Shown here: positions 1 through 64,000 of the stretch, one piece after another | Position numbering within the stretch: position 1 is the stretch's first letter | Layout of the letters: each line of letters starts with the position of its first letter | NCBI GenBank assembly: GCA_028867145.1 | Contig: JAGWGX010000001.1 | Location: 27,829-91,828, forward strand | From: Candidatus Micrarchaeota archaeon | GTDB taxonomy: Archaea; Micrarchaeota; Micrarchaeia; Micrarchaeales; CABMGC01 | Length of the DNA: 64,000 bases | Direction of reading: 5' to 3' | Position numbers and translations under genes: made by a program | The notes under the pieces: model-generated | What the model saw: the letters and a program-made list of their open reading frames with translations, nothing else | Databases searched by the model: none | What the model was told of the DNA's origin: nothing

Positions 1-2
1 CA

Positions 3-1592
3 AACATACAAAACCCGCTTGCCACAGTCCAGCAGTGGCTACCGATACTTGCGATTGCGATTTTCCTCTCGATCTCCTTTGCTGCGATACTTTACATGCT
101 TGGGAAAATCCTAAACGACCCGCAGATAAGCGCAAGGGGGCTCTCCGAGCTCGGGCAGGGAATCGGCACTGCGATATTTGCAGTCCTCGCGGTAGGCGTC
201 CTGCTCTTCTTTGGCACATTCATCTCTGGGTCAACCCTCTTCACTGGCGGATTTTCAACAGATATATCAAACATCTGCGCGGGCTTCTCCTCCCCTCAGG
301 TGCAGCTTGCGCTTGTTCAGCAGAATCCGACCACGCTAATGTGCACGATAGTTAAAGGCACAAACGGGGGGGGCGTGGACGCGACACCGTATCTAAACTA
401 CGGGCTTGCCTCAAGCTACGTAATAATTGCAAACCTCACCAACCAGGCCGCAAACAACATAAACAGCCTGTATGTCTACGAGGGATTCGTGGGATTTTTG
501 AGCACGCTTGTTTCAGACCCGGGCTTTTGCGAGCCTGCCCCTTCATGCACCATTCCGGTGGTGCAAAGGCTCTTTTCGGTTGACGTCTCCTCAAAGCCGC
601 TCGCTGGCTACTCGCTTATTAGCTCAATGACAAGGCCAGTAGAGTCGCAGGCGGTCTTCATCTTCTACATGCTGCTCACGCAGATGGTGGTATTCATAAT
701 ACTCATAAATATCTGGCCATACCTTCTTGCTGCGGGAATTCTTCTAAGAGCCCTTCCCTTCACAAGGAGCGCAGGGGGGCTGCTGATGGGACTCACTCTT
801 GTCATAGTGATAATACTTCCGCTTGTCACAATGATCGAGTATGGGGCTCTTGCGCACGGGGTCACCACGAGTCAGCTTGCGGGCAACGCGGCGCAGATAC
901 AGGACCATATGCTCTTTGGCCTAAAGAGTACGGGCTCAACATTTAACATTGCATGGGGAGATGGGACAAGCGATACGAAGACGCTAAGCCATACTTACCA
1001 GACGGCGGGCACTTACTCAGTTGTAGCAACTGTGACTGACTCAAATGGAGGACAGACAACAGCTTCGCAGCAAATTGTCTTGCCCCCTGTGCAACAGTAC
1101 CAGCCGCCCGCAAGCCCAAAGCCAGCTCTTTACATGAGCAACCCTGCAATAAGCGGACTGAGCGTCTCAGTCTGCCCAACGGGAACGGCGGGAATCTGCA
1201 CCCCATATGACTCACTCCTTCCAAACTTTTATGTCTTCCCAAGCCTCCAGCAGATAATAAACTACAATGACTGCTGGCCCCAGGACGGAAACCTTGGGCT
1301 TGAAGAGGCTAGCGACTCGCTTATCATGGCGACGCAGCTGGGAGTTGGAACGGGCCTTGAGTTTGGGGGATTCGTGCAGCAAATTCCCGACCTAAAGGGT
1401 GCAGGGATAAAGTGCTCGCCTCCAGAGGCGATTGCAAGCACGCTGCAGCTAATGGACGTGTACGGAATGATGTCGGTCGTTGGATTCATAATTCCGCTCT
1501 TCAACATACTGATAATAATCTCTGCAATAAAGAACATGTCGTATCTCTTCGGAGGGGACACAGACATCGCCGGGCTTGGCAAGTTGGTTTAG
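3..1592 (+). CDS. Polytopic membrane protein, paralog 1 of 4 (5'-partial at window edge) with a PKD-like domain in a loop
   Basis: The reading frame is open from the window edge, with no in-frame stop before the ATG at 96. Upstream residues QQWLPILAIAIFLSISFAAIL form a TM helix that aligns with QQWLPVAFAVILLSFMIAAIV of the 3905..5062 paralog. PKD-like signature WGDGTSDTKTLSHTYQTAGTYSVVATVTDSNGG. Family motif GILLRALPFTRSAGG. Confidence 0.75.
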   Translation, partial: NIQNPLATVQQWLPILAIAIFLSISFAAILYMLGKILNDPQISARGLSELGQGIGTAIFAVLAVGVLLFFGTFISGSTLFTGGFSTDISNICAGFSSPQVQLALVQQNPTTLMCTIVKGTNGGGVDATPYLNYGLASSYVIIANLTNQAANNINSLYVYEGFVGFLSTLVSDPGFCEPAPSCTIPVVQRLFSVDVSSKPLAGYSLISSMTRPVESQAVFIFYMLLTQMVVFIILINIWPYLLAAGILLRALPFTRSAGGLLMGLTLVIVIILPLVTMIEYGALAHGVTTSQLAGNAAQIQDHMLFGLKSTGSTFNIAWGDGTSDTKTLSHTYQTAGTYSVVATVTDSNGGQTTASQQIVLPPVQQYQPPASPKPALYMSNPAISGLSVSVCPTGTAGICTPYDSLLPNFYVFPSLQQIINYNDCWPQDGNLGLEEASDSLIMATQLGVGTGLEFGGFVQQIPDLKGAGIKCSPPEAIASTLQLMDVYGMMSVVGFIIPLFNILIIISAIKNMSYLFGGDTDIAGLGKLV

Positions 1593-1593
1593 A

Positions 1594-2832
1594 ATGAAGG
1601 CAATGGTATTCGTGGTTGCGTTTGCGCTCCTTCTCCTAGCCGGAAGCTTGCATGCGCAGGTTGTGCTGCCGGCGCAGGGAATCTGCTCGGATCTTTTTGG
1701 GCAGGTTGGAGCAAACGGCCAGGTCACGCCCGGCAGCATACAAAGCGCGCTCCCAAAGCTCACAGACTTCACAGGATATAATTTTATGCTGCTCTTCTCG
1801 CTAGAGATAGTGCTTGCGGTTCTGATGGTGCTTGCTATAATGTACGCGATAGCCACCGCGTTTGGAATACAAAGGGTGATAACTTTTGTGAGGACGGAGT
1901 ACCTTGAGAGCGTGCTGAACATAGTGATAATCGTCCTGCTGTTCGGTGGAATCGGGGTGCTTGCGGGCGGAATCGGATTCATCTCGAACCTTGGCGCCTC
2001 CGTGGTGAGCTCCTCGGGAGTGCAGCAGGTTGGCAGTTACACTCTTTCTCTGGCAAGCTCTTCTAGCATAGGCACAATCACGCAGGTCTACAACTCGATT
2101 TGCAACACGTACTTCAACGATGCGGTCTTGCACTTTGCGGGGCTTGGGGCGCTGAGCAATGAAAATCTGATTTACAGCATAGCCTCCGGGCTTGAGATAC
2201 AGGCGATGCCAAACGGGATGGGGATAAAGTTCTCACCCTTCTTTGGAATAACCCCTTTTGTGCAGGTGCTCAGCTTTATGACGCCGCTAATCACCGGCGC
2301 GATTATCGTGGAGCTCGGAATAATCTTCCTCCTGGGCCTCATCTACTATCTCTTCCCGATCTTCCTCTACTTGGGGATCTTGCTTCGCTGCCTTCCGTGG
2401 ACAAGAGCCGCGGGAGGAACGCTCCTTGCGCTCTTCATAGGATTTTATGTCTTCTTCCCTGCGCTGCTATACCCGTTTGCCTCGATAGACTATAGGTGCC
2501 TTGCGGGGCAGTCAAGCAGCTGCACGCTCCAGCCCCAGCAGACGATCAACCTTCCTCCCGTTCCCTCAACTGCCCAGTGCCCATCGCTTGCCCAGAGCAT
2601 AGCATGCGCCTTCTCCGTCGCGCTAAATGTTCCCGCGCTGCGCACCTTCTTCTTTGAGGGTCAGTTCATAGCGCTTCTTGACTTTTGGATCTTCTCGATA
2701 ATAAACGCCTCGTTCCAGATCTTCGGGGTGGTGATCTCGTTTGTGGTCTCGTACAGCCTGCTTGAGGGCTTTGCGGACCTGCTTGGCGCCCCATCGCTTA
2801 CGGCAAAGAATCTCTTGAGGAATGTTATATGA
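1594..2832 (+). CDS. Polytopic membrane protein, paralog 2 of 4 (signal peptide MKAMVFVVAFALLLLAGSLHA)
   Basis: The ORF track starts at TTG 1576. ATG 1594 lies 1 nt after the upstream stop and gives a clean signal peptide. Multiple TM helices. Family motif GILLRCLPWTRAAGG. Confidence 0.7.
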   Translation: MKAMVFVVAFALLLLAGSLHAQVVLPAQGICSDLFGQVGANGQVTPGSIQSALPKLTDFTGYNFMLLFSLEIVLAVLMVLAIMYAIATAFGIQRVITFVRTEYLESVLNIVIIVLLFGGIGVLAGGIGFISNLGASVVSSSGVQQVGSYTLSLASSSSIGTITQVYNSICNTYFNDAVLHFAGLGALSNENLIYSIASGLEIQAMPNGMGIKFSPFFGITPFVQVLSFMTPLITGAIIVELGIIFLLGLIYYLFPIFLYLGILLRCLPWTRAAGGTLLALFIGFYVFFPALLYPFASIDYRCLAGQSSSCTLQPQQTINLPPVPSTAQCPSLAQSIACAFSVALNVPALRTFFFEGQFIALLDFWIFSIINASFQIFGVVISFVVSYSLLEGFADLLGAPSLTAKNLLRNVI

Positions 2833-3905
2833 ACTTTGAGCCGCTCTTATTTGTGAACAGCTGCCTGAGTAGCATAAACGGATTCCTAAGCGCCCCAATC
2901 ACAGGATGGTTCCCGGTCGCAGTGCTTGGTACCCTTGCGACTGCCTTCATAATAGCGCTATTCTACGTAATTGAGCCGTTTGTGAGCAAGCGATCAGACT
3001 CGAGGGCATGGACTCGGGCAAAGCTCTACGAGACATTCTTCGCCTTCCTGCTGGTTCTAATCTTCGGCGGAATAGCAAGCATGTTGTGCACGGTGAATCC
3101 GGTGCCCACATACTCTAGTGTCGGACTTGTGCCAAACGCATGCAATCCAAGTCTCGCGGGAGGAGACCAGAGCATAAACAACATCTTTGCTCTCGCGGAG
3201 TGTAACCTCTACAACTTCAACAAGAATATAGTAGACTTCCTAAACTACATGATTGCTCTCATAACCTTCCTTGTCTCAAGCGCGCCAGGTGTGGGGCTCG
3301 CAGAGAACTTCCTCCCAGGGGTTAGCAACTTTGGTTTCTCGCTGAGCTTCGCAATTGATGCATCGGCGATAAAGCTCTTCTTTGAAAGCGCGGCGATTGC
3401 GCTAGGCGGGCTCATACTCATCTCGCAGGTGCAGCTTGTGCTGCTTGACGCCTCAATGGTGCTCTTTGCAATACTCCTGCCGCTTGGTCTGATCGCAAGG
3501 ATATTCGGGGTCACAAGGACATTTGGCGGCGCAATGATAGCCTTTGCAATGGGGCTCGGGGTTGTATTCCCGCTGATGATTAGCATAACATATGGATTCC
3601 TTGGTAGCGCCATTGATAGCTTCAACCCGCTTAGCTCGGTGAGCGGGGCGCTTGTGGGAGGGATAGAGGCGCTAGGAAGCAATCCAGGCCAGATCCTGCA
3701 GGGGACCTCACTTGCGTTCTTCAGCCTTGGCAAGGATCCCTTCCAGGTTTTCTATACCATGTTTGAGTACATAGGGATAGGGCTTGTTGGCACGCTCATA
3801 CTTCCAATTATAACATTTACGATAGTAAATACATTCATACTTGACTTTTCGCAGGCGGTGGGAGAGAGGATGGACTTCTTCTCGCTGCTCACTAGGGTGG
3901 TTTGA
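2829..3905 (+). CDS. Polytopic membrane protein, paralog 3 of 4
   Basis: ATGA start/stop overlap with the upstream gene. About 7 hydrophobic segments. Family motif GLIARIFGVTRTFGG. Confidence 0.7.
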   Translation: MNFEPLLFVNSCLSSINGFLSAPITGWFPVAVLGTLATAFIIALFYVIEPFVSKRSDSRAWTRAKLYETFFAFLLVLIFGGIASMLCTVNPVPTYSSVGLVPNACNPSLAGGDQSINNIFALAECNLYNFNKNIVDFLNYMIALITFLVSSAPGVGLAENFLPGVSNFGFSLSFAIDASAIKLFFESAAIALGGLILISQVQLVLLDASMVLFAILLPLGLIARIFGVTRTFGGAMIAFAMGLGVVFPLMISITYGFLGSAIDSFNPLSSVSGALVGGIEALGSNPGQILQGTSLAFFSLGKDPFQVFYTMFEYIGIGLVGTLILPIITFTIVNTFILDFSQAVGERMDFFSLLTRVV

Positions 3906-5062
3906 TGAGAGACAAAATTTTTATTTTTGTGATTCTGCTTTTGTCCCTAATTATAGGCAGTCCTTCCGCGCAGGGCACAGTGCAGTCCGTTGGCGCTTGC
4001 GCTACAAACCAGTTTGGGGTTGCGGAGATTGCGCCATGGTACTGCACAAGCATAAATCAGGTAATATATGGGGAGTGGCAGCAGTGGCTTCCTGTCGCAT
4101 TTGCTGTGATACTCCTCTCGTTTATGATAGCCGCGATTGTCTTTGTATGCGGTGTGGCGCTTAGGAACCAAAAACTCAGGGAGTTTGGAGTTGGGGAGAT
4201 ATATGAGGCAACTGCCTCCGCAATTATCGCAGGCCTTTTCATGACCATAGCTGCGGTTATGCTTGGAATTGTTCCGGCCAGCTTCACAGGACCTTCGGAC
4301 CCTTATGTAACCTCGTTAAACTACATCTCAACTACAATCACGCAGACAAACGGCCTAATCACTCATCTCTTTGCTACATTTTCTGTTGCAGCCTACTTCA
4401 CAAGCTTTAGCCTAAACGTGGGAGGCACTGTTGCGGCAGGCACCGATACAAGCTCGGCCACAACAATCTCAAAAGACGCAATAGGAGCGGTAAAGCAGTT
4501 TTCCGGGTTTTTCAAGAAGACAAACTCGCTCTTTTCCCCCGCGATTGACGCGCTCTTCATGGCGCCCGCGCAGATTCTCTCTGTCCTTTTGATGGGAGGG
4601 CTGCTGACATTGCATATAGAGTACTATCTGCTCCTTTTCGGGATGTATGCCGCGATACCTGTTTTCTTGCTACCGGGAATTGTCCTAAGATCCTTTATTC
4701 CCACAAGGAGCCTTGGAGGGATGTTCATGGGAATTGCGATAGCCTTCTTCTTTTTGATGCCCCTGATGTTCTCGGTCGCATACTATTTCACCCAGCAGGG
4801 CGTGGGCGGATCGCTTACAACCGCAACCGAGCAGATAACGCAGTTTGGGCAGGGAGTAGGCGCAGAGCAAAATGCTCTCACCCCGAGCAGCCCGCTTGTC
4901 ACAACCCTTAACAATTTGCAGAGCTCAATGGGCGCATACTGGCTTGCGATACTCTTCTACCCTGCAATGATAATGGCGCTCACCTACTTTGCAATCATTA
5001 CCATTGCGGATTTCATAGGCGGATTTGCGAAGGGATCTGGAAAGTTCATGTCGACGCTCTAG
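3905..5062 (+). CDS. Polytopic membrane protein, paralog 4 of 4 (signal peptide MRDKIFIFVILLLSLIIGSPSAQG)
   Basis: TGATG overlap with the upstream stop (the track start TTG 3902 is 1 codon earlier). Family motif GIVLRSFIPTRSLGG. The N-terminal TM pair aligns with paralog 1. Confidence 0.7.
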   Translation: MRDKIFIFVILLLSLIIGSPSAQGTVQSVGACATNQFGVAEIAPWYCTSINQVIYGEWQQWLPVAFAVILLSFMIAAIVFVCGVALRNQKLREFGVGEIYEATASAIIAGLFMTIAAVMLGIVPASFTGPSDPYVTSLNYISTTITQTNGLITHLFATFSVAAYFTSFSLNVGGTVAAGTDTSSATTISKDAIGAVKQFSGFFKKTNSLFSPAIDALFMAPAQILSVLLMGGLLTLHIEYYLLLFGMYAAIPVFLLPGIVLRSFIPTRSLGGMFMGIAIAFFFLMPLMFSVAYYFTQQGVGGSLTTATEQITQFGQGVGAEQNALTPSSPLVTTLNNLQSSMGAYWLAILFYPAMIMALTYFAIITIADFIGGFAKGSGKFMSTL

Positions 5063-5089
5063 CCGGCCGATGCAGAGAGGAGCAAAAGG

Positions 5090-5099
5090 TTTATTTATA
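5090..5099 (+). promoter_or_regulatory. TATA-box-like element upstream of 5132 gene
   Basis: TTTATTTATA lies in the only sizeable gap (69 nt) inside the cluster, about 35 nt upstream of the predicted start. Confidence 0.25.
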
Positions 5100-5131
5100 G
5101 ATTTTTGGAGGATATGTATCGTAGGGATTGA

Positions 5132-5962
5132 TTGGTTAATCTAAGGAGCTTGCTTTTCATATCTTTTGTTGGAATCTCGCTAGTCCTAATGATAGTCACC
5201 GTGAACCTGCAGATCCCAGACTATGCGAAGATAATCTTCCTTGCGATAGCCCTCTTTGTCGACATCCTTGCCGCATCCACAAGGTACTACTCGTATCTTT
5301 TCATACCGCTCACAAAGATCAAGAACGGGACGATAGTGCTCGACACTGAGGAGCCATTTTACCTCTCCCCTTCAGGCAACGCGCTGATTGTGAGGGAGGG
5401 AAACGAGGTCTACGCGACCGCGTTCATCAAGATACCCGTCTACAAATCTGCGACAGAGATGAACGATGAGGAAAAGGTTGATTTTGCAAGGCTCTTTAGC
5501 AGAATAGTGAGCCTTAGCAGGACGCCCTTCAAGATAAGCACCCAGATGTACCTTATCAACAAGGACGATTACATCGCGAAGATTCGCGACAGGCTAAACC
5601 TAATTGAGGAGCAGTATCAAAAGGCACTCGTTGACAAGAGCACAACAACAGGCGCGATGGAGAGGCTCAAGGGGGAGGTGACGATGTGGCACAACCTGCT
5701 TGAGAGCATAGGAAGGATACAGTCACACGCACTGCTGAACTACGCCACTGTGACAGCACTTGGAACGACCGAGGAAGAGGCAACGGCGCTTGTAAACCAG
5801 CAGGCAGATGAGATTGCAGCGGGAATCGGCGCGATACTTGGGGTCACTGCGCCGCTAATGACCGGCGAGGAGATTCTGCTTGTGACGCAGCCTGATTTCA
5901 CCATACCTTTCTCAACAGTGAGCGAGAGCATCAGGCAGAAGACGGTTTCAGAGGGGTTGTGA
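5132..5962 (+). CDS. Bitopic membrane protein (2 N-terminal TM helices + about 200-aa soluble domain), paralog A
   Basis: TTG start in the track, so the start is uncertain. Hydrophobic N-terminus LLFISFVGISLVLMIVTV / IIFLAIALFVDILAAS. The soluble domain shares blocks (YAT, PFK, VY) with the next gene. Confidence 0.6.
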   Translation: MVNLRSLLFISFVGISLVLMIVTVNLQIPDYAKIIFLAIALFVDILAASTRYYSYLFIPLTKIKNGTIVLDTEEPFYLSPSGNALIVREGNEVYATAFIKIPVYKSATEMNDEEKVDFARLFSRIVSLSRTPFKISTQMYLINKDDYIAKIRDRLNLIEEQYQKALVDKSTTTGAMERLKGEVTMWHNLLESIGRIQSHALLNYATVTALGTTEEEATALVNQQADEIAAGIGAILGVTAPLMTGEEILLVTQPDFTIPFSTVSESIRQKTVSEGL

Positions 5963-5966
5963 AAAG

Positions 5967-6794
5967 ATGGATGAGGAGACAATAATTTACCTTGGATTCA
6001 CAGGCATGGTCGCACTCCTTGGAATCTTCTTTTCGGGAGGCTACGGGACGCTCTCTATAGTTGCAATTGCGCTTTGCGTCGCCACAATAGTTTTCATAAT
6101 CGTTATGAACTACGCAGATTTCATACTCTTCCCTGTTTTCACAATTATTTTGGGAATAAAGACGGAGGCCGCAAAGAACTACATGATCCCAAAGAACCAG
6201 AACTGCATAATAAAAAACGTGAACGGGCTCTACTACGCAACAGGCTATCTGACCGCCAACGTCTACAACTTTGTATTTGCGGCGGAGCGCGTTGAGGAGG
6301 GGGAGGATGCAAAGCTTGCCGCGGGGCCGGACAAGTGGGAGAGGATCGTGATGAACGTGAAATTCCCGTTCAAGTTCCATGTGATAAGCTACGCGAACGA
6401 GATCCAAAGCTACAGGGAGGAGCTTGAGGGCAAAAGAGGATTCCTCGAGTTCCAGCTCTCAAAGGAGATGCAGGCATCAAGCCCAAACCAGCTCACAATA
6501 GATGATTTCCAGAGAAGGATAAACATAATCCAGTCCAGAATCGAGCGTCTCTCATCTGGGGAGAGGCCGGTCGGCAGCGTGATGTACATCGAGAGCATTG
6601 CGGTGGGAGTTAGCGAGAAGGCGGCGATGGACGCGCTCACGACCCAAATCGACCAGCTCCAGACCGTCTTCAACTCAATGGACCTGAGCATAAATAGGGT
6701 GGTGGGAAGGGAGCTAAACATCCTCTTCAAGTTCGGGTTCAAGCTGCCTACCACCGCATCTGAGCTGGAGGGGCTATTCAATGTGCAGAAGTGA
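5967..6794 (+). CDS. Bitopic membrane protein (2 N-terminal TM helices + soluble domain), paralog B
   Basis: ATG lies 4 nt after the upstream stop. Same length (275 vs 276 aa) and architecture as the 5132 gene. Shared blocks include NCIIKNVNGLYYATGYLTANVY vs NALIVREGNEVYATAFIKIPVY. Confidence 0.65.
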   Translation: MDEETIIYLGFTGMVALLGIFFSGGYGTLSIVAIALCVATIVFIIVMNYADFILFPVFTIILGIKTEAAKNYMIPKNQNCIIKNVNGLYYATGYLTANVYNFVFAAERVEEGEDAKLAAGPDKWERIVMNVKFPFKFHVISYANEIQSYREELEGKRGFLEFQLSKEMQASSPNQLTIDDFQRRINIIQSRIERLSSGERPVGSVMYIESIAVGVSEKAAMDALTTQIDQLQTVFNSMDLSINRVVGRELNILFKFGFKLPTTASELEGLFNVQK

Positions 6795-6798
6795 AGTG

Positions 6799-6808
6799 TT
6801 TTTAATTA
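6799..6808 (+). promoter_or_regulatory. TATA-box-like element upstream of ATPase gene
   Basis: TTTTTAATTA is centred about 23 nt upstream of ATG 6827. The spacing fits a leaderless archaeal transcript. Confidence 0.3.
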
Positions 6809-6826
6809 GAACTGAGTGGTAAGTGT

Positions 6827-8335
6827 ATGACTTTGGTAAGGACGCAAAATCTGATGAGCAACGAGCTCGCCAAGAGAGTCTTCCTCAGCCGTCCCCCGGA
6901 GCCGCCTCACGAGTATTTGCTCAACGACCCAACAAACTCAATCTTCATAGGGATAACGAAGATCTTCGGGGCGCCGTTTAGCTGGACTTTTGCAAACCTC
7001 ACAAACCCGCACCTTGCGGTTGTCGGAATAACAGGAGCTGGTAAGTCCTTCTTCGTCAAGACCTTCCTTATCAGGGCAAGCTATGTCTGGAACACGAACG
7101 CGATAATAATTGACTGGGCTGGTGAGTACAGGGCCTGGGTGAAGCAGAGCGGGGGAACGGTCATCTCACTTGCAAAGGGAGACTACCTAAACATCATGGA
7201 CCTCTCCGGGATGAAGCCTCTGGACAGGGCAAAGCAAATCGTCAACTCGCTTGAGATACTAACTGACATCTCCCAGTACCCTGAGCAGAAAAGGCTGACA
7301 ACAGAGGCGCTTGAGCAGGCATATGTCAACCTGGGATTCAATCTTGCTTCGGTTCCAGATCCAAAGAAGGAGGCGCCAACGCTAAAGAACGTTATCTCGC
7401 TTCTTGAGGAGAAGCTTCAGGATGGGACATATGAGTATCCTGCGGAGCTTGAGAATGCGATCTATAGATTAAGGCAGTTTGCGCGTGAGGGAGAGGACTA
7501 CTTTGCAAGAAAGAGCACGCTTGACCTTGGAAAGCTTGTCTCATCGGGTCTAGTAGACCTTGACATCTCGGGACTTCCTGACGAGAGCTTCAGGGCGCTT
7601 GCGGCGCTCTTCATACTCCAGTCGCTAAAGGAGAAGATGCGAATGGAGGGATGGAGCTCATCAAAGGGGCTTCGCGCAATCGTTGTGCTAGACGAGGCAT
7701 GGAAGGTAGCAAGCGATGAGAGGAGCGATGCGGTTATGATTGTAAGAGAGGGAAGAAAGTACCAGTTTGGGCTGATTGTCGCATCCCAAAACCCGACCGA
7801 CATCAACGAGGCGATCTTCTCAAACGTCGGGACAACTGTGATACTTAGGATAAAGTTCGAGAAGTTCATGAACTACCTTCAGGGCTCGCTAAACTACTCC
7901 AACTTCATAAGAAAGGAGATCTCAAGGTTCGGAGTCGGTCAGGCTGCAATAGACATGTCCTTCCAGACCTCGGTACAGTTCCCGGAGATCTTCGTCATAG
8001 ACAAGGTCGTAGGGGAGATTCCGCTGGATGTTTACACACTATCAGTTGGCGACATAATGAACCAGGACGAGCTTGAGAATCCGGAGATGCAAAAGGAGTA
8101 CTACTTCGAGAAGATTGACCTGCGCAACAAGCTAATCGAGAGCAACATCGGAATTGAGGTGATAGAGAGCATCTTCAAGAGGCTAGATGACAAAAACAGG
8201 CAGCTCGACATCCGAGGCTTCATACAGGTGCTAAACGAGTTCAAGGTGGAGAAGCAGAACGTTATAATACTCCTAAGGAGCATAGGCCTTCAGGACATGG
8301 TGATAACAAGGGCGTTCACCTACATAGCGACGTGA
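6827..8335 (+). CDS. FtsK-HerA superfamily P-loop ATPase, VirB4/TrbE/CedB/HerA-like
   Basis: Walker A VVGITGAGKSFF. Walker B IVVLDEAWKV. Downstream REGRKYQFGLIVASQNPTDI block typical of VirB4/HerA-type ATPases. The 502-aa protein has no TM segments. Confidence 0.75.
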   Translation: MTLVRTQNLMSNELAKRVFLSRPPEPPHEYLLNDPTNSIFIGITKIFGAPFSWTFANLTNPHLAVVGITGAGKSFFVKTFLIRASYVWNTNAIIIDWAGEYRAWVKQSGGTVISLAKGDYLNIMDLSGMKPLDRAKQIVNSLEILTDISQYPEQKRLTTEALEQAYVNLGFNLASVPDPKKEAPTLKNVISLLEEKLQDGTYEYPAELENAIYRLRQFAREGEDYFARKSTLDLGKLVSSGLVDLDISGLPDESFRALAALFILQSLKEKMRMEGWSSSKGLRAIVVLDEAWKVASDERSDAVMIVREGRKYQFGLIVASQNPTDINEAIFSNVGTTVILRIKFEKFMNYLQGSLNYSNFIRKEISRFGVGQAAIDMSFQTSVQFPEIFVIDKVVGEIPLDVYTLSVGDIMNQDELENPEMQKEYYFEKIDLRNKLIESNIGIEVIESIFKRLDDKNRQLDIRGFIQVLNEFKVEKQNVIILLRSIGLQDMVITRAFTYIAT

Positions 8336-8339
8336 TAGT

Positions 8340-8636
8340 ATGGGAGCGACATTTGTGGTAAATAGGCTGGAGCTCAAGAGGATGCTAACAATGCTCAAGG
8401 TCAGCGACAAGACGATCGATGAGCTTGAGGCAAACCTCAACAGGCTCCACAGGCACGTGAACGCGGTCTCGTTCGCGGGAATGCTCCAGAAGGTGGGACT
8501 AAAGCAAAACGACATCACAAACGTCTTCAGGAGAATGGGGATAGACGACATAAACATAACAGAGATATTCAACGCTCTTGACGAGGAGAAGATAAACGAG
8601 ACCTTCGGCAAGATTGTGGTACTGACTGTGGAGTGA
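8340..8636 (+). CDS. Small helical protein homologous to the C-terminal tail of the adjacent ATPase
   Basis: Ungapped match FAGMLQKVGLKQNDITNVFRRMGIDDINITEIF vs ATPase FIQVLNEFKVEKQNVIILLRSIGLQDMVITRAF. Starts 4 nt after the ATPase stop. Confidence 0.6.
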   Translation: MGATFVVNRLELKRMLTMLKVSDKTIDELEANLNRLHRHVNAVSFAGMLQKVGLKQNDITNVFRRMGIDDINITEIFNALDEEKINETFGKIVVLTVE

Positions 8637-8640
8637 TTTT

Positions 8641-9102
8641 TTGGCAAGGAGCATCTGTGTTTGTTGCGGGAACGAGGCGGCGGGGCTGCCTGTTGAGGAG
8701 GACAGCGTAATCAGAGGGCTGCGATTTGTGAAGGCAAAGCTTCACATGAAGGTTAATAATAGCAAGCTGGTCTGGTGCAGGCAGTGCTATCCAAAACACG
8801 TGCACGCAACCGTGTCTGCAAGCAAGAATCAAAACAAGACAGGTGTTCCTGTAGTGGTCCTCCAAGATCCGGGTAGGCACCCGACAAGCTGGGTTGAGAG
8901 GGTTGGATATGAGGAATCAAGAAGGAATTATGAGTCTCGCCAGATGACCTACATCGCAATAGGCGTGATATTTGGGATACTCGGGGTGCTGATCTCCTTT
9001 GGAATAGGGAGCATTATTGCAGCAATTGTGGTCATCATCTTCCTCTACCTGATGTCCCTGCTAACCTACACCCCAAAAATCGCGGTAAAAACAGCAAAGT
9101 AA
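8641..9102 (+). CDS. Zn-ribbon protein with C-terminal two-helix membrane hairpin
   Basis: TTG start. CVCCG...WCRQC cysteine pairs at the N-terminus. C-terminal hydrophobic stretch YIAIGVIFGILGVLISFGIGSIIAAIVVIIFLYLMSLL. Confidence 0.5.
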   Translation: MARSICVCCGNEAAGLPVEEDSVIRGLRFVKAKLHMKVNNSKLVWCRQCYPKHVHATVSASKNQNKTGVPVVVLQDPGRHPTSWVERVGYEESRRNYESRQMTYIAIGVIFGILGVLISFGIGSIIAAIVVIIFLYLMSLLTYTPKIAVKTAK

Positions 9103-9176
9103 TCTCGGTTTTTGCCCAAAAAGGGGAACATAAACTAATAAATATACTTAATAGATAGTAATAGAAGAGTGATTGG

Positions 9177-9899
9177 TTGCCTGAAGAGGAAATTGTGCCA
9201 AAAGTGGAGGAGATAACTTTTTCTGGAAAACTTACGGGCACCCTTGAGCAGACAAGGCAGAAGCTTGCTGCGATCCCCTTCTTTTCAACCAAGATAAACG
9301 GCGAGGAGCTAAACCTAGCGAAGGTCGAGAGCAGGAACATAAAGAAAAAGCCGTTCCTTTTCTACCTGATAACGATAAGGGCGGACTCTGTGAAGGTGGT
9401 CTACTCAATTGCGCCGGACACGAGCGAGAAGCTAAGGAGGCTCTACGTGATAAAGAACCTTGCCTCGGTCCTCTCGATAATATACGATTCCTACCAGATA
9501 GACACGGTCAAGTTCCTGCAGTATGTTGACTCCTCTATCGACGAGATGCTAAACTCACTATCGCAAAGCTACAGCACGCTATTTAACAAGTACGACTCGC
9601 TCCTATCTGAATACAGGGAGATGAGAAGGCTCAACCTCGAGCTCTCTGCCTCAAACCGCAACCTCACGATACAGACAACGCAGTTTGACGAGGACAACAA
9701 GCAGCTAAACGCCCAGCTCAAGGCGCTGCAGACCTACTCGGACGATGCGCTGATGGCGATGGTCCAAGACTGGATAGAGACGCACAACAACTCGATAGAC
9801 ATAACCGAATTCGCCGGCAACTACAAGATTGCGGCGCCCAGGATCGAGCAGATACTAGACAAGATGGTCTCGCTCGGGTACGTGGAGCTCAAGAGTTGA
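9177..9899 (+). CDS. Coiled-coil protein with C-terminal winged-helix-like domain
   Basis: TTG start (uncertain). Heptad-rich segment LSEYREMRRLNLELSASNRNLTIQTTQFDEDNKQLNAQLKALQ. C-terminal ITEFAGNYKIAAPRIEQILDKMVSLGYVELK resembles a wHTH. Confidence 0.5.
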   Translation: MPEEEIVPKVEEITFSGKLTGTLEQTRQKLAAIPFFSTKINGEELNLAKVESRNIKKKPFLFYLITIRADSVKVVYSIAPDTSEKLRRLYVIKNLASVLSIIYDSYQIDTVKFLQYVDSSIDEMLNSLSQSYSTLFNKYDSLLSEYREMRRLNLELSASNRNLTIQTTQFDEDNKQLNAQLKALQTYSDDALMAMVQDWIETHNNSIDITEFAGNYKIAAPRIEQILDKMVSLGYVELKS

Positions 9900-10057
9900 T
9901 GGCCGTGAAGTACTCCGCCACCGTAAACAAGAAGTTCAGGTACGTAAAGGTGTACAGGGTGGTTAAGAAGGTTAACCAAAGCACGAACGCGGTCTCGCAG
10001 TTCATGGAAAAGTTCGTTGACAAGTACATCTTGAAGAGAAACAAGGTTGAGGAATAG
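9899..10057 (+). CDS. Small basic protein (52 aa), translationally coupled (TGATG) to upstream gene; not in ORF track
   Basis: My translation is MAVKYSATVNKKFRYVKVYRVVKKVNQSTNAVSQFMEKFVDKYILKRNKVEE*. The ATG overlaps the upstream TGA. The only track ORF here is an antisense 69-aa ORF that looks spurious. Confidence 0.45.
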   Translation: MAVKYSATVNKKFRYVKVYRVVKKVNQSTNAVSQFMEKFVDKYILKRNKVEE

Positions 10058-10069
10058 GCGAGAAACCCC

Positions 10070-12448
10070 ATGGAGCAGAAATCAAAAAAACGAGGCATTG
10101 CGATAATAGCGGTGCCGATTGCAATAGTGATCTTGCTCCTTGCAGGGATTGTAATCTACACCCAGAGCACACTTGGCTCCATACAGGCGCACTCGGTCGC
10201 AAATAGCCTGGGGCAGATACGCTTCAACTTTTCAGTGGTGAGCAACGGCATTGCAACATATGGCAATGCGCAGCTAATCACCCCATATGTGGTCACAAAA
10301 TACACCTCAAGCAACGCAACCTTTCTTTCTCTTTACTTCAATTTATATTCCAGAAACCCGCTCCCCAACATCTACTACCTAAACACGACAAACTACTGCT
10401 ACCAGTGCTACAGCGACAGCGCACTCTTCGCAAATGTTAGCGCATACCTTGCAAGGTACGGGCTTGTAACTGCAACAAGCACGCTTAGCTACATAAATCC
10501 AAGCCAGCTCTCCAAGATTCCACGAAGTTCAATAATAATAGTTCCATCTGGAATACTTCCGGTCTATATGCTTCCAAATTCAGCATTTCCAATCAACGGT
10601 AGCGCCAGCATCTTGACGCTTCTAAACCAGAGCGACACTATACTTTATATCGGGACAAACTTCTCAAGGAGCTCCGCTCCGGGGGGGGTCATATTCTCAA
10701 ACTCTAATGCGACAGTCTCAAAGCTAAACAATGCGGGGCTCGTCACGCTTCCATTCGCAAACAAGAACGCAAGCAAGACCTTCTCCTACTTTAGCGCGCC
10801 AACATTCTCATTTGGCGTGGGCGGCTACTTTGGATACGCATCCTACGTCAATACCTACAACGGATCTATAGTGTCATTCACGAATACCCAGAGATCTGGA
10901 TGGCAGAACACAAGCGCGATAGGCTATGACATTGCAAAGACGCTAAGCACCCATTTTTGGCTGCATCCGCTTGCGAGCGGAGTTTACTCACAGGGATCTC
11001 CTGGCAGCGGCACTATCGGAATTCCCGCGCTCAACAGCACAATGATTAACAACAAGACGACAATCGCAAAAGTGGTCAACTCCTCATACGGAGTTGTGAC
11101 CGCCCTGATTTACAACTCGAGCAGCCTGATTGAGAGGGCGCTTCCTGTCAAGGTCGCCTACATCTCAAATGGGAGCCTCTCCATACAGCCATACCTTGGG
11201 CAGACGCAGAGCATCCCGATAGGGGTTAGCATAAACCTAAACTCCACAAGGCCGCAGCTTGTGATACCGCACATTGATTTATACAACAAGAACCTCACCT
11301 ACATAACAAGCATCTCGGTGCCCTTCTTCAACACGACCTCCAACATAAACATAATAAAGTACTACACCTTCCAGCTCCCCAGCGGCACATACCTTGCGGT
11401 ACTCAGGAACTTCTACAACAAGTACTACTCAAGCGCGTTCTTCAATGTTACAAACGTGACCCTGTCCCCGATCTCGCTCAACTTCAAGAACGGAAGCTTT
11501 GTGTTTTCGGTGAAGAGCAACAACATCCCAATCACAAACACCACCTACTCAATCGACGTGAACGGGGCATATAGGGTAAGCGGCAATGTGACAAACGGGT
11601 ACATACTCTACAACCTTCCAAGGGACACGGTGCTGGGGTACGGGACCGAGACGTTTAATTTGCAGATGTTTGGGAGCAAATACAGCTACAGTACCTCAAA
11701 TGTGCAGCAGGTGCTAAACATCCCGACAATATACATCGAGTTTGTGATTGTGGGGCTTGCGATAATAATACTAAACCTTATAGTGAAGCCGCCAAACAGG
11801 GATGAGTACTACATAGACGTGCCTGAGTTCCATGAGGCAAAGAAGTTCAACGTGAAGATAAACAAGGGCGAGATCCTAAGCGTGTTTGACAAGGTCAACT
11901 TCGCGTACCACTGGAAGTACATGCCGCTAACCCTGGAGGAGATAAAGAGCGGGATCAGCGGAAACATTAGGTACAACAACATCCCGGTCTCGATAACGAT
12001 GCAAAACGCGGCGATGATAATGAGCAAGCTTGCGCTTGAAAACGAGATCGTCTCATCCGGAGGGTACTATGCGCCAAAGAGGTGGACAAGCGATTCTGGA
12101 TACGACATCGAGTATCTCTCGATATTTAGGAGGATAAGGGACTACTCAGTCGGGCATGCAATCTTGTTCACGGACATCGGGGCAAGCGAGGCTGCGGACA
12201 TTACGCTGAGCAAGGGCGGCGGACAGACGCACATCATGATCTACTCAAGCCTCTCAGGGATAAAGAAGATAAATGTCTCGTCTGACCTCAAGACCTACAT
12301 AGTCTTTGCGGACGAGGAGAAGCTGCTTGGATTCACGGACAAGATCTACAGGTCGTATGGAAGCGAGGCCGAGATGCTAAAGATCGGGCTCTCCTACGGA
12401 TACATAAGGCTCGTCGAGGCAAACAACCTTGACCAGATAGTCTTCTAA
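10070..12448 (+). CDS. Large bitopic surface protein: N-terminal anchor/signal, about 530-aa sequon-rich ectodomain, TM helix, about 230-aa cytoplasmic domain
   Basis: N-terminal IAIIAVPIAIVILLLAGIVIY. Dozens of N-x-S/T sequons (NAT, NTT, NVS, NGS, NQS, NFS, NSS...). Second TM IEFVIVGLAIIILNLIV followed by a charged soluble C-terminal domain. Confidence 0.65.
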   Translation: MEQKSKKRGIAIIAVPIAIVILLLAGIVIYTQSTLGSIQAHSVANSLGQIRFNFSVVSNGIATYGNAQLITPYVVTKYTSSNATFLSLYFNLYSRNPLPNIYYLNTTNYCYQCYSDSALFANVSAYLARYGLVTATSTLSYINPSQLSKIPRSSIIIVPSGILPVYMLPNSAFPINGSASILTLLNQSDTILYIGTNFSRSSAPGGVIFSNSNATVSKLNNAGLVTLPFANKNASKTFSYFSAPTFSFGVGGYFGYASYVNTYNGSIVSFTNTQRSGWQNTSAIGYDIAKTLSTHFWLHPLASGVYSQGSPGSGTIGIPALNSTMINNKTTIAKVVNSSYGVVTALIYNSSSLIERALPVKVAYISNGSLSIQPYLGQTQSIPIGVSINLNSTRPQLVIPHIDLYNKNLTYITSISVPFFNTTSNINIIKYYTFQLPSGTYLAVLRNFYNKYYSSAFFNVTNVTLSPISLNFKNGSFVFSVKSNNIPITNTTYSIDVNGAYRVSGNVTNGYILYNLPRDTVLGYGTETFNLQMFGSKYSYSTSNVQQVLNIPTIYIEFVIVGLAIIILNLIVKPPNRDEYYIDVPEFHEAKKFNVKINKGEILSVFDKVNFAYHWKYMPLTLEEIKSGISGNIRYNNIPVSITMQNAAMIMSKLALENEIVSSGGYYAPKRWTSDSGYDIEYLSIFRRIRDYSVGHAILFTDIGASEAADITLSKGGGQTHIMIYSSLSGIKKINVSSDLKTYIVFADEEKLLGFTDKIYRSYGSEAEMLKIGLSYGYIRLVEANNLDQIVF

Positions 12449-12451
12449 GAA

Positions 12452-13990
12452 TTAGGCTTCCTCTTCCGCTTCTTCCTTTACGCCCTTTGCTTCCTCTGCC
12501 TCTTGCGCCTCGTCCTGGCCAAAGAGCTTGCTGTACTTGTTTTCAATTAGGGACTTTAGCGATTTCTCTATGTCCGCACTCTTAAGCTCTGATAACTCGC
12601 CGAGGTCGCTTGAGAGCTGGCTCACATATCGCATAATCGTCTTGTACTTCGTCTCCGCTGTAGTCCTGCTCTTGACGCCGCTTAAGTATCTCTGCAAAAT
12701 TCTGAGTGCATCCATCACGGAGAGCCTTACTTCCTCCATAATCTCCTCTTCCTGTGCGACAGACTGCTTCCCGACCCCGGAGTAGGGCACGTAGACCGAG
12801 CAGACGCTAACTAGTATGCTAATCGGGGACTTCTCAAAGTCCTCGATGTTGTACCTCTTCCACTGCAGGCCCCTAATTGCCTCCGAGATTCCGCATGTTC
12901 CCCCATCAAAGAGGAGCGGAACCTTGTTTGCGAACCTAAGGATGCTCCCTCCTGCGCCGCTCTCAGTTGTCTTTCCAGCATTGCCGCCGTATGCAATGCC
13001 AACCTCAACTACAAATGGAATCCCTCCCCTGAACACCTTTGACTTTCGCTCGACAACCGACATGAACTCCGGGTTTAGGATGTTCTTGATTGCCGCCTCG
13101 ATTTGCTTCTCGCCGATTGTTGAGAGTGAGTCCATCTCTGGTGCAATCCACTTGATCTTCTTGAAGGTGGCAATAAGTGTTTGAGCCTCATCCCATGTCA
13201 GCTCCTTTGGCGGCTTTGATAAGTCGATTTTCGGGGCGAGCTCCTTTATCTCTGCAACCTTATTCGGAGTGACCCTAGCAAATGACTCGATCAAAAATGA
13301 GGAGATCTTGCTGGAGTTTGTCACATGCGCAAAGTCGAGCAGGTCGCTTGACTCAAGTCCAAGAGGATGAGGCTTGATCTGCTTTGGCCTCTTTGGCATC
13401 TCGTTCACAGACCTTGGAAGGGAGATCTCCTTTCCATCTGGGCCGATAAGCGTGATTGCAATGTGAGGATTTGTAAGAGCTGTTCTTTTTAGGTATTCAT
13501 AAACGCCGTGATCGGAGTTCTCGTACTTAACCCCGCCAAACTCCGCCTTGACCATAAGGCCCCTGAAGTTGCTCTTCTCAAGCTCGACTAGGTTCTCGAT
13601 CTCTGGCTTGTTGTCCTTTATGTTGATACCAAGGTCGCACTCGTAAGTCTCCTTGCCCGTTCCTGATTTAATGTGAATCTTCTTTCCGGTGGTTATCTGA
13701 GAAAATAGCGTGCATCCAGCTGCCCCGATTCCCTGCTGCCCCCTTTGCTGCATGTACCTGTGGAACTTTGTTCCAGAAAGAACATTTGCGAGCGCCTTCC
13801 CGATTAGCTTCTTTGGAATTCCAGGGCCATTGTCGGTAACCTTCACTATGCATCTCTCCTCTCCGCTGTCCTTTATCTCCACCGTGATCTCCGGTAGTAT
13901 CCCTGCCTCCTCGCACGCGTCAAGTGTGTTAGTAACGTATTCATGAACCACTGTGGTGAGGGACCTCACCTTCCCCGCAAATCCGAGCAT
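12452..13990 (-). CDS. top6B: DNA topoisomerase VI subunit B (annotated from first ATG; true N-terminus probably upstream, up to 14098)
   Basis: GHKL ATPase motifs VHEYVTNTLDACEE, VTDNGPGIP and RGQQGIGAAG. Overall colinearity with Top6B. The conserved SISEFFRKNRQMLGF strap begins upstream of the first ATG. Confidence 0.9.
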   Translation of the reverse strand: MLGFAGKVRSLTTVVHEYVTNTLDACEEAGILPEITVEIKDSGEERCIVKVTDNGPGIPKKLIGKALANVLSGTKFHRYMQQRGQQGIGAAGCTLFSQITTGKKIHIKSGTGKETYECDLGINIKDNKPEIENLVELEKSNFRGLMVKAEFGGVKYENSDHGVYEYLKRTALTNPHIAITLIGPDGKEISLPRSVNEMPKRPKQIKPHPLGLESSDLLDFAHVTNSSKISSFLIESFARVTPNKVAEIKELAPKIDLSKPPKELTWDEAQTLIATFKKIKWIAPEMDSLSTIGEKQIEAAIKNILNPEFMSVVERKSKVFRGGIPFVVEVGIAYGGNAGKTTESGAGGSILRFANKVPLLFDGGTCGISEAIRGLQWKRYNIEDFEKSPISILVSVCSVYVPYSGVGKQSVAQEEEIMEEVRLSVMDALRILQRYLSGVKSRTTAETKYKTIMRYVSQLSSDLGELSELKSADIEKSLKSLIENKYSKLFGQDEAQEAEEAKGVKEEAEEEA

Positions 13991-14073
13991 CTGACGGTTC
14001 TTCCTGAAGAACTCGGATATCGAGTGCTCCTTGAACTCCTTGAATATCTCGTCAGCGCTTACCTTCTTCTCTG

Positions 14074-14589
14074 CTATATCATCACCCTTTCCCTGCTCTC
14101 ACGCCTTGCCTTTTCCATTATCCTGTATGCCTTTTTATGCGTTCCTCCCTCAAGGAGGATCTGAAGTGCAACATTTGCTATCTTTGTCTGCTCAATCGTG
14201 CCGATCATGCTAACCGTGTTCTCGTATATGCAAAGCTTCGCGCCGCTCACCGACTCTATGTACTCCTTCGTCTTGCCCTCCCTGCCGATGATCCTTGCCT
14301 TCACCCTTGTGATCTGGTCCTTTGTCTTGAAAAGCTCCTTGAAGCTAATCGAGGTGAAGTAGTAATCCTCGGTGAGCAGGGAATATGCCTGATTTAGCTC
14401 AAAGCCCCTTCCAAATGCTGCAATCACGTTCCTTGCGTTGTACTCCTCGTACGCCTCACCCTCGATGACCACCTCGTTCTCGTCCTCGATTCTTATCTCG
14501 CAGCCAAGCCTCTTGGAGACTGAGGCAAGAAGTTCCTTGTCAGAGGTGAGTAGTTTGGCTCTCTTTAGGGGTATCAATATTTGCTGCAA
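14074..14589 (-). CDS. KH-domain RNA-binding protein (archaeal Dim2/Pno1-like)
   Basis: Two KH-like modules. IIGREGKTKEYIESVSGAKL carries the G-x-x-G-type KH loop. Size and layout are typical of aDim2p. Confidence 0.7.
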   Translation of the reverse strand: MQQILIPLKRAKLLTSDKELLASVSKRLGCEIRIEDENEVVIEGEAYEEYNARNVIAAFGRGFELNQAYSLLTEDYYFTSISFKELFKTKDQITRVKARIIGREGKTKEYIESVSGAKLCIYENTVSMIGTIEQTKIANVALQILLEGGTHKKAYRIMEKARRESRERVMI

Positions 14590-14788
14590 CTAACCACTTG
14601 TGCTACTTACTTTAGTGGGAAACTTATTTATAACAGGGGCAGGAGAAAAAGAATCACAAAAGAATCTTATCGGAATGATCTTTGCCATGAAAACTTCCAG
14701 TAAAAGCCGTTTTGACGTCGAAATTTTTGGCTTGCCCGGATTGGGGACTGCGCATAAATTCAGTGGCTGAGCCCCAAAGTAACGCAAG

Positions 14789-14798
14789 CTTTAAATAT
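14789..14798 (+). promoter_or_regulatory. TATA-box-like element for 14913 gene
   Basis: CTTTAAATAT lies in the 320-bp divergent intergenic region. Confidence 0.3.
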
Positions 14799-14824
14799 CT
14801 TAACAATGGTAATACTTGCATTGT

Positions 14825-14876
14825 GTGATTCAGTCGTGATTGTTTCACGAACTCAAATCAAGCGAATCACGAACTC
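14825..14876. promoter_or_regulatory. Cluster of four related half-sites (operator-like) downstream of TATA
   Basis: Direct repeat TCACGAACTC at 14845..14854 and 14867..14876 (22-bp spacing). Inverted partners GTGATTC (14825..14831) and CGTGATT (14835..14841). Confidence 0.4.
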
Positions 14877-14912
14877 TGGCGGATTGTCGTCGGAGACCAA
14901 AAGTGCATCAAA

Positions 14913-15410
14913 ATGACCAAAAAAAGCAAGCAAATGGAGCAGGAAATCCTGGAGCTAAAGAAGGTCGTAGAGAAGCTCTCCAAGGGAGGGGTCGAGGAGG
15001 TGCACGAGGATGCGGGAGTCTCAACTATGCTCAAGTACATGCTGGAGGAGCGCGAGAGGACAAACAAGATGCTTAAAGGGATCACCGAGAGGCTAAGAAA
15101 GCTCGAGTCTGACCTAACCGAAATGGAGGCGCCAGAGGAGAGGGCCCCTGAGTTCCCTGTGGGCAACAAGGAGGTGCCGATCTCGGCGCTTGACTCGAAG
15201 ATACTAGAGTTTGCACAGACAAAGGGAATGGTCTGCGCCGACGACCTTCAAAAAGAGATGAATTACAAGGGCAGGAACGCGGCATGTGCAAGGCTAAACA
15301 GGCTGCACCGCGGAGGCCTTTTGGAAAGATATCAGTTAGGTCACAAGGTTTACTTCAAGTATGATGCTGGCAAGACGACCAATACACTCATTATTTCACC
15401 TCCACAGTGA
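14913..15410 (+). CDS. Coiled-coil + C-terminal winged-helix transcription-regulator-like protein
   Basis: N-terminal heptads (EQEILELKKVVEKL, LRKLESDLTEME). C-terminal ILEFAQTKGMVCADDLQKEMNYKGRNAACARLNRLHRGGLLERY resembles a MarR/TrmB-like wHTH. Confidence 0.55.
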   Translation: MTKKSKQMEQEILELKKVVEKLSKGGVEEVHEDAGVSTMLKYMLEERERTNKMLKGITERLRKLESDLTEMEAPEERAPEFPVGNKEVPISALDSKILEFAQTKGMVCADDLQKEMNYKGRNAACARLNRLHRGGLLERYQLGHKVYFKYDAGKTTNTLIISPPQ

Positions 15411-15424
15411 GTGAGAACCAGATG

Positions 15425-15449
15425 GGCCTGCCTTCCCCCAAGGCAGGCC
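15425..15449 (+). terminator. Perfect 10-bp stem / 5-nt loop hairpin followed by T-rich tract
   Basis: GGCCTGCCTT-CCCCC-AAGGCAGGCC then TTTATA, 15 nt after the stop of the 14913 gene. Confidence 0.45.
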
Positions 15450-15520
15450 TTTATACTATTCCTGGAGGTATAAACAAGCATTAGCTAAGCCTAATAAAGG
15501 GACAAAAATAATTCGGATGG

Positions 15521-16267
15521 ATGGGGCTTTACATCAAGGAGATAAGCAAGAGCGCTGCAAACAGGCTAAACTATGTTGAGAGAACCATGCGCAGCGAGCT
15601 CAAGGAGTGCTTTGAGACCTACGACAAAATAAGAAGGATTGACAAACTACCAACTCTTAGCGAGTGCAGAGTCCTGATCAACACAGTCGATTGGAGGTTC
15701 GGCCCCAGCACCTATGCGAGCCTTCTACTCAAAAACGATTACTTCCAGATAGTGCACCACAATCTTGTGAGGGATGTTGCAAGATTAATTAAGGCAATAG
15801 AACCGGAAAATAGCGTTGAAATTGCTGCAGGCAAGGGAAAAATTTCTTATTGGCTCAACAAAAGGGGAGTGCCAATACTCGCAACAGATTCCGGAGAGAC
15901 AATAAAGAGCAAGTGGGTGGAAAGGCTTAATCATAAACAGGCGCTAAAAAAATACAATCCGGATTTTGTGCTGGTCTCATCCCCACCCACCATGCAAATG
16001 GTGGTGGACATAATGAGACACGAATCGGTAAAGCATGTGATCGTATTAAAGAAAGCTGCAGATTTGCTTGTGAATTACAAGAGAGAGCTGAAGAGGTTCG
16101 CCCAGAGTGTAGATGTTCTACGGATTAACACCTATCCCTCAGTAATCGACAGTTTGATGGGCATAGACAAGGATAAGAAGGGAATGAATATACTCATAAA
16201 AGGAGGTAAGGAGAGGGGTCTAAACAATCTCTACAAAAGCATTCTTGTTACAACTAAGAGAAAATAA
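15521..16267 (+). CDS. Hypothetical protein, possible Rossmann-fold (SAM-dependent methyltransferase-like)
   Basis: VEIAAGKGKISYWLNKRGVPILATD resembles methyltransferase motif I plus the acidic end of beta-2. Otherwise unrecognised. Confidence 0.35.
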   Translation: MGLYIKEISKSAANRLNYVERTMRSELKECFETYDKIRRIDKLPTLSECRVLINTVDWRFGPSTYASLLLKNDYFQIVHHNLVRDVARLIKAIEPENSVEIAAGKGKISYWLNKRGVPILATDSGETIKSKWVERLNHKQALKKYNPDFVLVSSPPTMQMVVDIMRHESVKHVIVLKKAADLLVNYKRELKRFAQSVDVLRINTYPSVIDSLMGIDKDKKGMNILIKGGKERGLNNLYKSILVTTKRK

Positions 16268-16292
16268 TCGAAAAGGAAAAGGACGGGTAAAC

Positions 16293-16430
16293 CTACCCGC
16301 CAATCTTGAACATCTTTGTGCCACAAACAGAGCAGACGCCCGACTTTGCCATCTTGCCGTTCTTCATTGTGACCTCCTTCACGTCCTTCATTTCGCGCTT
16401 CTGCTTACATTTCATGCAATATGCTTCCAT
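16293..16430 (-). CDS. Small zinc-ribbon protein (45 aa, DUF5679-like); not in ORF track
   Basis: My translation is MEAYCMKCKQKREMKDVKEVTMKNGKMAKSGVCSVCGTKMFKIGG*. It has CxxC...CxxC pairs and a GGAG-like purine tract just upstream of the ATG. Confidence 0.6.
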   Translation of the reverse strand: MEAYCMKCKQKREMKDVKEVTMKNGKMAKSGVCSVCGTKMFKIGG

Positions 16431-16594
16431 GCTATCTCCTGAATAGATACTGCAACACTACTTTAAAAACGCATTGATTTAGTGGAACTTTTTGACTAAG
16501 TTAGGGTAAATAGGCTTTTTGTCCAAAATGCCTCTTTTTCGGTGATAAACGAACCCGGACAAACCGCTAAAAGAGGGAAAAAGAGACTAACTTT

Positions 16595-16768
16595 ATGTCA
16601 ATTGAGCTGGTAGACAAAAAGCAGATACGCGAGAGCATATTGAAGGAGGTTAGCTTCAGCACCGAGGAAGTGAAGAAGCTTATACACAAGGACCATCTTC
16701 CGCCGCAAGACAATCTAGACATCCTAAGGAATGCAATAGATAAGGTTCTTGGCAAAGCGCCCTCCTAG
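16595..16768 (+). CDS. Small hypothetical protein (57 aa); not in ORF track
   Basis: MSIELVDKKQIRESILKEVSFSTEEVKKLIHKDHLPPQDNLDILRNAIDKVLGKAPS*. Its composition looks more protein-like than the antisense 62-aa track ORF. Confidence 0.35.
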   Translation: MSIELVDKKQIRESILKEVSFSTEEVKKLIHKDHLPPQDNLDILRNAIDKVLGKAPS

Positions 16769-16807
16769 TCTTTTTATTTTTATCCTGTGAATAGGATAGC
16801 GATTAAG

Positions 16808-17785
16808 ATGCGAAACATAGCGGTGCTCACCCACTCGGCTGACATTGACGGGGTAGGATGCGCGGCACTCATCAAGATAAAGTATAATCTTCCCTCAAAT
16901 CGACTCTTTTTCTCTGGGTACGCAAAGGATGACATACTCTTTGCGGAAAAGAAGATGAGGAAGTTCTACGGAAAGGACTTCGTGCTGTTCATAACGGACC
17001 TTAGCCTAAACGACCCGGTGATTGAGGTCTGGAGGACAATAATAAAGAGGATCAAGGCAAAGGGAGGGAAGGTCTTCTGGTTTGATCACCATCCTTGGAG
17101 CAAGATGGCGCTAGACAGGGTGGCAAAAGAGTGCGAGGTTGCAATCGTTGGAGAGAATGAGAAGCACTGCGCCACGGAGATAACAAGGATGGAGCTTGGG
17201 CTCGACACCCCTTTCATAAACGAGTTCACAAGGGTGGTACACTTCTCCGACTTCAACTTAAAGCCAAGGGACGCAAGGTCAAGAAATTTGATAAAGGCAT
17301 ATGCGCTTAGTATAACCTCCTTCACAAAAGCAAGGTCTAAGGAAGGCATACAAAAGATACTCAGGCACTATGCGGACGTGATAAGCGGTAGGAGATTCAC
17401 GGATGATAGGATACTTAACGAATCAAAAAGGTTTGAGAAGCTAAACAACGACAGGATAAAGAAGATGCTAAAGGAGCTCTACCTTGTGGGGAAGGAGATT
17501 GCAGTTGGTTTCACTACCGGTGTCCAGTCAACAAACGGATGCGGAGCGATAATTCAGGCTACGGGCAGAGACATAGGAATAATTGTGGACACTGTTGCAG
17601 GAAAGGGAAGCATGAGGACGATCAAAAGTGACATCTCGGAATTCGCAAAGAGCCTGGGAGGCGGAGGGCATCCGCATGCTTCGGGATTTGAGATAAACAC
17701 CAAAAAATATCCGCTTAAGTCAAAGTCTGACAGGGAGGCGTTTGTAAAAAGAATACAGACAGGAGCGCAAAAGTTCAATTTATAA
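16808..17785 (+). CDS. DHH/DHHA1 family phosphoesterase (NrnA/RecJ-like)
   Basis: Motifs HSADIDGVGCA, FITDLS, WFDHHPW and GGGGHPHASGF. The ATG at 16808 is preferred over the GTG at 16787. Confidence 0.8.
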   Translation: MRNIAVLTHSADIDGVGCAALIKIKYNLPSNRLFFSGYAKDDILFAEKKMRKFYGKDFVLFITDLSLNDPVIEVWRTIIKRIKAKGGKVFWFDHHPWSKMALDRVAKECEVAIVGENEKHCATEITRMELGLDTPFINEFTRVVHFSDFNLKPRDARSRNLIKAYALSITSFTKARSKEGIQKILRHYADVISGRRFTDDRILNESKRFEKLNNDRIKKMLKELYLVGKEIAVGFTTGVQSTNGCGAIIQATGRDIGIIVDTVAGKGSMRTIKSDISEFAKSLGGGGHPHASGFEINTKKYPLKSKSDREAFVKRIQTGAQKFNL

Positions 17786-19009
17786 TTAGGCGCTTATTGT
17801 TCCAAATCCTGACAGCCTCCATCTCTGGGCAAAGTTTCGCAGAATTGAGATTTTTGCAGTTGGATCTGCACACACTGGCCTCTTTAGGTCGACAACTATT
17901 GAGTTCTTCTTTGCGGTCTTTATGTAACCCACAGTAGTTGCTGTACCAATTCCCAAAATTATTGGCTCGCCGTCCTTGAATGCCTGCTTTGGAATGTCCT
18001 CTCTGCTTAGAAGAGTGTACTTGAGCGTAAGTGAATTTACCGTAGGCGGCAATTTGCCCACGTGTCCCACAAGGCTTCCGACCAGGCTGTCGGTCTTGGT
18101 GAATGAGGGGTCAATTGAGGTCCCTACCGCAATAAGACCTCCCGGCACTGCCTCAGTTAGCGATGCGGTCCCGGATGAGAGGCTCTCAATGGTTGTTATA
18201 ATCGGCTCGTACGATTCCTTCTTTCCCTTTTCTCTTGTGGTATTAATACCTGGCCTTATCTCAATCTCATCGCCGACCTTGAATGTTCCCTTGAAGACGG
18301 ATCCTCCAAAAACTCCACCGACCAGTCCCTTGATTTCAGTTCCCGGCTTGTTGACGTCAAATGATCTTGCGATGTACATCAGCGGCTGTGCAGCGGTGTC
18401 GTGCTTTGGAAGCTCCATGAGTGCAATTTGCTCGAGCACTGCATCCACATTAACGTTCTTGTTTGCCATCACCGGAATTATCGGGGCGTTTGCCGCGACT
18501 GTTCCAGCAAGGAACTTTTTAATCTGCTCATAGTGGACCTTTGCTTTCTCCTTTCCGACAATGTCCACCTTTGTCTGCACTACAATTATCCTTTTTATCC
18601 CAAGCGATGAGATGAGCATCAGGTGCTCTCTTGTCTGCGGCATCGGGCAGGGCTCTGTCGCCGAAATCACAAACATCACCGCATCGATTATGTTTGAGCC
18701 CGCAATTGCGGTTGCCATGAGCGTCTCGTGCCCCGGCGCATCAAGAAGCGAGATTCGCCTAAACGGCTCTGGCTTTTTGTCAGAAGCCTCGCATTTATCT
18801 CCTACCGTGTAAGCGCCCGGTCCTTCGCAGTCGGGGCACTTCTTGATTATTGCATCCGCATAGCCGAGCTTTATCGTCATCGATCGCTTCAGGGACTCGC
18901 TGTGCCGATCCGTCCACACTCCCGTTATCGCCTTGGTGAGGGTGGTCTTGCCGTGGTCGACGTGGCCCAGCGTTCCTATGTTAAACTCGCTCTGCTTGAA
19001 ATCCTTCAT
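17786..19009 (-). CDS. eif2g: Translation initiation factor aIF2 subunit gamma
   Basis: NIGTLGHVDHGKTTLTKAITG, DAPGHE, QTKVD, and a Cys-containing knuckle CPDC...C. The three-domain length fits aIF2-gamma. Confidence 0.92.
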   Translation of the reverse strand: MKDFKQSEFNIGTLGHVDHGKTTLTKAITGVWTDRHSESLKRSMTIKLGYADAIIKKCPDCEGPGAYTVGDKCEASDKKPEPFRRISLLDAPGHETLMATAIAGSNIIDAVMFVISATEPCPMPQTREHLMLISSLGIKRIIVVQTKVDIVGKEKAKVHYEQIKKFLAGTVAANAPIIPVMANKNVNVDAVLEQIALMELPKHDTAAQPLMYIARSFDVNKPGTEIKGLVGGVFGGSVFKGTFKVGDEIEIRPGINTTREKGKKESYEPIITTIESLSSGTASLTEAVPGGLIAVGTSIDPSFTKTDSLVGSLVGHVGKLPPTVNSLTLKYTLLSREDIPKQAFKDGEPIILGIGTATTVGYIKTAKKNSIVVDLKRPVCADPTAKISILRNFAQRWRLSGFGTISA

Positions 19010-19016
19010 TTGTTAC

Positions 19017-19406
19017 TCACTCGGTCTTTTTTGGCTTTGGTACAAAGAGCTCCGTTAGGGGCTTTGCTCCGTACTCAGTGATAAATGTGTTTATCTGCTG
19101 AGTGTCGTTTGTTATCTGGTTGCCGCGAACTAGCTTTCTTGCCCTAAAGCCATGCTTTGCGTGCCTAATGCCAGCCCCGCCGCTAAGCAAAAGGGCTGCC
19201 TTTCTTGTCCCCTCGACATTCATCCTTGAGGGAGTGCCCGAGGTGTCGCTAAGGCCGGTTATCTGCAGCTTGAAGCCCTCAAGCCCTACTGCAAATCCGT
19301 CGACAACGTCCCCTATCTTCTTTCCTAGAAGCGTGCCTTCGATGTCCTTTGGGACCTCCAACTGTGCCGTCTTTCCGCTTTTCTTATCTGAGAATACTAT
19401 CTTCAT
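19017..19406 (-). CDS. rps6e: 30S ribosomal protein S6e (eS6)
   Basis: GFKLQITGLSDTSGTPSRMNVEG...RKLVRGNQI matches the S6e core. Adjacent to aIF2-gamma, as in many archaea. Confidence 0.88.
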   Translation of the reverse strand: MKIVFSDKKSGKTAQLEVPKDIEGTLLGKKIGDVVDGFAVGLEGFKLQITGLSDTSGTPSRMNVEGTRKAALLLSGGAGIRHAKHGFRARKLVRGNQITNDTQQINTFITEYGAKPLTELFVPKPKKTE

Positions 19407-19426
19407 GAAATCACGAATATCATCTG

Positions 19427-21592
19427 CTATCTATACATTGAGCTAGGCTCATCCTTAAATCGCTTTATCCTCTCGGCAACTTCCTTGGAGATTGAGGGCT
19501 TTATATCGCCGAGCGCCTGCTCGAAGTCCTTCATCCCAACTATCTCCCTGCTCGCCCTAATAGCGTTCATCCCCGCCTCCCTGCAAAGGTTCTCAATCTC
19601 CGCGCCGGTGTAGCCTTCCGTCACGTTTGCAAGCTCAAGCACGTCGACGTCTTTGTCTAGCGGCATGTGCTTTAGGTGGACCTCGAAGATCTTCTCCCTT
19701 GTCCTTGGGTCTGGCATAGGAATCTCGATTATCTTGTCGAATCTTCCCGGCCTTAGCAGCGCAGGGTCGATTGTGTCAGGCCTGTTGGACGCAGCAATGA
19801 CCACCACGTTCTTTAGCTCTTGAAGTCCGTCCATCTCGATTAGGAGCGTGTCCACGACCCTCTCTGTTACAAGAGAGCCGCTTCCACCGAACTCGCCGCC
19901 GCGAACATGCGCTATAGAGTCTATTTCATCAATGAATATTATGCAAGGTGATGCCATTCGAGCCTTCCTGAAAAGTTCTCTAACAGTCTTCTCGCTGTCA
20001 CCAACAAACTTGCTTAGTACCTCTGGTCCCTTTATTGTAATGAAGTTTGACTCCCTCTCTGTTGCAACTGCCTTTGCAAGCATTGTCTTTCCAGTTCCAG
20101 GTGGGCCAACTAGCAAGACTCCTTTCACAGGCCTAATTCCCATCTTCGTGAATGCCTGTGGGTTCTTGAGCGGCGCCTCTATTGCCTCCTTGAGCTCCTG
20201 CTTTACCCTGTCAAGACCTCCCACATCGGTCCAATGTATGTTTGGTCTCTCGACAAACACCTCCCTTAGCGCGCTTGGCCTTATGTCCTTTAGAGCTTCG
20301 ATGAAATCGTTTCGCGAGACCTTCAGGTTCGCTAGCGTCTCCATAGGTATTGGCTTGTCTAGGTCAATTGTCGGGAAGAGCTTTCTTGCCTGCGACATCG
20401 CAGCCTCACGAACAAGCGCAGAGATGTCGGCGCCTGTGTATCCATGGGTTATGTTCGCAAGCTCCTCGATTTTTACGTCGTCAGCTAGCGGCATGTCCCT
20501 TGTGTGAATCTGAAGTATCTCCTTTCTTGCATCCCTGTTTGGAACCCCAATCTCGATTTCCTTGTCGAATCTTCCAGGCCTTCTAAGAGCAGGGTCGATT
20601 GAGTCCGGCCTGTTTGTAGTCGCAAGGACTATTACCTGACCTCGGTTTGGCATTCCGTCCATAAGGGTTAGAAGCTGCGAAACCATTCTTCGCTCGACCT
20701 CATTTGTCGCCTCCTCCCTCTTTGGCGCAATCGCATCGATCTCGTCCATGAAAATTATTGTCGGCGCCTTCTCGTTTGCGTCCTTGAAAATCTCTCGAAG
20801 TTTTTCTTCGCTCTCCCCAACGAACTTGCTCACAAGCTCCGGGCCCGATATGGAGATGAAGTTTGCGACATCGCTCTCGTTTGCTACTGCCTTTGCAAGT
20901 AGCGTCTTTCCGGTTCCAGGAGGGCCAAACAGAAGCACTCCTTTTGGCGCGCTAATTCCTAGCGTCTCGAATAGCTCAGGCCTTCTAATTGGTAGCTCTA
21001 CCATCTCCCTGATTTTGTGAATCTCAGTCTTTAATCCTCCGATATCCTCATAGTGAACCTTACCGATTCTCATCACGGACTCTGGAACTGGCTCTTCTCT
21101 TACCACAAAGTTTGTGTCCTTTGTGACGCGAACTGTTCCGTGAGGGAGGACCTGCACTACAAGGAAATTAAATACGATGCCAAACATCGGTATAGGGATT
21201 ACGTCCCCCTTTACAAGTGGCCTGTTCTCCCACTTTCTCTTTGCATACTCGGAAAAATCAGGAGAAAGTGGAGGCCTCTGTCCCGGAGGTGGTGCAATTA
21301 CTACCTTGTCTGCCTCCTTTACCTCCGCTTTTGTGACAAGAATCTTGTCTCCTATTCCCCCTCCGACATTTTGCCTCAAATAACCGTCAATTCGAATGAA
21401 TCCCAGTCCCTCGTCGCTTGGGTGCGCCTGCCAGACTATTGCGGCGGTTGACTTTGTCTTGCCTTTTATCTCAATGATGTCACCGGAAACCACATCTAGC
21501 AGCTTCCTTGACTTTGAATCTATCCTGGCGATGCCTCTACCCGAATCAGTAACCAAAGCGTCCGCAACAGTTAATTCGATGCCCTTTGACAT
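19427..21592 (-). CDS. cdc48: Cdc48/VCP-like AAA+ ATPase (two AAA domains + N-domain)
   Basis: Two Walker A motifs GPPGTGKT, two Walker B motifs ([16 protein letters not shown]) and two second-region-of-homology blocks. N-terminal double-psi barrel-like domain. Confidence 0.93.
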
Positions 21593-21651
21593 AGAGTAAG
21601 CCCCAAAGTTAGTTTGTATTTAAAGTATATAAGAATATACACTCCCGTCGG

Positions 21652-22398
21652 CTAGAGGACTACGGCCCTTAGAACGAACGAGACAAGGAATGCAAACACC
21701 AGCATGGTTACAAGGTATGGCAGGAAGTAGAAAGGCATGATATAAGCGAAAATTAGCATTATCAGCGCAACTGTCATGATGTAGATTCCCCTGTTCCACT
21801 GCAGGACCTTGCTTCCGTCAAGCGGGAAAATGGGCAGCATGTTGAAGAATGCAAGAAGGAGGCTAATGTATAGCGTGAATGTTATCAAATTCTGGACGTA
21901 GCTTCCGGTGCCAGATGCGACCTGGCCAAGTCCTCCGGGTATGCTTGCGATAAAGTTTGGGAAGAGCGCAAATCCTACAAGGAAAAATACTCCAAAGACC
22001 ATGAAGTTGGTGAGTGGACCCGCCAAGGAAACTATTCCGTTCTCCCTGCTTGTGAAGCGGTTGGTGTAGATTATGGTTGCGCCAGGTATTCCGATCAGGA
22101 ATCCAAAGAAGCTGGTGACAATGGTGATCATCAAGCCGTTTAGTGAGGTCTTGAACGCTGCGACCGCGCCGAATTGCTGCGCGACAAACTTGTGCATTAG
22201 CTCGTGTAGCACAAAGGAGAGCGAGACCGCGATGAACGCTATTGGAAGTATGTAAAGCAGCGTTGCGGGAGAGTGCAAAAGCGCAGACGAGCCGCCCCCA
22301 AGCACGAACGTGAAAGCAAGAGTTAGGACTACGTCCGCAAGGACAAGGTCCTTTATCTCCTGAGAGTAGATTGGATGCCCGCTTAGAAAATCAGCCAT
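21652..22398 (-). CDS. Site-2 protease family (peptidase M50) membrane metalloprotease
   Basis: HELMHK zinc motif in a TM helix and NMLPIFPLDG motif. The start is set at MADFLSG (ATG 22398). The longer track ORF overlaps the divergent 22493 gene. Confidence 0.8.
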   Translation of the reverse strand: MADFLSGHPIYSQEIKDLVLADVVLTLAFTFVLGGGSSALLHSPATLLYILPIAFIAVSLSFVLHELMHKFVAQQFGAVAAFKTSLNGLMITIVTSFFGFLIGIPGATIIYTNRFTSRENGIVSLAGPLTNFMVFGVFFLVGFALFPNFIASIPGGLGQVASGTGSYVQNLITFTLYISLLLAFFNMLPIFPLDGSKVLQWNRGIYIMTVALIMLIFAYIMPFYFLPYLVTMLVFAFLVSFVLRAVVL

Positions 22399-22492
22399 AC
22401 ACTCACTTGATGCGCTCTTAATTATTATAAGCGTTTCAGTTAGCAAACGCCCATCAAAAAAAGAATATATAGGGCCACTCAAAGAAGGCTCT

Positions 22493-23170
22493 ATGCACAA
22501 AGGCACCACAGTAGCTGAGAAAAAATCCTGGGAGAAGTGGTGGAGGGAGGTGATAAGGCACAACGGTAAGGTGACCCAGTCTCCTTTCAACAAGAAGCTC
22601 TCCATAGACGGAAAGCATGTTCTTGATGTTGGATGCGGCAACCTGATAAATGAGTTTTACCTCGGGACTAAAATGGCCTCTTTTGTTGGCGTCGACCTCT
22701 CAAAGAGAGCCCTGGCAAAGGCAAAAAGGATATACCCACGCGCCAACCTGGTCTTGGCAGATGCGGCAAACCTGCCCTTTGCGGACAACACTTTTGACGT
22801 TGTTGTTTCAACGAATGTGCTCTTTTACTTGGGAGGAGATTTTGAAAGAAGCTTAAAGGAGATAACAAGAGTTGCGGCGGAAGCGGTGGTGCTCAATTTT
22901 GCTCACTCGGAAAGGCTGAAATATACAAAAGGGGATGAAAGGACCTTTGCAGGATGGAAAATATATGGGGAGGGATATGTGGGCGTCGATGAAGCGAGCA
23001 TTGCAAAGTTCCTCAATAAAAGAAATTATGAGGTAGTGAATATGGATGTGAGAACCGCCAAAAAGCAGGTAACGACTTCAATTGAAAATGGAGTTGTTAA
23101 ACATACTGAGATACCTTGGGACAGGGAACTTCGCTCCGAGATATACGTTGAGGCGACAAAGAGGGGCTAG
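22493..23170 (+). CDS. Class I SAM-dependent methyltransferase
   Basis: VLDVGCGNL (motif I), DLS (motif II) and FDVVVSTNVLFY (Methyltransf_11-like). Confidence 0.75.
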   Translation: MHKGTTVAEKKSWEKWWREVIRHNGKVTQSPFNKKLSIDGKHVLDVGCGNLINEFYLGTKMASFVGVDLSKRALAKAKRIYPRANLVLADAANLPFADNTFDVVVSTNVLFYLGGDFERSLKEITRVAAEAVVLNFAHSERLKYTKGDERTFAGWKIYGEGYVGVDEASIAKFLNKRNYEVVNMDVRTAKKQVTTSIENGVVKHTEIPWDRELRSEIYVEATKRG

Positions 23171-23214
23171 GGGCAAAGCTTTAATAAAATCTCTCGGCAT
23201 ATACTTCTCGTTAT

Positions 23215-23306
23215 AGCTCCATCGTCTAGTGGTCGCTACGCAAGTAGCCACAAAAGGATATCGCCCTCTGGAGGCGGTGACGCCAGTTCGAATCTGGCTG
23301 GAGCTA
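23215..23306 (+). tRNA. tRNA-Gln(CUG) with about 20-nt insert (putative non-canonical intron) in the D-loop
   Basis: Hand fold. Acceptor AGCTCCA/TGGAGCT + A73. D-stem GTCT/GGAT. Anticodon stem TCGCC/GGCGG with loop CTCTGGA. T-arm GCCAG-TTCGAAT-CTGGC. The D-loop is 28 nt and contains the hairpin GCTAC-GCAA-GTAGC (23235..23248). Confidence 0.75.
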
Positions 23307-23327
23307 TAATGAAAAAACAGACTTCTA

Positions 23328-23335
23328 TTTTTTTT
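23328..23335 (+). terminator. Oligo-T (T8) tract downstream of tRNA-Gln
   Basis: TTTTTTTT lies about 20 nt after the tRNA 3' end. Archaeal RNA polymerase terminates at oligo-T. Confidence 0.45.
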
Positions 23336-23394
23336 CAGGAAGAGAAAGAGCGGTTTAAAAGATTTGCCGTGCAGTATTATCTGGTTGTGGGATA

Positions 23395-23823
23395 ATGGCG
23401 CGCGAGCAATTCAAGGACCATGTGATTATCTGCGGATACGGCGTGGTGGGAGAGAGGATTGTGGAGATACTCCAGCAAAACAAGGTTCCCTGCATAGTGA
23501 TCGAGAAGGACATAAAGAAGGTTGAGTTAATTGAGGAGCGTGGGATTCCATTCATTGTGGGCGACGCGACATCCTCCAAGGCGCTAAAGGAGGCGGGAAT
23601 CGTTGATGCGAAGGCAATTGCGATTGTGATGGATGATGATGCAAAAAACCTCTTTACGGTCATAACGGCGAAGAGCTTAAACCCGAAGATAGTGATTGCG
23701 ACAAGGTCAAACGACGAGTTCTTGAAGAACAAGCTCGAGGGCGCGGGGGCGAACTTCATTGCCACGCCAAACATCTCGGCTAGCACCGAGCTCTTTGATG
23801 AGATACTAAAGGACCTGGGTTGA
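23395..23823 (+). CDS. Stand-alone TrkA-N/RCK (NAD-binding) domain protein
   Basis: VIICGYGVVGERIVEIL Rossmann motif. 142 aa with no TM segments. Confidence 0.75.
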   Translation: MAREQFKDHVIICGYGVVGERIVEILQQNKVPCIVIEKDIKKVELIEERGIPFIVGDATSSKALKEAGIVDAKAIAIVMDDDAKNLFTVITAKSLNPKIVIATRSNDEFLKNKLEGAGANFIATPNISASTELFDEILKDLG

Positions 23824-23827
23824 GAGG

Positions 23828-24604
23828 ATGGCAAGCAGACCCGAGGATGAAACAAGGAACGTCCTAGTCTCAGCCGTGCTGATAGGCGCTCTGGTAATGG
23901 CAAGCTCGATTGCGCTTCTCTTTCTTTTGACAAGCAACATCTACCTTGACGCATACTACACGATAGGCACCTTCTTTGGGGCCCCAAACACCGCAGCAGC
24001 AGGGGACCTTGCAGCGATCGCATTTGGATCAGATCCCCAGAAGTTTGCGGAGATTGTGGGAATCGTGGTAGTTGACAACCTGAGCAACATAATCGTGATC
24101 AGCTTCGTGATTGCAGCGGTGCTAGACATCATCAAGTTCACCGACCTGGAGCAGATAATAAACCAGTTCAAGGCCTCAAGGCTTGGTGACCACGTGATTG
24201 TATGCGGATACAACGAGGTGGCGCAGGAGCTTGTCGCAAAGCTGCGAAAGAAGAGGATAAAGGTGGTGGTGGTCGACCATGACAAGAAGAACGAGGAGAA
24301 GCTGAACTTGCAAAAGATAATAGTCATATCAGGGAAGTTCACGGAAGTTGAAGTGTTAAGAAAGGCCTCAATAGAAAATGCGCGTGAGATTGTGTTCACC
24401 TCAGCAAGCGACATCGACAATTTGATTGGCGCGATAACCGCAAAGAGGCTAAACGAGAAGATCAAGATAATAACGAGGGTCTCAAACGACGAGATAAGGA
24501 GCAAGATGTACAGGGTGGGAGTTGACATGTGCGTCCTCCCGGAGTACCTTGCCGGAATAGAGCTTGGGGAGCAGCTCTCTAGGATAATGAAGGTGGCAAA
24601 ATGA
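23828..24604 (+). CDS. Membrane protein with C-terminal TrkA-N/RCK domain (ion-channel-like)
   Basis: Two or three N-terminal TM helices, then HVIVCGYNEVAQELVAKL. The pore-like stretch YYTIGTFFGAP lacks the canonical TVGYG. Confidence 0.6.
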   Translation: MASRPEDETRNVLVSAVLIGALVMASSIALLFLLTSNIYLDAYYTIGTFFGAPNTAAAGDLAAIAFGSDPQKFAEIVGIVVVDNLSNIIVISFVIAAVLDIIKFTDLEQIINQFKASRLGDHVIVCGYNEVAQELVAKLRKKRIKVVVVDHDKKNEEKLNLQKIIVISGKFTEVEVLRKASIENAREIVFTSASDIDNLIGAITAKRLNEKIKIITRVSNDEIRSKMYRVGVDMCVLPEYLAGIELGEQLSRIMKVAK

Positions 24605-25338
24605 TTGAGTTCAAGGCGATACAAAAGCTGCTTGCGATTTTGCTTATCGCAATCTTTTGCTTCTCGACTGCCGCAACCCTTCTATCAGGGCAAGGGCTTT
24701 TCATCGCGCTTTTTTGGAGCTTCATGAACATTATCGGGGCTAGCTTCCCGCCATCCGCTGCGCTCGTAGACGCGCACAACCCGCTTCTGCTCTTTGCAGA
24801 GGCAATCGACATACAGGGCAGGCTCATAATAACGATAATTCTGACCACGATCTTCTACCAGCTGCTTGGGAGGATAAACCTGCGTGAGAAGGTAGTGCGC
24901 AGAAAGCTCTCAAAGCTCTCGGGACACGTGATAATGGTGCCGATGGACGGCATTGCAAACGAGCTTGTGAATAAATTCAAGCAGAGCAAGAAGGAGTTTG
25001 TGGTGGTGGAGCCAAACCCAAGGATGATAAAGAAGATCACCGAGCAGGGAATGCTTGGGCTCAACGCGGATCCCGCGGACCCTCAGGTGCTTGAGGATGC
25101 CGGGATAAAAAGGGCTTCATACCTTATGCTGCTTGATGAGGATGATGTGAAGAACACGCTGGTTGCAATAGAGGCAAAGAGGCTCAATCGCAATATAAAG
25201 ATAATCGCGAGGATAAAAAGGCAGGACGACATAGCGAGGATGAAGCGCGCGGGCATCTCGCGGATAATACTCCCCGAGGTCGCGGTGGGCAATGAAATCG
25301 CCAAATTTATAGAAAAATCGACAACTAAGAGTATTTAA
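24601..25338 (+). CDS. Membrane protein with C-terminal TrkA-N/RCK domain (ion-channel-like)
   Basis: ATGA overlap with the upstream gene. Two flanking TM helices, stretch FWSFMNIIGASFPP, then HVIMVPMDGIANELVNKF. Confidence 0.6.
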   Translation: MIEFKAIQKLLAILLIAIFCFSTAATLLSGQGLFIALFWSFMNIIGASFPPSAALVDAHNPLLLFAEAIDIQGRLIITIILTTIFYQLLGRINLREKVVRRKLSKLSGHVIMVPMDGIANELVNKFKQSKKEFVVVEPNPRMIKKITEQGMLGLNADPADPQVLEDAGIKRASYLMLLDEDDVKNTLVAIEAKRLNRNIKIIARIKRQDDIARMKRAGISRIILPEVAVGNEIAKFIEKSTTKSI

Positions 25339-25367
25339 AACTTTAAATCGTAGAGGTATTGATTAAA

Positions 25368-26582
25368 ATGGCGGAGGGGCAGCTAACCACGACGGGAATC
25401 GATGCGCTTGTCGAGTACCTAAATGCACATGGAGAGACTGAGGAGGGCAAGCTTGCAGCCGAGCTTCAGGTGAGCGAGAAGGTTATCGAGGACTGGTCGA
25501 GCGTCCTTGAGAAGGCAAACGTGGTGAAGATCTCATACAAGGTGGGGAAGATGTTCGTCTCCCCGCTTGACACGACAAAAGTGGACATCCTGACCTACAA
25601 GAGCTCGCTTGACGCAAAGAAGCAGTCCGTGGAGACCGAGCTTGTGGCGGAGATAAACGTGCTCCAGGAGATGGAGAGGCGAATCGCAAACATTTCAAAG
25701 ATAGTCTCTGGCGCGGACGACTCGTTCAAGAAGAACGCCGGCCAGCTAAAAAGGGACCTGGACGAGCTGGAGAGGATACAAAAGGAGAGCGAGAGGCACT
25801 ACAACGGGATAAAGCTCGAGAAGGACAGGATAGACAAGATCTCGGAGACGCTTGGCACCGAGATGAAGGCGCTTGAGGAGATTGCTGGGAGGATACAGAG
25901 CTTTTCGGCGGGGGAGGGGGACGTAAAGAGCGTGATTAGCGACGTAAGGGAGAAGATCAAGAAGTATGACAACTTGACGGCCGAGTTCAACAAGGGATAC
26001 GACCAGCTAGTAAGGCAAAAGCGCGAGGAGATAGTGAGGATCCAGGATGAGACAAAGAGGGAGATGAGGCAGCTCGAGGAGGCGCTTGAGAGGCAGCTAA
26101 AGCAGCTAGGGGAGAACGAGAGGCTTGCAAAGTACGCAAAGCACGAGAGCGCAAGGCTAAAGGACGAGGCTGAGAGGGACAGGACGATGATAGTAAACAA
26201 CCTCGACAAGGCAAAGCAGGGGGTGAACGCCGCGCTTCCGCTCGCGGAGAAGAAGATGGGCGATATTTCAAACAAGGTAATTGAGCTGAGGAAAAATTTC
26301 GGGGAGCTCAGCAACTTAAATGATAATCTAGGCGCGCTGCGCGAGCAGCTTGCAAAGGTGAGGGGCGAGCAGCAGGAGCTCTTCAAGCAGGCGCAGGGAA
26401 TTAGGGGCGAGATAAGGGAGCTTGAGTACGCGAGGAAGTCTGACATCGAGAAGACCAGCGAGGTGCAAAAGCTCAGCAAGAAGGTCTCTGAGCTAAAGGC
26501 AAAGGGAGTGGAGCTTGAGGGCAGCGTGAAGGAGGTAAAGGGGAATGTGGACGCCCTCGCAGGGGAGGGGCCGCAGGTGTGA
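25368..26582 (+). CDS. Long coiled-coil protein with N-terminal winged-helix-like domain
   Basis: The ATG at 25368 is preferred over the TTG at 25359. N-terminal TGIDALVEYLNAHGETEEGKLAAELQVSEKVIEDW, followed by about 330 aa of heptad-rich E/K/R/L sequence. Confidence 0.6.
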   Translation: MAEGQLTTTGIDALVEYLNAHGETEEGKLAAELQVSEKVIEDWSSVLEKANVVKISYKVGKMFVSPLDTTKVDILTYKSSLDAKKQSVETELVAEINVLQEMERRIANISKIVSGADDSFKKNAGQLKRDLDELERIQKESERHYNGIKLEKDRIDKISETLGTEMKALEEIAGRIQSFSAGEGDVKSVISDVREKIKKYDNLTAEFNKGYDQLVRQKREEIVRIQDETKREMRQLEEALERQLKQLGENERLAKYAKHESARLKDEAERDRTMIVNNLDKAKQGVNAALPLAEKKMGDISNKVIELRKNFGELSNLNDNLGALREQLAKVRGEQQELFKQAQGIRGEIRELEYARKSDIEKTSEVQKLSKKVSELKAKGVELEGSVKEVKGNVDALAGEGPQV

Positions 26583-26586
26583 GAGA

Positions 26587-28098
26587 ATGGTGCTTGGTCA
26601 AAACACTTACGAGGAATACCAGCTTGATGCGCACGGGCTCAAGGTCAACATAAAGATTTCCGAGAGCCAAAACGAGTTCGTCCCGTCATATGAGGTGACG
26701 GTGCCGGGGCTTGGCGAGGCAACAAAAATACTTCTTGGGTCCCTAAGGCAGGAGCTCCTCTCGCTTGTCCCGATAGACCCTACGAGGATCGAGGACAAGG
26801 AGTACCTAGACGAGCTAAACGAGAAGTACGTCTCCGCATCGAACCTTGTGATAGACAAGTACCTTCCGAGCACCACGCCAGAGGTGAAGAGGATACTCAT
26901 CGCATACATAATCAACATCATGCTTGGCCTTGGCGACCTTGAGATGCCGCTCTCGGACGACAATCTGGAGGAGATTGTGGTGAACAACTCAAAGGAGCCG
27001 ATCTGGGTCTTCCACAAGAAGTTTGGATGGTGCAAGACGAATGTCAAGATACAGGAGGAGAACCTAATTTACGATGACGCGGAGCAGATCGGGAGGAGGA
27101 TCGGCAGGCAGATCTCAAATCTCTCCCCGCTCATGGACGCGGAGCTACCTGACGGGTCGAGGGTGAATGCGACCCTCTATCCGATCTCCCAAAGGGGGAA
27201 CACGATCACGATAAGAAAGTTCGCAAAGAACCCATGGACCATGCCCGCGATGATAGCAAACAAGACGATCTCAAGCGACATCGCCGCAATACTTTGGATG
27301 TGCGTGGAGAACGAGATCAGCATACTCATCTCGGGAGGAACCGCAAGCGGAAAGACGAGCTTCCTGAACGCGCTCTCGGTCTTCATCCCGGAAAACCACA
27401 GGGTGATCTCTGTCGAGGAGACGCGCGAGCTAACGCTTCCAAGCTTCCTTCACTGGGTTCCGATGGTCACAAGGCAGCCAAACCCAGAGGGTAAGGGAGA
27501 GGTCTCGCTCTACAACTTGATGATAAATGCGCTCAGGCAAAGGCCGGACATCATGCTCATCGGAGAAATCAGGACGGAGAAGGACGCCGAGACGCTCTTC
27601 GAGGCGATCCACACTGGGCACGCGGTGTACGGAACAGTGCACGCGGACAGCGCGCAGGACACGATAATTCGTATGACAAACCCGCCAATCAACATACCAA
27701 AGCTTCTGCTAAACGCAATAGGCTGCGTCGTCACCTTGTTTAGGCATAGGAGGCTTGGGATGAGAAGGGTGCTGGAGTTCGGGGAGATACTAAAGTCAGG
27801 GGACGCGAACGTGATATATCGGTGGAACCTGAGGAGCGACTCGTTCATACAGATCGCGGACCTCTCAAGGCTTGCGGAGATAATGATGCTCTATGGGGGA
27901 TACAACAAGAATGAGATCAACCAGGAGATAAAGGAGAAGGGCGCTGTGCTCGACTGGATGATCGCAAACAGCCTCTTTGACGTCGACAACGTTGGATGGA
28001 TCGTCGCAAACTACTACAAGGACAAGGAGAGCGTGATGCAGGTGGTGAGAAGCAATGCGCCGTACGCGCCTGATCTCTTCAGGAAAAAGGGTGCATGA
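26587..28098 (+). CDS. Type II/IV secretion family ATPase (FlaI/PilB/TadA-like) of a type IV filament system
   Basis: Walker A ISGGTASGKTSFLNAL, Asp box VISVEETREL, Walker B RQRPDIMLIGEIR, His box TGHAVYGTVHA. ATG 26587 lies 4 nt after the upstream stop. Confidence 0.88.
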   Translation: MVLGQNTYEEYQLDAHGLKVNIKISESQNEFVPSYEVTVPGLGEATKILLGSLRQELLSLVPIDPTRIEDKEYLDELNEKYVSASNLVIDKYLPSTTPEVKRILIAYIINIMLGLGDLEMPLSDDNLEEIVVNNSKEPIWVFHKKFGWCKTNVKIQEENLIYDDAEQIGRRIGRQISNLSPLMDAELPDGSRVNATLYPISQRGNTITIRKFAKNPWTMPAMIANKTISSDIAAILWMCVENEISILISGGTASGKTSFLNALSVFIPENHRVISVEETRELTLPSFLHWVPMVTRQPNPEGKGEVSLYNLMINALRQRPDIMLIGEIRTEKDAETLFEAIHTGHAVYGTVHADSAQDTIIRMTNPPINIPKLLLNAIGCVVTLFRHRRLGMRRVLEFGEILKSGDANVIYRWNLRSDSFIQIADLSRLAEIMMLYGGYNKNEINQEIKEKGAVLDWMIANSLFDVDNVGWIVANYYKDKESVMQVVRSNAPYAPDLFRKKGA

Positions 28099-28767
28099 GT
28101 GGAGGGCCAAAACGAGTATGCGAATGTCTCTGAGCTGCTTGAAAAAATAGAAGGGGAAAGGGGGGCAGGGGCGAACGTGCTAATAGACCCGAGCGCGGCT
28201 CTTGCAAACGAGGTCACAATAGAAAGTTACGACTACGACAAGGCGTGCTCCATAATAGGGGGGATAGAGACGGTCGTAATAGAGCAGCAGGCGGCGTCGC
28301 AAAGGCCGCAGATACAGATCCCAAGCGTTAGCGTGAATACGCAGGCAGTCACGCAAACCGCAAGCCAGATAAGGCAGAAGATTGGAGACGCCCAGATACA
28401 AAAGAGGATACTTACCGTGAACAAGGAGATGCTCGATGCCGCGCGCGAGATAGGAGGGATAGTTGGCGGCGCGGGAATGGAGATAGAAAAAAGCATACAG
28501 GAGAGCATCAAAAACGCCAAGGCGAAGAAGCTCATACTGCCAAACCTATCCCTCCAGGACCAAATCGACGAACTTGAGGGCATAAACGAGGGGCTTGACC
28601 AAGGCGCATTTGACGCGCAGCAGCTAAGGATAGTCTCGCAGGAAATAGCGGGGACAAAGGAGGTCGCAAAGGGCCAGAGATTTGATGAATCGCAGGCGGA
28701 GATGGGCCAGCTAAGGGACAAACTACTCCTCGAGATCGGGAATAAGCTTTTAAGCACAAATAATTAA
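28099..28767 (+). CDS. Hypothetical soluble protein in pilus-assembly operon
   Basis: GTG start immediately after the ATPase stop. Q/E/I-rich with no recognised motif. Confidence 0.45.
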   Translation: MEGQNEYANVSELLEKIEGERGAGANVLIDPSAALANEVTIESYDYDKACSIIGGIETVVIEQQAASQRPQIQIPSVSVNTQAVTQTASQIRQKIGDAQIQKRILTVNKEMLDAAREIGGIVGGAGMEIEKSIQESIKNAKAKKLILPNLSLQDQIDELEGINEGLDQGAFDAQQLRIVSQEIAGTKEVAKGQRFDESQAEMGQLRDKLLLEIGNKLLSTNN

Positions 28768-28785
28768 TGAGTAGTGTGAGTTTGG

Positions 28786-29820
28786 ATGGCGGGTGACCAG
28801 CAGGCTAGCAATAATCCTCCCGAGCAGAGCAAGCAGCCGGTCTCCTTCACAAAGCCCAGGAAGTTCCTCTGGTTCAAGCTCAAGTCAAAGCCCGTCTTCA
28901 CCTCCCCGCAAAGCTTCAGCAAGGAGGTGCAAAACATCCAGTCAAAACAAGCAGCTCCGAGCGCGCCAGCAAAGGCGGGACCGCAGGAGAAAAAGTACTC
29001 CGATTTCCAGATTTTCATAGCAAAGACCGCAGCGTCAAGAAAGGACCTTGAGCTCTCGCTAAGGGAGCAAGGGATAAAGTCCACGCCATACGATTTTGTT
29101 AAGAGGATGTTCAAGTACGCTGCCGCAACCGCGATAATCGTGGGGCTTGTCGTCACAATTGCGATGCTTGAGGTGGGGCTCTCGCCGATCTTTGGGCCGC
29201 TGCTTGGGCTTGCGGTCTTCTATGCGCTCTTCAACAAGTTCATAAACTACCCGATTGACAGGAGCAAGAACGTGGGCACGGAGGTGGAAAGGGACATACT
29301 CTTTGCGATGAGGGATATAGTTATCGGGATGCGATCTGGAATGCCGCTATTCAACGCGATGACCGCGGTGAGCACCGGATACGGCGCCGCGAGCAGGGAG
29401 TTTGCGAAGGTGGTCGAGCTAATCCAGCTTGGAACCCCGATCGAGCAGGCAATAGACCAGGTGAGCTCAAAGAGCACCTCAAAGACGTTCAAGAGGATGA
29501 TGCTGCAGGCGAGCGTCAGCATAAGGAGCGGCGCGGACATTGTCGCAGCGCTGCAGGGAGTGCTAGACGAGGTGAGCCAGGAGAGGGTGATTGAGCTCAG
29601 AAGGTACGGTCAGAGGCTAAATGCTCTTGCTATGTTCTACATGCTCTTCGGGGTGATCTTCCCGAGCATGGGAATCGCGGTTGCGGCAATACTCACCACC
29701 TTCATAAACATATTCACAGTCGATCAGACAACGCTGATTGCGGCGCTGATCGGGATCTTTGCGCTGCAGATCATCTTCCTCAATGTGATGAGGACATCAA
29801 GGCCGGTATTTGCGATGTGA
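28786..29820 (+). CDS. T2SSF-domain platform protein (TadB-like half) with disordered K/S/P/Q-rich N-terminus
   Basis: A single T2SSF-like helical bundle (ILFAMRDIVIGMRSGMPLFNAM...GTPIEQAIDQV...IRSGADIVAAL) flanked by TM helices. Confidence 0.7.
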   Translation: MAGDQQASNNPPEQSKQPVSFTKPRKFLWFKLKSKPVFTSPQSFSKEVQNIQSKQAAPSAPAKAGPQEKKYSDFQIFIAKTAASRKDLELSLREQGIKSTPYDFVKRMFKYAAATAIIVGLVVTIAMLEVGLSPIFGPLLGLAVFYALFNKFINYPIDRSKNVGTEVERDILFAMRDIVIGMRSGMPLFNAMTAVSTGYGAASREFAKVVELIQLGTPIEQAIDQVSSKSTSKTFKRMMLQASVSIRSGADIVAALQGVLDEVSQERVIELRRYGQRLNALAMFYMLFGVIFPSMGIAVAAILTTFINIFTVDQTTLIAALIGIFALQIIFLNVMRTSRPVFAM

Positions 29821-29824
29821 TTAA

Positions 29825-30814
29825 ATGGTATCATTCGAGAGGCTAGTATCAAGAAACGTCGCGGTGTTCATCTCGCAGGAGCTAGACCTCGCCGGAATCA
29901 AGACGACTGTCGAGACGTTCATGCAGTTTGCGGCTGTTGGCGGCGTGGGATTCCTTGCTCTCACCGCTTTCTCGCTTGTCCTCATCTACGGGTTTAGCGA
30001 GGGAATCGCGACACTTCTCGGTCTTGGGGTTGCGGTGCTCTACGAGCTCTCAATATACTTTTACCTTGAGTTCATGATAGAGAGGAGGAAGAACTTCATA
30101 GAGGGAATTCTCCCTGATTACCTTCAGATAACAGCTGCAAACGTGAGGAGCGGGATCGCACTAGACAAGGCGATGATCTTTGCCGCAAGGCCTGAGTTCC
30201 TCTACTTTAGCGACGACATAAAGCTGATCACAAAGAACCTATACGCAGGGGAGACGCTGCAAAACTCGCTGCTCCAGCTTGCCAAAAGGTACAGGTCGCT
30301 TCAGCTAAAGCACACAATAAGGATGATCATCGAGGCGCTCCAGTACGGAGGCGGAATGACAGACCTGTTAAACCAGGTTGCGCATGACCTAAGGAACCAG
30401 CAGATCGTCCAAAAGGAGATCTCAGGGCAACTTTTCATGTACACGATCTTCATCGCATTCGCCGCGCTTGTCGGGGCTCCCGTTCTCTACGCGCTGACAA
30501 CGCAGATGATTACAGTCACAAACAGCGTTTGGACAGGGATACTAAAGCAAAATCCAGGCGGACTTCCAACTGCAGGAATCTCGTTCCTCAGGCCAAGCCC
30601 GCCTCAGATAACAATAGCGGCTTACCACAACTTTGCGCTCCTTGCGATAATCATGATCTCGGGGTTCGGAGCCTTCATAGTATCCGCAATCTCAACGGGA
30701 TCGGTGCTCAGGGGAATTAGGTACCTGCCCATTTTCCTGATTGTCGGGCTCTCGGTCTACTTCATAGTGGGAACTGCAATAGGAGGGATCTTCACCTCAA
30801 TTAGCGGCGTATAA
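29825..30814 (+). CDS. T2SSF-domain platform protein (TadC-like half)
   Basis: A single T2SSF-like domain (LPDYLQITAANVRSGIALDKAM...GETLQNSLLQL...LQYGGGMTDLL) with N- and C-terminal TM helices. Confidence 0.7.
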   Translation: MVSFERLVSRNVAVFISQELDLAGIKTTVETFMQFAAVGGVGFLALTAFSLVLIYGFSEGIATLLGLGVAVLYELSIYFYLEFMIERRKNFIEGILPDYLQITAANVRSGIALDKAMIFAARPEFLYFSDDIKLITKNLYAGETLQNSLLQLAKRYRSLQLKHTIRMIIEALQYGGGMTDLLNQVAHDLRNQQIVQKEISGQLFMYTIFIAFAALVGAPVLYALTTQMITVTNSVWTGILKQNPGGLPTAGISFLRPSPPQITIAAYHNFALLAIIMISGFGAFIVSAISTGSVLRGIRYLPIFLIVGLSVYFIVGTAIGGIFTSISGV

Positions 30815-30821
30815 ATAATGT

Positions 30822-32327
30822 TCAATTATATCCTAGGTACCATGCCACCCCAGTATTGTCTGAACTGTAAGCAGGACATACAGGTGAAACGGTATCAGAA
30901 TTGCAATAACGTTGACCAGAATTAGGTGGGATTGCAGTATTGCCCCCACATATTGTAAGCTGCTGAGCTCCAGAACCGGGTATGTTGCTTGCGTCAAGGA
31001 CTACAGAATCACCAGCAACTATTGTATGTTGTGTGGTGAAGATATATTTTACGGGTGTTACACCTGAGCAGGGGCCTGTTCCCGCGCCGCCTGTATTCCA
31101 TGCTGATGCTGGAGCCGACGCTACGACATTATTGTTACTGTCCCTTATTTGTATTTGATATGTACCTGAAAGAGACCCTCCTCCCGTATACGCACTTGTT
31201 GTGAGGGTAACATCAGTCAAAGTCTGCCCAATCATGCTTGAACCTGCCAAAAAACGTTCCTCAAGTATCATTGACCCTTGATTTGAGTTTCGTATGTTGG
31301 ACGCCACCACTGTACTTTGAACCGAATAAAAAATTGCCGTAGTGGTTGTGGAAGTTGAACTTGTAGAGGTCGTAGAAGAAGTTGTACTTGTGCTTGTCGT
31401 TGATGTTGTTGAAGTGGAAGTAGTTGATGTTGAGGTACTTGAGGTTGTAGATGTCGAAGTTGTTGAAGTGGAGGAAGTTGATGTTGAGGAGGTGGAGCTC
31501 GTGGAAGTGGAGCTTGTTGAAGTCGTTGTTGCGGTGGTGGTTGAGGTCGAGGAGGTTGTTGTGACGAAATTTGCACTGAGCGTGCCCGTTGAACTTGTGG
31601 TTGCTGTTGAGCTCTGGGCTGATGATAATCCCACACTAACTCCTCCGCTGACCACCCAGTTGCCAAATGCGTATCCGTTTGGCGGGGCTCCATAGATTGT
31701 GTACTGGTAGTTTGCGAGGAAGATGTAGAGGTTGTTGTTTGGATAGCCAACCCCGTTGATGAAGATCTGGCCTGTTGTCGGATTTGTGAGAAGGGTGACG
31801 TTGTTGACCGGATTCTTCACGTTGGGAGAGACCTGAAGCGTTGCGTATCCGGTCGTGTTTATTGTGTTTGTGCTGACCACAGGATATGCACAGTTTGGAG
31901 AGCAGAGCTCGTAGTTTATGTTGAACTTTGGGTTTATCTGCGAGCCCACCTGTGAAATTTTCTTCCCTATTATGGCGGTGCATGTGACTGTTGAGCCTTT
32001 CATTGCATTATAAGGGAGGCAGTACCCTGAATAGTTGCCCCCCCCTGCAAATGAAGGTATCACGGTCAGCGCATTGCTTGGAAATGCGATTGTCTGCCCC
32101 ACATTGTTCAAGAACAGGACTACGAACTTGGAGGAAATCGCATTTGTGCTAAACAGCGAGGAGATGCAGCTGAATTCAGGTGAGATGTAGCATGAGGCGG
32201 TGTTGAAGCTTGCGGGGCTGGTCGTGGTGACGATCGCAAGAAGAAATGCAAGGAAAATCGAAATTGCCATAAATGCCCAAGAGTACGTGAGAAGAAATTC
32301 GATAGATGATTGAAGCTGGATAGACAT
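30822..32327 (-). CDS. Pilin-like protein with class III signal peptide, Ig/InlB-B-repeat-like module and 75-aa Ser/Thr tract
   Basis: N-terminal MSIQLQSSIEFLLTYSWAFMAISIFLAFLL (the Q-S-x-x-E-[FY]-L-x-T-Y-[GS]-W-A type). NGYAFGNWVVSGG block. Long S/T tract. Confidence 0.75.
   Translation of the reverse strand: MSIQLQSSIEFLLTYSWAFMAISIFLAFLLAIVTTTSPASFNTASCYISPEFSCISSLFSTNAISSKFVVLFLNNVGQTIAFPSNALTVIPSFAGGGNYSGYCLPYNAMKGSTVTCTAIIGKKISQVGSQINPKFNINYELCSPNCAYPVVSTNTINTTGYATLQVSPNVKNPVNNVTLLTNPTTGQIFINGVGYPNNNLYIFLANYQYTIYGAPPNGYAFGNWVVSGGVSVGLSSAQSSTATTSSTGTLSANFVTTTSSTSTTTATTTSTSSTSTSSTSSTSTSSTSTTSTSTTSSTSTSTTSTSTTSTTSTSTTSSTTSTSSTSTTTTAIFYSVQSTVVASNIRNSNQGSMILEERFLAGSSMIGQTLTDVTLTTSAYTGGGSLSGTYQIQIRDSNNNVVASAPASAWNTGGAGTGPCSGVTPVKYIFTTQHTIVAGDSVVLDASNIPGSGAQQLTICGGNTAIPPNSGQRYCNSDTVSPVCPAYSSDNTGVAWYLGYN
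31338..31562 (-). repeat. Low-complexity Ser/Thr-coding tract (aa 256-330 of the pilin-like protein)
   Basis: TTTSSTSTTTATTTSTSSTSTSSTSS...STTTT. The DNA is a degenerate ACN/TCN/AGY codon repeat. A related tract lies at 39650..39775. Confidence 0.85.
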
Positions 32328-32415
32328 TTAACCCTTAAGGGGAGTTAAGGTAGAAAAGTATAAAACGATATTGTGATGGAACGCAATCGGAGGAAAGGAA
32401 TTAGGGGAATAGGTA

Positions 32416-32832
32416 TTATTTTAAAATTTTAAGAACGGAAGCCTTGAAGTTCTCAAGATCCTTAAGGTCAGACGCCATTTTGAATACTTCAAAATCATCT
32501 ATATCGGAATAGGCATGGACCAATGCATTCCTGAGCCTTCTCCTCGCGCGAACATTTTCAACAGTCTTGCTTCCAAGGGTGGGCTCAATCGCAGAAATTA
32601 CTGACTCCTCACTACCGACCGGCCTGAGCTCAAGCCCTTTGTGGAGCAGCACAATCACATCAAGCTCAAGCTCGCTGAGCACCTGCAAATACCTCTCCAC
32701 GGCCGCCTTTGTGTACGACTCCGATTTTTTATATTCCGATATGCTTTTTGGGGTTATTTTCTTGAGATTTGAGACATAGTGATCAAACATGGAAATCCTT
32801 GAGATTATGCGCGGCCTGTCCAAGATGTTCAC
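32416..32832 (-). CDS. HEPN-domain (DUF86/HepT-like) toxin
   Basis: Rx4H motif RNALVH within RRRLRNALVHAY. GTGA start/stop overlap with the upstream nucleotidyltransferase gene. Confidence 0.75.
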   Translation of the reverse strand: MNILDRPRIISRISMFDHYVSNLKKITPKSISEYKKSESYTKAAVERYLQVLSELELDVIVLLHKGLELRPVGSEESVISAIEPTLGSKTVENVRARRRLRNALVHAYSDIDDFEVFKMASDLKDLENFKASVLKILK

Positions 32833-33326
32833 CTAGGACTGCTTCCCATCAGCCACCTAAAATCACTCCACGACCTTGCGGCTTTCATTGAGAGATCGTG
32901 CAATAGCGCATTGTCTTTTGAATATATCACAGTGCCTTCCTCGAAAATCCTGCTTTGCAGCTCGTCAGGGAGCCCATTTAGGATCGAAAGGTCAAATAGC
33001 CTGCTAACCCTTTTTGAATAAGGCTCGAGTGCAGCAGAACCAGATTTTTGCCTCAGGAGTATTGCAACATCAATGTCCCTGTAGTTGGGCTCCTTTCTTG
33101 CATAGCTGCCAAACAAGATCACGGCAACCGCATTTTTGTCCTGCTTCGCAATGGATATGATTGCCTCAAGGGTGCTTTTTATCAGATCCTCACGCGCAAG
33201 CCACTGTGTTATCGCCTCTGATGCGGCGTTGCTGATGGACCCCTTTCCAAAGCCAAAGCGCTTCATTGCGGCTTCCCTAAGATTTGCATCGAGCGCGCTG
33301 GAGAGGTAGATCTTAGTTTCAGCCAT
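32829..33326 (-). CDS. Minimal nucleotidyltransferase (MNT-type antitoxin) with N-terminal RHH-like segment
   Basis: LFGSYARKEPNYRDIDVAIL (GS...DxD). N-terminal KIYLSSALDANLREAAMKRFGFGKGSISNAASEAITQWL is CopG/RHH-like. The start is set at ATG 33326, because the longer track ORF would overlap the neighbouring gene. Confidence 0.75.
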   Translation of the reverse strand: MAETKIYLSSALDANLREAAMKRFGFGKGSISNAASEAITQWLAREDLIKSTLEAIISIAKQDKNAVAVILFGSYARKEPNYRDIDVAILLRQKSGSAALEPYSKRVSRLFDLSILNGLPDELQSRIFEEGTVIYSKDNALLHDLSMKAARSWSDFRWLMGSSPR

Positions 33327-33391
33327 ATTAGGGATTAAGGGATTAAGATATTTATACCTTTTGATAAAAGACAAAACAGAGCGAGCATACA

Positions 33392-36064
33392 CTATCCAGA
33401 CCTTGGTATTCCGACCGTCTGCCACTCATTGGCCCCAGTTGTGATTGAAGAGAGGCCCGGAGCGTTGTAAGCGCCACTAAAGTATGGGAAGTTCACGTTA
33501 ACTATTGTGCCATTACCGCCATTTCCACTGTAGTCAATAGGATTGCCATTTAGCGGCCACCAGCCCGCAAGTGCATTGGATGAAACTGGCAGGCCCTGAA
33601 TCCCGCTTCGATAGAGCTGCTTAACTTGGTTGGAAGAGAGTGGGCCACCATAAACTTGCAGGTTTGATATCTGTCCAATAAAGTCATAGTTAGGACAACC
33701 TGTTGCAAGCTCACCTATTGATCCTACACCATTTGGGTGATTTTGTAGGGTTCCACTATATGCGGCCTGCGTCATTAGAGTTCCGTTTATGTAGATGTAC
33801 CTAGTTGACCCATCCCAGACCGCTACGATATTGTACCAAGTATTTAGTCCGTTCACGGGATAGCTCAAGTCAGAGATTCCTCCATTATTAAGCCTAAATT
33901 TGACGTAGGAACTCTCTAAGAAGAGCATGTATTGCGCATTGCAGCCGGTTTGTTGATAGATATTTCCGTTGTTCAAACCTGTTGCTGAGGTTGGGTAAAT
34001 CCATGCAGAAATGCTGAGTGGACCAACTATGTTCAGCGCGTTATTCGGATTAGCAACGTTTATGTAGCTATTTTGCAGCAAGCCGTTAAAGTTTGCGACC
34101 TGAAGGGAACTCTGTTGAAGTCCCAGAGGCAGGTATCCCAGATATGCGTGAGGCAGGAGGCTGTTAGAGCACTGCGAATTGCTGTTGCAGTTGAGAAGAC
34201 CGGGGATTGGGGACAGGGCGGTTGGCGTGGTAACGGACAGGATTGAATCTCTTACGTAATTTGTCGGAAGAGTATAGATAACGTTTGTTGGAATGCCGTT
34301 GTTGCCCTGGCCGCTATAGTCATTTGTATTTCCATTGAGCGGCCACCAGCCAACTATTCCAGAGTTGCTTGGAGGTAGGCCATTAAGTCCCTCTTGGTAG
34401 AGTTGATAGATTTGCTGCGCGCCAAGCGTCTTGTTGTAAACTTGAGCATTTGCTATACCGCCAGGGAAGAATCTATCTATCATCAGTTCACCGCCGATTT
34501 CAAGACCTGCGCTTCCACTTAGAGCAATATTTCCGGTTACAGCGATCGTGTTGGATTGCACGCCGTTAAGGTACATCACCACATTTGCGCCATTGTAAGT
34601 AACGCCCACCTGCGTCCACTGATTTAGACTAATTGGAGTTGATGAAAGATAGTAGCCAGCAGGTGCGACGCCGTAGAAGTAGGCCCCGAGGTATGGAACT
34701 CCGCCAATGGTCCTACCCACCAGGTAGTATTCATTTGCATCCTCAACTATGGAACCTTGGGTATTTGCGTTGTTTAGATTCACCCAAGCCAAGATAGTTA
34801 TCTGACTCTTCCCATTGAAATCAGGATTATTGGAGGGAATGGTAACATAACTTATTGGGCTTATTGAGTTAAAGGCGCCCACCTGCGGAGTGGATGTTGA
34901 AAAAGAGAACAGGCCATTCGGATTTTGCTTAAGAACTGACTGTTGGGCTCTGTCAAGATAGGAAGGCGTGAGGGGCGATGCAAAGTAGTAGCCGCCCGAT
35001 GCTGCAGTTATCAGATTCTGGATGCTGTAGACGCTTAGCGTGTTTCCGGATATCAGAACCTGTTGCCCATTTTTTATGTTGCCAAGCACACCTGTTGCAG
35101 AAGGATACGCGAGCCAGGGGATTGATGGAGAAAGCGTTACGCTGTTTATGCTGTAGGTTATAAGTCCCCCATACTGATTTGCACACTGGGCGCCAGAAGC
35201 ACCGCCTGTTATCCCGATTGCATTTGATGTAGCAAGTATCAGCATCTGGTTGTACGGAGCGAAGGAGAAAGCGGGAACGTTTGCGGCCACCATTGTGGAG
35301 AGGCTTCCGCAGGTCAACCCTCCTGCGCCAGTTGGCACTTGATATACCGGGCCATAGGCACTTGCAAGGTAGTTTCCGTTTGTGGCATTTACGTTTCCAA
35401 TCAGCGTTGTAAGGTTGCTAGTCTGGCTGAACCTTATGTTTCTCGGGACTCCCTGCTGATAGTAGAAAAGATCAGGCGTGTTGTTTAGGGAGAGCGTCGC
35501 ATTTACAGGTATCTGGTACCTGAACTTTCCTGCTGAGGAATTTAGTAGAATGTTTTGGACATAGTTCACGCTAAGTGTGTAGGGGCTGCTCTGGGAAATT
35601 ACGGGCTTGCTCTGATTCACGGAAAGCACAATAGCACCTAAATTGAGAGTACTTGAGAGCGAGAGGTTGTATGCGGAGATTGTGAGATTTGCCATCTGGC
35701 TCTTGAGGTAGTTTGCTGGTATTGAATTTGACGCGACATTTGGAAGGGTGCCATTTACCATCAGGTATGTTAGGTACAGGCTTGTGTTTGAGATGAAGTT
35801 GCTCTTCCTCATAGAGGCATTTAACTCGTAGTTTGCGAGCGTCTTCATTGCCTGTGAAAGGCTCGCTGATGCAAATAGCCCAGCGCTTGTCCCGAGCGCT
35901 TTGCCGTAGTTTATGGATCCGGAGCCGAGCGCAAGTGAGGTATCAAGATTGTTGTAGTTTACATTGAGCAGTGCAAATGTGATGAGCTCGCCGAGTATCA
36001 GTAGGAAGAGGACGAGTATTAGTATCGTCATGAACAGGCCTTTCTTGTTGGAGTTTAGCGCCAT
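33392..36064 (-). CDS. Giant pilin-like protein (890 aa) with N-terminal hydrophobic class III-like signal and at least 2 LamG-type modules
   Basis: N-terminal NSNKKGLFMTILILVLFLLILGELITFALL. Two copies of the junction ...Q[VI]Y...QLY..G[LI].G.P...........WWPLNGN..DYSG.G.NG, which is typical of Laminin_G_3 (concanavalin-like) domains. Confidence 0.7.
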   Translation of the reverse strand: MALNSNKKGLFMTILILVLFLLILGELITFALLNVNYNNLDTSLALGSGSINYGKALGTSAGLFASASLSQAMKTLANYELNASMRKSNFISNTSLYLTYLMVNGTLPNVASNSIPANYLKSQMANLTISAYNLSLSSTLNLGAIVLSVNQSKPVISQSSPYTLSVNYVQNILLNSSAGKFRYQIPVNATLSLNNTPDLFYYQQGVPRNIRFSQTSNLTTLIGNVNATNGNYLASAYGPVYQVPTGAGGLTCGSLSTMVAANVPAFSFAPYNQMLILATSNAIGITGGASGAQCANQYGGLITYSINSVTLSPSIPWLAYPSATGVLGNIKNGQQVLISGNTLSVYSIQNLITAASGGYYFASPLTPSYLDRAQQSVLKQNPNGLFSFSTSTPQVGAFNSISPISYVTIPSNNPDFNGKSQITILAWVNLNNANTQGSIVEDANEYYLVGRTIGGVPYLGAYFYGVAPAGYYLSSTPISLNQWTQVGVTYNGANVVMYLNGVQSNTIAVTGNIALSGSAGLEIGGELMIDRFFPGGIANAQVYNKTLGAQQIYQLYQEGLNGLPPSNSGIVGWWPLNGNTNDYSGQGNNGIPTNVIYTLPTNYVRDSILSVTTPTALSPIPGLLNCNSNSQCSNSLLPHAYLGYLPLGLQQSSLQVANFNGLLQNSYINVANPNNALNIVGPLSISAWIYPTSATGLNNGNIYQQTGCNAQYMLFLESSYVKFRLNNGGISDLSYPVNGLNTWYNIVAVWDGSTRYIYINGTLMTQAAYSGTLQNHPNGVGSIGELATGCPNYDFIGQISNLQVYGGPLSSNQVKQLYRSGIQGLPVSSNALAGWWPLNGNPIDYSGNGGNGTIVNVNFPYFSGAYNAPGLSSITTGANEWQTVGIPRSG

Positions 36065-38256
36065 GAGACCACGTTTACCTTATAGAGCTTTGTAATTCCT
36101 GTAGTATAATTGGTTATCGGCATCGCGACCCCGGAGCTGCTAACCTGATACGAGTTTAGGTAACCCGAAGGAAGATAGTTCCCAGGCTTGTAGACTACGT
36201 TTGTTGGATACTGGGTGTTTCCAAGCCCGCTGTAATCGTTTGAGTCTCCCGCAAGAGGGTACCAGGCCACAAGACCAGAATTGGAAAGGGGTGGTCCCTG
36301 CAGCCCGGAGGCGTATATCTTTGAGATTTGTAATGGAGAGAGGCTTGAGTTATAGATTTGCAGGTTGGCGATTGAACCTGAGAAGTAGTCATTAGCCTGT
36401 CCTCCAATGCTCCCCACGCTGTAACCGATACCGGAGTAGGTAGCCCCGGAATTAATCTCAGGCTGTCCGGCGCTGCTTTGAAGGTTGTTATTCAGGTAGA
36501 GTTGATAGGTGCCTTTGACGCCACCCACGGTGAGCACGCCTGCAACAAAGGACCATTTGTTTAAGGGGATGGTAAGTGAAGAGGTAAACGATTGCCAATT
36601 GCCCGGAACAGTGTTTATGTTCCATGTGGCTATGTAGAGGTTGCAAGAGGGAGTGAGTTCAAATGCGAGCGTAACCTGCGGAACCCCTTCAGTATAAATT
36701 TCTGGGGATGAAGAGCAGCTTGAGGGGTTTATCCAACCAGAAATAGTGAATGTTTGAAGATTATTTAGGACCGCTTTTGTCGGATTTAGAGTGTAGCTAT
36801 TTGTCCCCGTGAAAGTTGCGACGCTCCTTCCGGGGGCAAAGGTGTTGTTCAGGAAGATTGAGTAGTTGGTCATAGGTGCTATGCTGTTAACAAGCGCATC
36901 TGCGCAGCTTCCGCCGCCATTCAAATAGAGGGAGGAGGCAAATGAAACCAGAGACTTTGAGGACTGCAGATTGCAGGTGCCAAACGAAATCACGTTTGAT
37001 CCCACAACAGCATAGAGCCTGCCGTAAGCAAGGGCCATGTCACCAAAGGCAAGCGAGCCAAGCTGTGTTGGCACTTTGGTGTACCAGATTATGCTGCCCG
37101 TACTTGTGTTCATAGCTACAATGTAGTTGTTGGACCATTCAGTGTATACAGTCTTTGCAGAAACAACGACTATCCCCCAAGAGGAGGATGTGCCCACCAC
37201 CGTAGAAGGGATTGAGCTCCATAACTGAACCCCATTTGAAGCTACGGCTGTCACCGCATTTGAGGTCTGATAGTAGATTATGTTGTTGTATATCGCCGGC
37301 TGTGTCGCGGTGTTTATTATTGAATATGGGAAGCCTGAAACCTGCGTTCCGTCTACATACATCGCATTTGCCTGCGTTGAACCCTGTAGGGCGACTATAT
37401 TGGTTCCGGGAACGACTGAAAATCCCAGCGTTGGAGCAAGAGAGGCGCTCCAAATCGCATTTGCCGAGGAGCCAAAGTCCTCCATTAAGTTAAACAGATT
37501 TCCAGCATGTATTATGCCAATTGAGCCAGAGATAACCGCGAGGGAGTACCCGCCGCTTGGGACGGTATATTTCCAGGCATTTGTCCCGTTGTTTAGATAG
37601 TATGCAAGGTCTGTGGCTTGAGCTCCTATCTTTCCACCGAAGTAAATTTTATTGTTGTAAATTAGAAGGGGGGAGGAATAGGGGGTCAGGTATCCCATGC
37701 TAGCTGCGCCGCTTGAGCTCCATATCAAGGCGTTTGTAGAGGGGTTCACAGCAGTTAGGTTTGTCGCGTTGGGATAGATTAGCATTCCAGAGGCTATTGC
37801 AGGGTCACCATAGATTGTGGAACCCGTAGTTTTTTTCCAAACCATATTGCCGTTGGTTGCGTTTATCGCATACAGCGTATTTCCTGCGCCGAAAAATACC
37901 TTCCCGTAGTCAATTGTCATGTTGGTTGGGGTCGCGCCTGCATTGAATAGGAAAGAGATCGAAGGAGATAGTGGCCCATGAACATTGCTTCCCGTGTGGT
38001 AAGCGTCCGCCCTATATTGGTCCCAAACCTCTGTGCTTGCGTTTGCCTGATAGGTAAGATTTGAGGCAAGCGCGCTTGAGAATGCAGTATCGAAAGTTCC
38101 CGTTGAGAGCAGAGTTTGCAGGGTCGACGCCGCGGAGGAGTAGCTTAAAATCGTCGAGGTCTGGGGAAGGTAGAAGAAATAGGAGAGCAGCGCTATGCCT
38201 GAGACTGCTATTATCAGGGCGAAGATGGAATCAAGGGTGAATATAACCAGCTTCAT
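36055..38256 (-). CDS. Pilin-like protein with PQQ-type beta-propeller-like repeats and C-terminal LamG-type module
   Basis: N-terminal MKLVIFTLDSIFALIIAVSGIALL (ATG 38256, track TTG 38271). Repeats of the type GNMVWKKTTGSTIYGDPAI / ALIWSS / IIWYTK. C-terminal ...LQIYNSSLSPLQISKIYASGLQGPPLSNSGLVAWYPLAGDSNDYSGLGN. Confidence 0.65.
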   Translation of the reverse strand: MKLVIFTLDSIFALIIAVSGIALLSYFFYLPQTSTILSYSSAASTLQTLLSTGTFDTAFSSALASNLTYQANASTEVWDQYRADAYHTGSNVHGPLSPSISFLFNAGATPTNMTIDYGKVFFGAGNTLYAINATNGNMVWKKTTGSTIYGDPAIASGMLIYPNATNLTAVNPSTNALIWSSSGAASMGYLTPYSSPLLIYNNKIYFGGKIGAQATDLAYYLNNGTNAWKYTVPSGGYSLAVISGSIGIIHAGNLFNLMEDFGSSANAIWSASLAPTLGFSVVPGTNIVALQGSTQANAMYVDGTQVSGFPYSIINTATQPAIYNNIIYYQTSNAVTAVASNGVQLWSSIPSTVVGTSSSWGIVVVSAKTVYTEWSNNYIVAMNTSTGSIIWYTKVPTQLGSLAFGDMALAYGRLYAVVGSNVISFGTCNLQSSKSLVSFASSLYLNGGGSCADALVNSIAPMTNYSIFLNNTFAPGRSVATFTGTNSYTLNPTKAVLNNLQTFTISGWINPSSCSSSPEIYTEGVPQVTLAFELTPSCNLYIATWNINTVPGNWQSFTSSLTIPLNKWSFVAGVLTVGGVKGTYQLYLNNNLQSSAGQPEINSGATYSGIGYSVGSIGGQANDYFSGSIANLQIYNSSLSPLQISKIYASGLQGPPLSNSGLVAWYPLAGDSNDYSGLGNTQYPTNVVYKPGNYLPSGYLNSYQVSSSGVAMPITNYTTGITKLYKVNVVSWR

Positions 38257-38701
38257 CGGCAAACCTTCCAAGCTCTCTGTGCATACAAACTTATTAAACT
38301 TTTTTATTGGAGGCTTTTAATCCCTAAAATCAGTTCGGCATATCTTATCCATCAACAGTATTCTAGGCCAGGGCAAAAATAAATGGCCTCCTCCACGGGC
38401 TTTAGCCCATGGTATCCATGTAACGCAACCATACAAGAAAAATAGACTGTGTGATTCATCCTCGACCTAAAAGGTCGTGGTATTCTTGCCTAAAAACCAA
38501 TCAGAGTAACAGCATCTCTAAAGAGTTTAGCATGATGCAGAGTTCGGAATCAAAGTTTATAATCGTATCTGCGGAGCCTCTAAGACAAGACATTCGAACT
38601 GGTTGTTGATCAATGTAAAGGGTTAAATCAATTCTGCATAGGACCAAATAGTGGGTTTCTAAAAAAGTCCCCTATAGAGGATTCTACAAGCACATAATTG
38701 T

Positions 38702-41038
38702 CTAGTGTATCCATACTCTAGTTATTATCTGCCCTGCCGAACTTGCGCCGCCATTACATCCACTATGACCCGCTGTTCCAGAGATCCCATGTGCCGTATC
38801 GCCTGCTGCACCTCCTGCCCCGCCGCATGCACCGCTTCCGCCTATGCCTCCTCCTCCCCCATTTGCATTGTAGATGCAGGGACTGCCAGTAGATGATGTT
38901 CCGCCGCCGCCTCCGCCGCCGCCGCCGTTGCTGCCTCCTCCGCCACCCGCACCATTTAGCCACTGGCAAGACCAGTAGGTGGAGGAAGGAGGGGAATTAG
39001 GATAATTTGGAGCTCCGCCTCCGCCGCCTCCTCCGCCTCCAACATTCGTGCTTCCCTGAGTAAGCGCTGAATTATATGCTAGGAATATTGTACCACCGTT
39101 ACCACCTGCTCCACCTCCTCCTCCACCCAAACCTGAAGTGTCTGAACCTGATGAGCCTCCAGAAGCACCGTTTGCACCACTGGCAGTAAATACACCGTTG
39201 TTGACTACATTGCCACCATACAGTTCTATTATGCCGCCGCCATTACCACCTGCTCCGCCATTAGCAGCAGAGTTACAACCGTCTGATAAGCCTCCGCCGC
39301 CCCCGCCAGCACCGCCTGCTCCTGCCGCCAAAACTACACCAAGAAACTTACTGGTTCTTGACATACCGGATAAACCTGCTCCCCCATTTGTTGGAGGGTA
39401 GCCACCCCCTGCGCATAGTCCAATAGCTCCTTGTCCGGCTGAACCTCCTGCACCCCCATCATAACTGTCTGTAATAGTTCCTGAGTTTGTTAAGGTGTTA
39501 TTTGCCTGTAGGTAATATCCGTGCTCATCTAGTGTAACACCACTGTTTATATTTATACTGCCGGATGCTACCACGTTACAAGTCAACGTGGAGGTTGAAG
39601 AATAGGTTATCGAACCAAAATAGCTGCCGCAGGTAGGATTAGCAGGTATGGTTGTGGTCGTTGAGGTTGATGTGGAGGTAGAGGAGGTTGTTGAAGTGGA
39701 AGTTGTTGAGGTAGAAGAGGTTGATGTTGTGGAGGTTGACGTGGTAGATGTTGTGGAGGTTGTTGTTGAGGTGAAAGAGCCTGTCTCTGTTATAGGGTTG
39801 TTTAGAGTGACTGAGGGCGATGTCGAGGCGCCAGTGTAGCTGCCGGTTCCGGTTCCGGTCCACCCGTTGAACACGTATCCTGCGTTTGGCGTCTCCCCAA
39901 GGGTTGCGCCGCTGCCGGAGTTGTACCATCCGCTAACAGGAGTTACAGACCCGCCGATTCCAGGAGATGCGGATGTGGTGAGGAAATACTGGGTCATGTA
40001 GTTTCCAGTGAGGGTGCAGTTTGCAACCCCGGATAGTGTCCCTGACTGGGCTGTTGCCCCACATCCTGTCACAAAGCTGTACACGTACTGAACATTCGCC
40101 GCTCCCGAGACCGTCGTCTGGAAAGAATATGAGTGCGAGACTCCCTGCCCAAAGCAGAGGATCTGCGGGAATGAGAGGTATCCGACCCCGTCAATTAGGA
40201 TTGCGTTTGAGGTTGCACCCGAAATAGAAGGAATTGAGATTGTGTAGCAAACAGGAGGGGTGAATGCGACCACCGCATTTGCAACGGTGTTCGCAAACGA
40301 GGCCGTCACGAGCACGTTTCCACTTGAGGAGCTTGAGATGTAGGAGAACGCATTCCCGTTTCCGTCAGTCGTTGTGACGATCGGATTGACTGGGGCGTTA
40401 ATTGAGTTTGAGGTAAAGTTGACGGTTGCGCCCGATACGGGAGTGCCTAGCAGCCTTACATTTGCGGTGAGCTTATCGAGTGAGGTTGAGAGCGCGACCT
40501 GAGAGTAGTTCTGCGCACTTAACGAGACTGTGATTGTGGTCGGAGAGAGAAGCTGCGAGGAGTGGGTGCTGAATGTGCCCGCAAAGTTTTGCCTCTGGTT
40601 ATTTGAGCAGTATACAACGTTGCCGCCCGCGCATGGGGTGTAGCTTAGTATGAATTTTCCAGACGCAAGCGCGCCCTGCGAGAGCGCCGGAGTTATTGTC
40701 GCATTGCAGATTATTGCGCCTCCCGGGAGGACGAAATTTGGCCTGCACGATGCGATTATCGGGCTGTATCCGCTTAGGTTCACATTAAGAAGCGGATTTA
40801 GGATAGGGAATGGGTTGGTGTTTGTCAAAAGGAGCGCAATCTTGGAGAGCGCGTTTGAGGAGCCAAGCACTATGTCCTGGCAGTAGGGACCTGAGTAAAA
40901 GGAACAGGAGGACTGAGTTATTGTGGAGGGAGCAAAGACGAAAAGATAAAGCGAGGCGGTCACGATCGCTGCGATAAGAAACGCCCAACCGTACGTTAGG
41001 ATGTACTCTGTCGCAGATTGGACCTTTTTGCCCGCCAT
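38702..41038 (-). CDS. Pilin-like protein (778 aa): class III signal, Ig-like modules, Ser/Thr linker, about 240-aa Gly-rich C-terminal domain
   Basis: N-terminal KKVQSATEYILTYGWAFLIAAIV. GYVFNGWTGTGTGSYTG block. S/T tract at aa 422-463. The C-terminus is rich in GGAGGNGGG/GGGGGGG runs with interspersed Cys. Confidence 0.75.
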   Translation of the reverse strand: MAGKKVQSATEYILTYGWAFLIAAIVTASLYLFVFAPSTITQSSCSFYSGPYCQDIVLGSSNALSKIALLLTNTNPFPILNPLLNVNLSGYSPIIASCRPNFVLPGGAIICNATITPALSQGALASGKFILSYTPCAGGNVVYCSNNQRQNFAGTFSTHSSQLLSPTTITVSLSAQNYSQVALSTSLDKLTANVRLLGTPVSGATVNFTSNSINAPVNPIVTTTDGNGNAFSYISSSSSGNVLVTASFANTVANAVVAFTPPVCYTISIPSISGATSNAILIDGVGYLSFPQILCFGQGVSHSYSFQTTVSGAANVQYVYSFVTGCGATAQSGTLSGVANCTLTGNYMTQYFLTTSASPGIGGSVTPVSGWYNSGSGATLGETPNAGYVFNGWTGTGTGSYTGASTSPSVTLNNPITETGSFTSTTTSTTSTTSTSTTSTSSTSTTSTSTTSSTSTSTSTTTTIPANPTCGSYFGSITYSSTSTLTCNVVASGSININSGVTLDEHGYYLQANNTLTNSGTITDSYDGGAGGSAGQGAIGLCAGGGYPPTNGGAGLSGMSRTSKFLGVVLAAGAGGAGGGGGGLSDGCNSAANGGAGGNGGGIIELYGGNVVNNGVFTASGANGASGGSSGSDTSGLGGGGGGAGGNGGTIFLAYNSALTQGSTNVGGGGGGGGGAPNYPNSPPSSTYWSCQWLNGAGGGGGSNGGGGGGGGGTSSTGSPCIYNANGGGGGIGGSGACGGAGGAAGDTAHGISGTAGHSGCNGGASSAGQIITRVWIH
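39650..39775 (-). repeat. Low-complexity Ser/Thr-coding tract (aa 422-463)
   Basis: FTSTTTSTTSTTSTSTTSTSSTSTTSTSTTSSTSTSTSTTTT. Same degenerate codon repeat as 31338..31562. Confidence 0.85.
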
Positions 41039-41248
41039 CCTATCATGAGTAATTGCAATAATAGATTTAAATTATCTTCTTAATTAGATGGAATCTGATG
41101 TAAAGTTACTAATTTCTCCTCTCAATTCAAGACATTTAATTATTTGTTTAGGTATCCGCAAAATGTGCACATTTCGTTTGGGCGTCTTTGAAAAATACGC
41201 GATCTCCACCTCTTCAGGGGGTAACAACCAAGGCTTCAAAACTGGAAC

Positions 41249-41794
41249 TTAGCCAATCCCAAATGACGAATTTGTCCAGATAAAAATTTGCATGTTTGCA
41301 CCCTGCCCGTTTATTACTACCGCCTTGTTTGTGAGCTGCTGGGTCACACCGTTTAGCGCGCTGCCCACGAGTGGTGCGGGCTTCTTTCCTATCGCGAGGT
41401 TGTAGTTGCTTGAGCTAATAACTATGTAGTAGTCAAACGAGACGCCCAGAAGCGGCTTTGTTGCAAGGTAGTTTCCATTTGCCATTGAGAAGAGGGCGTT
41501 TACCTTGTTTTGTGAAAGCACGCCCGTTGCACCGTTTCCTAGCCCCACGGTCAGATTTGACCAGGTAAGAGAGTTAGCAGGGTCTGCAATTGAGTACCAG
41601 TTGCTCGGATAGCCCGTCCCGAGTATCTTTTCAGAGAGGCTCTCGAGCTGCAGCTGCATGCTCTGTATGCTTGTGCCAGTTGAGATTGAGGTCTGCGAAT
41701 TTATGGTGTACCAGACAAACGCCATTAGCGAGACTGCAAAAGTGAAGATGACAATCGCGAAGATTGCGTCAAATGAGAGGAATTGTAGTTTCAT
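41249..41794 (-). CDS. Small pilin-like protein (181 aa)
   Basis: N-terminal MKLQFLSFDAIFAIVIFTFAVSLMAFVWY resembles the N-terminus of the 36055 gene (MKL.F...D.IFA..I). ATGA overlap with the upstream giant gene. Confidence 0.6.
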   Translation of the reverse strand: MKLQFLSFDAIFAIVIFTFAVSLMAFVWYTINSQTSISTGTSIQSMQLQLESLSEKILGTGYPSNWYSIADPANSLTWSNLTVGLGNGATGVLSQNKVNALFSMANGNYLATKPLLGVSFDYYIVISSSNYNLAIGKKPAPLVGSALNGVTQQLTNKAVVINGQGANMQIFIWTNSSFGIG

Positions 41795-44700
41795 GGAGAC
41801 CAGCTCAGCGGAACCGTTGTGGAAACGGAAGGGGGAATCTGTAGATTATATAGCTGCTGTATTTGGGAGGCGCTTAATGCTGTGGCATAGAGCTGAAGGC
41901 TCGAAATGCCCCCATAAAAGGAAGAGTTTGTGGTTGAGCCTCCCGCGGTATTCCCACCTATTTGAACTGCATTCATCGTGTAACCATACATCGTTGAGCA
42001 ACTTCCCGTGGTGCATCCTGCATCTTGGCCATTTATGTAGAGCTTTATGCTTGAGCTGGAAGAATTGTAGGAGTATGCAACTTGATTCCATGAACCTGGA
42101 TTTACAGTCCTAGAACTCAAATTGCATTGGGTTCCCCAATGATCAATATAAATCTTCAATTTTCCAGAGCATGCCGCTCCATTTGCACCTGTCACAGCAA
42201 AAAAGTCGGCGGCACCTGAAAGTCCAGAGCTGAAAATAGGGCTTCCCATTCCCCCATACGCTCTTGGAACATATATCCATGCAACCACACTTCTAGAACC
42301 GGAGATGGTTTGGATAGAATTCACAGATAGATAACTGTTTTGGCCATTGAAATTAATCCCTGAATAGTTGCTTGCTTTTAGCAAATAGGGCACATAATTG
42401 AGAACGCTGTTATACGCCACGTTTGTAGAAGAAATACTGTTTATACCGCTACCTATACTGTAATTGTTCGCATTTCCGTTGAGTGGAAGCCAGCCCGCAA
42501 GCCTTGTTGAGGGAAGCGGAACGCCGGCTATGCCTCCTTGATAAATCTGGAGGGCTTGCTGGGCGCTTATGGTCTGGTTGTATATCTGGATATTCGAGAG
42601 ATTTCCGGAGAACCACCTGTCTGCAGAGTTTGCAAATCCCCTCCCCAAAGTCAGGTTTGCAAAACCTGACGGCCATTTCGTGTTGCTCGCGTTAAACACA
42701 AGGACACCGTTTAGGTACCCAGTTATGGTATTACCATTCCTTGATGACACTACGTTGTACCAGACTTTTTGGCCAATCACATTCGAGTAGGTGTAAACAT
42801 TGTAGTTTCCAGCGCTGGTCCCGACAATCAGGTTGAGGGAATTGGACCCGCCTGAGCCGCCCTGTTCAAAACGCGGCCCTGCATTGTTTGCAGCCGGCAC
42901 GAAGTTGGCATCTAGTGAATTTTTGTAGTTGGTGGTTGCGGTTGAGTTCATCCAGAAGGAAACAGACCAGTTTGAGATGGAGTTTATTTTTGTCACATTT
43001 CCAACTTTGATGTAGCTACTAGCTCCATTAAAAGAGGGAGTAAGTATCTTGCCGATGTTCCCGCTTGAAAGTTGCTGCTTTGAGATGGATGCTGCAAGCG
43101 GCGCAAATGATGTGCTCCCATACATTGAAGCATTGTAAGAATTCCCAGAATAATCGTTTGTGTCGCCGTTTAGTGGGTACCACAGCTGCGCGTTCTGGCC
43201 AGATATTGGAGAGGAGGACAATCCTGCAGCGTAAAGGGATGCGATTTGGATCTGCGAGAGCGAATTGCTGTAGAACTGGTAGTTTGCTATGCCGCCTGAG
43301 TAGGAAAGGCCAGAGCCGCAGTTTGTGAGATCTGGAGTGCCGAGGGGATAGAACATTGCAGTAGTACCTCCTGCCGGAACCTGCCGGGTGTAGGAGATCG
43401 TATTTGTCGATGCGCCGTTTATGTACCCAGTCAGCACTGCGCCATTATAGGTCATCGCTACGTTAGTCCATGTGTTGGTGTTTATCTTTCCAAGAAGCTG
43501 GCATCCCAATGCCCAAATCCTCATGTAAACATTCCCATTTACGAGCTCGAGCCATGAGTCGTGCCAGTTGGTGTTTGGGGCTGTCTGGCCAAGCTCGCTT
43601 AATATCACCCCGCTTGTTGCATTAGGGCGCACCCATAAAGAGATCGTGAATGACTGGGCAGCATTGTCCATAAACACAAACCCAGTTTTCTGTTCTACAT
43701 AGCCAGTCTGCCCGGAAACCCCAAGAGACAAAGGAGCTTGAGAGGATGGAAACTGTGCATAGTAGTTTTGAAGGCTCCACCAAGGCTGTCCGCCAAATGC
43801 GCCGTTATTCTTGTTGCCGCTTATGTCTTGTGCCACACTGCCCTGGCCCAGATTGAGAGGGTACCATGCGGCAAGTAAGGAGCTAGGAAGCGCATTTGAG
43901 TTGAACGCGGTCACCTGGACAAACGCTTGACCATTGTTGCCCTGTTGGTTTAGGAATACCGAAGCGATGCCGTTTGAGTTGGTGTATGTGGATACCACCT
44001 GCCCTGGGCCGCCGTTACCGTTTGTGAGGTTTCCAGCTGTGGTAGTAAAGCCAACCAGCAGATTGTTCACCGCCTGCCCCAATGGGTTCCCGACAGTTGC
44101 AAAGAGCTGCGCTACACTAGTGAATATTATGGAACCAGTGATGACTCCGTTTTTGCCATTACCACCGTAGTCATTTGGATCGCCGTTAAGAGGATACCAG
44201 GCATTTAATCCGCTGTTAGATATTGGGGTGGCGCTTATTCCTCCTTGATAAAGTTGCATAATTTGTTGCGCTGTTAACACTTGGGAGTATATCTGGACGT
44301 TTGCTATCTTGCCATTCCATCTATTGCCTATTCCAGGATATCCTCCAATCCTAAGTGTGTTGGAAGGATTAAGTGTTACGGAGAAGCTTTGAGAGTATAC
44401 TAGCGTGCCATTCTTATACAGCTTTGCGGTTGTGCCATCATAGGTCAAAACAAAGAAGTACCAGTTGTTGTAGGAAATCTGTGTCTGCGCTGTGCATGTA
44501 TTGCCATCCCCCTGGTTATTTATCCAAAATGTCACATAGGTAGGATTTCCAAGCCCCGCGGCACAGGTTTGCAAGGTGTATCCAGAGTTGGTAGTAGAGA
44601 CTATTGTTGGAAAGCTGGGTATCGTACCTGTTGGCGATATCCATACCGCAGCACTGAAGGTAGTAGTGCCAGGAGTTATTCCATTATTTGCATCAATATA

Positions 44701-45249
44701 GCTGCTAACGCCGTCGAAATTTGCTGCATGCACAGTCTGAGTGGAAAGTGAGACAGATGCGCTAACATTTGCGTTTGTCGGGCACTGATAGTCAATGCAG
44801 ATTGTTCCGAACGAATTCTGCAATGAAATAGTGCCGTTTGCAATAGGCAAAACGTAGAGCGTGTTGCCTATTCCGTAAAAGCTTGCGCTTGAGCTCACCG
44901 ATTGCACATTGCTGTACGCTGTTGCTCGCATGATCTGCGTCCCGCTGGTCGCGGCGATTATAACAAGGCCTCCCTTTGTGACCGAGACGTTGTAGGGAAT
45001 GTTTCCGATGCTGGTTGTGATTGGAAGCTGCGCGCTGAATCCGGTTCCCGCCTGCGCTGCCCTGTTTATTTGGAGCGCAATTGTCTGCGCGACAAGCTGT
45101 AGCTGAGAGAAGGTCTGCGAATTCTGCGTGATTGCCCTTTGCTGGGTGATCAATGCGAAGAGGAAGAGGAAGACCACGAGTATGAATGCGAAGACTATCA
45201 TGAACTCGATGGAGATTTGTCCCTTCTTTTTATTTGATTCTTGAAACAT
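41791..45249 (-). CDS. Giant pilin-like protein (1152 aa) with class III signal and multiple LamG-type modules
   Basis: N-terminal NKKKGQISIEFMIVFAFILVVFLFLFALI (KGQ-x-S-x-E-F type). Junction/LamG-entry motifs WYPLNGDPNDYGGNGKNG, WYPLNLGQGSVAQDISGNKNNG, WYPLNGDTNDYSGNSYN and WLPLNGNANNYS. Confidence 0.75.
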   Translation of the reverse strand: MFQESNKKKGQISIEFMIVFAFILVVFLFLFALITQQRAITQNSQTFSQLQLVAQTIALQINRAAQAGTGFSAQLPITTSIGNIPYNVSVTKGGLVIIAATSGTQIMRATAYSNVQSVSSSASFYGIGNTLYVLPIANGTISLQNSFGTICIDYQCPTNANVSASVSLSTQTVHAANFDGVSSYIDANNGITPGTTTFSAAVWISPTGTIPSFPTIVSTTNSGYTLQTCAAGLGNPTYVTFWINNQGDGNTCTAQTQISYNNWYFFVLTYDGTTAKLYKNGTLVYSQSFSVTLNPSNTLRIGGYPGIGNRWNGKIANVQIYSQVLTAQQIMQLYQGGISATPISNSGLNAWYPLNGDPNDYGGNGKNGVITGSIIFTSVAQLFATVGNPLGQAVNNLLVGFTTTAGNLTNGNGGPGQVVSTYTNSNGIASVFLNQQGNNGQAFVQVTAFNSNALPSSLLAAWYPLNLGQGSVAQDISGNKNNGAFGGQPWWSLQNYYAQFPSSQAPLSLGVSGQTGYVEQKTGFVFMDNAAQSFTISLWVRPNATSGVILSELGQTAPNTNWHDSWLELVNGNVYMRIWALGCQLLGKINTNTWTNVAMTYNGAVLTGYINGASTNTISYTRQVPAGGTTAMFYPLGTPDLTNCGSGLSYSGGIANYQFYSNSLSQIQIASLYAAGLSSSPISGQNAQLWYPLNGDTNDYSGNSYNASMYGSTSFAPLAASISKQQLSSGNIGKILTPSFNGASSYIKVGNVTKINSISNWSVSFWMNSTATTNYKNSLDANFVPAANNAGPRFEQGGSGGSNSLNLIVGTSAGNYNVYTYSNVIGQKVWYNVVSSRNGNTITGYLNGVLVFNASNTKWPSGFANLTLGRGFANSADRWFSGNLSNIQIYNQTISAQQALQIYQGGIAGVPLPSTRLAGWLPLNGNANNYSIGSGINSISSTNVAYNSVLNYVPYLLKASNYSGINFNGQNSYLSVNSIQTISGSRSVVAWIYVPRAYGGMGSPIFSSGLSGAADFFAVTGANGAACSGKLKIYIDHWGTQCNLSSRTVNPGSWNQVAYSYNSSSSSIKLYINGQDAGCTTGSCSTMYGYTMNAVQIGGNTAGGSTTNSSFYGGISSLQLYATALSASQIQQLYNLQIPPSVSTTVPLSWSP

Positions 45250-45255
45250 AATTGC

Positions 45256-46536
45256 TCATCTCTCCTTCAGCAGCCATTTCACCGCAGGAACAAATGATAT
45301 CTCCTTTTCATCTATTCTTTCCACAGATTCATATTCGTATGTGACTATGGTGCCGCGTTTTAGCTTGAATTTCTTGAGCGCGTTCACAAGTGCGCTCACT
45401 TCCTTGTCTTTTCTGCCATCAAATGCATACGATACCTGTATTGCATCGGTAACTTTTATGCCCCTTTTTACAAGGAAATCTACCTCGTTGCCGCTCCCGT
45501 CCACCCAATAGGAGATGCTCTCATTGAGCCTAAGACGCCTGGCAAGATTGATGTAAACTATATTTTCCAGTGCGGAGCCCTTGTCTTCAAGCGGATTGGT
45601 GGAGACCTGCCGCGCGAGTGCATGGTCAATGACATAAATCTTGCGCGGCGCTACTGCCGCATCGGCTGCCGAGGTAGAATGCTTGTTCACGGCAAATACA
45701 AGATACGAATCCATGGCGTAGTCCACAAACTTTTTTACGGTGTTCTTGCTCCCGATCTTGAAGACGTTGCCCATTTTCCCATAGGACATGCGCTTGCCGT
45801 AAAGGTTTAGCAGGTAAAAAATGAATTCCTCAAAGGCCCTTTTGTCCCTTATTGAATACCTCATCATTATGTCCCTTGATATGATGTCGTGAAGGTACTG
45901 CAGCAGTATCTCCCCTCTCTTTGAGGAGAACGCCTCGGGGAAGCCTCCAAACTGGAGATAATTTTTGAAAGTGGACTTGAGTTTTGCTGAGCCTTCCGTG
46001 GTATATTTATTTGCAGTGGGCGCAAGCTCCGAAAAGGAGAACGGAAACTCCACGAAAAGCATGTTGCGCCCCGTGAGAGCCGTGGACACCTCAGATCTCA
46101 GCAAACTCGCATTGCTTCCGGTCAGGTATATTTTCACATCCTCGAATTCATACATTCGGTTTGCCCATTTTTCCCAGCTCTTAATGTTTTGTATTTCATC
46201 CAGGAAAAGGAATACCTTGCCTTTTGGGGAGTGCAGCTGCAAAAACAGCTCGTACAACCTTTGGAAATCTTCGGAGGAGAATGTGCTTAGCCGTTCATCC
46301 TCGAAGTTAAGGTAAAGAATGTTGTCCTCACCAACCCCCTCCTTAAGAAGATGCCTTATAAGCTGCAACAGAAGAGTGGATTTGCCACACCTCCTGACTC
46401 CTGAGATTATAACCATCTCCCTGCTAGCGGACTCTTTGAGAAGCCTGTGGAGCATCTCACGTTCTATGCCTGCATGCTTTAGCAGCAATTTTTGCCGCTG
46501 ATCTTCCATTACAAACTTTAGCTGTTCTTCCTGCAC
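45256..46536 (-). CDS. AAA+ ATPase of the COG1373 type (AAA_14 + DUF4143-like)
   Basis: Walker A ISGVRRCGKSTLL and Walker B FLFLDEIQN. C-terminal EVDFLV block typical of the DUF4143/PD-(D/E)xK-like tail. The start is GTG 46536 or ATG 46509. Confidence 0.7.
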   Translation of the reverse strand: MQEEQLKFVMEDQRQKLLLKHAGIEREMLHRLLKESASREMVIISGVRRCGKSTLLLQLIRHLLKEGVGEDNILYLNFEDERLSTFSSEDFQRLYELFLQLHSPKGKVFLFLDEIQNIKSWEKWANRMYEFEDVKIYLTGSNASLLRSEVSTALTGRNMLFVEFPFSFSELAPTANKYTTEGSAKLKSTFKNYLQFGGFPEAFSSKRGEILLQYLHDIISRDIMMRYSIRDKRAFEEFIFYLLNLYGKRMSYGKMGNVFKIGSKNTVKKFVDYAMDSYLVFAVNKHSTSAADAAVAPRKIYVIDHALARQVSTNPLEDKGSALENIVYINLARRLRLNESISYWVDGSGNEVDFLVKRGIKVTDAIQVSYAFDGRKDKEVSALVNALKKFKLKRGTIVTYEYESVERIDEKEISFVPAVKWLLKER

Positions 46537-46567
46537 GTTTGTCTTATAAAACTCAAGCCTTTTAAAT

Positions 46568-46615
46568 GTTCAGTTTAGTGAACGAAATAGGGCGGTTTCG
46601 TTCAGTTCAGTGAAC
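46568..46615. promoter_or_regulatory. Two 16-bp palindromes (GTTCAGTTYAGTGAAC) 32 bp apart, together forming a larger near-palindrome
   Basis: GTTCAGTTTAGTGAAC at 46568..46583 and GTTCAGTTCAGTGAAC at 46600..46615. The inner arms GAACGAAA/TTTCGTTC are also complementary. The element lies between the pilin-like gene stop and the AAA ATPase start, next to TTTAAA. Confidence 0.5.
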
Positions 46616-46639
46616 ACTTTCTAAAAGCGATTCTAGGTT

Positions 46640-47113
46640 TTACACCGCAGGTTTCATGTAGACGCATGGCAGGCTGGTCTGGAATGGGCACTGCTGCTGC
46701 GCGGACACGTTGATGAGATAGGTTCCCGTGGAGGCGATGCTCCCAAGGTTGCCGCTCACATTGAGCGGGGTGTATGCAGTGATGTAGCTAAGCCCGGTTG
46801 GAGACCTCACCACAAACACAATCGAGTGACCAACCCCGTTTGAGAGCGTCCCAACGTATATGTACTGGACCCCAGTCGGCATTGTTATCTGAACAATCTG
46901 CTTTGCAGGCGGCCCCTGGCTCCCCACAATCGCCGCCGCGCTCACAAGCTTTGATGCAGCCTGCTGCGCCGCGACGGATGAGACCGCGGAATTTGCATTG
47001 GCTAGCTGTATGAATGCGAAGACGACGAGCGGAAGGAGTATCGCAAGTCCGAAAGAGAGCGTTATTAGTAGCTCGAAGCTTGACTGGAGCTTTAGGTTTG
47101 GTTTGCTATTCAT
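46640..47113 (-). CDS. Small pilin-like protein (157 aa) with class III signal peptide
   Basis: N-terminal KPNLKLQSSFELLITLSFGLAILLPLVVFAFI. ATGA overlap with the upstream CBS gene. Confidence 0.7.
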   Translation of the reverse strand: MNSKPNLKLQSSFELLITLSFGLAILLPLVVFAFIQLANANSAVSSVAAQQAASKLVSAAAIVGSQGPPAKQIVQITMPTGVQYIYVGTLSNGVGHSIVFVVRSPTGLSYITAYTPLNVSGNLGSIASTGTYLINVSAQQQCPFQTSLPCVYMKPAV

Positions 47114-48270
47114 GCCTCTTCCCGCTCTCCTGACTTCTTTCCGGACATTATTATCTCCTTCTTCTGGCGCACCTCGCGATAAAGGTTGTCCACCAGCTTC
47201 TTCATCGCCTCGTCTAGCGTGAAGCCAAAAGAGGAGGTGCTAAGCGAGCCCCCCTTCGAGAGCGATAGCCTGGCCTTTAGCTCGTAGTTCTTTGCCTTCG
47301 AGCTCTTGATGTTTAGCGAGATGTAGTCTGTCTTTATCTTTCCAAATCGGTCAACCTTTGCGGCAAGGGACTCAAGCTCTGCCTTTATCTCCTCCTCGAA
47401 CTCCTTTGTCTTTGAGTCAAGGCCGGAAATGAAGATTCTCTCCTCAATCCCTGTGGCGTTTGAGACGATCACCTCAAAGACGTCGCTCACAGTCAAAATT
47501 CCAACAGGCTTGTCGGACTTTGTGACAAGAAGCGATGAGATTCCAAGCTCTATCATGCTCTTTATCGCCTCGTCGATCGGGCGGCTGTAGTCAATTCGAT
47601 AAACATTCGTGACCGCAAGCTCCTCCACCTTCGTGTTGTTTAGGTTGCCCACCCTGCTACCCTCCTTTTCCACGTTTGCGCGCAGGTTTGTCTTTGCAAA
47701 CGCGCCCATCATGTCGCGATAGGAGATGATTCCATAGAGCTTGCCGCCCTCCATCACAAGTATCTTGTTGACCTTGTGGTTTTCCATTGTCGACTTTGCC
47801 TGCGCAAGGCTTGCGCCCTTCTCGATCGCGACAATTGGTGAGGACATCAAATACTCCGTCTTGTAATTTGAAAGCAGATGTAGGGAGAGGATTGCTCTGA
47901 GCATAAGCTCTCTTTTCACAACTCCCTTTATCTTGTTTCCCTCGATGTAGGGGAGCACCTTGGTTGAGGAGTTGAAAAAGTGGTGTATTGCCCTCTCAAT
48001 CGAAAGTGACTGGTCTAGGACCGGGACCTTCCTTGCGAACTTGCCTGCAGGGAACTTGTCAGCCATCGCAAGAACGCCCGTCTGCGCGATTGTCCTTGCG
48101 TCCAGCACACCGTAGTACTCCTTCTCCTTTGTTATCACAACAGCCCCCAGCGAGTTGATCTTTCCAAGCAGCTTGGACACAGGGGTTTTATAATCAAAAA
48201 TCGCAGTTTTTGAGACGAATTCTTCCGGGATATTTTCAAATGCCTTGGCCACAAATTCACCACTTGACAA
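47110..48270 (-). CDS. CBS-domain (about 4 repeats) protein fused to a C-terminal HPF/YfiA (ribosome hibernation factor)-like domain
   Basis: Repeated CBS-like units (VVITKEKEYYGVLDARTI, KIKGVVKRELM, GKLYGIISYRDM, KPVGILTVSDV). The C-terminal IFISGLDSKTKEFEEEIKAELESLAAKVDRFGKI..YISLNI....NYELKARLSL.GGSLSTSSFGFTLDEAMKKLVDNLYREVRQKKE follows the HPF beta-alpha-beta-beta-beta-alpha pattern. Confidence 0.6.
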   Translation of the reverse strand: MSSGEFVAKAFENIPEEFVSKTAIFDYKTPVSKLLGKINSLGAVVITKEKEYYGVLDARTIAQTGVLAMADKFPAGKFARKVPVLDQSLSIERAIHHFFNSSTKVLPYIEGNKIKGVVKRELMLRAILSLHLLSNYKTEYLMSSPIVAIEKGASLAQAKSTMENHKVNKILVMEGGKLYGIISYRDMMGAFAKTNLRANVEKEGSRVGNLNNTKVEELAVTNVYRIDYSRPIDEAIKSMIELGISSLLVTKSDKPVGILTVSDVFEVIVSNATGIEERIFISGLDSKTKEFEEEIKAELESLAAKVDRFGKIKTDYISLNIKSSKAKNYELKARLSLSKGGSLSTSSFGFTLDEAMKKLVDNLYREVRQKKEIIMSGKKSGEREEA

Positions 48271-48328
48271 TACTTATTACATATTTATATAGCTTCAAGC
48301 CCGAAGATGATATGTCGCCGTTTTAGAC

Positions 48329-48399
48329 GCCAGGATGGCAGATCAGCTATGCGTCCGCCTGCAGAGCGGAAAAGGGGGGTGCAACTCCCTCTCCTGGCT
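48329..48399 (+). tRNA. tRNA-Cys(GCA), with atypical D-loop and T-loop
   Basis: Hand fold. Acceptor GCCAGGA/TCCTGGC with U73 (a Cys identity element). Anticodon stem TCCGC/GCGGA with loop CTGCAGA. T-arm GGGGG-TGCAACT-CCCTC. The D-loop ATCAGCT lacks GG. The T-loop has G instead of T at position 55. Confidence 0.6.
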
Positions 48400-48417
48400 T
48401 CTTTTCAAGGGGAACTG

Positions 48418-48459
48418 TAGTTAGGTAGATATTTTGTCTAATTTTCATCTACCTAACTA
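48418..48459. repeat. Perfect 13-bp inverted repeat with 16-nt spacer
   Basis: TAGTTAGGTAGAT (48418..48430) and ATCTACCTAACTA (48447..48459), between tRNA-Cys and the hicB-like gene. A partial third copy, CCTAAC, lies just downstream. Confidence 0.6.
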
Positions 48460-48560
48460 GTGTCACGCCACCTAACATCGGAGGATAGCCACAAAATTTA
48501 TAAAAAATGAATTTTTTTAGGAAGATTTAATAATTGAAAAGAATTAATAACACATACAAC

Positions 48561-48803
48561 ATGGAGATTGGAATTTACGGGTTTAACGCAAAGGTTGCGA
48601 TAAGCGAAGGCTGGCTTGTAGGTGAAATCGAGGAGCTTCATCTCGTTGACCAGGCTAAAACTTTGGGAACTTTAGAGAAGAGATTGAAAAAGGGATTCGA
48701 TACTATTTTTGAGGCGGCGCGAAAAAATCCTACGAAGTATAAAAAATACCTCTCAGCACAGACCCTAAAAAAGCTTGGTGTAAAGGAGATGGCGTATGCC
48801 TAA
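48561..48803 (+). CDS. hicB: HicB-like antitoxin (tentative)
   Basis: Small protein overlapping the start of a clear HicA gene by 8 nt. N-terminal MEIGIYGFNAKVAISEGWLVGEIEEL resembles the HicB N-domain. The ATG at 48561 is preferred over the TTG at 48534. Confidence 0.4.
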   Translation: MEIGIYGFNAKVAISEGWLVGEIEELHLVDQAKTLGTLEKRLKKGFDTIFEAARKNPTKYKKYLSAQTLKKLGVKEMAYA

Positions 48804-49017
48804 GCTTGTAATCAAACCTGAAAAGCTTGTTAAAATCCTAACCAAATACTACGGTTTTTATCCCGATCATCAAAGCGGAAGCCACCTTATATTACTGCAT
48901 GAAGATGGAAACATGGCGGTTGTGCCGATGCATGGGACTGAGCTCAGGCAGGGCACCCTTCATTCAATATTGAAGCAGGCAAATTTGACTAAGGAGGACA
49001 TATTAAAATATGCGTAA
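48796..49017 (+). CDS. hicA: HicA family mRNA interferase toxin
   Basis: KLVKILTKYYGFYPDHQSGSHLILLHEDGNMAVVPMHGTELRQGTLHSILKQANL matches the HicA/YcfA pattern (GSH...., P.H....l..G.l..I.kq). Confidence 0.75.
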   Translation: MPKLVIKPEKLVKILTKYYGFYPDHQSGSHLILLHEDGNMAVVPMHGTELRQGTLHSILKQANLTKEDILKYA

Positions 49018-49035
49018 ACTATTTGCAGCGAAATT

Positions 49036-49476
49036 TCATACATCAAGCAGAACTTTTATTGACCAGCTTTTTCCAGTTTTCTTTACCCTGAGAAGGTGCG
49101 GAGTCACCGCTTTTACATCAAAAAGGGAGATGTATTCCTTTGACTTTTTGCAGAAGATGCACGCGTTTATCTTGATTTTGTCCTTTTCTTCAGAAATCCT
49201 ATTCACCTTGAGCTTGAAGGCAGGCACTCCCCTTTGATCAATCTCGGAGACTATGCGCTGCAGCAAAAACCAGACAATCTCATTTTTGTTTGAGGCCCTC
49301 TCGGTTATCCTGACAGTTTTTATTTTTGATTTTGATTTTTTGAGCTCTTTTTGGTCAAACATCGTGCCCAGCAGGGCAAGACCCGAATTTTCAAGTGCGT
49401 CCTTGAAGCTTTTTCCATAAGCGACAAATGCCACATCGGCGGTGTGCGGAACGTATCGAAAATTAGGCTTTGGCAT
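49036..49476 (-). CDS. Archease (RtcB tRNA-splicing ligase activator)
   Basis: FRYVPHTADVAFVAYGKSFKDALENSGLALLGTMF matches the archease N-terminal signature. Size about 146 aa from ATG 49476. Confidence 0.75.
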   Translation of the reverse strand: MPKPNFRYVPHTADVAFVAYGKSFKDALENSGLALLGTMFDQKELKKSKSKIKTVRITERASNKNEIVWFLLQRIVSEIDQRGVPAFKLKVNRISEEKDKIKINACIFCKKSKEYISLFDVKAVTPHLLRVKKTGKSWSIKVLLDV

Positions 49477-49597
49477 GATGCAATATACAGACAAATTTAT
49501 ATATATCAACTGCCATTTACTCTTTGTCCAATGAAGACGAGAGTAACTGCTGAGAAATGATGAAGTCCATTTCGACTGAGGGCGAACAAGTGTTTAG

Positions 49598-51112
49598 ATG
49601 CTTTTTGAGGACAAAAACCGTGTGGCTCTTCTCTTTCTTGTTGCCTCAATAGCAATACTTCTTGTGAATTCTTTCTTGATAACAAGCCAGAGCATAGACA
49701 ATGCGGCTCCCACAAGCTACGCGATTGTCGTAATACTGATGCTCCCGTTCTTTGCGGCGTTTGCATTCAAGGAAAAGCTTGAGATAAAGCTTCACCACCA
49801 TGACATTATTGCTGGGGTTGGGCTCTTTGCGATATTTATCTTTCTTATAATCGGCGCGCAGCTTGCGTTCCCCTATCTATTCCTTAGCTACAGGATGGAC
49901 ATGCTCATTTTGCCGATTGCAATAGCAGCAGTTGTGGCTATCCTATTTGGGCGAGGTAACCTTAGAAAGTTCTGGGCTCTGATTTTGTACCCGATTCTTG
50001 CCTCCCCCTTGTTTTTTTTGCCACTACTTAATCTGAATAATGCATTTGCGCAGGTCAATACAATTTTTGTGTATGGAATACTGCATCTTGTGGCGCCAAG
50101 CGTCACATATCTGCCGCCCTTCACAATAGGGACTACACTTTACACAATAGGGATTGGCACCGCATGCGCAGGCGTTGCGGTCTTCATTGCCTTAGTTTTG
50201 CTTTTGCTCCCGGTAGCATACCTGCTTGATGGAAAACTCTCAAGCAAGATTTACTGGCTTGCATCGGGGCTCGCACTTTTGCTCTTGCTAAACTTCGCGA
50301 GGATGGCAAGCATAGCTGCAGTCTGGCTGCTCTATGGGCCAAATGGGGCAGTTGGCTTTGTGCACGGGGTCGCGGGAATACTATTGTTTTACCTATCGAT
50401 AATGGTGATGGTTCTCCTCGCCAAAAGATACAGTCTTGGCTTCCCTAGATGGAAAGAGAGGGAGATGAAAGCAAAGAGGGCGAAGGCCTATCAGAACGGC
50501 TCAAGACTACTTGCGATTGCACTCAGCCTGGGATATCTACTGATCTCGCTCAACTATAGTTCGCAGATTGTGGTACCGCCTCAGCTTAGTGCCACTTCAA
50601 GTTACAACTTCACTCCCCAGTCCCTTAACGCATTTGCAGGGAGCTTTAGAGGCGCGCAGGGTTGGGAGTTCTCGGCACCAATAAACCAGACAAGCCTTGG
50701 AGGAGTCCTGCTTTTGTCAAACAGGACATTCAACTCGACCTCGCCGATAATACTGCTCGTATCGAGCCCGAACCAGGCAATCACAAACTATCTGCTAGAT
50801 GGGACAGGGATAGTGGCAAAGTATAATTTCGTTGATCAAAGTTTCATAGTCGGCACAGTGTACCAGCTCTCTTCGGCCAACACCACCTTCTATTTGATGG
50901 CTAAGAGCGCTGCATACCTTTTCCCTGACAACCAGTATCGTATCGTTACAACCTACCTCTTAATGCCCTCAAGGGCAGGAGGGCTTGCGCAAGGCTGCGA
51001 ATACCATGGTTTTTACACCTCTGTTGACAATCTACTACTTGGGCAGGCGGTGAATCAGTCTGAGATGCGGCAGCTAAGAAGCGCCTTCTGCGTAAGTGCG
51101 AACTTTGTGTGA
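49598..51112 (+). CDS. Archaeosortase/exosortase-family-like integral membrane protein with C-terminal extracytoplasmic domain
   Basis: Eight or more TM helices. Candidate catalytic triad context IGTACAGVAVF (Cys), 45 aa later LNFARMASIAAV (Arg), 21 aa later FVHGVAGILLFY (His). The spacing resembles the ArtA/EpsH families. Confidence 0.5.
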   Translation: MLFEDKNRVALLFLVASIAILLVNSFLITSQSIDNAAPTSYAIVVILMLPFFAAFAFKEKLEIKLHHHDIIAGVGLFAIFIFLIIGAQLAFPYLFLSYRMDMLILPIAIAAVVAILFGRGNLRKFWALILYPILASPLFFLPLLNLNNAFAQVNTIFVYGILHLVAPSVTYLPPFTIGTTLYTIGIGTACAGVAVFIALVLLLLPVAYLLDGKLSSKIYWLASGLALLLLLNFARMASIAAVWLLYGPNGAVGFVHGVAGILLFYLSIMVMVLLAKRYSLGFPRWKEREMKAKRAKAYQNGSRLLAIALSLGYLLISLNYSSQIVVPPQLSATSSYNFTPQSLNAFAGSFRGAQGWEFSAPINQTSLGGVLLLSNRTFNSTSPIILLVSSPNQAITNYLLDGTGIVAKYNFVDQSFIVGTVYQLSSANTTFYLMAKSAAYLFPDNQYRIVTTYLLMPSRAGGLAQGCEYHGFYTSVDNLLLGQAVNQSEMRQLRSAFCVSANFV

Positions 51113-51116
51113 TCTT

Positions 51117-52073
51117 ATGCGTTTTGAGTACTCTTCGGGAGCTTTTGTTTATAGAAAAGAGGGGGGCAAAATCCTTCTTCTCTTCCTCGTAAGGGAGGAT
51201 AAGCGCTTTGACATACCAAAGGGACATATAGAGAAGGGAGAGAACGCGGAGCAGGCTGGTAAGCGAGAGACTTTTGAGGAATCCGGGCTAAAAGTTGAGT
51301 TCCTGCCGGGATTCAAGATAGCCTACAAGTACTTCTTCAAGGAGAGGGGCACCGAGATACTAAAGAAGGTGAGCATGTTCCTTGCGAAGGTGAATGGGGA
51401 CCATGTTAAGATATCTCATGAACATTCCGGCTATAAGTGGATGGAAAGAGAGGAGGCGCTCAAAAAGATAGGTTACAAGAACATGAAAAAAATTCTGGCA
51501 AGGGTCTATGATTACATAGAAAAGTACGAAAAGATGGCCGAGCTAAATGCGGAGTACTCAAGGCTCCCTTGCCTAAACAGGAACTGGGACCTGAGCAGGA
51601 CATTTGTTCCAGGAGATGGACCCGTTGACGCAAAGACGATGGTACTAGGGCAGGCGCCAGGGGCAAATGAGGACATACAGCTCAAGCCATTTATCGGCAG
51701 GAGCGGAAAGGTGCTTGACAGAATGCTTAGGCTTGCGGGCATCAAGAGGGAGAATGTTTACATAACAAGCTGCGTGCAGTTCTTCCCGCCAAAGAACAGG
51801 GGGCCAACAGATTGGGAGGTGGAGCTGTGCAGGGGCTTTTTGCTAAGGCAAATTGAGATAATAAATCCAAAGAACATAATACTGCTTGGAAACTTTGCGT
51901 GCAACGCAATGCTCGGATACGACAAGGTCACACAAAACCACGGAAAGGTCGTGAAGAAGGAGGGAAGGAACTTCCTGATTGCCTTCCACCCCGCGATGGC
52001 GCTTAGGTCAAGCAAGGTTGTGGGCAGGCTGATGGAGGAGGACTTCAGGAGCTTCAAGGGGAAGCTTGAATAA
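51117..52073 (+). CDS. Nudix hydrolase fused to uracil-DNA glycosylase superfamily (family 4-like) domain
   Basis: Complete Nudix box GHIEKGENAEQAGKRETFEESGL. C-terminal half has MVLGQAPGANEDIQLKPFIGRSGKVLDRML (motif A variant GQAPG) and AFHPAMALR (motif B). ATG 51117 lies just after the upstream stop. Confidence 0.7.
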   Translation: MRFEYSSGAFVYRKEGGKILLLFLVREDKRFDIPKGHIEKGENAEQAGKRETFEESGLKVEFLPGFKIAYKYFFKERGTEILKKVSMFLAKVNGDHVKISHEHSGYKWMEREEALKKIGYKNMKKILARVYDYIEKYEKMAELNAEYSRLPCLNRNWDLSRTFVPGDGPVDAKTMVLGQAPGANEDIQLKPFIGRSGKVLDRMLRLAGIKRENVYITSCVQFFPPKNRGPTDWEVELCRGFLLRQIEIINPKNIILLGNFACNAMLGYDKVTQNHGKVVKKEGRNFLIAFHPAMALRSSKVVGRLMEEDFRSFKGKLE

Positions 52074-52075
52074 TT

Positions 52076-53014
52076 TCAGAGCTTTAGCTCCTTGATTTCC
52101 TTTATGGCAAGGGAGTAGGAGATTGCGGTTATGACAAGAACGATGCTAACTATTGCCATCCCTATGTCGAACTGGTCAAGGTTTGGTATGTTAATCCCTG
52201 TTGCAATCGCAAAGCCCCCGATTTGTGGCACAAAGAATATCGTCACGCCCACAAGCGCAAATACCAACCCCCCATAGCCAAGCGTCCTTCCAGAGGTCTT
52301 CCTGGAGATGAAGGTGATCTGCTTCTCGCTGTACTTTCTGCTCTCAAGCCACCGGCCTATTGCGTATCCTAGGAAAACCTGCATTATCAGCGTGCCGACC
52401 CCAAAGAGGAATCCGGGAATCCACGCGTACCAGATGCTCGGCATCTTTGGCACTATTGAGGTATAGATTAGCAGGTCGATTGCCCCAAATCCAAAGCCTG
52501 CAATAGCCCCATGGAGCGCCGCAAGGGGAAGTGGAACCTTTCTTGGCTCAAGGAATGAACGCTGTGCAAAGAGGTCGTGTTCCTGCAGACCCTCCTCTTT
52601 GGAGTGGGTGTTTGATTTATCATGCTTGTGCGTGTGCTTCCCAGTGAAAATATGGACAAAGGAGTCGACATACTCCGTTAGTATGTGGGAGTCGATGTAG
52701 ATGTTTTTTCTAAGGATGTAGAAGCCCGATGCGCTCATCACCAGCCCCACCGCGATAAAGACGATTGAATCGGTGTAGATGCCGGTGAAAAATGAGGCAA
52801 GCGCCGTAAATGATAATATCCCAAGCACCGCCCTTTGCGCAGTGAATCCGAGCGAAAAGAAAAGTCCGGCCTTGGCTCCACCCTTGCGGTTGAAGGTGCT
52901 AATTGAGTAGCTAAAGGTTATGGGCCACGTGTGCTCGTCAGGGGTTAGGCCATGCACTATGCCAAGCACAAATGCGAGCGTAAGATAATAGTAAAGATCC
53001 GGAATTATCATCAA
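52076..53014 (-). CDS. Integral membrane protein with His-rich loop, possible RcnA/NicO-like metal transporter
   Basis: GIVHGLTPDEHTWP in TM1, a second-half LHGAIAGFGFG, and a central loop HTHKHDKSNTHSKEE. The family call is tentative. Confidence 0.35.
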   Translation of the reverse strand: MMIIPDLYYYLTLAFVLGIVHGLTPDEHTWPITFSYSISTFNRKGGAKAGLFFSLGFTAQRAVLGILSFTALASFFTGIYTDSIVFIAVGLVMSASGFYILRKNIYIDSHILTEYVDSFVHIFTGKHTHKHDKSNTHSKEEGLQEHDLFAQRSFLEPRKVPLPLAALHGAIAGFGFGAIDLLIYTSIVPKMPSIWYAWIPGFLFGVGTLIMQVFLGYAIGRWLESRKYSEKQITFISRKTSGRTLGYGGLVFALVGVTIFFVPQIGGFAIATGINIPNLDQFDIGMAIVSIVLVITAISYSLAIKEIKELKL

Positions 53015-53066
53015 ATCAGGCGGGCAGTTAGGCTTTAATAATATTGGAGATAAAAGGCTTTATATT

Positions 53067-53164
53067 GGGTCCGTAGCTTAGTCCGGTTGGAGCGCCCGAC
53101 TGATAGGGTGTTTAATCACACCTCAAAAATCGGGAGGTCTTGCGTTCAAATCGCAACGGGCCCA
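53067..53164 (+). tRNA. tRNA-Ile(GAU) with 23-nt canonical (37/38) intron
   Basis: Hand fold. Acceptor GGGTCCG/CGGGCCC + A73. D-arm GCTT..GAGC. Anticodon stem CCCGA/TCGGG with loop CTGATA|intron 53106..53128|A. T-arm TTGCG-TTCAAAT-CGCAA. The intron contains the hairpin GGTGT..ACACC. Confidence 0.8.
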
Positions 53165-53186
53165 TTTCATTTAAAATAAGCGCAAC

Positions 53187-53720
53187 TCAGTAGGTTCGCA
53201 TAAGCTTGTCCTTCGCAATGCAGATAAGTTCCTGAACCTGCGGGTCTGCGCCCTCGCTCTTTGCAATACGCAATATCTCCTTTAGGATCTGTCTGACTTG
53301 AGATCTCTGGTGTGGAAGAGGGTAGATCATTGCTGGCCTCTCGTATTTTTCTTCCCCCTTGACGATTTTTGAGATATGGCTCACCTCAGAGAGTATCCCA
53401 TCTATGAACTCCGCGTTATCAGATGCAAACCTCACAACAAAATCAAGAGCATTGTCGAGTTTTGCTATTGAGCTGTTCTCAAATGAGACATAGGCCTTAT
53501 TCCTCCTCAAAAGCACATTCACCTCAGGGTTGTTTGCAAGTTCAAGTCGGCGTAGGTCTCTGTAATCCTCAAGCGTGGTGACAGTCACAAAAGGGAGGTG
53601 CCTTTGCAAAATCTCCATTGATTTTGCCACCTCCTTAGGGTCGCGCGAGTGATTTACGCAATCAGCCAGGAAGCGCATTCCGTTCCTCGTGAAGCTAACA
53701 TTTGCCTGCCTGCTAGACAT
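53187..53720 (-). CDS. Hypothetical protein
   Basis: 177-aa ORF with protein-like composition and no recognised motif. Confidence 0.45.
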   Translation of the reverse strand: MSSRQANVSFTRNGMRFLADCVNHSRDPKEVAKSMEILQRHLPFVTVTTLEDYRDLRRLELANNPEVNVLLRRNKAYVSFENSSIAKLDNALDFVVRFASDNAEFIDGILSEVSHISKIVKGEEKYERPAMIYPLPHQRSQVRQILKEILRIAKSEGADPQVQELICIAKDKLMRTY

Positions 53721-53825
53721 ACTATCACTTTCTATCTCTTTTGATGGTTTAAAAACCTAATTCATTGATTGTCTTGGGCGCTTGTCATAAATAAAAAGTT
53801 TCCTTACCAACCATTCTTTGGTACA

Positions 53826-54419
53826 ATGGCATACTCGCTAGAGGAGGGAAGCACGCTTGTCAAGGCTGCAAGGCACAGCGTCGAGCTATTTTTGACCTCA
53901 GTTAAGTTCAAGAAGTCCATAGTCGAGAAAAGGGCGGCGCACCTAGAGGAGCACCATGGCATATTTGTAAACATAAGGCACTATCCGCTCGGGGCACCTC
54001 GCGGCTCGGCAGCTTTGATAAAGGGAGTGAGGCCGGTGAGAAGCCTAATAGTTGACGCTGCGATACTTGCGGCAAGCGAGGACAAAAGGCATGTGCCCGT
54101 CTCCCACCATGAGCTGGAGCATATCCTCTTTGAGGTGGGGGTCTTCTCAAGGCCAGTTAGGCTAAGCGGGCCGATCTCCAAGATGAAGCTCAGGCAGGGA
54201 AAGGAGGGAATAATGGTGGAGTACGGCTTTAGGAGCGGCTTTTTGCTTCCCGAGGAAATCAAAAAGGGAGAGAAGATGGAGAGAATCCTAGAGAAGGTTT
54301 GCGCAGCTGCGGGAATAAGCTCGCACGATTACAAGAGGGCGGATGTCTCGTTCCACAAATTCAGCGCTCAAAGGTTCGTGGAGATTGAGCCAAGCGGACA
54401 GGTGGAGGAAGTAGGCTAG
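53826..54419 (+). CDS. AMMECR1-domain protein
   Basis: N-terminal LEEGSTLVKAARHSVELFL, GIFVNI, and GIMVEYGFRSGFLLPEE (the G.......G.fLPqv type). The ATG at 53826 is preferred. The usual LRGCIG motif is degenerate (PRGSAALIKG). Confidence 0.6.
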   Translation: MAYSLEEGSTLVKAARHSVELFLTSVKFKKSIVEKRAAHLEEHHGIFVNIRHYPLGAPRGSAALIKGVRPVRSLIVDAAILAASEDKRHVPVSHHELEHILFEVGVFSRPVRLSGPISKMKLRQGKEGIMVEYGFRSGFLLPEEIKKGEKMERILEKVCAAAGISSHDYKRADVSFHKFSAQRFVEIEPSGQVEEVG

Positions 54420-55496
54420 ATGAAAATAATACTCCTAATTGACATGGACTACTTCTTTGCTGCGTGCGAGGAGCTGCGTCACCCTGAGTACAAGGCAAAG
54501 CCTGTTGTGGTGGGAGCTGATCCAAAGGGAGGGACGGCACGCGGGGTGGTGAGCACTTGCAACTACCTTGCGCGCAAGTTCGGGATACACAGCGCGATGC
54601 CAATCTCAATGGCCTACAAGCTCAAGAAGGATGCAATCTTTTTGCCCGTCGACTATCCCTACTACGAGAAGATGTCGAATTCTGCGATGCAGGTAATCAA
54701 GACGTTCGCAAAGAAGTTCGAGCAGGTTAGCATTGACGAGGCGTTCATCGACGTAACGGGAAAGGTGGATAGCTTTGAGCAGGCGATAGAATACGCAAGA
54801 AGGCTCAAGGGAAGCATAAAGCAGGAAACTGGGCTGCCCTGCTCAATTGGGATCGGGGCGAACAGGGTCATCGCAAAGATGGCGTGCGAGGCGGGAAAGC
54901 CCGATGGGGTAAAGATGGTGGGCCCTGAGGATGCACAATTCTTTTTGGCGCAAATGAAGGTGGGAAAGCTCTATGGCGTGGGGAACAAGACGGCCGCAAG
55001 ACTTGAGGCAATGGGATACAAAACAATTGGAGATCTTGCAAAGGCAAACCTTGCAAACTTGGTAAACGAGTTTGGGGTCTGGGGAGGGGAGCTTTATCGC
55101 AGCGCGAGGGGAGAGAGCGATGATGAGATAATTGAGAATTACGAGATTAAATCGATTGGAAGGGAGCGCACCTTTGAAAATGATACAAATGAGAGGGAGA
55201 AAATGATCAAGGAGATTGAATCGATATCCAAGGAGGTGGGAGAGGAGGTGAAAAAGCAGGGCGTATCCTACAAGACGGTAACGGTCAAGATAAGATACTC
55301 TGATTTCTCGGAGCGCCTAAAGAGCAAAAGCATCGGCCACTACACCGATGACCCTCGGGAGATGTTTGAAAATGCAGTGAGACTCTTTGACTCATCAATT
55401 GAGGAGGGCAGGACAGTTAGGAAAATAGGGGTTAGGGTTTCCGGATTTGGAAAATCGAAAGGGCAGAAAAGAATTGCGGAATTTTTTAGTGCTTAG
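54420..55496 (+). CDS. dinB: Y-family DNA polymerase IV (Dpo4/DinB-like)
   Basis: ILLIDMDYFFAACEELRHPEYKAKPVVV, SIDEAFIDVT, and the little-finger C-terminal domain. Confidence 0.9.
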   Translation: MKIILLIDMDYFFAACEELRHPEYKAKPVVVGADPKGGTARGVVSTCNYLARKFGIHSAMPISMAYKLKKDAIFLPVDYPYYEKMSNSAMQVIKTFAKKFEQVSIDEAFIDVTGKVDSFEQAIEYARRLKGSIKQETGLPCSIGIGANRVIAKMACEAGKPDGVKMVGPEDAQFFLAQMKVGKLYGVGNKTAARLEAMGYKTIGDLAKANLANLVNEFGVWGGELYRSARGESDDEIIENYEIKSIGRERTFENDTNEREKMIKEIESISKEVGEEVKKQGVSYKTVTVKIRYSDFSERLKSKSIGHYTDDPREMFENAVRLFDSSIEEGRTVRKIGVRVSGFGKSKGQKRIAEFFSA

Positions 55497-56433
55497 ACCT
55501 CGATTCCTCAAAGCTTAGCATAGATAGATGCTCCCTTACCCTAAGGGCCGCCTTGACGCCGCTTCCTGCTGCGGTTACTGCCTGCTTGTAGAACCTGTCC
55601 GCAACATCGCCGGCTGCGTATACGCCCTCAATATTTGTCAGCACGTCATCCTTTGTGATTATGTATCCGTCCTTGTCAAGCTCCAGCTGGCCCGTGAACA
55701 GGGAGGTGTTTGGCTGGTGGCCAATCGCAACAAAAACCCCGTCTATTTTCATCTCGGTTGCAAGGCTGTTCTTGAGATTTTTTAGTTTAACGCCGCTAAC
55801 CTTGCGATCTCCGGTTATTTCCTCAACCACTGTATCCCAAAGGACCTTTATCTTTGGGTTGGAAAGCACCCTTTCCTGCATTATCTTGCTTGCCCTAAAC
55901 GCATCGCGCCTGTGGACTATCGTCACGCTGCTTGCAAATCTTGTGAGGAAGAGAGAGTCCTCCATTGCTGTGTCCCCTCCCCCGACAACTATCACCTCCT
56001 TGTTCTTGAAGAATGCGCCGTCGCACGTAGCGCAGCTAGACACCCCCCTTCCTGTGAAATTCTTCTCTGATGGAAGGCCTATCCACTTTGATGAGGCCCC
56101 AGTTGAAACGATTAAGGTCAGGGTCTCGATTATTTTGTCGTCTACATGAAGTTTTATCGGCTTTGAGTTAAGCTCGACCTTGGTCACGTCTCCCTCTAGG
56201 AATCTTGTGCCAAACTGGGTTGCCTGTTGCTCCATTAGCCTAATTAGCTCGGGGCCTGCAATCTTGGAGTAGCCCGGATAGTTCTCGATGTCGGTGGTGA
56301 GGAGAAGCTGTCCCCCGCTTCCAACTCCCTTTATCAGAAGGGGATTGAATCCCTCCCTTGCGGTATAAAGAGCGGCAGAAAGGCCTGCTGGGCCTGAGCC
56401 TATAATCACGACATTTTCAACCATACAAAGCAC
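55486..56433 (-). CDS. trxB: Thioredoxin-disulfide reductase
   Basis: VVIIGSGPAGLSAALYTAREG (FAD), redox-active CATCDG, VVGGGDTAMEDSLFL (NADPH) and GVYAAGDV. The start may be ATG 56424. Confidence 0.9.
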   Translation of the reverse strand: MLCMVENVVIIGSGPAGLSAALYTAREGFNPLLIKGVGSGGQLLLTTDIENYPGYSKIAGPELIRLMEQQATQFGTRFLEGDVTKVELNSKPIKLHVDDKIIETLTLIVSTGASSKWIGLPSEKNFTGRGVSSCATCDGAFFKNKEVIVVGGGDTAMEDSLFLTRFASSVTIVHRRDAFRASKIMQERVLSNPKIKVLWDTVVEEITGDRKVSGVKLKNLKNSLATEMKIDGVFVAIGHQPNTSLFTGQLELDKDGYIITKDDVLTNIEGVYAAGDVADRFYKQAVTAAGSGVKAALRVREHLSMLSFEESRSKH

Positions 56434-56505
56434 TAGAATTTGACAATAAATATTTTGTTTGAATACCTATTTAAAGTTTGATACATAAGTTAGAGTGGCG
56501 ACCAA

Positions 56506-57483
56506 ATGTCCATCGGAATCGATAATTATGACATCGAGCTGGACATTGGCCACACGCTTTCGAGCCTGAACTTTGTCTCCCATGCACACAGCGACCACAC
56601 AAGCAGGGCAAAGAGGGGAAAATCAATTCTTGCAAGCATTGAGACAAAGGAGTTAATTGAAGCAAGAAAAAACATCCCAATCAACCTTTCCCAGATGCCG
56701 CTCAATGTTGAGCTGCTTGATTCGGGGCACATACTTGGCTCGAAGCAGCTCTTTATCGACTCGCCTGAGTTTGGGTACTCGGTTGTCTACACAGGGGATT
56801 ACCAGATGCAGGAATCGCCAACTGCAAACAAGATAAAGGTAAACCAGGCGGACGTTGCAATACTGGATTCCACCTATCCGGACCCAGAGATGGTGCTGGA
56901 CCCTAGGAGCGAGGTGATAGACACGATCCAGTATTACGTTAATAAGAAGATTGAGAAAGGGATTGTTCTCTTTGGCGCATACTCCCTTGGAAAGGCGCAG
57001 GAGCTGGTTAAGATAATGAATAACATAGGCATCACACCGGCAGTTAGCAAGGGAATAACAAAGCTCAACGGAGTCTACAAGAAATTTGGGGTTGAGCTTG
57101 ACTACGTCTCGGTGTATGAGAATGAGGCTCGCTTTGATGAGCTTGTAAAGCAGAACTTTGTTGGGATTGTGGAGACGCAGAGGCTAGGCGAGCTCGGGAG
57201 GAAGCTCTCCTCAATTTACAATAGGCGCGTCTTTACCGCGGTTGCGACAGGATGGGCAAAGTCTTTCAAGTTCGGAACCGACGTTCAGTTTCCCCTCAGC
57301 GACCATGCGGATTTCGCCCAGAGCCTAGAGTACCTCCAGGCAACTGAGCCGAAGGTAGTCTACTCGGTGGGCAAGGAGGCAAAGCTCATGGCGCACAATC
57401 TGGGAAAATTCGGCTACAAGGCTAGGCCGATGGAGACAAGCGTGGACTTTGTTGCCCCAATTTCGGAGATTGCAAAAGCGTAG
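56506..57483 (+). CDS. Metallo-beta-lactamase fold, beta-CASP-like nuclease (ligase-associated exonuclease-like)
   Basis: VSHAHSDH (HxHxDH), SGHILGS, YTGDY, LGKAQEL, and C-terminal LSDHADF. Confidence 0.55.
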   Translation: MSIGIDNYDIELDIGHTLSSLNFVSHAHSDHTSRAKRGKSILASIETKELIEARKNIPINLSQMPLNVELLDSGHILGSKQLFIDSPEFGYSVVYTGDYQMQESPTANKIKVNQADVAILDSTYPDPEMVLDPRSEVIDTIQYYVNKKIEKGIVLFGAYSLGKAQELVKIMNNIGITPAVSKGITKLNGVYKKFGVELDYVSVYENEARFDELVKQNFVGIVETQRLGELGRKLSSIYNRRVFTAVATGWAKSFKFGTDVQFPLSDHADFAQSLEYLQATEPKVVYSVGKEAKLMAHNLGKFGYKARPMETSVDFVAPISEIAKA

Positions 57484-57519
57484 TGCTAAGTTTATATTGC
57501 TTGATTGGGTAGTACAACC

Positions 57520-58521
57520 ATGGAGGAGCAAAGCAAGCGCGACAGCTACAGCGGGATGCTGCTGCTTTTGATAGCGGGCTCTGTACTTCTAATCTTCGCG
57601 GCGATTTACTTCATACAGATATTTGGGACGGAGTACGGAGTTGGGGCGGGGGCGCTGGTGCAAAGCCAGGCGGACAACACGATAGTCGTTTCCAACCTTC
57701 AGGCTCTCTCATCGCAGCTAATAGTGCTAAACCAGTATGTGCTTGAGTCTTACCTTGCGGTGGTGCTCGGGCTCTTGCTCGCGCTCCTTGCGGTGGTGCT
57801 CTACATCAACAGGAAAAACAGGTACGACGAGGCGAACAGGAGGTACATTATGCTCCACACAACAATTACGGTTGTGTACATCATCCTATTTTGGATAATA
57901 TACTCCGGATTTGTGCACTCAACGCTGAGCATAATGGTCTACCTGGGATACTTCGGGATGATCGTATGCATAATAACCGACCTCTACTTTGAGATGAACG
58001 CGAGGCAGGCAAACTCGAGGAAGGTGGGGGTTAGGACAATCAACATAGATCCCGAGACGCCCTACACCAACCTGCAGGTGCTAAGGCACCAGCTCTTCTC
58101 GAAGCTCAAGGGAAATGTGCGGATAGTCGACAAGCACTTCAACTCCAATGCGATCGCAAACCTCCACAGGCTCGTCTCCGATGACCTTGAGAGCATAGAC
58201 TCTATAACGGTGATCACCTCCGAGGAGATGCTGGACGCCAGGTTCGGGGACAACTACAGGGACATAAGGGGGGAGTTTGCGAACGCGGATGTGGCGCTTG
58301 AGATGATAGTGATGCCGAGGGAGGAGGCCGCCAAGCAGCACGAGAGGTTTCTCTTTGACGACACGGAGGCGTTCAAGATACCGCCGCTGAACATCATCAA
58401 CAAGAAGAGCGAGCACGTGACGAAGATAAACCTTGAGGAGACGAGGAAGAGGTTTGAGTACCTGCTCCAAAGGTCCACGAAGCTGGAGAACTTTTTGCTC
58501 AGGCAGGGAAAGGGTGAATAG
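57520..58521 (+). CDS. Membrane protein (4-5 TM) with C-terminal soluble domain carrying a PLD/HKD-like variant motif
   Basis: TM-rich N-terminal half. C-terminal VRIVDKHFNS... and HERFLFDDTEAFKIPPLN, which fits H-x-[K>R]-x4-D-x6-x-x-x-N. Confidence 0.45.
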   Translation: MEEQSKRDSYSGMLLLLIAGSVLLIFAAIYFIQIFGTEYGVGAGALVQSQADNTIVVSNLQALSSQLIVLNQYVLESYLAVVLGLLLALLAVVLYINRKNRYDEANRRYIMLHTTITVVYIILFWIIYSGFVHSTLSIMVYLGYFGMIVCIITDLYFEMNARQANSRKVGVRTINIDPETPYTNLQVLRHQLFSKLKGNVRIVDKHFNSNAIANLHRLVSDDLESIDSITVITSEEMLDARFGDNYRDIRGEFANADVALEMIVMPREEAAKQHERFLFDDTEAFKIPPLNIINKKSEHVTKINLEETRKRFEYLLQRSTKLENFLLRQGKGE

Positions 58522-58524
58522 AAA

Positions 58525-58833
58525 ATGACGAAGATAGAGGTTGGAAAAGTTTCCGAAATAAAAGTTGGCGAGATGAAGAGCGTCACGGTAGGGGAGAACA
58601 GGGTTCTCGTGGCAAACGTTGAGGGAAAGCTCTACGCGATGCGGGCAATCTGCCACCACGAGGGAGGGCCGCTTGACGAGGGGATGCTGGACAACAAGAA
58701 TGTTACCTGCCCCTGGCACGGCTCCACATGGGATGTGACTACAGGCAAGCTTGTCTGGTTCACGCTTCCGCTCGAAGACGAGCCGATCTATCCGGTAATA
58801 ATCGAGGGGGAGAAGGTTTTCGTGGAGGCCTAA
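58525..58833 (+). CDS. Rieske [2Fe-2S] domain ferredoxin
   Basis: CHHEGGPL (CxH) and CPWHGSTW (CxxH). Confidence 0.85.
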   Translation: MTKIEVGKVSEIKVGEMKSVTVGENRVLVANVEGKLYAMRAICHHEGGPLDEGMLDNKNVTCPWHGSTWDVTTGKLVWFTLPLEDEPIYPVIIEGEKVFVEA

Positions 58834-59129
58834 AGATTGCCGCTGATGCTGTCGATCCTCTTTGCGAGGACAAAGTCCAGCTCCGTTATTCCGCCCTCAT
58901 CGTGAGTCGCTATGTCAAGCGCTACCTTGTTGTAAACATTTTGTATCTCAGGATGGTGGTTTAGGGAAGTCGCTATTTGCGCAAGATTGTCTATGAATCC
59001 TATCGCCTGCTCGAAGCTGTCGAACTTGAACTCCTTGTGCAGCTTGCCGTTTGCAATCTGCCAGTTTCTTATCGTCCGCAGTTTTTCCTGCACCTCCAAA
59101 TTACTCAGCCTCATAAGAGCACCATGCAT
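58830..59129 (-). CDS. Pterin-4-alpha-carbinolamine dehydratase (PCD/DCoH)
   Basis: KLHKEFKFDSFEQAIGFIDNLAQIATSLNHHPEIQNVYNKVALDIATHDEGGIT matches the PCD signature (HHP...N.YN.V...L.TH). Confidence 0.8.
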   Translation of the reverse strand: MHGALMRLSNLEVQEKLRTIRNWQIANGKLHKEFKFDSFEQAIGFIDNLAQIATSLNHHPEIQNVYNKVALDIATHDEGGITELDFVLAKRIDSISGNL

Positions 59130-59226
59130 AATTCATAGTCACGATTTATAAACTTCGTATCTGCATACGCTAACTGACTGAGCGCATGGCCTTTAAAAGA
59201 ATGAGGCTGTAACTAGAACTGATAAT

Positions 59227-59907
59227 ATGGCTAAGATTGCAGGAATTGGACAGAGGGCCTTGGTCGAAGCAGTAGGAGTTTTCTTCCTGACATTTATAGG
59301 AGCGGGAGCGGTTATTGCCTCGCAGTTTGCAGGAGTTGGGAGTTCCGGGCTTCTCGTAGTGGCACTTGCAAATGGACTTGCTCTTGCTCTTGCTGTCTCA
59401 TTTGCAATGAACATCTCGGGAGGGCATATCAATCCTGCAATCACAGTCGCAGCGTTTGTAAACAGGGCAATAAGCGCAAGAGATGGGCTAGTTTACATAT
59501 GCGCGCAGCTAATCGGAGCTATGGTCGCTGGGTTCCTTCTTCTTTTAGTATACCCTTCGGTTGCAGGGACGATGGTGAACTACGGCACGCCCGCGCTTGG
59601 CGCATCAGTTAGCGCGATGCAGGGAATACTCTTTGAGGCGATAATGACATTCATCCTCGCCTTTACAGTTATGGGAACCGTTGTAGACCAAAGAGCGCCC
59701 AAAATCGCTGGATTCGGGGTTGGACTTGCGGTGGTCATCGATGTTCTTGCGGGAGGGCCGTTCACCGGAGCAGCTATGAATCCTGCGAGATGGTTTGGCC
59801 CCGCGCTTGCATCAGGCTTCTTCGTGAACTGGTATGTTTACATTGTAGGTCCACTACTTGGCGCAATCGTAGCTGCGGTAATCTATAAATATTGTGTAAT
59901 GAAATAG
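59227..59907 (+). CDS. aqpM: MIP family aquaporin/aquaglyceroporin
   Basis: Two NPA boxes, GGHINPAIT and AAMNPARWFG, in a six-TM layout. Confidence 0.9.
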   Translation: MAKIAGIGQRALVEAVGVFFLTFIGAGAVIASQFAGVGSSGLLVVALANGLALALAVSFAMNISGGHINPAITVAAFVNRAISARDGLVYICAQLIGAMVAGFLLLLVYPSVAGTMVNYGTPALGASVSAMQGILFEAIMTFILAFTVMGTVVDQRAPKIAGFGVGLAVVIDVLAGGPFTGAAMNPARWFGPALASGFFVNWYVYIVGPLLGAIVAAVIYKYCVMK

Positions 59908-59916
59908 GAGTTTTTA

Positions 59917-60570
59917 ATGAGGCTTGTTGTTCCACTAAGAAAGCAAAGAGCAGACTCTTCCTATGAATGCGGGCCAGCTTGCACAAGCATGATATTTAAT
60001 TACTACAAAGAGGCCATGGGGATAAAGGAGATTTGCAAGGACATGAAAGTACACAAAAACATGGGAACTTTCGGTCCACAGATAGGAAATTATTTCTTGA
60101 GGAATGGTTTTGATGTTGAGATAGTCTCATTCAACCCGTTTGCGTTCACAAACAATGACAAAAGGATGAAGAAGAAGGAACTTATAAAAAGATTTGAGCT
60201 CCTTAGAAGTAAATCAAAGAGAAAGGAGAACAAATTAGGGAGCAGGTATTATACGGAGTACCTTAAAAATGGAGGAAGGGTCAAAGTTCAGATACCGAAC
60301 AAAAAGGAGATTGTTTCAGAGATACGTAAGGGGAGACCTCTGATAGCTTTACTTACTTCCAGATTTTTGCTGGGCAAAAAACCCGGATTCAATTTCCACT
60401 TTTGTGTGGTTACGGGTTTTGATAAAAAATATGTTTATGTAAACGACCCGCTTCCAAGCAAGGTTGGGGGAAAACAAAAATACTTATTTGAGGATTTCAT
60501 CTTTGGGATACATGCTGCATCATATGGAGCAATAGACAATTGCTCAATAATCAAAATAAGGAAGGGATAA
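59917..60570 (+). CDS. Papain-like cysteine peptidase, C39-like
   Basis: Candidate catalytic Cys context SSYECGPACTSMIFNYY and His context FNFHFCVVTGFDKKYVYVNDP. Confidence 0.5.
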   Translation: MRLVVPLRKQRADSSYECGPACTSMIFNYYKEAMGIKEICKDMKVHKNMGTFGPQIGNYFLRNGFDVEIVSFNPFAFTNNDKRMKKKELIKRFELLRSKSKRKENKLGSRYYTEYLKNGGRVKVQIPNKKEIVSEIRKGRPLIALLTSRFLLGKKPGFNFHFCVVTGFDKKYVYVNDPLPSKVGGKQKYLFEDFIFGIHAASYGAIDNCSIIKIRKG

Positions 60571-60615
60571 TAGAACCTTAAGAATTTACCAACTGGGCTC
60601 CGCTATTTAAAATTA

Positions 60616-62022
60616 TTGAGTCCATATGGATACGTTTTAATGGATAGGAAAAACTCCCTTTTAGCTCAGAAAATATACGAGCGGGTCCTAAGGGAGATAA
60701 AGCCGAGCAAGCTTGAGATCGAGACAACGATCTCTAGCTCCAACAAGGTGATGGCACGTCTTAGGAAGATAGTCCCAAAGAACGTGGAGCTGATGGTGGT
60801 TGGAAGCATCGCAAGGAGCACCAACCTCAAGGGAGACCACGACATTGACATCTTCATGCTCTTTGACAAGAGGGTTCCAAAGGGCAAAATGGAAGAGCTG
60901 GGGGTTGAGTACGGAAGGAAGATAGTGAACGCGAAAAAAGGGGAAAAATACGAGCTAAAGTACGCGCAGCATCCTTACTCAAGGCTGCACCTAAACGAGC
61001 TTAACATAAAAATAGACCTGGTGCCGGCGTACAAGATAGACAATGTCGAGGAGCTTGCGACCGCGGTGGACAGGACGCCCTTCCACACCAAATTTCTCAA
61101 TGAGCACCTCAGCGATAGGCAAAGGGATGATGTGAGGCTGCTAAAATACATGCTAAAAAACCACAGCATCTACGGAGCGGAGGTGAAGATAAAGGGCTTT
61201 TCGGGTTATTTGTGCGAGCTACTCGTCTACTATTTTGGCTCTTTTGAAAAGCTGCTTGAGGGCGCTGCAAACTTCAAGATGCCGCTTTGCATAGTACCTG
61301 GGGAAAAGGAGGCAAAGGTGGACAAAGGCATCTTCAAGAAGTTCAACTCCGAGTTTGTGGTCATCGACCCCGTGGACAAGAACAGAAATGTCGCGGCGGG
61401 GGTATCAATTGAGTCGCTATCGAGATTTGTTTTCATCGCAAGGCAATTCTTGGAAAAACCTGATGTAAAGCTCTTCTTTGGAGAGGGCTTTTCCTCCTCG
61501 CAGGTGCACAAGAAAGTAACAGAGTTTGTAAAGAAATCCAACTTGGATTCGTATCTGTTAATAACAGGCGTCCCTAATAAAAGCGAGGACATTGTCTGGC
61601 CGCAGCTCAAGAAAACTTCCGAAATAATAGCGGCGCACGCAAAAAGATTTGGTTTTGAGATCTATCTAAACGCTGTATGGATTGACAAACTAGAGGGCAT
61701 GATTTTGTTCTTGGTGCCCAAGGGGAAGATCGAGACAAGAATGTTTGTGGGCCCAAGCATCTTCCAGAAGAATGCGGCGGTGCCATTTGCAAAGGCCCAC
61801 AAGAATGCGATAGGGCTTTTCCTAGAGCAAGACAGGATAGCCGCACTTGATTTCAACAGGTACGTGACGGTTGAGGAACTGCTAAAGGACGTGGTCAAAG
61901 GCAGAGTCATAGAGAAAAGAAAGGACATTAGGATAAGGGGATCAAAGTTGCTAGTAAATTCCATACCCAAGGAATACTCAGGACAGATTTTCGTAGAGCT
62001 GCGCAACAAGCTAAAGATATGA
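60616..62022 (+). CDS. cca: CCA-adding enzyme (archaeal class I tRNA nucleotidyltransferase)
   Basis: VVGSIARSTNLKGDHDIDIFMLF, KYAQHPY and VDRTPFHTKF. The start may be ATG 60640. Confidence 0.9.
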   Translation: MSPYGYVLMDRKNSLLAQKIYERVLREIKPSKLEIETTISSSNKVMARLRKIVPKNVELMVVGSIARSTNLKGDHDIDIFMLFDKRVPKGKMEELGVEYGRKIVNAKKGEKYELKYAQHPYSRLHLNELNIKIDLVPAYKIDNVEELATAVDRTPFHTKFLNEHLSDRQRDDVRLLKYMLKNHSIYGAEVKIKGFSGYLCELLVYYFGSFEKLLEGAANFKMPLCIVPGEKEAKVDKGIFKKFNSEFVVIDPVDKNRNVAAGVSIESLSRFVFIARQFLEKPDVKLFFGEGFSSSQVHKKVTEFVKKSNLDSYLLITGVPNKSEDIVWPQLKKTSEIIAAHAKRFGFEIYLNAVWIDKLEGMILFLVPKGKIETRMFVGPSIFQKNAAVPFAKAHKNAIGLFLEQDRIAALDFNRYVTVEELLKDVVKGRVIEKRKDIRIRGSKLLVNSIPKEYSGQIFVELRNKLKI

Positions 62023-62023
62023 T

Positions 62024-62584
62024 TTAGAGCGCGAACTCCCTTTCCTTCTTGATCACATGCAAAAGCTCGTGAAGGAGGTCTATCTGCCTGTTTTTCCTCT
62101 TGAATTTTCCGTTTGCAATTTGTACCATCGCTGTAATGGAATTCTTACCGCTCATCAGCTCATATGTTTTGGCATAGTTTTTCTGCGCTGAGGCCCCGCA
62201 GTAGTCTATCGCCTCGCTAACCACATTATCGCGTATCTTTTCGGTGGGATATCTCCTCTCAATCAGCCTTTTCCTGATTGTCTCAAGGTGCTCTCGCAGC
62301 ACAATTGCAACTGCGCCCGGAACTTTTATGTCGCAAAGCAAATGGCCCTCAAAAATAAGGGTATGCCTTCTGTTTGATTTGACGATTTTCCCGATCTCTC
62401 TTTCAAGTCCCTTAATTTTTACGATCTTAGAGCCGAACTTATCCTTCCCTAGGTAAAGCTTGTGATTTTTGGCAATAGAATTTGCGTCATATAGCCTAGA
62501 TCCGACTAATCTTTTTGAGAGCATCTTGGAGATGGTTGTCTTCCCCACGCCTGGGGTGCCAGTTATCACGATTACCTTATTCAT
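62024..62584 (-). CDS. Fap7/AK6-like adenylate kinase (ribosome-biogenesis NTPase)
   Basis: VIVITGTPGVGKTTISKML P-loop, LIFEGHLLCD, AIVLREHLETIRKRLIERRY. The start is set at ATG 62584 (ATGA overlap with the upstream gene). The longer track ORF is an artefact. Confidence 0.75.
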   Translation of the reverse strand: MNKVIVITGTPGVGKTTISKMLSKRLVGSRLYDANSIAKNHKLYLGKDKFGSKIVKIKGLEREIGKIVKSNRRHTLIFEGHLLCDIKVPGAVAIVLREHLETIRKRLIERRYPTEKIRDNVVSEAIDYCGASAQKNYAKTYELMSGKNSITAMVQIANGKFKRKNRQIDLLHELLHVIKKEREFAL

Positions 62585-63177
62585 AGCCTGCCCTGTATGG
62601 AATCTAGCCTGAAGTTTATCTCGTCCCTGCTCTCCTCGATGTTTAGTATTACGCTGCTGGGAGGGTTTATGCTCAGGTTGTAGTTTTTCTCCCCCGAGAA
62701 AAGCCAGGAGCCAATAGTGTAGGTCTTGTAGGTAGTTGAAAGGTCCGCAACATATGTGCACGAACCAATTAGCCTTCCCACAAGCAGCTCGACTGCTGTG
62801 TCCTCCGCGGAGATTATTATGGTCTCTTCTCCCTCTTCATTTCGCTCAACCGAGACAGGTTTTATCATCGGAACATTCATGCTCTGGGCCTTTGCCTTTA
62901 TGTGGTCGTTTATCTGCGCATAAAGGGTGCTTGCGCTCTGCAGCTCTGCGGTGAAACGCCTCTCCTCATCCTCAAGGTTCTTTAGGAGGGAGTCAAAGTA
63001 GGAATTTACATCTCCCTTCATGTTGGAAACAATCTCCTTTGCATTCTGCTTACGTGCAAGCGCATTTTGGTCGGCGACAATCTCCTGCAGACTCACCACG
63101 TACTTGTCGCCAAGCTGCTTGTCGATTGTCTTGATGAAACTTGATGTCTCGGAGCTTATCCCAGTGTCCTCAGCCAT
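62581..63177 (-). CDS. Hypothetical protein (N-terminal coiled coil)
   Basis: 198-aa ORF translationally coupled to the Fap7-like gene. No recognised motif. Confidence 0.45.
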   Translation of the reverse strand: MAEDTGISSETSSFIKTIDKQLGDKYVVSLQEIVADQNALARKQNAKEIVSNMKGDVNSYFDSLLKNLEDEERRFTAELQSASTLYAQINDHIKAKAQSMNVPMIKPVSVERNEEGEETIIISAEDTAVELLVGRLIGSCTYVADLSTTYKTYTIGSWLFSGEKNYNLSINPPSSVILNIEESRDEINFRLDSIQGRL

Positions 63178-63249
63178 TTAACCACACTTACAGGTTTGCA
63201 TTTCCTTTTAATAAAGCTTTGCGGGAAATAGATAGTAGAGAGGGATTTA

Positions 63250-63489
63250 GTGGTCGGGGTAAAGGAGAGGATAGAAATTGACATCGAGAAGTTCAATTCG
63301 AGCGTCAAGAAGATCTCAGGCGCACAGCTAACGGAGAAGGAGAGGGAGATTGTGGAGCTCTCCAAGATGTATGCAAGCGACTGCAAGTCCTGGCTCGAGA
63401 AGGGGGACCTTTACACCTCGTTTTGCGCCATAGCCTACGCGCATGGGCTTATGGACTCGATACTAAAAATAAAGGGACTAATAGAGTGA
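63250..63489 (+). CDS. DUF357-family small protein
   Basis: MYASDCKSWLEKGDLYTSFCAIAYAHGLMDSIL matches the DUF357 pattern (Y..D......GD...A...i.YA.G.lD). GTG start. Confidence 0.6.
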   Translation: MVGVKERIEIDIEKFNSSVKKISGAQLTEKEREIVELSKMYASDCKSWLEKGDLYTSFCAIAYAHGLMDSILKIKGLIE

Positions 63490-63493
63490 AGAT

Positions 63494-64000
63494 ATGCTTG
63501 TTTTGGAAGGAAAGGCAAAGATAAAGACTGACGAGAGCACCTTCTACAATCCAAAGATGAGGGGGCTAAGGGACCTCTCAATTCTTTTCCTAAATGCAAT
63601 GGACATGAAAAAATACTCCTTGCTTGATGCAACCTCGGCAACAGGGGTGCGTGGGATAAGGTATGTCTTGGAGGCAGGCGCAGGAGAGACGACATTTTTG
63701 GAAATAAATAGGAAGGCGTACCTGAATGCAAAAAAGAATGTGAGCCAGAACAGTATTTCAGCTTCGGTTCTAAATGAGAGCATACAGCAGTTCTGCAACA
63801 CTAACGATGAAAGCTTTGATGCAATAGATCTTGATCCCTTTGGGAGCGCTGCACCGTATATTTACGACATCATGAAAGTCGCAAGGGACGGGACCCTACT
63901 CATGGTGACAGCGACCGACACCGCGGTGCTTTGCGGAGCGGACTTTAACGCGTGCGTAAAGAATTATGCTTCCCTCCCATTGCACAACGAGCTGTGCCAT
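63494..64000 (+). CDS. trm1: tRNA (guanine(26)-N2)-dimethyltransferase Trm1 (3'-partial at window edge)
   Basis: My translation is MLVLEGKAKIKTDESTFYNPKMRGLRDLSI...LDATSATGVRGIRY...DLDPFGSAAPY...TATDTAVLCG. These are the classic Trm1 blocks. The ORF is open to the window end. Confidence 0.85.
   Translation, partial: MLVLEGKAKIKTDESTFYNPKMRGLRDLSILFLNAMDMKKYSLLDATSATGVRGIRYVLEAGAGETTFLEINRKAYLNAKKNVSQNSISASVLNESIQQFCNTNDESFDAIDLDPFGSAAPYIYDIMKVARDGTLLMVTATDTAVLCGADFNACVKNYASLPLHNELCH

Follow-up and report, generated by a model that had tools for sequence, protein, structure and literature searches.

The window analyzed here, a 64,000-nucleotide stretch from a Candidatus Micrarchaeota archaeon, begins with twelve co-directional and tightly packed open reading frames on the forward strand (positions 1 to 12448), designated G1 to G12. 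Re-reading the sequence reproduced the frames and all of the junctions, with their overlaps and tiny gaps, as given in the initial annotation, and recovered the contents listed there (ATPase motifs, tail copy, zinc ribbon, 52-aa basic protein, sequon-rich surface protein). G1, ending at 1592, does run off the window as claimed, with a frame that stays open as far as base 3 and an N terminus that lies upstream. It is followed by the genes of three more polytopic membrane proteins, namely, G2 (1594..2832; 412 aa, alternative TTG at 1576), G3 (2829..3905; 358 aa, ATGA overlap), and G4 (3905..5062; 385 aa, TGATG junction, alternative TTG at 3902). G5 (5132..5962; TTG start) and G6 (5967..6794) each encode two N-terminal transmembrane (TM) helices followed by a soluble domain, and G7 (6827..8335) encodes a P-loop ATPase of 502 aa. 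Next come G8 (8340..8636), a soluble, free-standing 98-aa paralog of the ATPase C-terminal tail, and G9 (8641..9102), a cytoplasmic CxxC...CxxC zinc ribbon with a C-terminal two-helix membrane hairpin. G10 (9177..9899; TTG start) encodes a soluble protein of 240 aa in which a coiled coil occupies the center and a winged-helix-like domain the C terminus, G11 (9899..10057; start at 9896 or 9899) a basic protein of 52 aa, and G12 (10070..12448) a protein of 792 aa. On the reverse strand, top6B (12452-13990) converges on the cluster end. Genes for large proteins with lectin domains are found nearby, as is a type IV pilus locus distinct from the cluster.

The window truncates the cluster, which comprises about 18 genes in close relatives. 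In these genomes, the DNA 5' of the region covered by the window encodes a pilin-like protein and four additional membrane proteins, two of which are polytopic paralogs, in line with the earlier expectation of further upstream components, a pilin among them.

The ATPase G7 and its separately encoded N-domain

G7 carries the Walker A motif GITGAGKS and the Walker B motif VVLDEAW, plus REGRKYQFGLIVASQNPTD, and consists of the C-terminal-domain ATPase alone followed by a helical tail of about 100 aa, with only about 55 residues ahead of Walker A. G8 aligns with residues 421-497 of G7 (hhalign 96.6%, E 5e-10). The best single Pfam match of G7 is DUF87 (1e-15), followed by AAA_10 (7e-13) and P-loop_TraG (9e-10), and the NCBIfam models CedD, HerA, VirB4, and CedB all match at about 1e-16. 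Among the profiles put forward for comparison in the initial annotation, DUF87, AAA_10, and HerA were matched, but Pfam CagE_TrbE_VirB was not, and no curated NCBIfam cut-off was passed (all four models fell about tenfold under it). For G7 alone, the scores of these four models, 57-61 bits, are not separable.

When the profile of the G7 family was compared with the PDB, the top match was 4ag5, a C-terminal domain of VirB4, aligned in one colinear stretch (E 2.6e-30), and the HerA matches were split. Across 40 diverse family members, the NCBIfam CedB model matched all 40 and the VirB4-like CD1110 model matched 39, against just 16 and 12 for the HerA repair models. In an exhaustive homolog search over 1.8 billion representatives, the nearest non-orthologous relatives of G7 were fused "2TM + N-domain + ATPase" proteins of 870-913 aa (E 1e-41 to 1e-48), interspersed with similarly scoring shorter family members. 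One of them aligns with CedB across residues 69-634 (1.5e-36) and adjoins a CedA gene (1.4e-25), and another adjoins CedA1 and CedA genes. On sequence grounds, these comparisons establish that G7 is an ATPase of the VirB4/CedB type that retains only the C-terminal ATPase domain, in keeping with the VirB4/HerA type first assigned to it.

The N-domain is found in G5 and G6. Their suspected paralogy is supported by BLASTP within the cluster (2e-8) and by hhalign with alignments from 80 loci (97.3%). Against the N-domains of the fused CedB-like ATPases, the G5 profile gave 97.0% (E 9e-11) and the combined G5 and G6 profile 98.2% (E 6e-14). An AlphaFold2 model of G6 (pLDDT 80, pTM 0.63), compared by Foldseek with the PDB, found as top matches chains 8rtb_A and 8rtd_O/T/g (747-808 aa; probability 1.00-0.97) of the R388 type IV secretion system (T4SS), which we read as TrwK/VirB4; this is the VirB4 N-domain comparison that had been suggested for the bitopic proteins. 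In BFVD, the top matches were a "Component of type IV transporter system" and gp155 of Bacillus phage G (probability 1.00). The model predicts a VirB4 N-terminal-domain-like fold for the soluble domain of G6; the aligned region of TrwK was not seen. Taken together, G5 and G6 represent the N-domain of a VirB4/CedB-type ATPase, split off and duplicated. In VirB4 and CedB, the N-domain anchors the motor to the membrane within the same protein, whereas in Micrarchaeota it is encoded by separate genes and in duplicate; the two TM helices of each protein are analogous to a VirB3-VirB4N fusion. There is precedent for dividing the VirB4 N-domain, since the N-domains of CedB and CedD superpose on parts of that of R388 VirB4 (PMC11868833).

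G7 might instead belong to a HerA-type DNA repair or antivirus defense module that is tethered to the membrane by chance. DUF87, which tops its Pfam matches, is the HerA central domain, HerA_Thermprot equals CedB in score for G7 alone, and several of the top PDB sequence matches are defense-system HerA proteins. We nevertheless deem this highly improbable: the roughly 55 residues before Walker A leave no room for a HAS-barrel N-domain, the family profile favors VirB4 and CedB, and the N-domain partner has a predicted VirB4 N-domain-like fold. Moreover, at least 10 neighboring genes encode membrane proteins, and neither NurA, Sir2, Duf4297, nor any other HerA partner was recognized in the cluster with Pfam and NCBIfam. 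Defense is excluded by architecture alone, since the PADLOC library was outside the scan.

Membrane, surface, and cytoplasmic components

The initial annotation counted four paralogous polytopic proteins; the paralogy holds, but the number is six, two being encoded upstream of the window. Within the cluster, BLASTP relates G2, G3, and G4 to each other at 1e-10 to 1e-13 and G1 to these three at about 1e-6. Profiles built from the 80 related loci align with each other at hhalign probabilities of 96.7-99.5% (G1 with the upstream paralog U1, G2, and G4, 99.1-99.3%; G2 with the other paralogs, 98-99.5%). G1, which is 694 aa long in a full-length ortholog (L001), has a PKD-domain insert at residues ~279-326 of its 498-aa visible part (Pfam PKD_4, 5e-8), and G2 contains an R-x2-P-x-TR-x2-GG motif. 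The proposed relation of these proteins to VirB6 and CedA found little support. The AlphaFold2 model of G4 (pLDDT 74) is all helical, with very long helices; among its Foldseek matches in the PDB, chain 7o3v_G of the R388 VirB5-VirB6 stalk ranks second (probability 0.54, TM 0.21-0.27). Against a three-sequence CedA-like profile, hhalign gave 40% for G4 and approximately noise for the other five paralogs; none of the six showed significant similarity to CedA or VirB6, and NCBIfam returned nothing. G4 is a candidate VirB6/CedA analogue, and homology is undemonstrated.

The upstream pilin candidate, whose homology to VirB2 is undemonstrated, combines a signal peptide with two hydrophobic helices. 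It matches the full Pfam T4SS_pilin model at E 1.5e-4, under the gathering score; E values of 0.004 and 0.008 were obtained for another two members of the family, and two of the five members do not match. No similarity to CedA1-type pilins was detected. G12 has TM segments at residues 5-38 and 547-576, enclosing an outer domain of ~500 aa. It contains 25 N-x-S/T sequons where 12.5 are expected, 24 of them between the two TM segments. Its C-terminal cytoplasmic domain of ~215 aa is highly conserved, with invariant columns concentrated at 569-755, and G12 has no match in Pfam, NCBIfam, or the PDB.

Among the accessory proteins, G9 has a hydrophobic stretch at residues 100-149, and at least 80% of its 78 orthologs retain the cysteines C6, C9, C46, and C49. 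Residues 197-240 of G10 weakly match the CdvB winged helix (2xvc, E 0.017), along with coiled-coil matches, and G11 has 13 K and R against 4 D and E.

Conservation in Micrarchaeota and probable function

The homolog search gave 372 species-level genome hits, of which the best 80 Micrarchaeota loci were fetched for synteny and alignments. The gene order U0-U1-U2-G1...G12 is colinear in nearly all of these loci with enough flank, with G8 found in 78 of the 80 and G11 orthologs in 56. Micrarchaeota loci thus share the synteny that had been proposed as a check. In distant genomes, the flanking genes change and the cluster remains intact.

Conjugative plasmids and integrated conjugative elements, archaeal ones included, typically carry a VirB4-family ATPase together with polytopic partners (PMC12102498, PMC9905601), and the cluster could on that account be an active or remnant element of this kind, that is, mobile DNA rather than a system of the host cell. 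We give this next to no credence. The order is constant and the ATPase 67-91% identical across the 80 loci (the best of the 372 hits), the GC content is no different from elsewhere in the window (0.48-0.53), the cluster is flanked by top6B and a KH protein both here and in a second locus (L091), and tRNA genes were called only at a great distance from it, at ~23, 35, and 48 kb. Besides ATPase families and the PKD domain, nothing in the cluster passed the Pfam or NCBIfam thresholds, and neither a relaxase nor an integrase or coupling protein was therefore recognized. The cluster is a chromosomal lineage trait of Micrarchaeota and not a mobile element, and the earlier statement that it does not look like a standard conjugative element stands.

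Two minimal loci were also found. L085 encodes a small 2-TM protein, a single polytopic homolog (97.8%), one N-domain protein, the ATPase, and a G10-like protein (weak match), and L081 encodes an N-domain protein, the ATPase, and G10 (hhalign 99.2%), a part list that resembles Ced/Ted.

Another reading would have the cluster assemble a pilus or surface filament for host adhesion, extruding the pilin-like protein and G12 without translocating a substrate. A pilin-like gene heads the cluster, VirB4 is needed for pilus biogenesis in bacterial T4SS (PMC12102498), the PKD domains of G1 and the sequons of G12 point to surface exposure, and the nearby lectin-domain proteins and type IV pilus locus suggest an adhesion-rich region. 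This remains possible but unlikely in our judgment: filament assembly alone poorly accounts for G9-G11, the conserved zinc-ribbon, winged-helix, and basic proteins of the cytoplasmic side, G10 stays beside the ATPase in L081, where no pilin or polytopic gene adjoins, and the related Ced and Ted systems both build pili and move DNA (PMC9905601).

The ATPase affinity, the N-domain homology of G5 and G6, and the synteny agree with the initial proposal of a distant, expanded VirB4/Ced-type relative, and we consider it probable that the cluster is an expanded variant of T4SS/Ced-Ted envelope-spanning machinery fixed in the Micrarchaeota chromosome. No description of this machine was present in the literature searched; it would be an undescribed and unusually expanded relative of the machines that serve conjugation (type IV secretion) in bacteria and Ced DNA import in archaea. 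In the inferred mechanism, G5 and G6 would dock a G7 hexamer to the membrane, and the six long-helix polytopic paralogs would form a membrane channel or stalk platform in the role of VirB6/CedA, with the PKD domains of G1 displayed at the surface. The upstream signal-peptide protein may be a pilin or conduit subunit. G12, putatively glycosylated at the cell surface and conserved in its cytoplasmic domain, could couple outside contact to the motor, and G9, G10, G11, and the ATPase-tail mimic G8 may serve substrate recruitment or regulation on the cytoplasmic side. By analogy, the substrate is most likely DNA or another nucleic acid, which would pass between a Micrarchaeota cell and its partner, either a host or a conspecific, in the manner of Ced/Ted import; there are no data on substrate or direction, and the cluster contains neither a relaxase nor a coupling protein or nuclease. 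The machine is a candidate route for the tiny symbiotic Micrarchaeota to exchange DNA or other large molecules with their hosts.

The 69-, 32-, and 74-nt intergenic gaps were confirmed, but each holds one A/T box, where only two of the three had been said to carry one. Read from the sequence, these are the TATA-like box TTTATTTATA (5090..5099, forward strand; 33 nt 5' of the G5 TTG at 5132), the A/T box TTTTAATTA (6800-6808, within the 32-nt gap), and the TATA-like box TAATAAATATA (9136..9146, forward strand; 31 nt 5' of the G10 TTG at 9177). TTTATTTATA is a possible internal promoter, predicted from sequence alone.

Layout of the cluster and its conservation across Micrarchaeota

According to our analysis, the packed cluster that the initial annotation had placed at positions 1 to 12448 of the window indeed consists of twelve co-directional open reading frames (G1 to G12), and the overlaps, the 4-nt gaps, and the three larger gaps between them were all verified. 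Each of the larger gaps carries an A/T-rich TATA-like box located 19 to 33 nt 5' of the next start codon, for which there are no data on promoter function. Since the reading frame of G1 is open back to the first bases of the window, this gene is cut by the window edge. The polytopic membrane proteins G1 to G4 are paralogous, as had been proposed: in a BLASTP comparison of the twelve proteins among themselves, G2, G3, and G4 are linked at 1e-10 to 1e-13 and G1 is linked to these at about 1e-6, and the bitopic proteins G5 and G6 match each other at 2e-8. Profile-profile comparison with hhalign, using alignments from 80 related loci, gave 96.7 to 99.5% for every polytopic pair and 97.3% for G5 and G6. 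The description of the smaller components likewise stands, since G8 is a free-standing copy of the tail of the ATPase G7 (residues 421 to 497; hhalign, 96.6%), the cysteines of the G9 Zn ribbon are conserved, the 52-aa G11 is basic, and the bitopic G12 (792 aa) contains 25 sequons versus 12.5 expected, 24 of which lie between its two transmembrane (TM) segments. In addition, a PKD domain is present in G1.

Proteins annotated as Candidatus Micrarchaeota include both near-identical and graded relatives of the ATPase G7. Scanning a single genome for each GTDB species identified 372 relatives, of which the best 80 are 67 to 91% identical to G7, placing the ATPase among the better-conserved proteins in these loci. 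When all cluster proteins were mapped onto the best 80 of the 372 loci, the order U0-U1-U2-G1-G2-G3-G4-G5-G6-G7-G8-G9-G10-G11-G12 proved common to nearly every locus with enough flanking sequence. The sequence 5' of the window was inferred from L091/L001, the nearest relative (its ATPase being 91% identical), and not read from the window's own contig. There, U1 and U2 are further members of the polytopic family, so that the number of polytopic paralogs is six and not four as initially counted. In the three genomes examined, three more co-directional genes, V1, V2, and V3, lie further upstream of the paralogs (L091:101-3254 in the closest relative, upstream of window position 1), and the cluster therefore comprises about 18 genes, of which the window holds only the last twelve. 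V1 (L091:101-514) encodes a protein of 137 aa in L091 and of 128 to 143 aa across the three genomes, with a signal peptide and two hydrophobic helices. V2 encodes a protein with about 11 TM helices (641 aa in L091), and a 518-aa protein at the equivalent position in L092 belongs to Pfam DUF2079. V3 encodes a 244-aa protein with 5 to 6 TM helices, whose C-terminal part is U0.

Downstream, the cluster abuts the core genes top6B and that of a KH protein, as had been noted, both in the window and in the closest relative; the flank is different in a distant genome. The GC content of the cluster is not distinctive. On the basis of synteny, flanks, and this undistinctive GC content, the cluster is a chromosomal trait that the lineage keeps by vertical inheritance. 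The earlier inference that it is not a standard conjugative element is borne out, since only the ATPase families and PKD pass the Pfam and NCBIfam thresholds, the 80 loci are syntenic, and core genes flank the cluster. Among the cluster proteins, Pfam and NCBIfam recognised no relaxase, coupling ATPase, or integrase, and no explicit search for att sites was made. The reading of the cluster as a mobile element was accordingly rejected on synteny, domain architecture, and neighbours.

Some loci depart from the common pattern. The metagenome-assembled genome MAS1.bin30 holds two cluster copies on two contigs (L026 and L067), both with ATPases 73% identical to that of the window, so that either the cluster is truly duplicated there or the bin is mixed. 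At L093:12831-14338, the ATPase gene looks broken (proteins of 180 aa and then 231 aa are called) and G8 to G12 are missing downstream, owing to either an assembly error or decay of the copy. Matches longer by about 250 nt in L049, L050, and L072 were ruled out as inserts, being an artefact of hit joining.

The ATPase and its N-terminal domain

G7 carries the Walker A and B motifs GITGAGKS and VVLDEAW and matches Pfam DUF87, AAA_10 (7e-13), and P-loop_TraG (9e-10). It does not match PF03135 (CagE_TrbE_VirB) in the Pfam scan. Among the NCBIfam models, CedD, HerA, VirB4-like, and CedB score equally (57 to 61 bits), all far under their cut-offs, and G7 alone can therefore not be placed; it falls short of the curated VirB4 models, with 35 bits versus a cut-off of 643 for TIGR00929 and 57.5 versus 700 for CedB. 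The VirB4 affinity that had been proposed for this ATPase emerges only at the level of the family, where three lines of evidence support it. The best solved structure for a profile of 40 diverse family members is the VirB4 C-terminal domain 4ag5 (E 2.6e-30), matched in a single colinear stretch (profile positions 57 to 370 versus 34 to 366), whereas HerA proteins match in two pieces. Of the same 40 members, all are hit by the CedB model and 39 by that of the VirB4-like protein CD1110, while two HerA repair models hit only 16 and 12 of them. Finally, proteins of 870 to 913 aa were retrieved at E 1e-41 to 1e-48 when HMMER was run exhaustively against 1.8 billion representatives; these rank among shorter G7-family members of like score and consist of two TM helices, an N-domain of about 270 aa, and the ATPase. 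In one of these fused proteins, P0171, the CedB model covers residues 69 to 634 (1.5e-36) and the gene adjoins that of a 291-aa protein matching CedA (1.4e-25); another, P0173, adjoins genes with precomputed Pfam CedA1 matches. We therefore think that G7 belongs on the VirB4/CedB side, an assignment that relies on profile proxies and not on a tree.

A HerA-type repair or defence ATPase is an alternative, given the tied score of the HerA model on G7 alone. However, neither NurA nor another HerA effector family was recognised among the neighbours of G7 with Pfam and NCBIfam, and we reject the HerA-repair and defence readings on synteny, domain architecture, and neighbours, albeit without a PADLOC scan.

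In G7, only about 55 residues precede Walker A, which is located at about residue 67, and it has neither a HAS barrel nor an N-domain. A VirB4-type N-domain is instead supplied in trans by G5 and G6, each composed of two TM helices and a soluble domain. The combined G5 and G6 profile aligns with the N-domains of the fused ATPases over 168 columns (hhalign, 98.2%; E 6e-14). An AlphaFold2 model of G6, built from an 83-sequence alignment (pLDDT 80; pTM 0.63), was compared with the PDB by Foldseek, and chains of the R388 type IV secretion inner-membrane complex occupied ranks 1 to 4 (probability, 1.00 to 0.97) and rank 7 (0.84), all other hits being noise. These chains are 711 to 808 residues long, and we take them to be TrwK/VirB4. 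In the viral structure library BFVD, Bacillus phage G gp155 and a protein named "Component of type IV transporter system" head the hits of the model, each with probability 1.00. The region of TrwK aligned with G6 is not resolved; G5 and G6 are nevertheless read as the N-domain, since G6 has no P-loop and since there is a precedent in the N-domains of CedB and CedD, which superpose on distinct portions of the N-domain of R388 VirB4 (PMC11868833). The simplest reading is that Micrarchaeota possess a split VirB4, with G7 as the soluble motor and G5 and G6 as two membrane-anchored N-domain subunits.

Two further features of ATPase relatives were recorded. Inteins that contain LAGLIDADG homing endonuclease domains interrupt the ATPase in the G7 orthologs P0122 and P0123 from other metagenomes; one of them sits close to the P-loop and the other follows about residue 297. 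In the Ced-like loci, the fused ATPases are for their part always followed by a conserved soluble protein of about 430 aa that matches no family (L083:3865-5145, L094:3445-4761, and L095:8742-10040), which may be an undescribed Ced-associated component.

Membrane partners, accessory proteins, and reduced versions of the cluster

Apart from the PKD domain in G1, nothing above noise was found in Pfam or NCBIfam for the non-ATPase genes of the cluster. The polytopic proteins are otherwise without a Pfam match (U1 and U2 were scanned with Pfam only) and without a match among PDB sequences, and neither G1 to G4 nor a single-copy homolog in the distant contig L085 matches the NCBIfam models of CedA or CedE. 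Attempts at bridging the paralogs to CedA with single- and three-sequence CedA-like profiles did not exceed 40% probability; with the three-sequence profile, hhalign gave 40% for G4 and at most 2% for the remaining five. Scanning metagenomes for CedA-like relatives yielded a single contig, an identical one. The place of the polytopic gene beside the ATPase is equivalent to that of CedA. In the AlphaFold2 model of G4 (pLDDT 74), very long helices form a bundle, and comparison of this model with the PDB retrieved chain 7o3v_G of the R388 VirB5-VirB6 stalk at rank 2 (probability, 0.54; E 0.29; TM score, 0.21/0.27) and 7o3v_J at rank 17. A shared R-x2-P-x2-R-x2-G motif that follows a TM helix is no more than suggestive. 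Profile searches of PDB sequences with the polytopic (A1), bitopic (A2), and G12 (A3) families yielded nothing useful.

The initial annotation had also anticipated more components upstream, such as a pilin. The further genes exist, while the pilin identity of V1 has only sub-threshold support: V1 matches Pfam T4SS_pilin over model positions 5 to 71 of 71 with E 1.5e-4, its 22.2 bits falling short of the gathering score (26.6). Two other members of the V1 family match at 0.0037 and 0.0075 and two have no match, and hhalign found no similarity (0.1%) between this family and the CedA1-domain proteins of L095 and L083. As for the accessory proteins, the centre of G10 is a coiled coil and its C terminus weakly resembles a winged helix (2xvc; E 0.017). 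No relatives of G8, G9, G11, G12, V2, and V3 could be recognised outside their own families.

Two distant archaeal contigs, L085 from SRR7777305 and L081 from GCA_040960315.1, hold reduced versions of the cluster. In L085, five adjacent genes encode an ATPase 28% identical to G7, whose best NCBIfam match is CedB (8e-23), an 82-aa two-helix protein matching T4SS_pilin with E 0.0075, a 291-aa polytopic homolog (97.8% to the polytopic paralogs), a 229-aa G6 homolog (96.1%), and a 232-aa coiled-coil and winged-helix protein. In L081, the ATPase is 42% identical and is accompanied by a G5/G6 homolog (99.2%) and a G10 homolog (99.2%). Judging from the gene content of these two contigs, the ancestral kit consists of the ATPase with a single polytopic and a single N-domain protein, accompanied by a pilin-like and a G10-like protein; the Micrarchaeota version is an expansion of this kit.

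Relation to known transfer systems and proposed role

The characterised systems closest to the cluster are Ced of Sulfolobales (CedA, CedA1, CedA2, and CedB together with CedD and CedE) and Ted of Thermoproteales (TedA, TedB, and TedC). Like the cluster, they are chromosomal, relaxase-less archaeal derivatives of type IV secretion systems (T4SS) that combine an ATPase of the VirB4/HerA clade having membrane-anchored N-terminal domains with polytopic partners and a small two-helix protein of pilin type, in the cluster a candidate only. Duplication is common to both, with CedA/CedE and CedB/CedD in Ced and the cluster's own paralogs. In Ced, the function of the VirB4 N-domain is shared out between two polypeptides (PMC11868833). 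The fused ATPases from CedA/CedA1 loci are among the nearest non-orthologous relatives of G7. In contrast with Ced and Ted, the N-domain of the cluster is wholly separate from the ATPase and occurs in duplicate, the polytopic paralogs number six where those systems have one or two, and the extra conserved parts G8 to G12, V2, and V3 have no counterpart. Moreover, the polytopic proteins and V1 match no CedA or CedA1 model, no NCBIfam Ced cut-off is met, and the bearer is a DPANN symbiont whereas those of Ced and Ted are free-living crenarchaea.

The bacterial comparison rests on the minimized T4SS inner-membrane complex VirB3-VirB4-VirB6-VirB8, exemplified by TrwM/TrwK/TrwI/TrwG of R388 (PDB 7o3v, 8rtb, and 8rtd). 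G7 is colinear with the VirB4 C-terminal domain, the G6 fold matches the TrwK/VirB4 chains, the TM hairpin followed by an N-domain resembles VirB3-VirB4 fusions, and the long-helix polytopic proteins bear a weak likeness to the base of the VirB6 stalk. Unlike in bacterial T4SS, VirB4 corresponds to three genes, the envelope is an archaeal single membrane with an S-layer, and the cluster proteins include no recognisable VirB8, VirB9, VirB10, VirB11, VirD4, relaxase, or lytic transglycosylase. In ecological terms, the nearest analogue is the chromosomal T4SS of Patescibacteria/CPR, an analogy of lifestyle and logic only, without demonstrated orthology. That system is MPF-FATA derived, lineage-wide, and relaxase-less, occurs in ultra-small episymbionts, and has been reported as essential for epibiotic growth in Saccharimonadia (PMC12102498). 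It includes VirB2-like pilins, and T4SS_pilin is the model weakly matched by V1; however, it is bacterial, its VirB4 is intact and found by standard HMMs, and it lacks the six-fold paralog expansion. The nanohaloarchaeal SPEARE proteins, giant proteins that embed a VirB4/TraG-like ATPase domain and are proposed to act on the host (PMC10266531), also tie a DPANN VirB4-family ATPase to a large surface protein, their relatedness to the cluster being untested. SPEARE is a single multi-domain protein with Ig-like repeats next to a canonical VirB4, whereas the cluster is multi-gene with a split ATPase. Altogether, the cluster is evolutionarily tied to, and by inference functions in the manner of, Ced/Ted and the T4SS inner-membrane complex, yet it stays under every curated threshold and differs in architecture by its split VirB4 with a duplicated N-domain subunit, its six-fold polytopic expansion, and at least five lineage-specific accessory genes. 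No description of it was found in the DPANN and Micrarchaeota literature searched on VirB4, T4SS, Ced, and HerA, and the Micrarchaeota studies searched do not mention such genes.

Our data thus show an ATPase that probably belongs to the VirB4/CedB clade, with its N-domain in trans as two membrane-anchored copies, and that is co-inherited with six polytopic paralogs, a pilin-like protein, and a sequon-rich bitopic surface protein. How these parts work together is inferred: G5 and G6 would dock a G7 hexamer beneath a channel or stalk formed by the polytopic paralogs, V1 would make a pilus or conduit, G12 and the PKD domains of G1 would provide contact with the outside, and G8 together with G9 to G11 might handle or gate the substrate. 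We favour nucleic acid as this substrate, since the closest characterised systems (Ced, Ted, and conjugation) move DNA and since the conserved cytoplasmic accessories resemble nucleic-acid binders (winged helix, basic peptide, and Zn ribbon); this remains an inference by analogy, and the direction of transfer is not shown.

To our knowledge, a machine dedicated to transfer has yet to be assigned in Micrarchaeota. The lineage-wide gene order, the well-conserved ATPase, and an origin traceable to the T4SS/Ced lineage make the cluster a concrete candidate for how DPANN archaea draw DNA, nucleotides, lipids, and proteins from the cells that host them. It can be tested in co-cultures that are already available, namely ARM-1 with Metallosphaera and A_DKE with Scheffleriplasma. 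A motor with two membrane-anchored N-domain subunits and a six-fold polytopic subunit is unprecedented for this machine family and bears on the evolution of T4SS-type machines and their fit to the archaeal envelope. In cryo-electron tomography of ARM-1, host nanotubes were seen to dock at a 21-nm barrel-like structure of the envelope that is as yet unidentified (PMC11329633). One speculative proposal, which we consider improbable at present, is that the cluster encodes a DPANN-specific host-contact nanomachine, in which a hetero-oligomeric ring of six different VirB6-like subunits matches the hexameric split-VirB4 motor, pulling nucleic acids or other macromolecules from Thermoplasmatales or Sulfolobales hosts or exchanging them with these hosts, and that it could be this barrel. 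In that case, the Patescibacteria T4SS that is essential for epibiotic growth would have its archaeal counterpart in the cluster.

Elsewhere in the window, a type IV pilus or archaellum-like locus lies at 23800-30800 (+), with a T2SSE-family ATPase at 26545-28098 (Pfam, 2e-33) and further open reading frames next to it. A functional link between this locus and the cluster is conceivable by analogy with Sulfolobales, where the Ced system works together with type IV (Ups) pili. A borderline 61-nt tRNA is called by Rfam at 23246-23306 (+) (30 bits) and is missed by ARAGORN. Four large proteins of 890, 738, 778, and 1152 aa are encoded in a row at 33392-45249 (-). Laminin_G_3/ConA-like lectin domains were matched in three of them, over as many as four stretches, and one of these three bears a PQQ beta-propeller as well. 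The 778-aa protein contains an InlB B-repeat in place of lectin domains. All four are candidate adhesins for host contact. The tRNA-Thr predicted by ARAGORN at 34679-34757 (-) is probably a false call, since it lies inside the open reading frame of the 890-aa lectin protein and has no Rfam support. Finally, an exosortase/archaeosortase-family membrane protein is encoded at 49598-51112 (+) (Exosortase_EpsH, 5.6e-13) and possibly processes surface proteins such as the lectin-domain ones.

Follow-up and report, generated by a model that had tools for sequence, protein, structure and literature searches.

What do four consecutive membrane-protein genes at the start of a 64-kb stretch of Micrarchaeota DNA (hereafter the window) encode, and do they form a complete set? 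Micrarchaeota are tiny symbiotic archaea, and a previous sequence-only reading described the genes as a tandem quadruplication of an unrecognized family, possibly forming a hetero-oligomeric channel. We examined the paralogy of these open reading frames (ORFs), their distribution and gene neighborhood, and their likeness to known systems (Table 1).

A fixed-order array of six related membrane proteins

The four ORFs are true paralogs. A six-frame translation of the window (127,996 residues) contained exactly four matches to the pattern R.{4}TR..GG.{13}P, all within these ORFs, and the four 30-residue blocks quoted previously were found as given. Homology extended past the motif (pairwise BLASTP E values of 2e-4 to 3e-9, alignments of up to 338 residues), a MAFFT alignment showed the R, T, R, G, G, and P to be invariant, and the match noted between the N-terminal TM segments of p1 and p4 (QQWLP...) is real. 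Junctions between the genes measure +1, -4, and -1 nt, and the four are therefore translationally coupled. Protein p4 is 100% identical to a protein of a Ca. Micrarchaeota MAG, while p2 is P0074 (412 aa, locus tag KGH53_00140), for which an alternative TTG at 1576 is also open. The N-terminus of p1 is cut off by the window start (there is no start codon at nt 3), and its full-length orthologue in locus L001 (6042-7712) is 556 aa long. Signal peptides had been assigned to two of the paralogs, which we correct here: p3 has none, and p1 has one in its full-length orthologue.

The apparent quadruplication is an edge effect because the window cuts the array: the related loci L001 and L002 each hold six paralogs, two of them upstream of the four seen here. 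Exactly six family ORFs were present in 61 of 83 Micrarchaeota loci. Gene order, whose conservation was in question together with copy number, was conserved as a clean same-order tandem array in 60/83 loci, although the number conserved is six rather than four. Relatives of p4 occurred in 148 species-level genomes, nearly all labelled Micrarchaeota and including the cultured A_DKE strain, and the family comprised 2,509 clusters (50% identity) at E ≤1e-3. The window ORFs are members 3-6 of a six-paralog, fixed-order array common to Micrarchaeota. The family is indeed unrecognized, with no Pfam or NCBIfam match even at permissive E-values and no PDB sequence match, and no link was found to ABC-2 permeases or oligosaccharyl transferases, the known families to which it might have belonged.

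Table 1. Features of the array and adjoining genes (positions in the window)
Feature	Position	Strand	Basis or remark
Paralog p1, third of six	3..1592	+	Translation; family HMM E 1.8e-68
Conserved block in p1, GILLRALPFTRSAGGLLMGLTLVIVIILPL	735..824	+	Regex match
PKD (Ig-like) insertion, outside loop after TM4 of p1	942..1079	+	Pfam PKD_4 E 5e-8, 33.3 bits
Paralog p2, with signal peptide	1594..2832	+	412 aa from ATG at 1594
Conserved block in p2	2374..2463	+	Regex match
Paralog p3, 358 aa, without signal peptide	2829..3905	+	ATGA overlap with p2 stop
Conserved block in p3	3486..3575	+	Regex match
Paralog p4, 385 aa	3905..5062	+	Signal peptide, N-out, 5 TM, C-in (predicted)
Conserved block in p4	4676..4765	+	TM3-TM4 hairpin and TM4 with P287
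TATA-like box TTTATTTATA	5090..5099	+	33 nt upstream of q5 start
q5, N-terminal TM hairpin and alpha/beta domain	5132..5962	+	AF2 mean pLDDT 78.8
q6, paralog of q5	5967..6794	+	BLASTP E 3e-6 over 272 aa; q-family HMM E 4e-61
HerA/VirB4/TraG-type P-loop ATPase	6827..8335	+	Pfam, NCBIfam, and PDB matches
s98, small soluble protein, conserved in cluster	8340..8636	+	hhalign
s153, conserved cluster member	8641..9102	+	CxxC...CxxC zinc-ribbon-like N-terminus and C-terminal TM region
s240, soluble, conserved cluster member	9177..9899	+	Weak sub-threshold coiled-coil family matches
big792, bitopic/two-TM, last conserved cluster member	10070..12448	+	Conserved in cluster

The conserved loop and the PKD insertion

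Conservation by region showed that the short cytoplasmic TM3-TM4 loop is the most conserved segment of the six-paralog family, and the motif, previously placed at a membrane interface, sits in this loop. The p4 block consists of the cytoplasmic hairpin (R263...T268 R269..G272 G273) followed by TM4 with P287. The motif is kept in orthologues: R263, P267, R269, G272, G273, and P287 were invariant in 47 p4 orthologues (36-83% identity to the window p4). Over all six paralogs, invariance is limited to R, R, and P; the GG is missing from the second of the six, and each array position has its own conserved motif variant.

The PKD domain of p1 exceeds the Pfam cut-off of 27 bits and is followed by a Pro-rich stretch; one upstream paralog of the array likewise has a PKD domain. 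Such inserts are scarce across Micrarchaeota (2-3 of 60 genomes, with a WGDG-type insert in 3 of 60 p1 orthologues). What had been viewed as a possibly adhesive extension is a decoration restricted to a lineage rather than a feature of the family.

The surrounding gene cluster

The six paralogs lie within a conserved chromosomal cluster of ~17 genes, of which we found no published description. It is headed by a VirB2/TrbC-like pilin, with the gene for a 5-TM protein (m244) adjoining that of the pilin, and further includes a GT-C-like protein, the paralogs, two paralogous two-TM proteins (q5 and q6), a HerA/VirB4-type ATPase, and 4-5 other conserved proteins. Synteny of the full cluster extends to about 60 genomes, rearranged cases keep both halves adjacent, and the pilin, q5/q6, and the ATPase accompany the array essentially without exception. 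The window, L001, and L002 share Topo VI-B and a KH protein as housekeeping neighbors, and no relaxase, coupling protein (VirD4), or integrase was seen in or beside the cluster.

The pilin matched the Pfam T4SS_pilin and/or TrbC/VirB2 profiles over their full length in 10 of the 11 genomes tested, all just below threshold (best 27.2 bits versus a cut-off of 27.9). For the predicted structure of q5, the top PDB fold matches were VirB4 alone (Foldseek ranks 1-10, 12, and 13, all TrwK/VirB4 chains, probability 0.77-1.00), at E values of 5e-3 to 0.19 and low TM-scores, and with the matched part of VirB4 not given. An hhalign comparison of the q5 profile with the TrwK sequence was negative. Based on the model, we propose that q5 joins a VirB3-like hairpin to a module resembling the VirB4 N-domain; VirB3-VirB4 fusions are already known (PMC12102498).

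The ATPase passed Pfam cut-offs for DUF87 (58 bits), AAA_10 (49 bits), and P-loop_TraG (38 bits), matched the NCBIfam CedD, HerA, VirB4, and CedB models at about E 1e-16 (far under cut-offs), and aligned with the VirB4 structure 4AG5 (E 1.7e-7 over residues 57-327). By sequence it is at least as near HerA as VirB4. Its Walker A box (GITGAGKS, read off the translation) is at about residue 67, and it therefore lacks a VirB4-type N-domain. Protein s98 shows homology to the last ~80 aa of the ATPase (hhalign probability 96.5%, E 7e-10). The outside domain of big792 (~520 aa) bears 24 N-glycosylation sequons, and its cytoplasmic domain measures ~210 aa.

Resemblance to type IV secretion and alternative readings

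The cluster looks like a stripped-down type IV secretion or conjugation-pilus machine. We propose that this apparatus derives from a type IV secretion system (T4SS), as archaeal Ced/Ted systems do, and consider it reasonably probable that the six paralogs together build a heteromeric, VirB6-like platform in the membrane for a domesticated, Ced/Ted-like pilus machine. A hetero-oligomer, as envisaged in the sequence-only reading, is the natural interpretation because the array is fixed in order, translationally coupled, and retained throughout the history of the phylum. The idea of a free-standing, four-subunit channel operon is not supported, however: the subunits number six, and the array is the membrane core of a T4SS/Ced-like cluster in which a VirB2-like pilin and a VirB4-like ATPase in split form are also encoded. 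The earlier reading ended at nt 5062, short of the ATPase genes.

Several features are shared with VirB6/TrbL proteins such as TrwI of R388. The predicted family topology (hydropathy and AF2: five TM helices running from an outside N-terminus to an inside C-terminus, with TM2 and TM3 separated by a large outside loop) equals that published for Agrobacterium tumefaciens VirB6 (PMC6120205). Long helices project past the membrane in the p4 model (mean pLDDT 81.4), as they do in VirB6/TrbL, and genes for a VirB2-like pilin and VirB3/VirB4-like proteins accompany both. Among the best fold matches of p4, which are weak, TrwI comes up repeatedly (TrwI/VirB6 chains at Foldseek ranks 4, 7, 15, 16, and 23, probabilities up to 0.75) and gave the highest target-normalized TM-scores among full-length alignments (0.36-0.42), although no match reached E ≤1e-3, TM-scores were <0.5, and it shared these ranks with TTYH channels and designed helical repeats. 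In hhalign, the helix-loop-helix of the pilin profile also paired with the family's TM1-loop-TM2 (E 4e-4, probability 34%), the sole outlier among 27 control profile pairs. This pilin-like N-terminal hairpin mirrors the CedA1-CedA and VirB2-VirB6 relation reported by Beltran et al. (PMC9905601).

Nonetheless, sequence similarity to VirB6 was not detectable: hhalign comparison of family profiles with TrwI alone or with a nine-sequence MPF_T VirB6 profile gave a probability of 0.1%, and a search of 20 family members, carried up to E ≤10, returned no TrbL/VirB6 Pfam match. Membership in VirB6 is unproven because the profile-profile comparison finds nothing, and the paralogs may be homologs on the strength of topology, fold, and the pilin-like hairpin. 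They further differ from VirB6 in their own invariant R-x5-R/GG/P cytoplasmic hairpin, in the cleavable signal peptide of most members, in their monoderm archaeal envelope, and in being six distinct proteins rather than one; TrwI forms a homopentamer.

Alternatively, the paralogs may be a novel component class, unrelated to VirB6, within a T4SS-like or HerA-driven machine, e.g., a scaffold that crosses both membrane and S-layer or proteins with functions analogous to those of VirB5/VirB8/VirB10, with the true VirB6/CedA counterpart being m244 or absent. The negative profile comparison and the sub-significant TrwI match would fit, and m244 occupies the position of the VirB6-like gene of Ted systems, directly downstream of the pilin gene (PMC9905601). 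We consider this unlikely, as m244 likewise shows no similarity to VirB6 (probability 0.1%), the VirB6 topology and pilin-like hairpin belong to the six paralogs and not to m244, and TrwI is the best normalized full-length match to p4. Given the constant company of the array and its synteny, it is quite improbable that the paralogs form a hetero-oligomeric channel or transporter for solutes or ions that is complete in itself and functions independently of the ATPase genes downstream. The polytopic, helical nature of the proteins, their conserved charged loop, and TTYH structures among the weak fold matches would suit a channel, and the TATA-like box is, by its sequence, a possible internal promoter; because it lies between p4 and q5, the two blocks may be separate transcripts. 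However, no transporter family was matched, conservation falls on the cytoplasmic hairpin and not on intramembrane polar residues, and the helices reach far past the membrane thickness.

VirB2/VirB4-like genes are typical of conjugative elements, and in PADLOC the ATPase matches HerA models (E 1.6e-21), Mad8, and DndH. That the cluster is a HerA-based antiviral defense system or a mobile conjugative element (ICE) instead of a housekeeping apparatus is nonetheless very improbable: a search for effector partners such as a nuclease or Sir2 found none, none of six other cluster proteins tested matched PADLOC, and neither integrase, relaxase, nor VirD4 was seen in or next to the cluster. Defense islands and ICEs are patchy in distribution, and the conserved order in 148 species-level genomes, together with the Topo VI-B/KH neighbors shared by the window, L001, and L002, is therefore the opposite of their pattern.

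If the paralogs form a VirB6-like platform, one copy of each would assemble into a hetero-oligomer in the cytoplasmic membrane (a putative stoichiometry), with the long helices of the AF2 model projecting outward as a stalk. The invariant R-x5-R(-GG) hairpin and a conserved acidic loop 1 (E99/E102) would make up its cytoplasmic face, on which q5 and q6 (VirB3/VirB4-N-like) and a hexameric HerA/VirB4-type ATPase may dock. By analogy with R388, the ATPase would pull the VirB2-like pilin out of the membrane and power its polymerization on the platform. The resulting pilus or conduit could mediate cell-cell contact and macromolecule transfer, with DNA import, as in Ced/Ted, or host exchange as candidate functions. 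Plasmid conjugation is probably not its purpose, because a relaxase and coupling protein are absent.

The Ced (CedA/CedA1/CedB) and Ted (TedA/TedC/TedB) DNA import systems are likewise chromosomal, domesticated T4SS remnants without a relaxase, combining a VirB2-like pilin, a polytopic membrane protein, and a HerA/VirB4-like ATPase in an archaeon. The Micrarchaeota ATPase scores about equally against CedB and CedD models, and the polytopic protein has a pilin-like N-terminus, as reported for CedA/CedA1. In contrast, the Micrarchaeota cluster occurs in a different phylum (DPANN), has six paralogs versus one CedA/TedA, splits VirB4 into two TM-anchored N-modules and a separate ATPase, and adds 4-5 conserved proteins and the GT-C-like gene; its components are unrecognizable by sequence, and CedA/TedA were compared by description.

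Rickettsia offers a precedent: in this obligate symbiont, virB3-virB4-virB6a-e includes VirB6 paralogs that lie in tandem and are highly diverged (PMC2653234). The rvh system of the reduced-genome Rickettsiales has 4-5 such copies (~80% diverged) beside virB3-virB4, conserved one-to-one among species and with variable flanking regions. However, those of Rickettsia carry a bona fide TrbL/VirB6 domain plus large extensions (670-1150 aa) and belong to a diderm T4SS with VirB7-11/D4, and the resemblance is best seen as an analogy of evolutionary pattern that does not imply ancestry. Patescibacteria (CPR), ultra-small episymbionts, also carry a lineage-wide, relaxase-less T4SS, derived from monoderm MPF-FATA, with VirB2-like pilins, VirB3, VirB4, and VirB6. 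It is bacterial, recognizable with standard T4SS profiles, and without a six-fold VirB6 array or split VirB4. In one cultivated representative, Ca. S. epibionticum ML1, growth or epibiotic growth reportedly requires virB6 and prgI, the VirB3 homologue (PMC12102498).

Six paralogs in tandem across Micrarchaeota

The four membrane proteins p1 to p4 share the same orientation, with junctions of +1, -4, and -1 nt, and are real paralogs far beyond what chance would produce: the 30-residue blocks from which the sequence-only reading derived the motif R-x4-TR-x2-GG-x13-P were recovered verbatim from the translated window, the R, T, R, GG, and P positions again came out invariant in MAFFT, p1 scored above the Pfam threshold for its PKD domain, and pairwise BLASTP (E 2e-4 to 3e-9, alignments of up to 338 residues) extended the similarity well past the motif. 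When all six frames of the 64-kb window were translated, the motif pattern matched exactly four times, each time within p1 to p4, and a family HMM scan of the window found no further copies.

The array is larger than the four copies first described. On the contigs L001 and L002 of two relatives (83% and 62% identical, respectively), two extra paralogs, pA and pB, lie immediately upstream of p1. Exactly six family ORFs were present in 61 of the 83 loci annotated with HMMs built for this analysis (80 fetched loci, L001, L002, and the window), with a clean tandem array in 60, and most of the others were interrupted by contig ends. Each position also keeps its own motif variant (pA FRAFPFLRGIGG, pB MRSLPFTREASN, p1 LRATFFTRRAGG, p2 LRSFPWTRAAGG, p3 ARIFGVTRTFGG, and p4 LRAILPTRSLGG). 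Hence, the sextuplication is ancient, all six translationally coupled and non-redundant copies have been retained one-to-one, and gene order within the array is conserved. In L001 and L002, pA carries a PKD domain inserted ahead of the motif, and the motif of pB is degenerate (R..FTGPRLREAAN). PKD inserts occur in just 2-3 of 60 genomes and are therefore lineage-specific. One locus (L077) encodes a 1,237-aa protein with a large extension at the p4 position.

Conservation of the motif in orthologues, whose absence would have counted against the sequence-only reading, was borne out by 47 p4 orthologues (36-83% identity to p4), none of which departs from R263, P267, R269, G272, G273, or P287. The six paralogs taken together share only R263, R269, and P287 without exception, and C33, E99, G259, G272, and G273 are nearly invariant.

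When each GTDB species was represented by a single genome, relatives of p4 turned up in at least 148 of these species-level genomes, among them that of Ca. Micrarchaeum A_DKE, which can be cultivated. A hypothetical protein from a Candidatus Micrarchaeota (DPANN) metagenome-assembled genome matches p4 at 100% identity, and all 72 matches in the p4 search were Micrarchaeota-type proteins lacking a Pfam domain. An exhaustive profile search recovered 2,509 clusters (50% identity) at E ≤1e-3, of which 1,444 had E ≤1e-10. Among the named members sampled from the best 150 of these 2,509 clusters, all carried a Micrarchaeota label except one with a bacterial label, a probable case of mis-binning, and their database names were "hypothetical" or "PKD domain-containing". 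The same Micrarchaeota-type cluster was seen on contigs labeled Saccharimonadales bacterium, Methanothrix sp., "bacterium", and Aquilonibacter sp. (L034, L052, L054, and P0075/P0227), which are probably mis-binned in public MAGs.

The family is without any database annotation. Apart from the PKD insert of p1, no Pfam (E ≤1) or NCBIfam family matched p1 to p4; 20 members from all six paralog groups had no Pfam match at E ≤10; pA and pB had only chance-level or PKD-region matches in NCBIfam; a profile of p4 orthologues matched no PDB sequence at E ≤10; and no PADLOC model matched p4. The description of the family as unrecognized thus stands, with no match to ABC-2 permeases or oligosaccharyl-transferase-like proteins in the Pfam, NCBIfam, and PDB sequence searches.

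Pilin, ATPase, and VirB4-like modules beside the array

The array is part of a cluster of approximately 17 genes in the conserved order pilin, m639, m244, six paralogs, q5 and q6, ATPase, s98, s153, s240, a small basic ORF, and big792. The order from the pilin through the six paralogs and the two q proteins to the ATPase is kept in approximately 60 genomes; at five loci (L020, L023, L024, L037, and L048), the ATPase half has the opposite orientation to the six-paralog half and still lies next to it.

Features of the conserved cluster and their positions in the window (nt)
Feature	Position	Strand	Description
m639			polytopic; DUF2079/GT-C-like in L002
m244			5-TM protein
p1	3-1592	+	ORF; 5' end beyond window start
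p2	1594-2832	+	ORF; alternative TTG start open at 1576
p3	2829-3905	+	ORF
p4	3905-5062	+	ORF
TATA-like box	5090-5099		TTTATTTATA; AT-rich
q5	5132-5962	+	N-terminal TM hairpin + alpha/beta domain
q6	5967-6794	+	N-terminal TM hairpin + alpha/beta domain
ATPase	6827-8335		HerA/VirB4-type
s98	8340-8636		homologous to ATPase C-terminus
s153			zinc-ribbon-like N-terminus + TM region
TATA-like box	about 9135-9160		AATAAATATA; AT-rich
small basic ORF	9899-10066		~52 aa, very basic, MAVKYSATVNKKFRYVKVYRVVKK...; between s240 and big792
big792	10070-12448		792 aa; N-terminal TM + ~520-aa outside domain + second TM + ~210-aa cytoplasmic domain

Only two intergenic gaps of the cluster are sizeable, and each contains one of the two TATA-like boxes, a placement that suggests three putative transcription units, ending at p4 and running from q5 to s153 and from s240 to big792. 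The small basic ORF of the window has counterparts that were called as genes in L001 (49 aa) and L002 (59 aa). The outside domain of big792 contains 24 N-x-S/T sequons, and no family match was found for this protein. Beyond the cluster end at nt 12448 follow Topo VI-B, a KH protein, eIF2-gamma, and Cdc48, the first two of which also neighbor the cluster in L001 and L002. At the cluster end opposite big792, relatives encode a GT-C-like (DUF2079) membrane protein. Elsewhere in the window, ARAGORN called a tRNA-Thr (34679-34757, reverse strand) inside an 890-aa ORF (33392-36064) without Rfam support, and Rfam gave a weak tRNA (30 bits, 23246-23306, forward strand) absent from the ARAGORN calls.

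The cluster pilin carries a signal peptide as well as two hydrophobic helices. It matched the Pfam families T4SS_pilin and/or TrbC/VirB2 over the full profile length in 10 of 11 genomes tested, with scores that were all slightly under the gathering scores (best 27.2 versus 27.9 bits), and its profile was weakly similar to TrwL (hhalign E 0.02). Some genomes carry two to three tandem pilin genes. An invariant Cys stands just ahead of helix 1 (L001:129-599 and 27 other loci), and the listed pilin sequences terminate in Cys at or near the C-terminus. VirB2/TrbC pilins undergo head-to-tail cyclization; judging from sequence, a disulfide between these Cys residues would similarly join the ends of the cluster pilin.

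Downstream of the array, q5 and q6 are paralogs (BLASTP E 3e-6), and the predicted fold of q5 is VirB4-like. Foldseek ranks 1-10, 12, and 13 in the PDB for the q5 AF2 model (mean pLDDT 78.8) were all TrwK, the VirB4 of plasmid R388 (probability 0.77-1.00, E 5e-3 to 0.19); hhalign detected no similarity between the q5 profile and the TrwK sequence. The ATPase scored above Pfam cut-offs for DUF87 (the HerA central domain), AAA_10, and P-loop_TraG, and its whole P-loop domain aligned with VirB4 structure 4AG5. NCBIfam models for CedD, HerA, VirB4, and CedB gave it about equal scores far under cut-off (35-58 bits, versus VirB4/TraC/CedB cut-offs of 325-1177). With its Walker A box at approximately residue 67 of the translation, it lacks a VirB4-type N-domain, and it did not combine an N-domain and a P-loop ATPase in one chain above cut-offs, as expected of VirB4. 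From the VirB4-only matches of the q5 model, the paralogy of q6, and the lack of an N-domain in the ATPase, we infer that VirB4 is split, in divergent form, over three genes: the motor is encoded on its own, and q5 and q6 each join a VirB3-like hairpin to a VirB4 N-domain module. Fusion of VirB3 to VirB4 has been documented (PMC12102498). The gene directly after the ATPase encodes s98, a homologue of the last ~80 residues of the ATPase (hhalign probability 96.5%, E 7e-10); hence, the C-terminal helical module of the motor is also conserved as a protein in its own right.

Predicted topology of p4 and likeness to VirB6

Hydropathy, the positive-inside rule, and the helices of the AF2 model (mean pLDDT 81.4, pTM 0.70) concur on the predicted layout of p4. 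A signal peptide is followed by an outside N-terminus with conserved Cys residues, TM1, a basic/acidic loop on the cytoplasmic side that includes E99 and E102, TM2, an outside helical region of 114 residues, and TM3. The 16-residue cytoplasmic TM3-TM4 loop holds R263...T268 R269..G272 G273; TM4 (with P287), an outside loop, TM5, and a short Lys-containing cytoplasmic tail complete the protein. Several helices in the model span 40-75 residues and would thus reach well past the bilayer. Conservation across the family is highest in TM3-loop-TM4 and lowest in the outside loops, which are variable and carry the lineage-specific PKD inserts, as would fit a surface-exposed role. Given this conservation peak and the predicted topology, the motif is modeled as a tight cytoplasmic hairpin. 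The proposal that it marks a functional site at the membrane interface is retained in part: the R..R/GG hairpin is plausibly a docking or packing surface, and an intramembrane gate is disfavored.

The predicted topology equals that published for VirB6 of A. tumefaciens, with its periplasmic N-terminus, five TM segments, large periplasmic loop, and cytoplasmic C-terminus (PMC6120205). In a Foldseek search of the p4 model against the PDB, chains of TrwI, the VirB6 of R388, appeared at ranks 4, 7, 15, 16, and 23. These matches were weak (E 0.4-1.1, probability 0.11-0.75), and among full-length alignments they had the highest target-normalized TM-scores (0.36-0.42). Solved TrwI structures include 7O3V, 8RT9, and 8RTD. 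Nothing in the PDB or BFVD matched at E ≤1e-3, and viral matches were uninformative. The VirB6 domain has a conserved essential Trp; its Pfam family, TrbL/VirB6 (PF04610), matched neither p1 to p4 (E ≤1) nor 20 members of the six groups (E ≤10). Family profiles compared by hhalign with TrwI alone and with a profile of nine MPF_T VirB6 sequences collected from PLSDB plasmids gave a probability of 0.1%. As this profile-profile comparison was flatly negative, we do not assign the family to TrbL/VirB6; we propose that the six paralogs work like VirB6, and homology is possible.

A further possible resemblance lies in the N-terminal hairpin. The pilin profile aligned in register, helix-loop-helix, with TM1-loop-TM2 of the family (hhalign E 4e-4, probability 34%), the sole outlier when profiles of the cluster membrane proteins and VirB6 were compared with one another as a control (27 pairs). 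A relation of this kind would echo the reported homology between the N-terminal TM hairpin of CedA and the pilin CedA1, and the likewise reported relation of VirB2 and VirB6 (PMC9905601). Multiple diverged platform paralogs have a precedent in the obligate symbiont Rickettsia, where tandem VirB6 paralogs (~80% diverged) lie beside virB3-virB4 (PMC2653234).

A probable domesticated T4SS derivative and its possible role

No relaxase or VirD4-type coupling protein was found in the cluster proteins or neighbors scanned, and no integrase was seen in or beside the cluster. Combined with the evidence from the pilin, q5/q6, and the ATPase, this makes the cluster a probable domesticated T4SS derivative of the Ced/Ted kind; the lack of relaxase and coupling protein would also fit a non-conjugative derivative such as that of Patescibacteria (CPR). 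Crenarchaeal Ced/Ted systems are built from a pilin of the VirB2 type, a channel resembling VirB6, and an ATPase resembling VirB4 (PMC9905601); the Micrarchaeota cluster likewise encodes a pilin, a VirB6-like candidate, and a VirB4-like ATPase, and no relaxase.

The simplest reading of six non-redundant, coupled paralogs in fixed order across the phylum is that they encode one hetero-oligomer. The earlier suggestion of a hetero-oligomeric channel holds in this respect, with six subunits rather than four; a stand-alone channel is disfavored because the array is invariably linked to pilin and ATPase genes. It is also conceivable, if rather improbable, that the paralogs form a novel component class and that the five-TM protein m244 is the real VirB6, but in hhalign comparisons m244 resembled neither VirB6 nor the pilin nor the paralog family. 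A HerA-based defense system would accord with the match of the ATPase to PADLOC HerA models (E 1.6e-21); none of six other cluster proteins tested matched PADLOC models. Such a system, or an ICE, is disfavored by the phylum-wide synteny, which is atypical for defense systems, by the housekeeping neighbors, and by the lack of effector (Sir2, DUF4297, or nuclease) or mobility genes among the cluster genes and neighbors checked. As far as the available supplementary tables of PMC8975820 go, the HerA listed there (Micr_00101) differs from the cluster ATPase.

In the domesticated T4SS, the paralogs may form a VirB6-like platform, possibly a pseudo-sixfold ring matched to a hexameric ATPase. On the cytoplasmic face of the platform, the R..R/GG hairpin with E99/E102 would bind q5, q6, and the ATPase, and the outward helices would provide a base for extraction of the VirB2-like pilin from the membrane and its polymerization, the role ascribed to VirB6 in R388. 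With relaxase and coupling protein absent, the machine more likely serves to import or exchange DNA, in the manner of Ced/Ted, or to interact with the host, the function inferred for Patescibacteria T4SS. In one cultivated strain of Patescibacteria, virB6 and the VirB3 homologue prgI of a relaxase-less T4SS were reported to be essential for growth or epibiotic growth (PMC12102498).

Neither the cluster nor the family was described in the literature searched, including papers that describe cultured Micrarchaeota, although most subscription journals lay outside this search and an earlier description is possible. A T4SS-derived archaeal system is of a known kind; the unannotated family of six putative platform paralogs and the apparent split of VirB4 are new. 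Such systems in archaea would extend beyond Crenarchaeota, with an unusual architecture of six obligate platform paralogs and VirB4 in three genes. The analysis also defines a large family of unannotated proteins, which at 50% identity comprises about 2,500 clusters.

Micrarchaeota and other DPANN depend on physical contact with host archaea, and we know of no molecular machinery for this contact. Cryo-ET of ARMAN/Micrarchaeota revealed pili-like fibers and "synapse-like" bridges to Thermoplasmatales hosts (PMC4110969), for which the cluster is, speculatively, a candidate basis. The full picture, in which a one-of-each pseudo-sixfold VirB6-like ring with q5 and q6 alternating as membrane adaptors is the machine behind these ARMAN-Thermoplasmatales connections, strikes us as unlikely. 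If it were true, DNA, lipids, or metabolites would enter the symbiont through a pseudo-sixfold machine, and the cluster would encode a phylum-defining symbiosis organelle, the third independent repurposing of a T4SS by a reduced-genome symbiont after Rickettsiales and Patescibacteria. In the cultivable A_DKE, the cluster is within reach of proteomics, cryo-ET, and cryo-EM of filaments.
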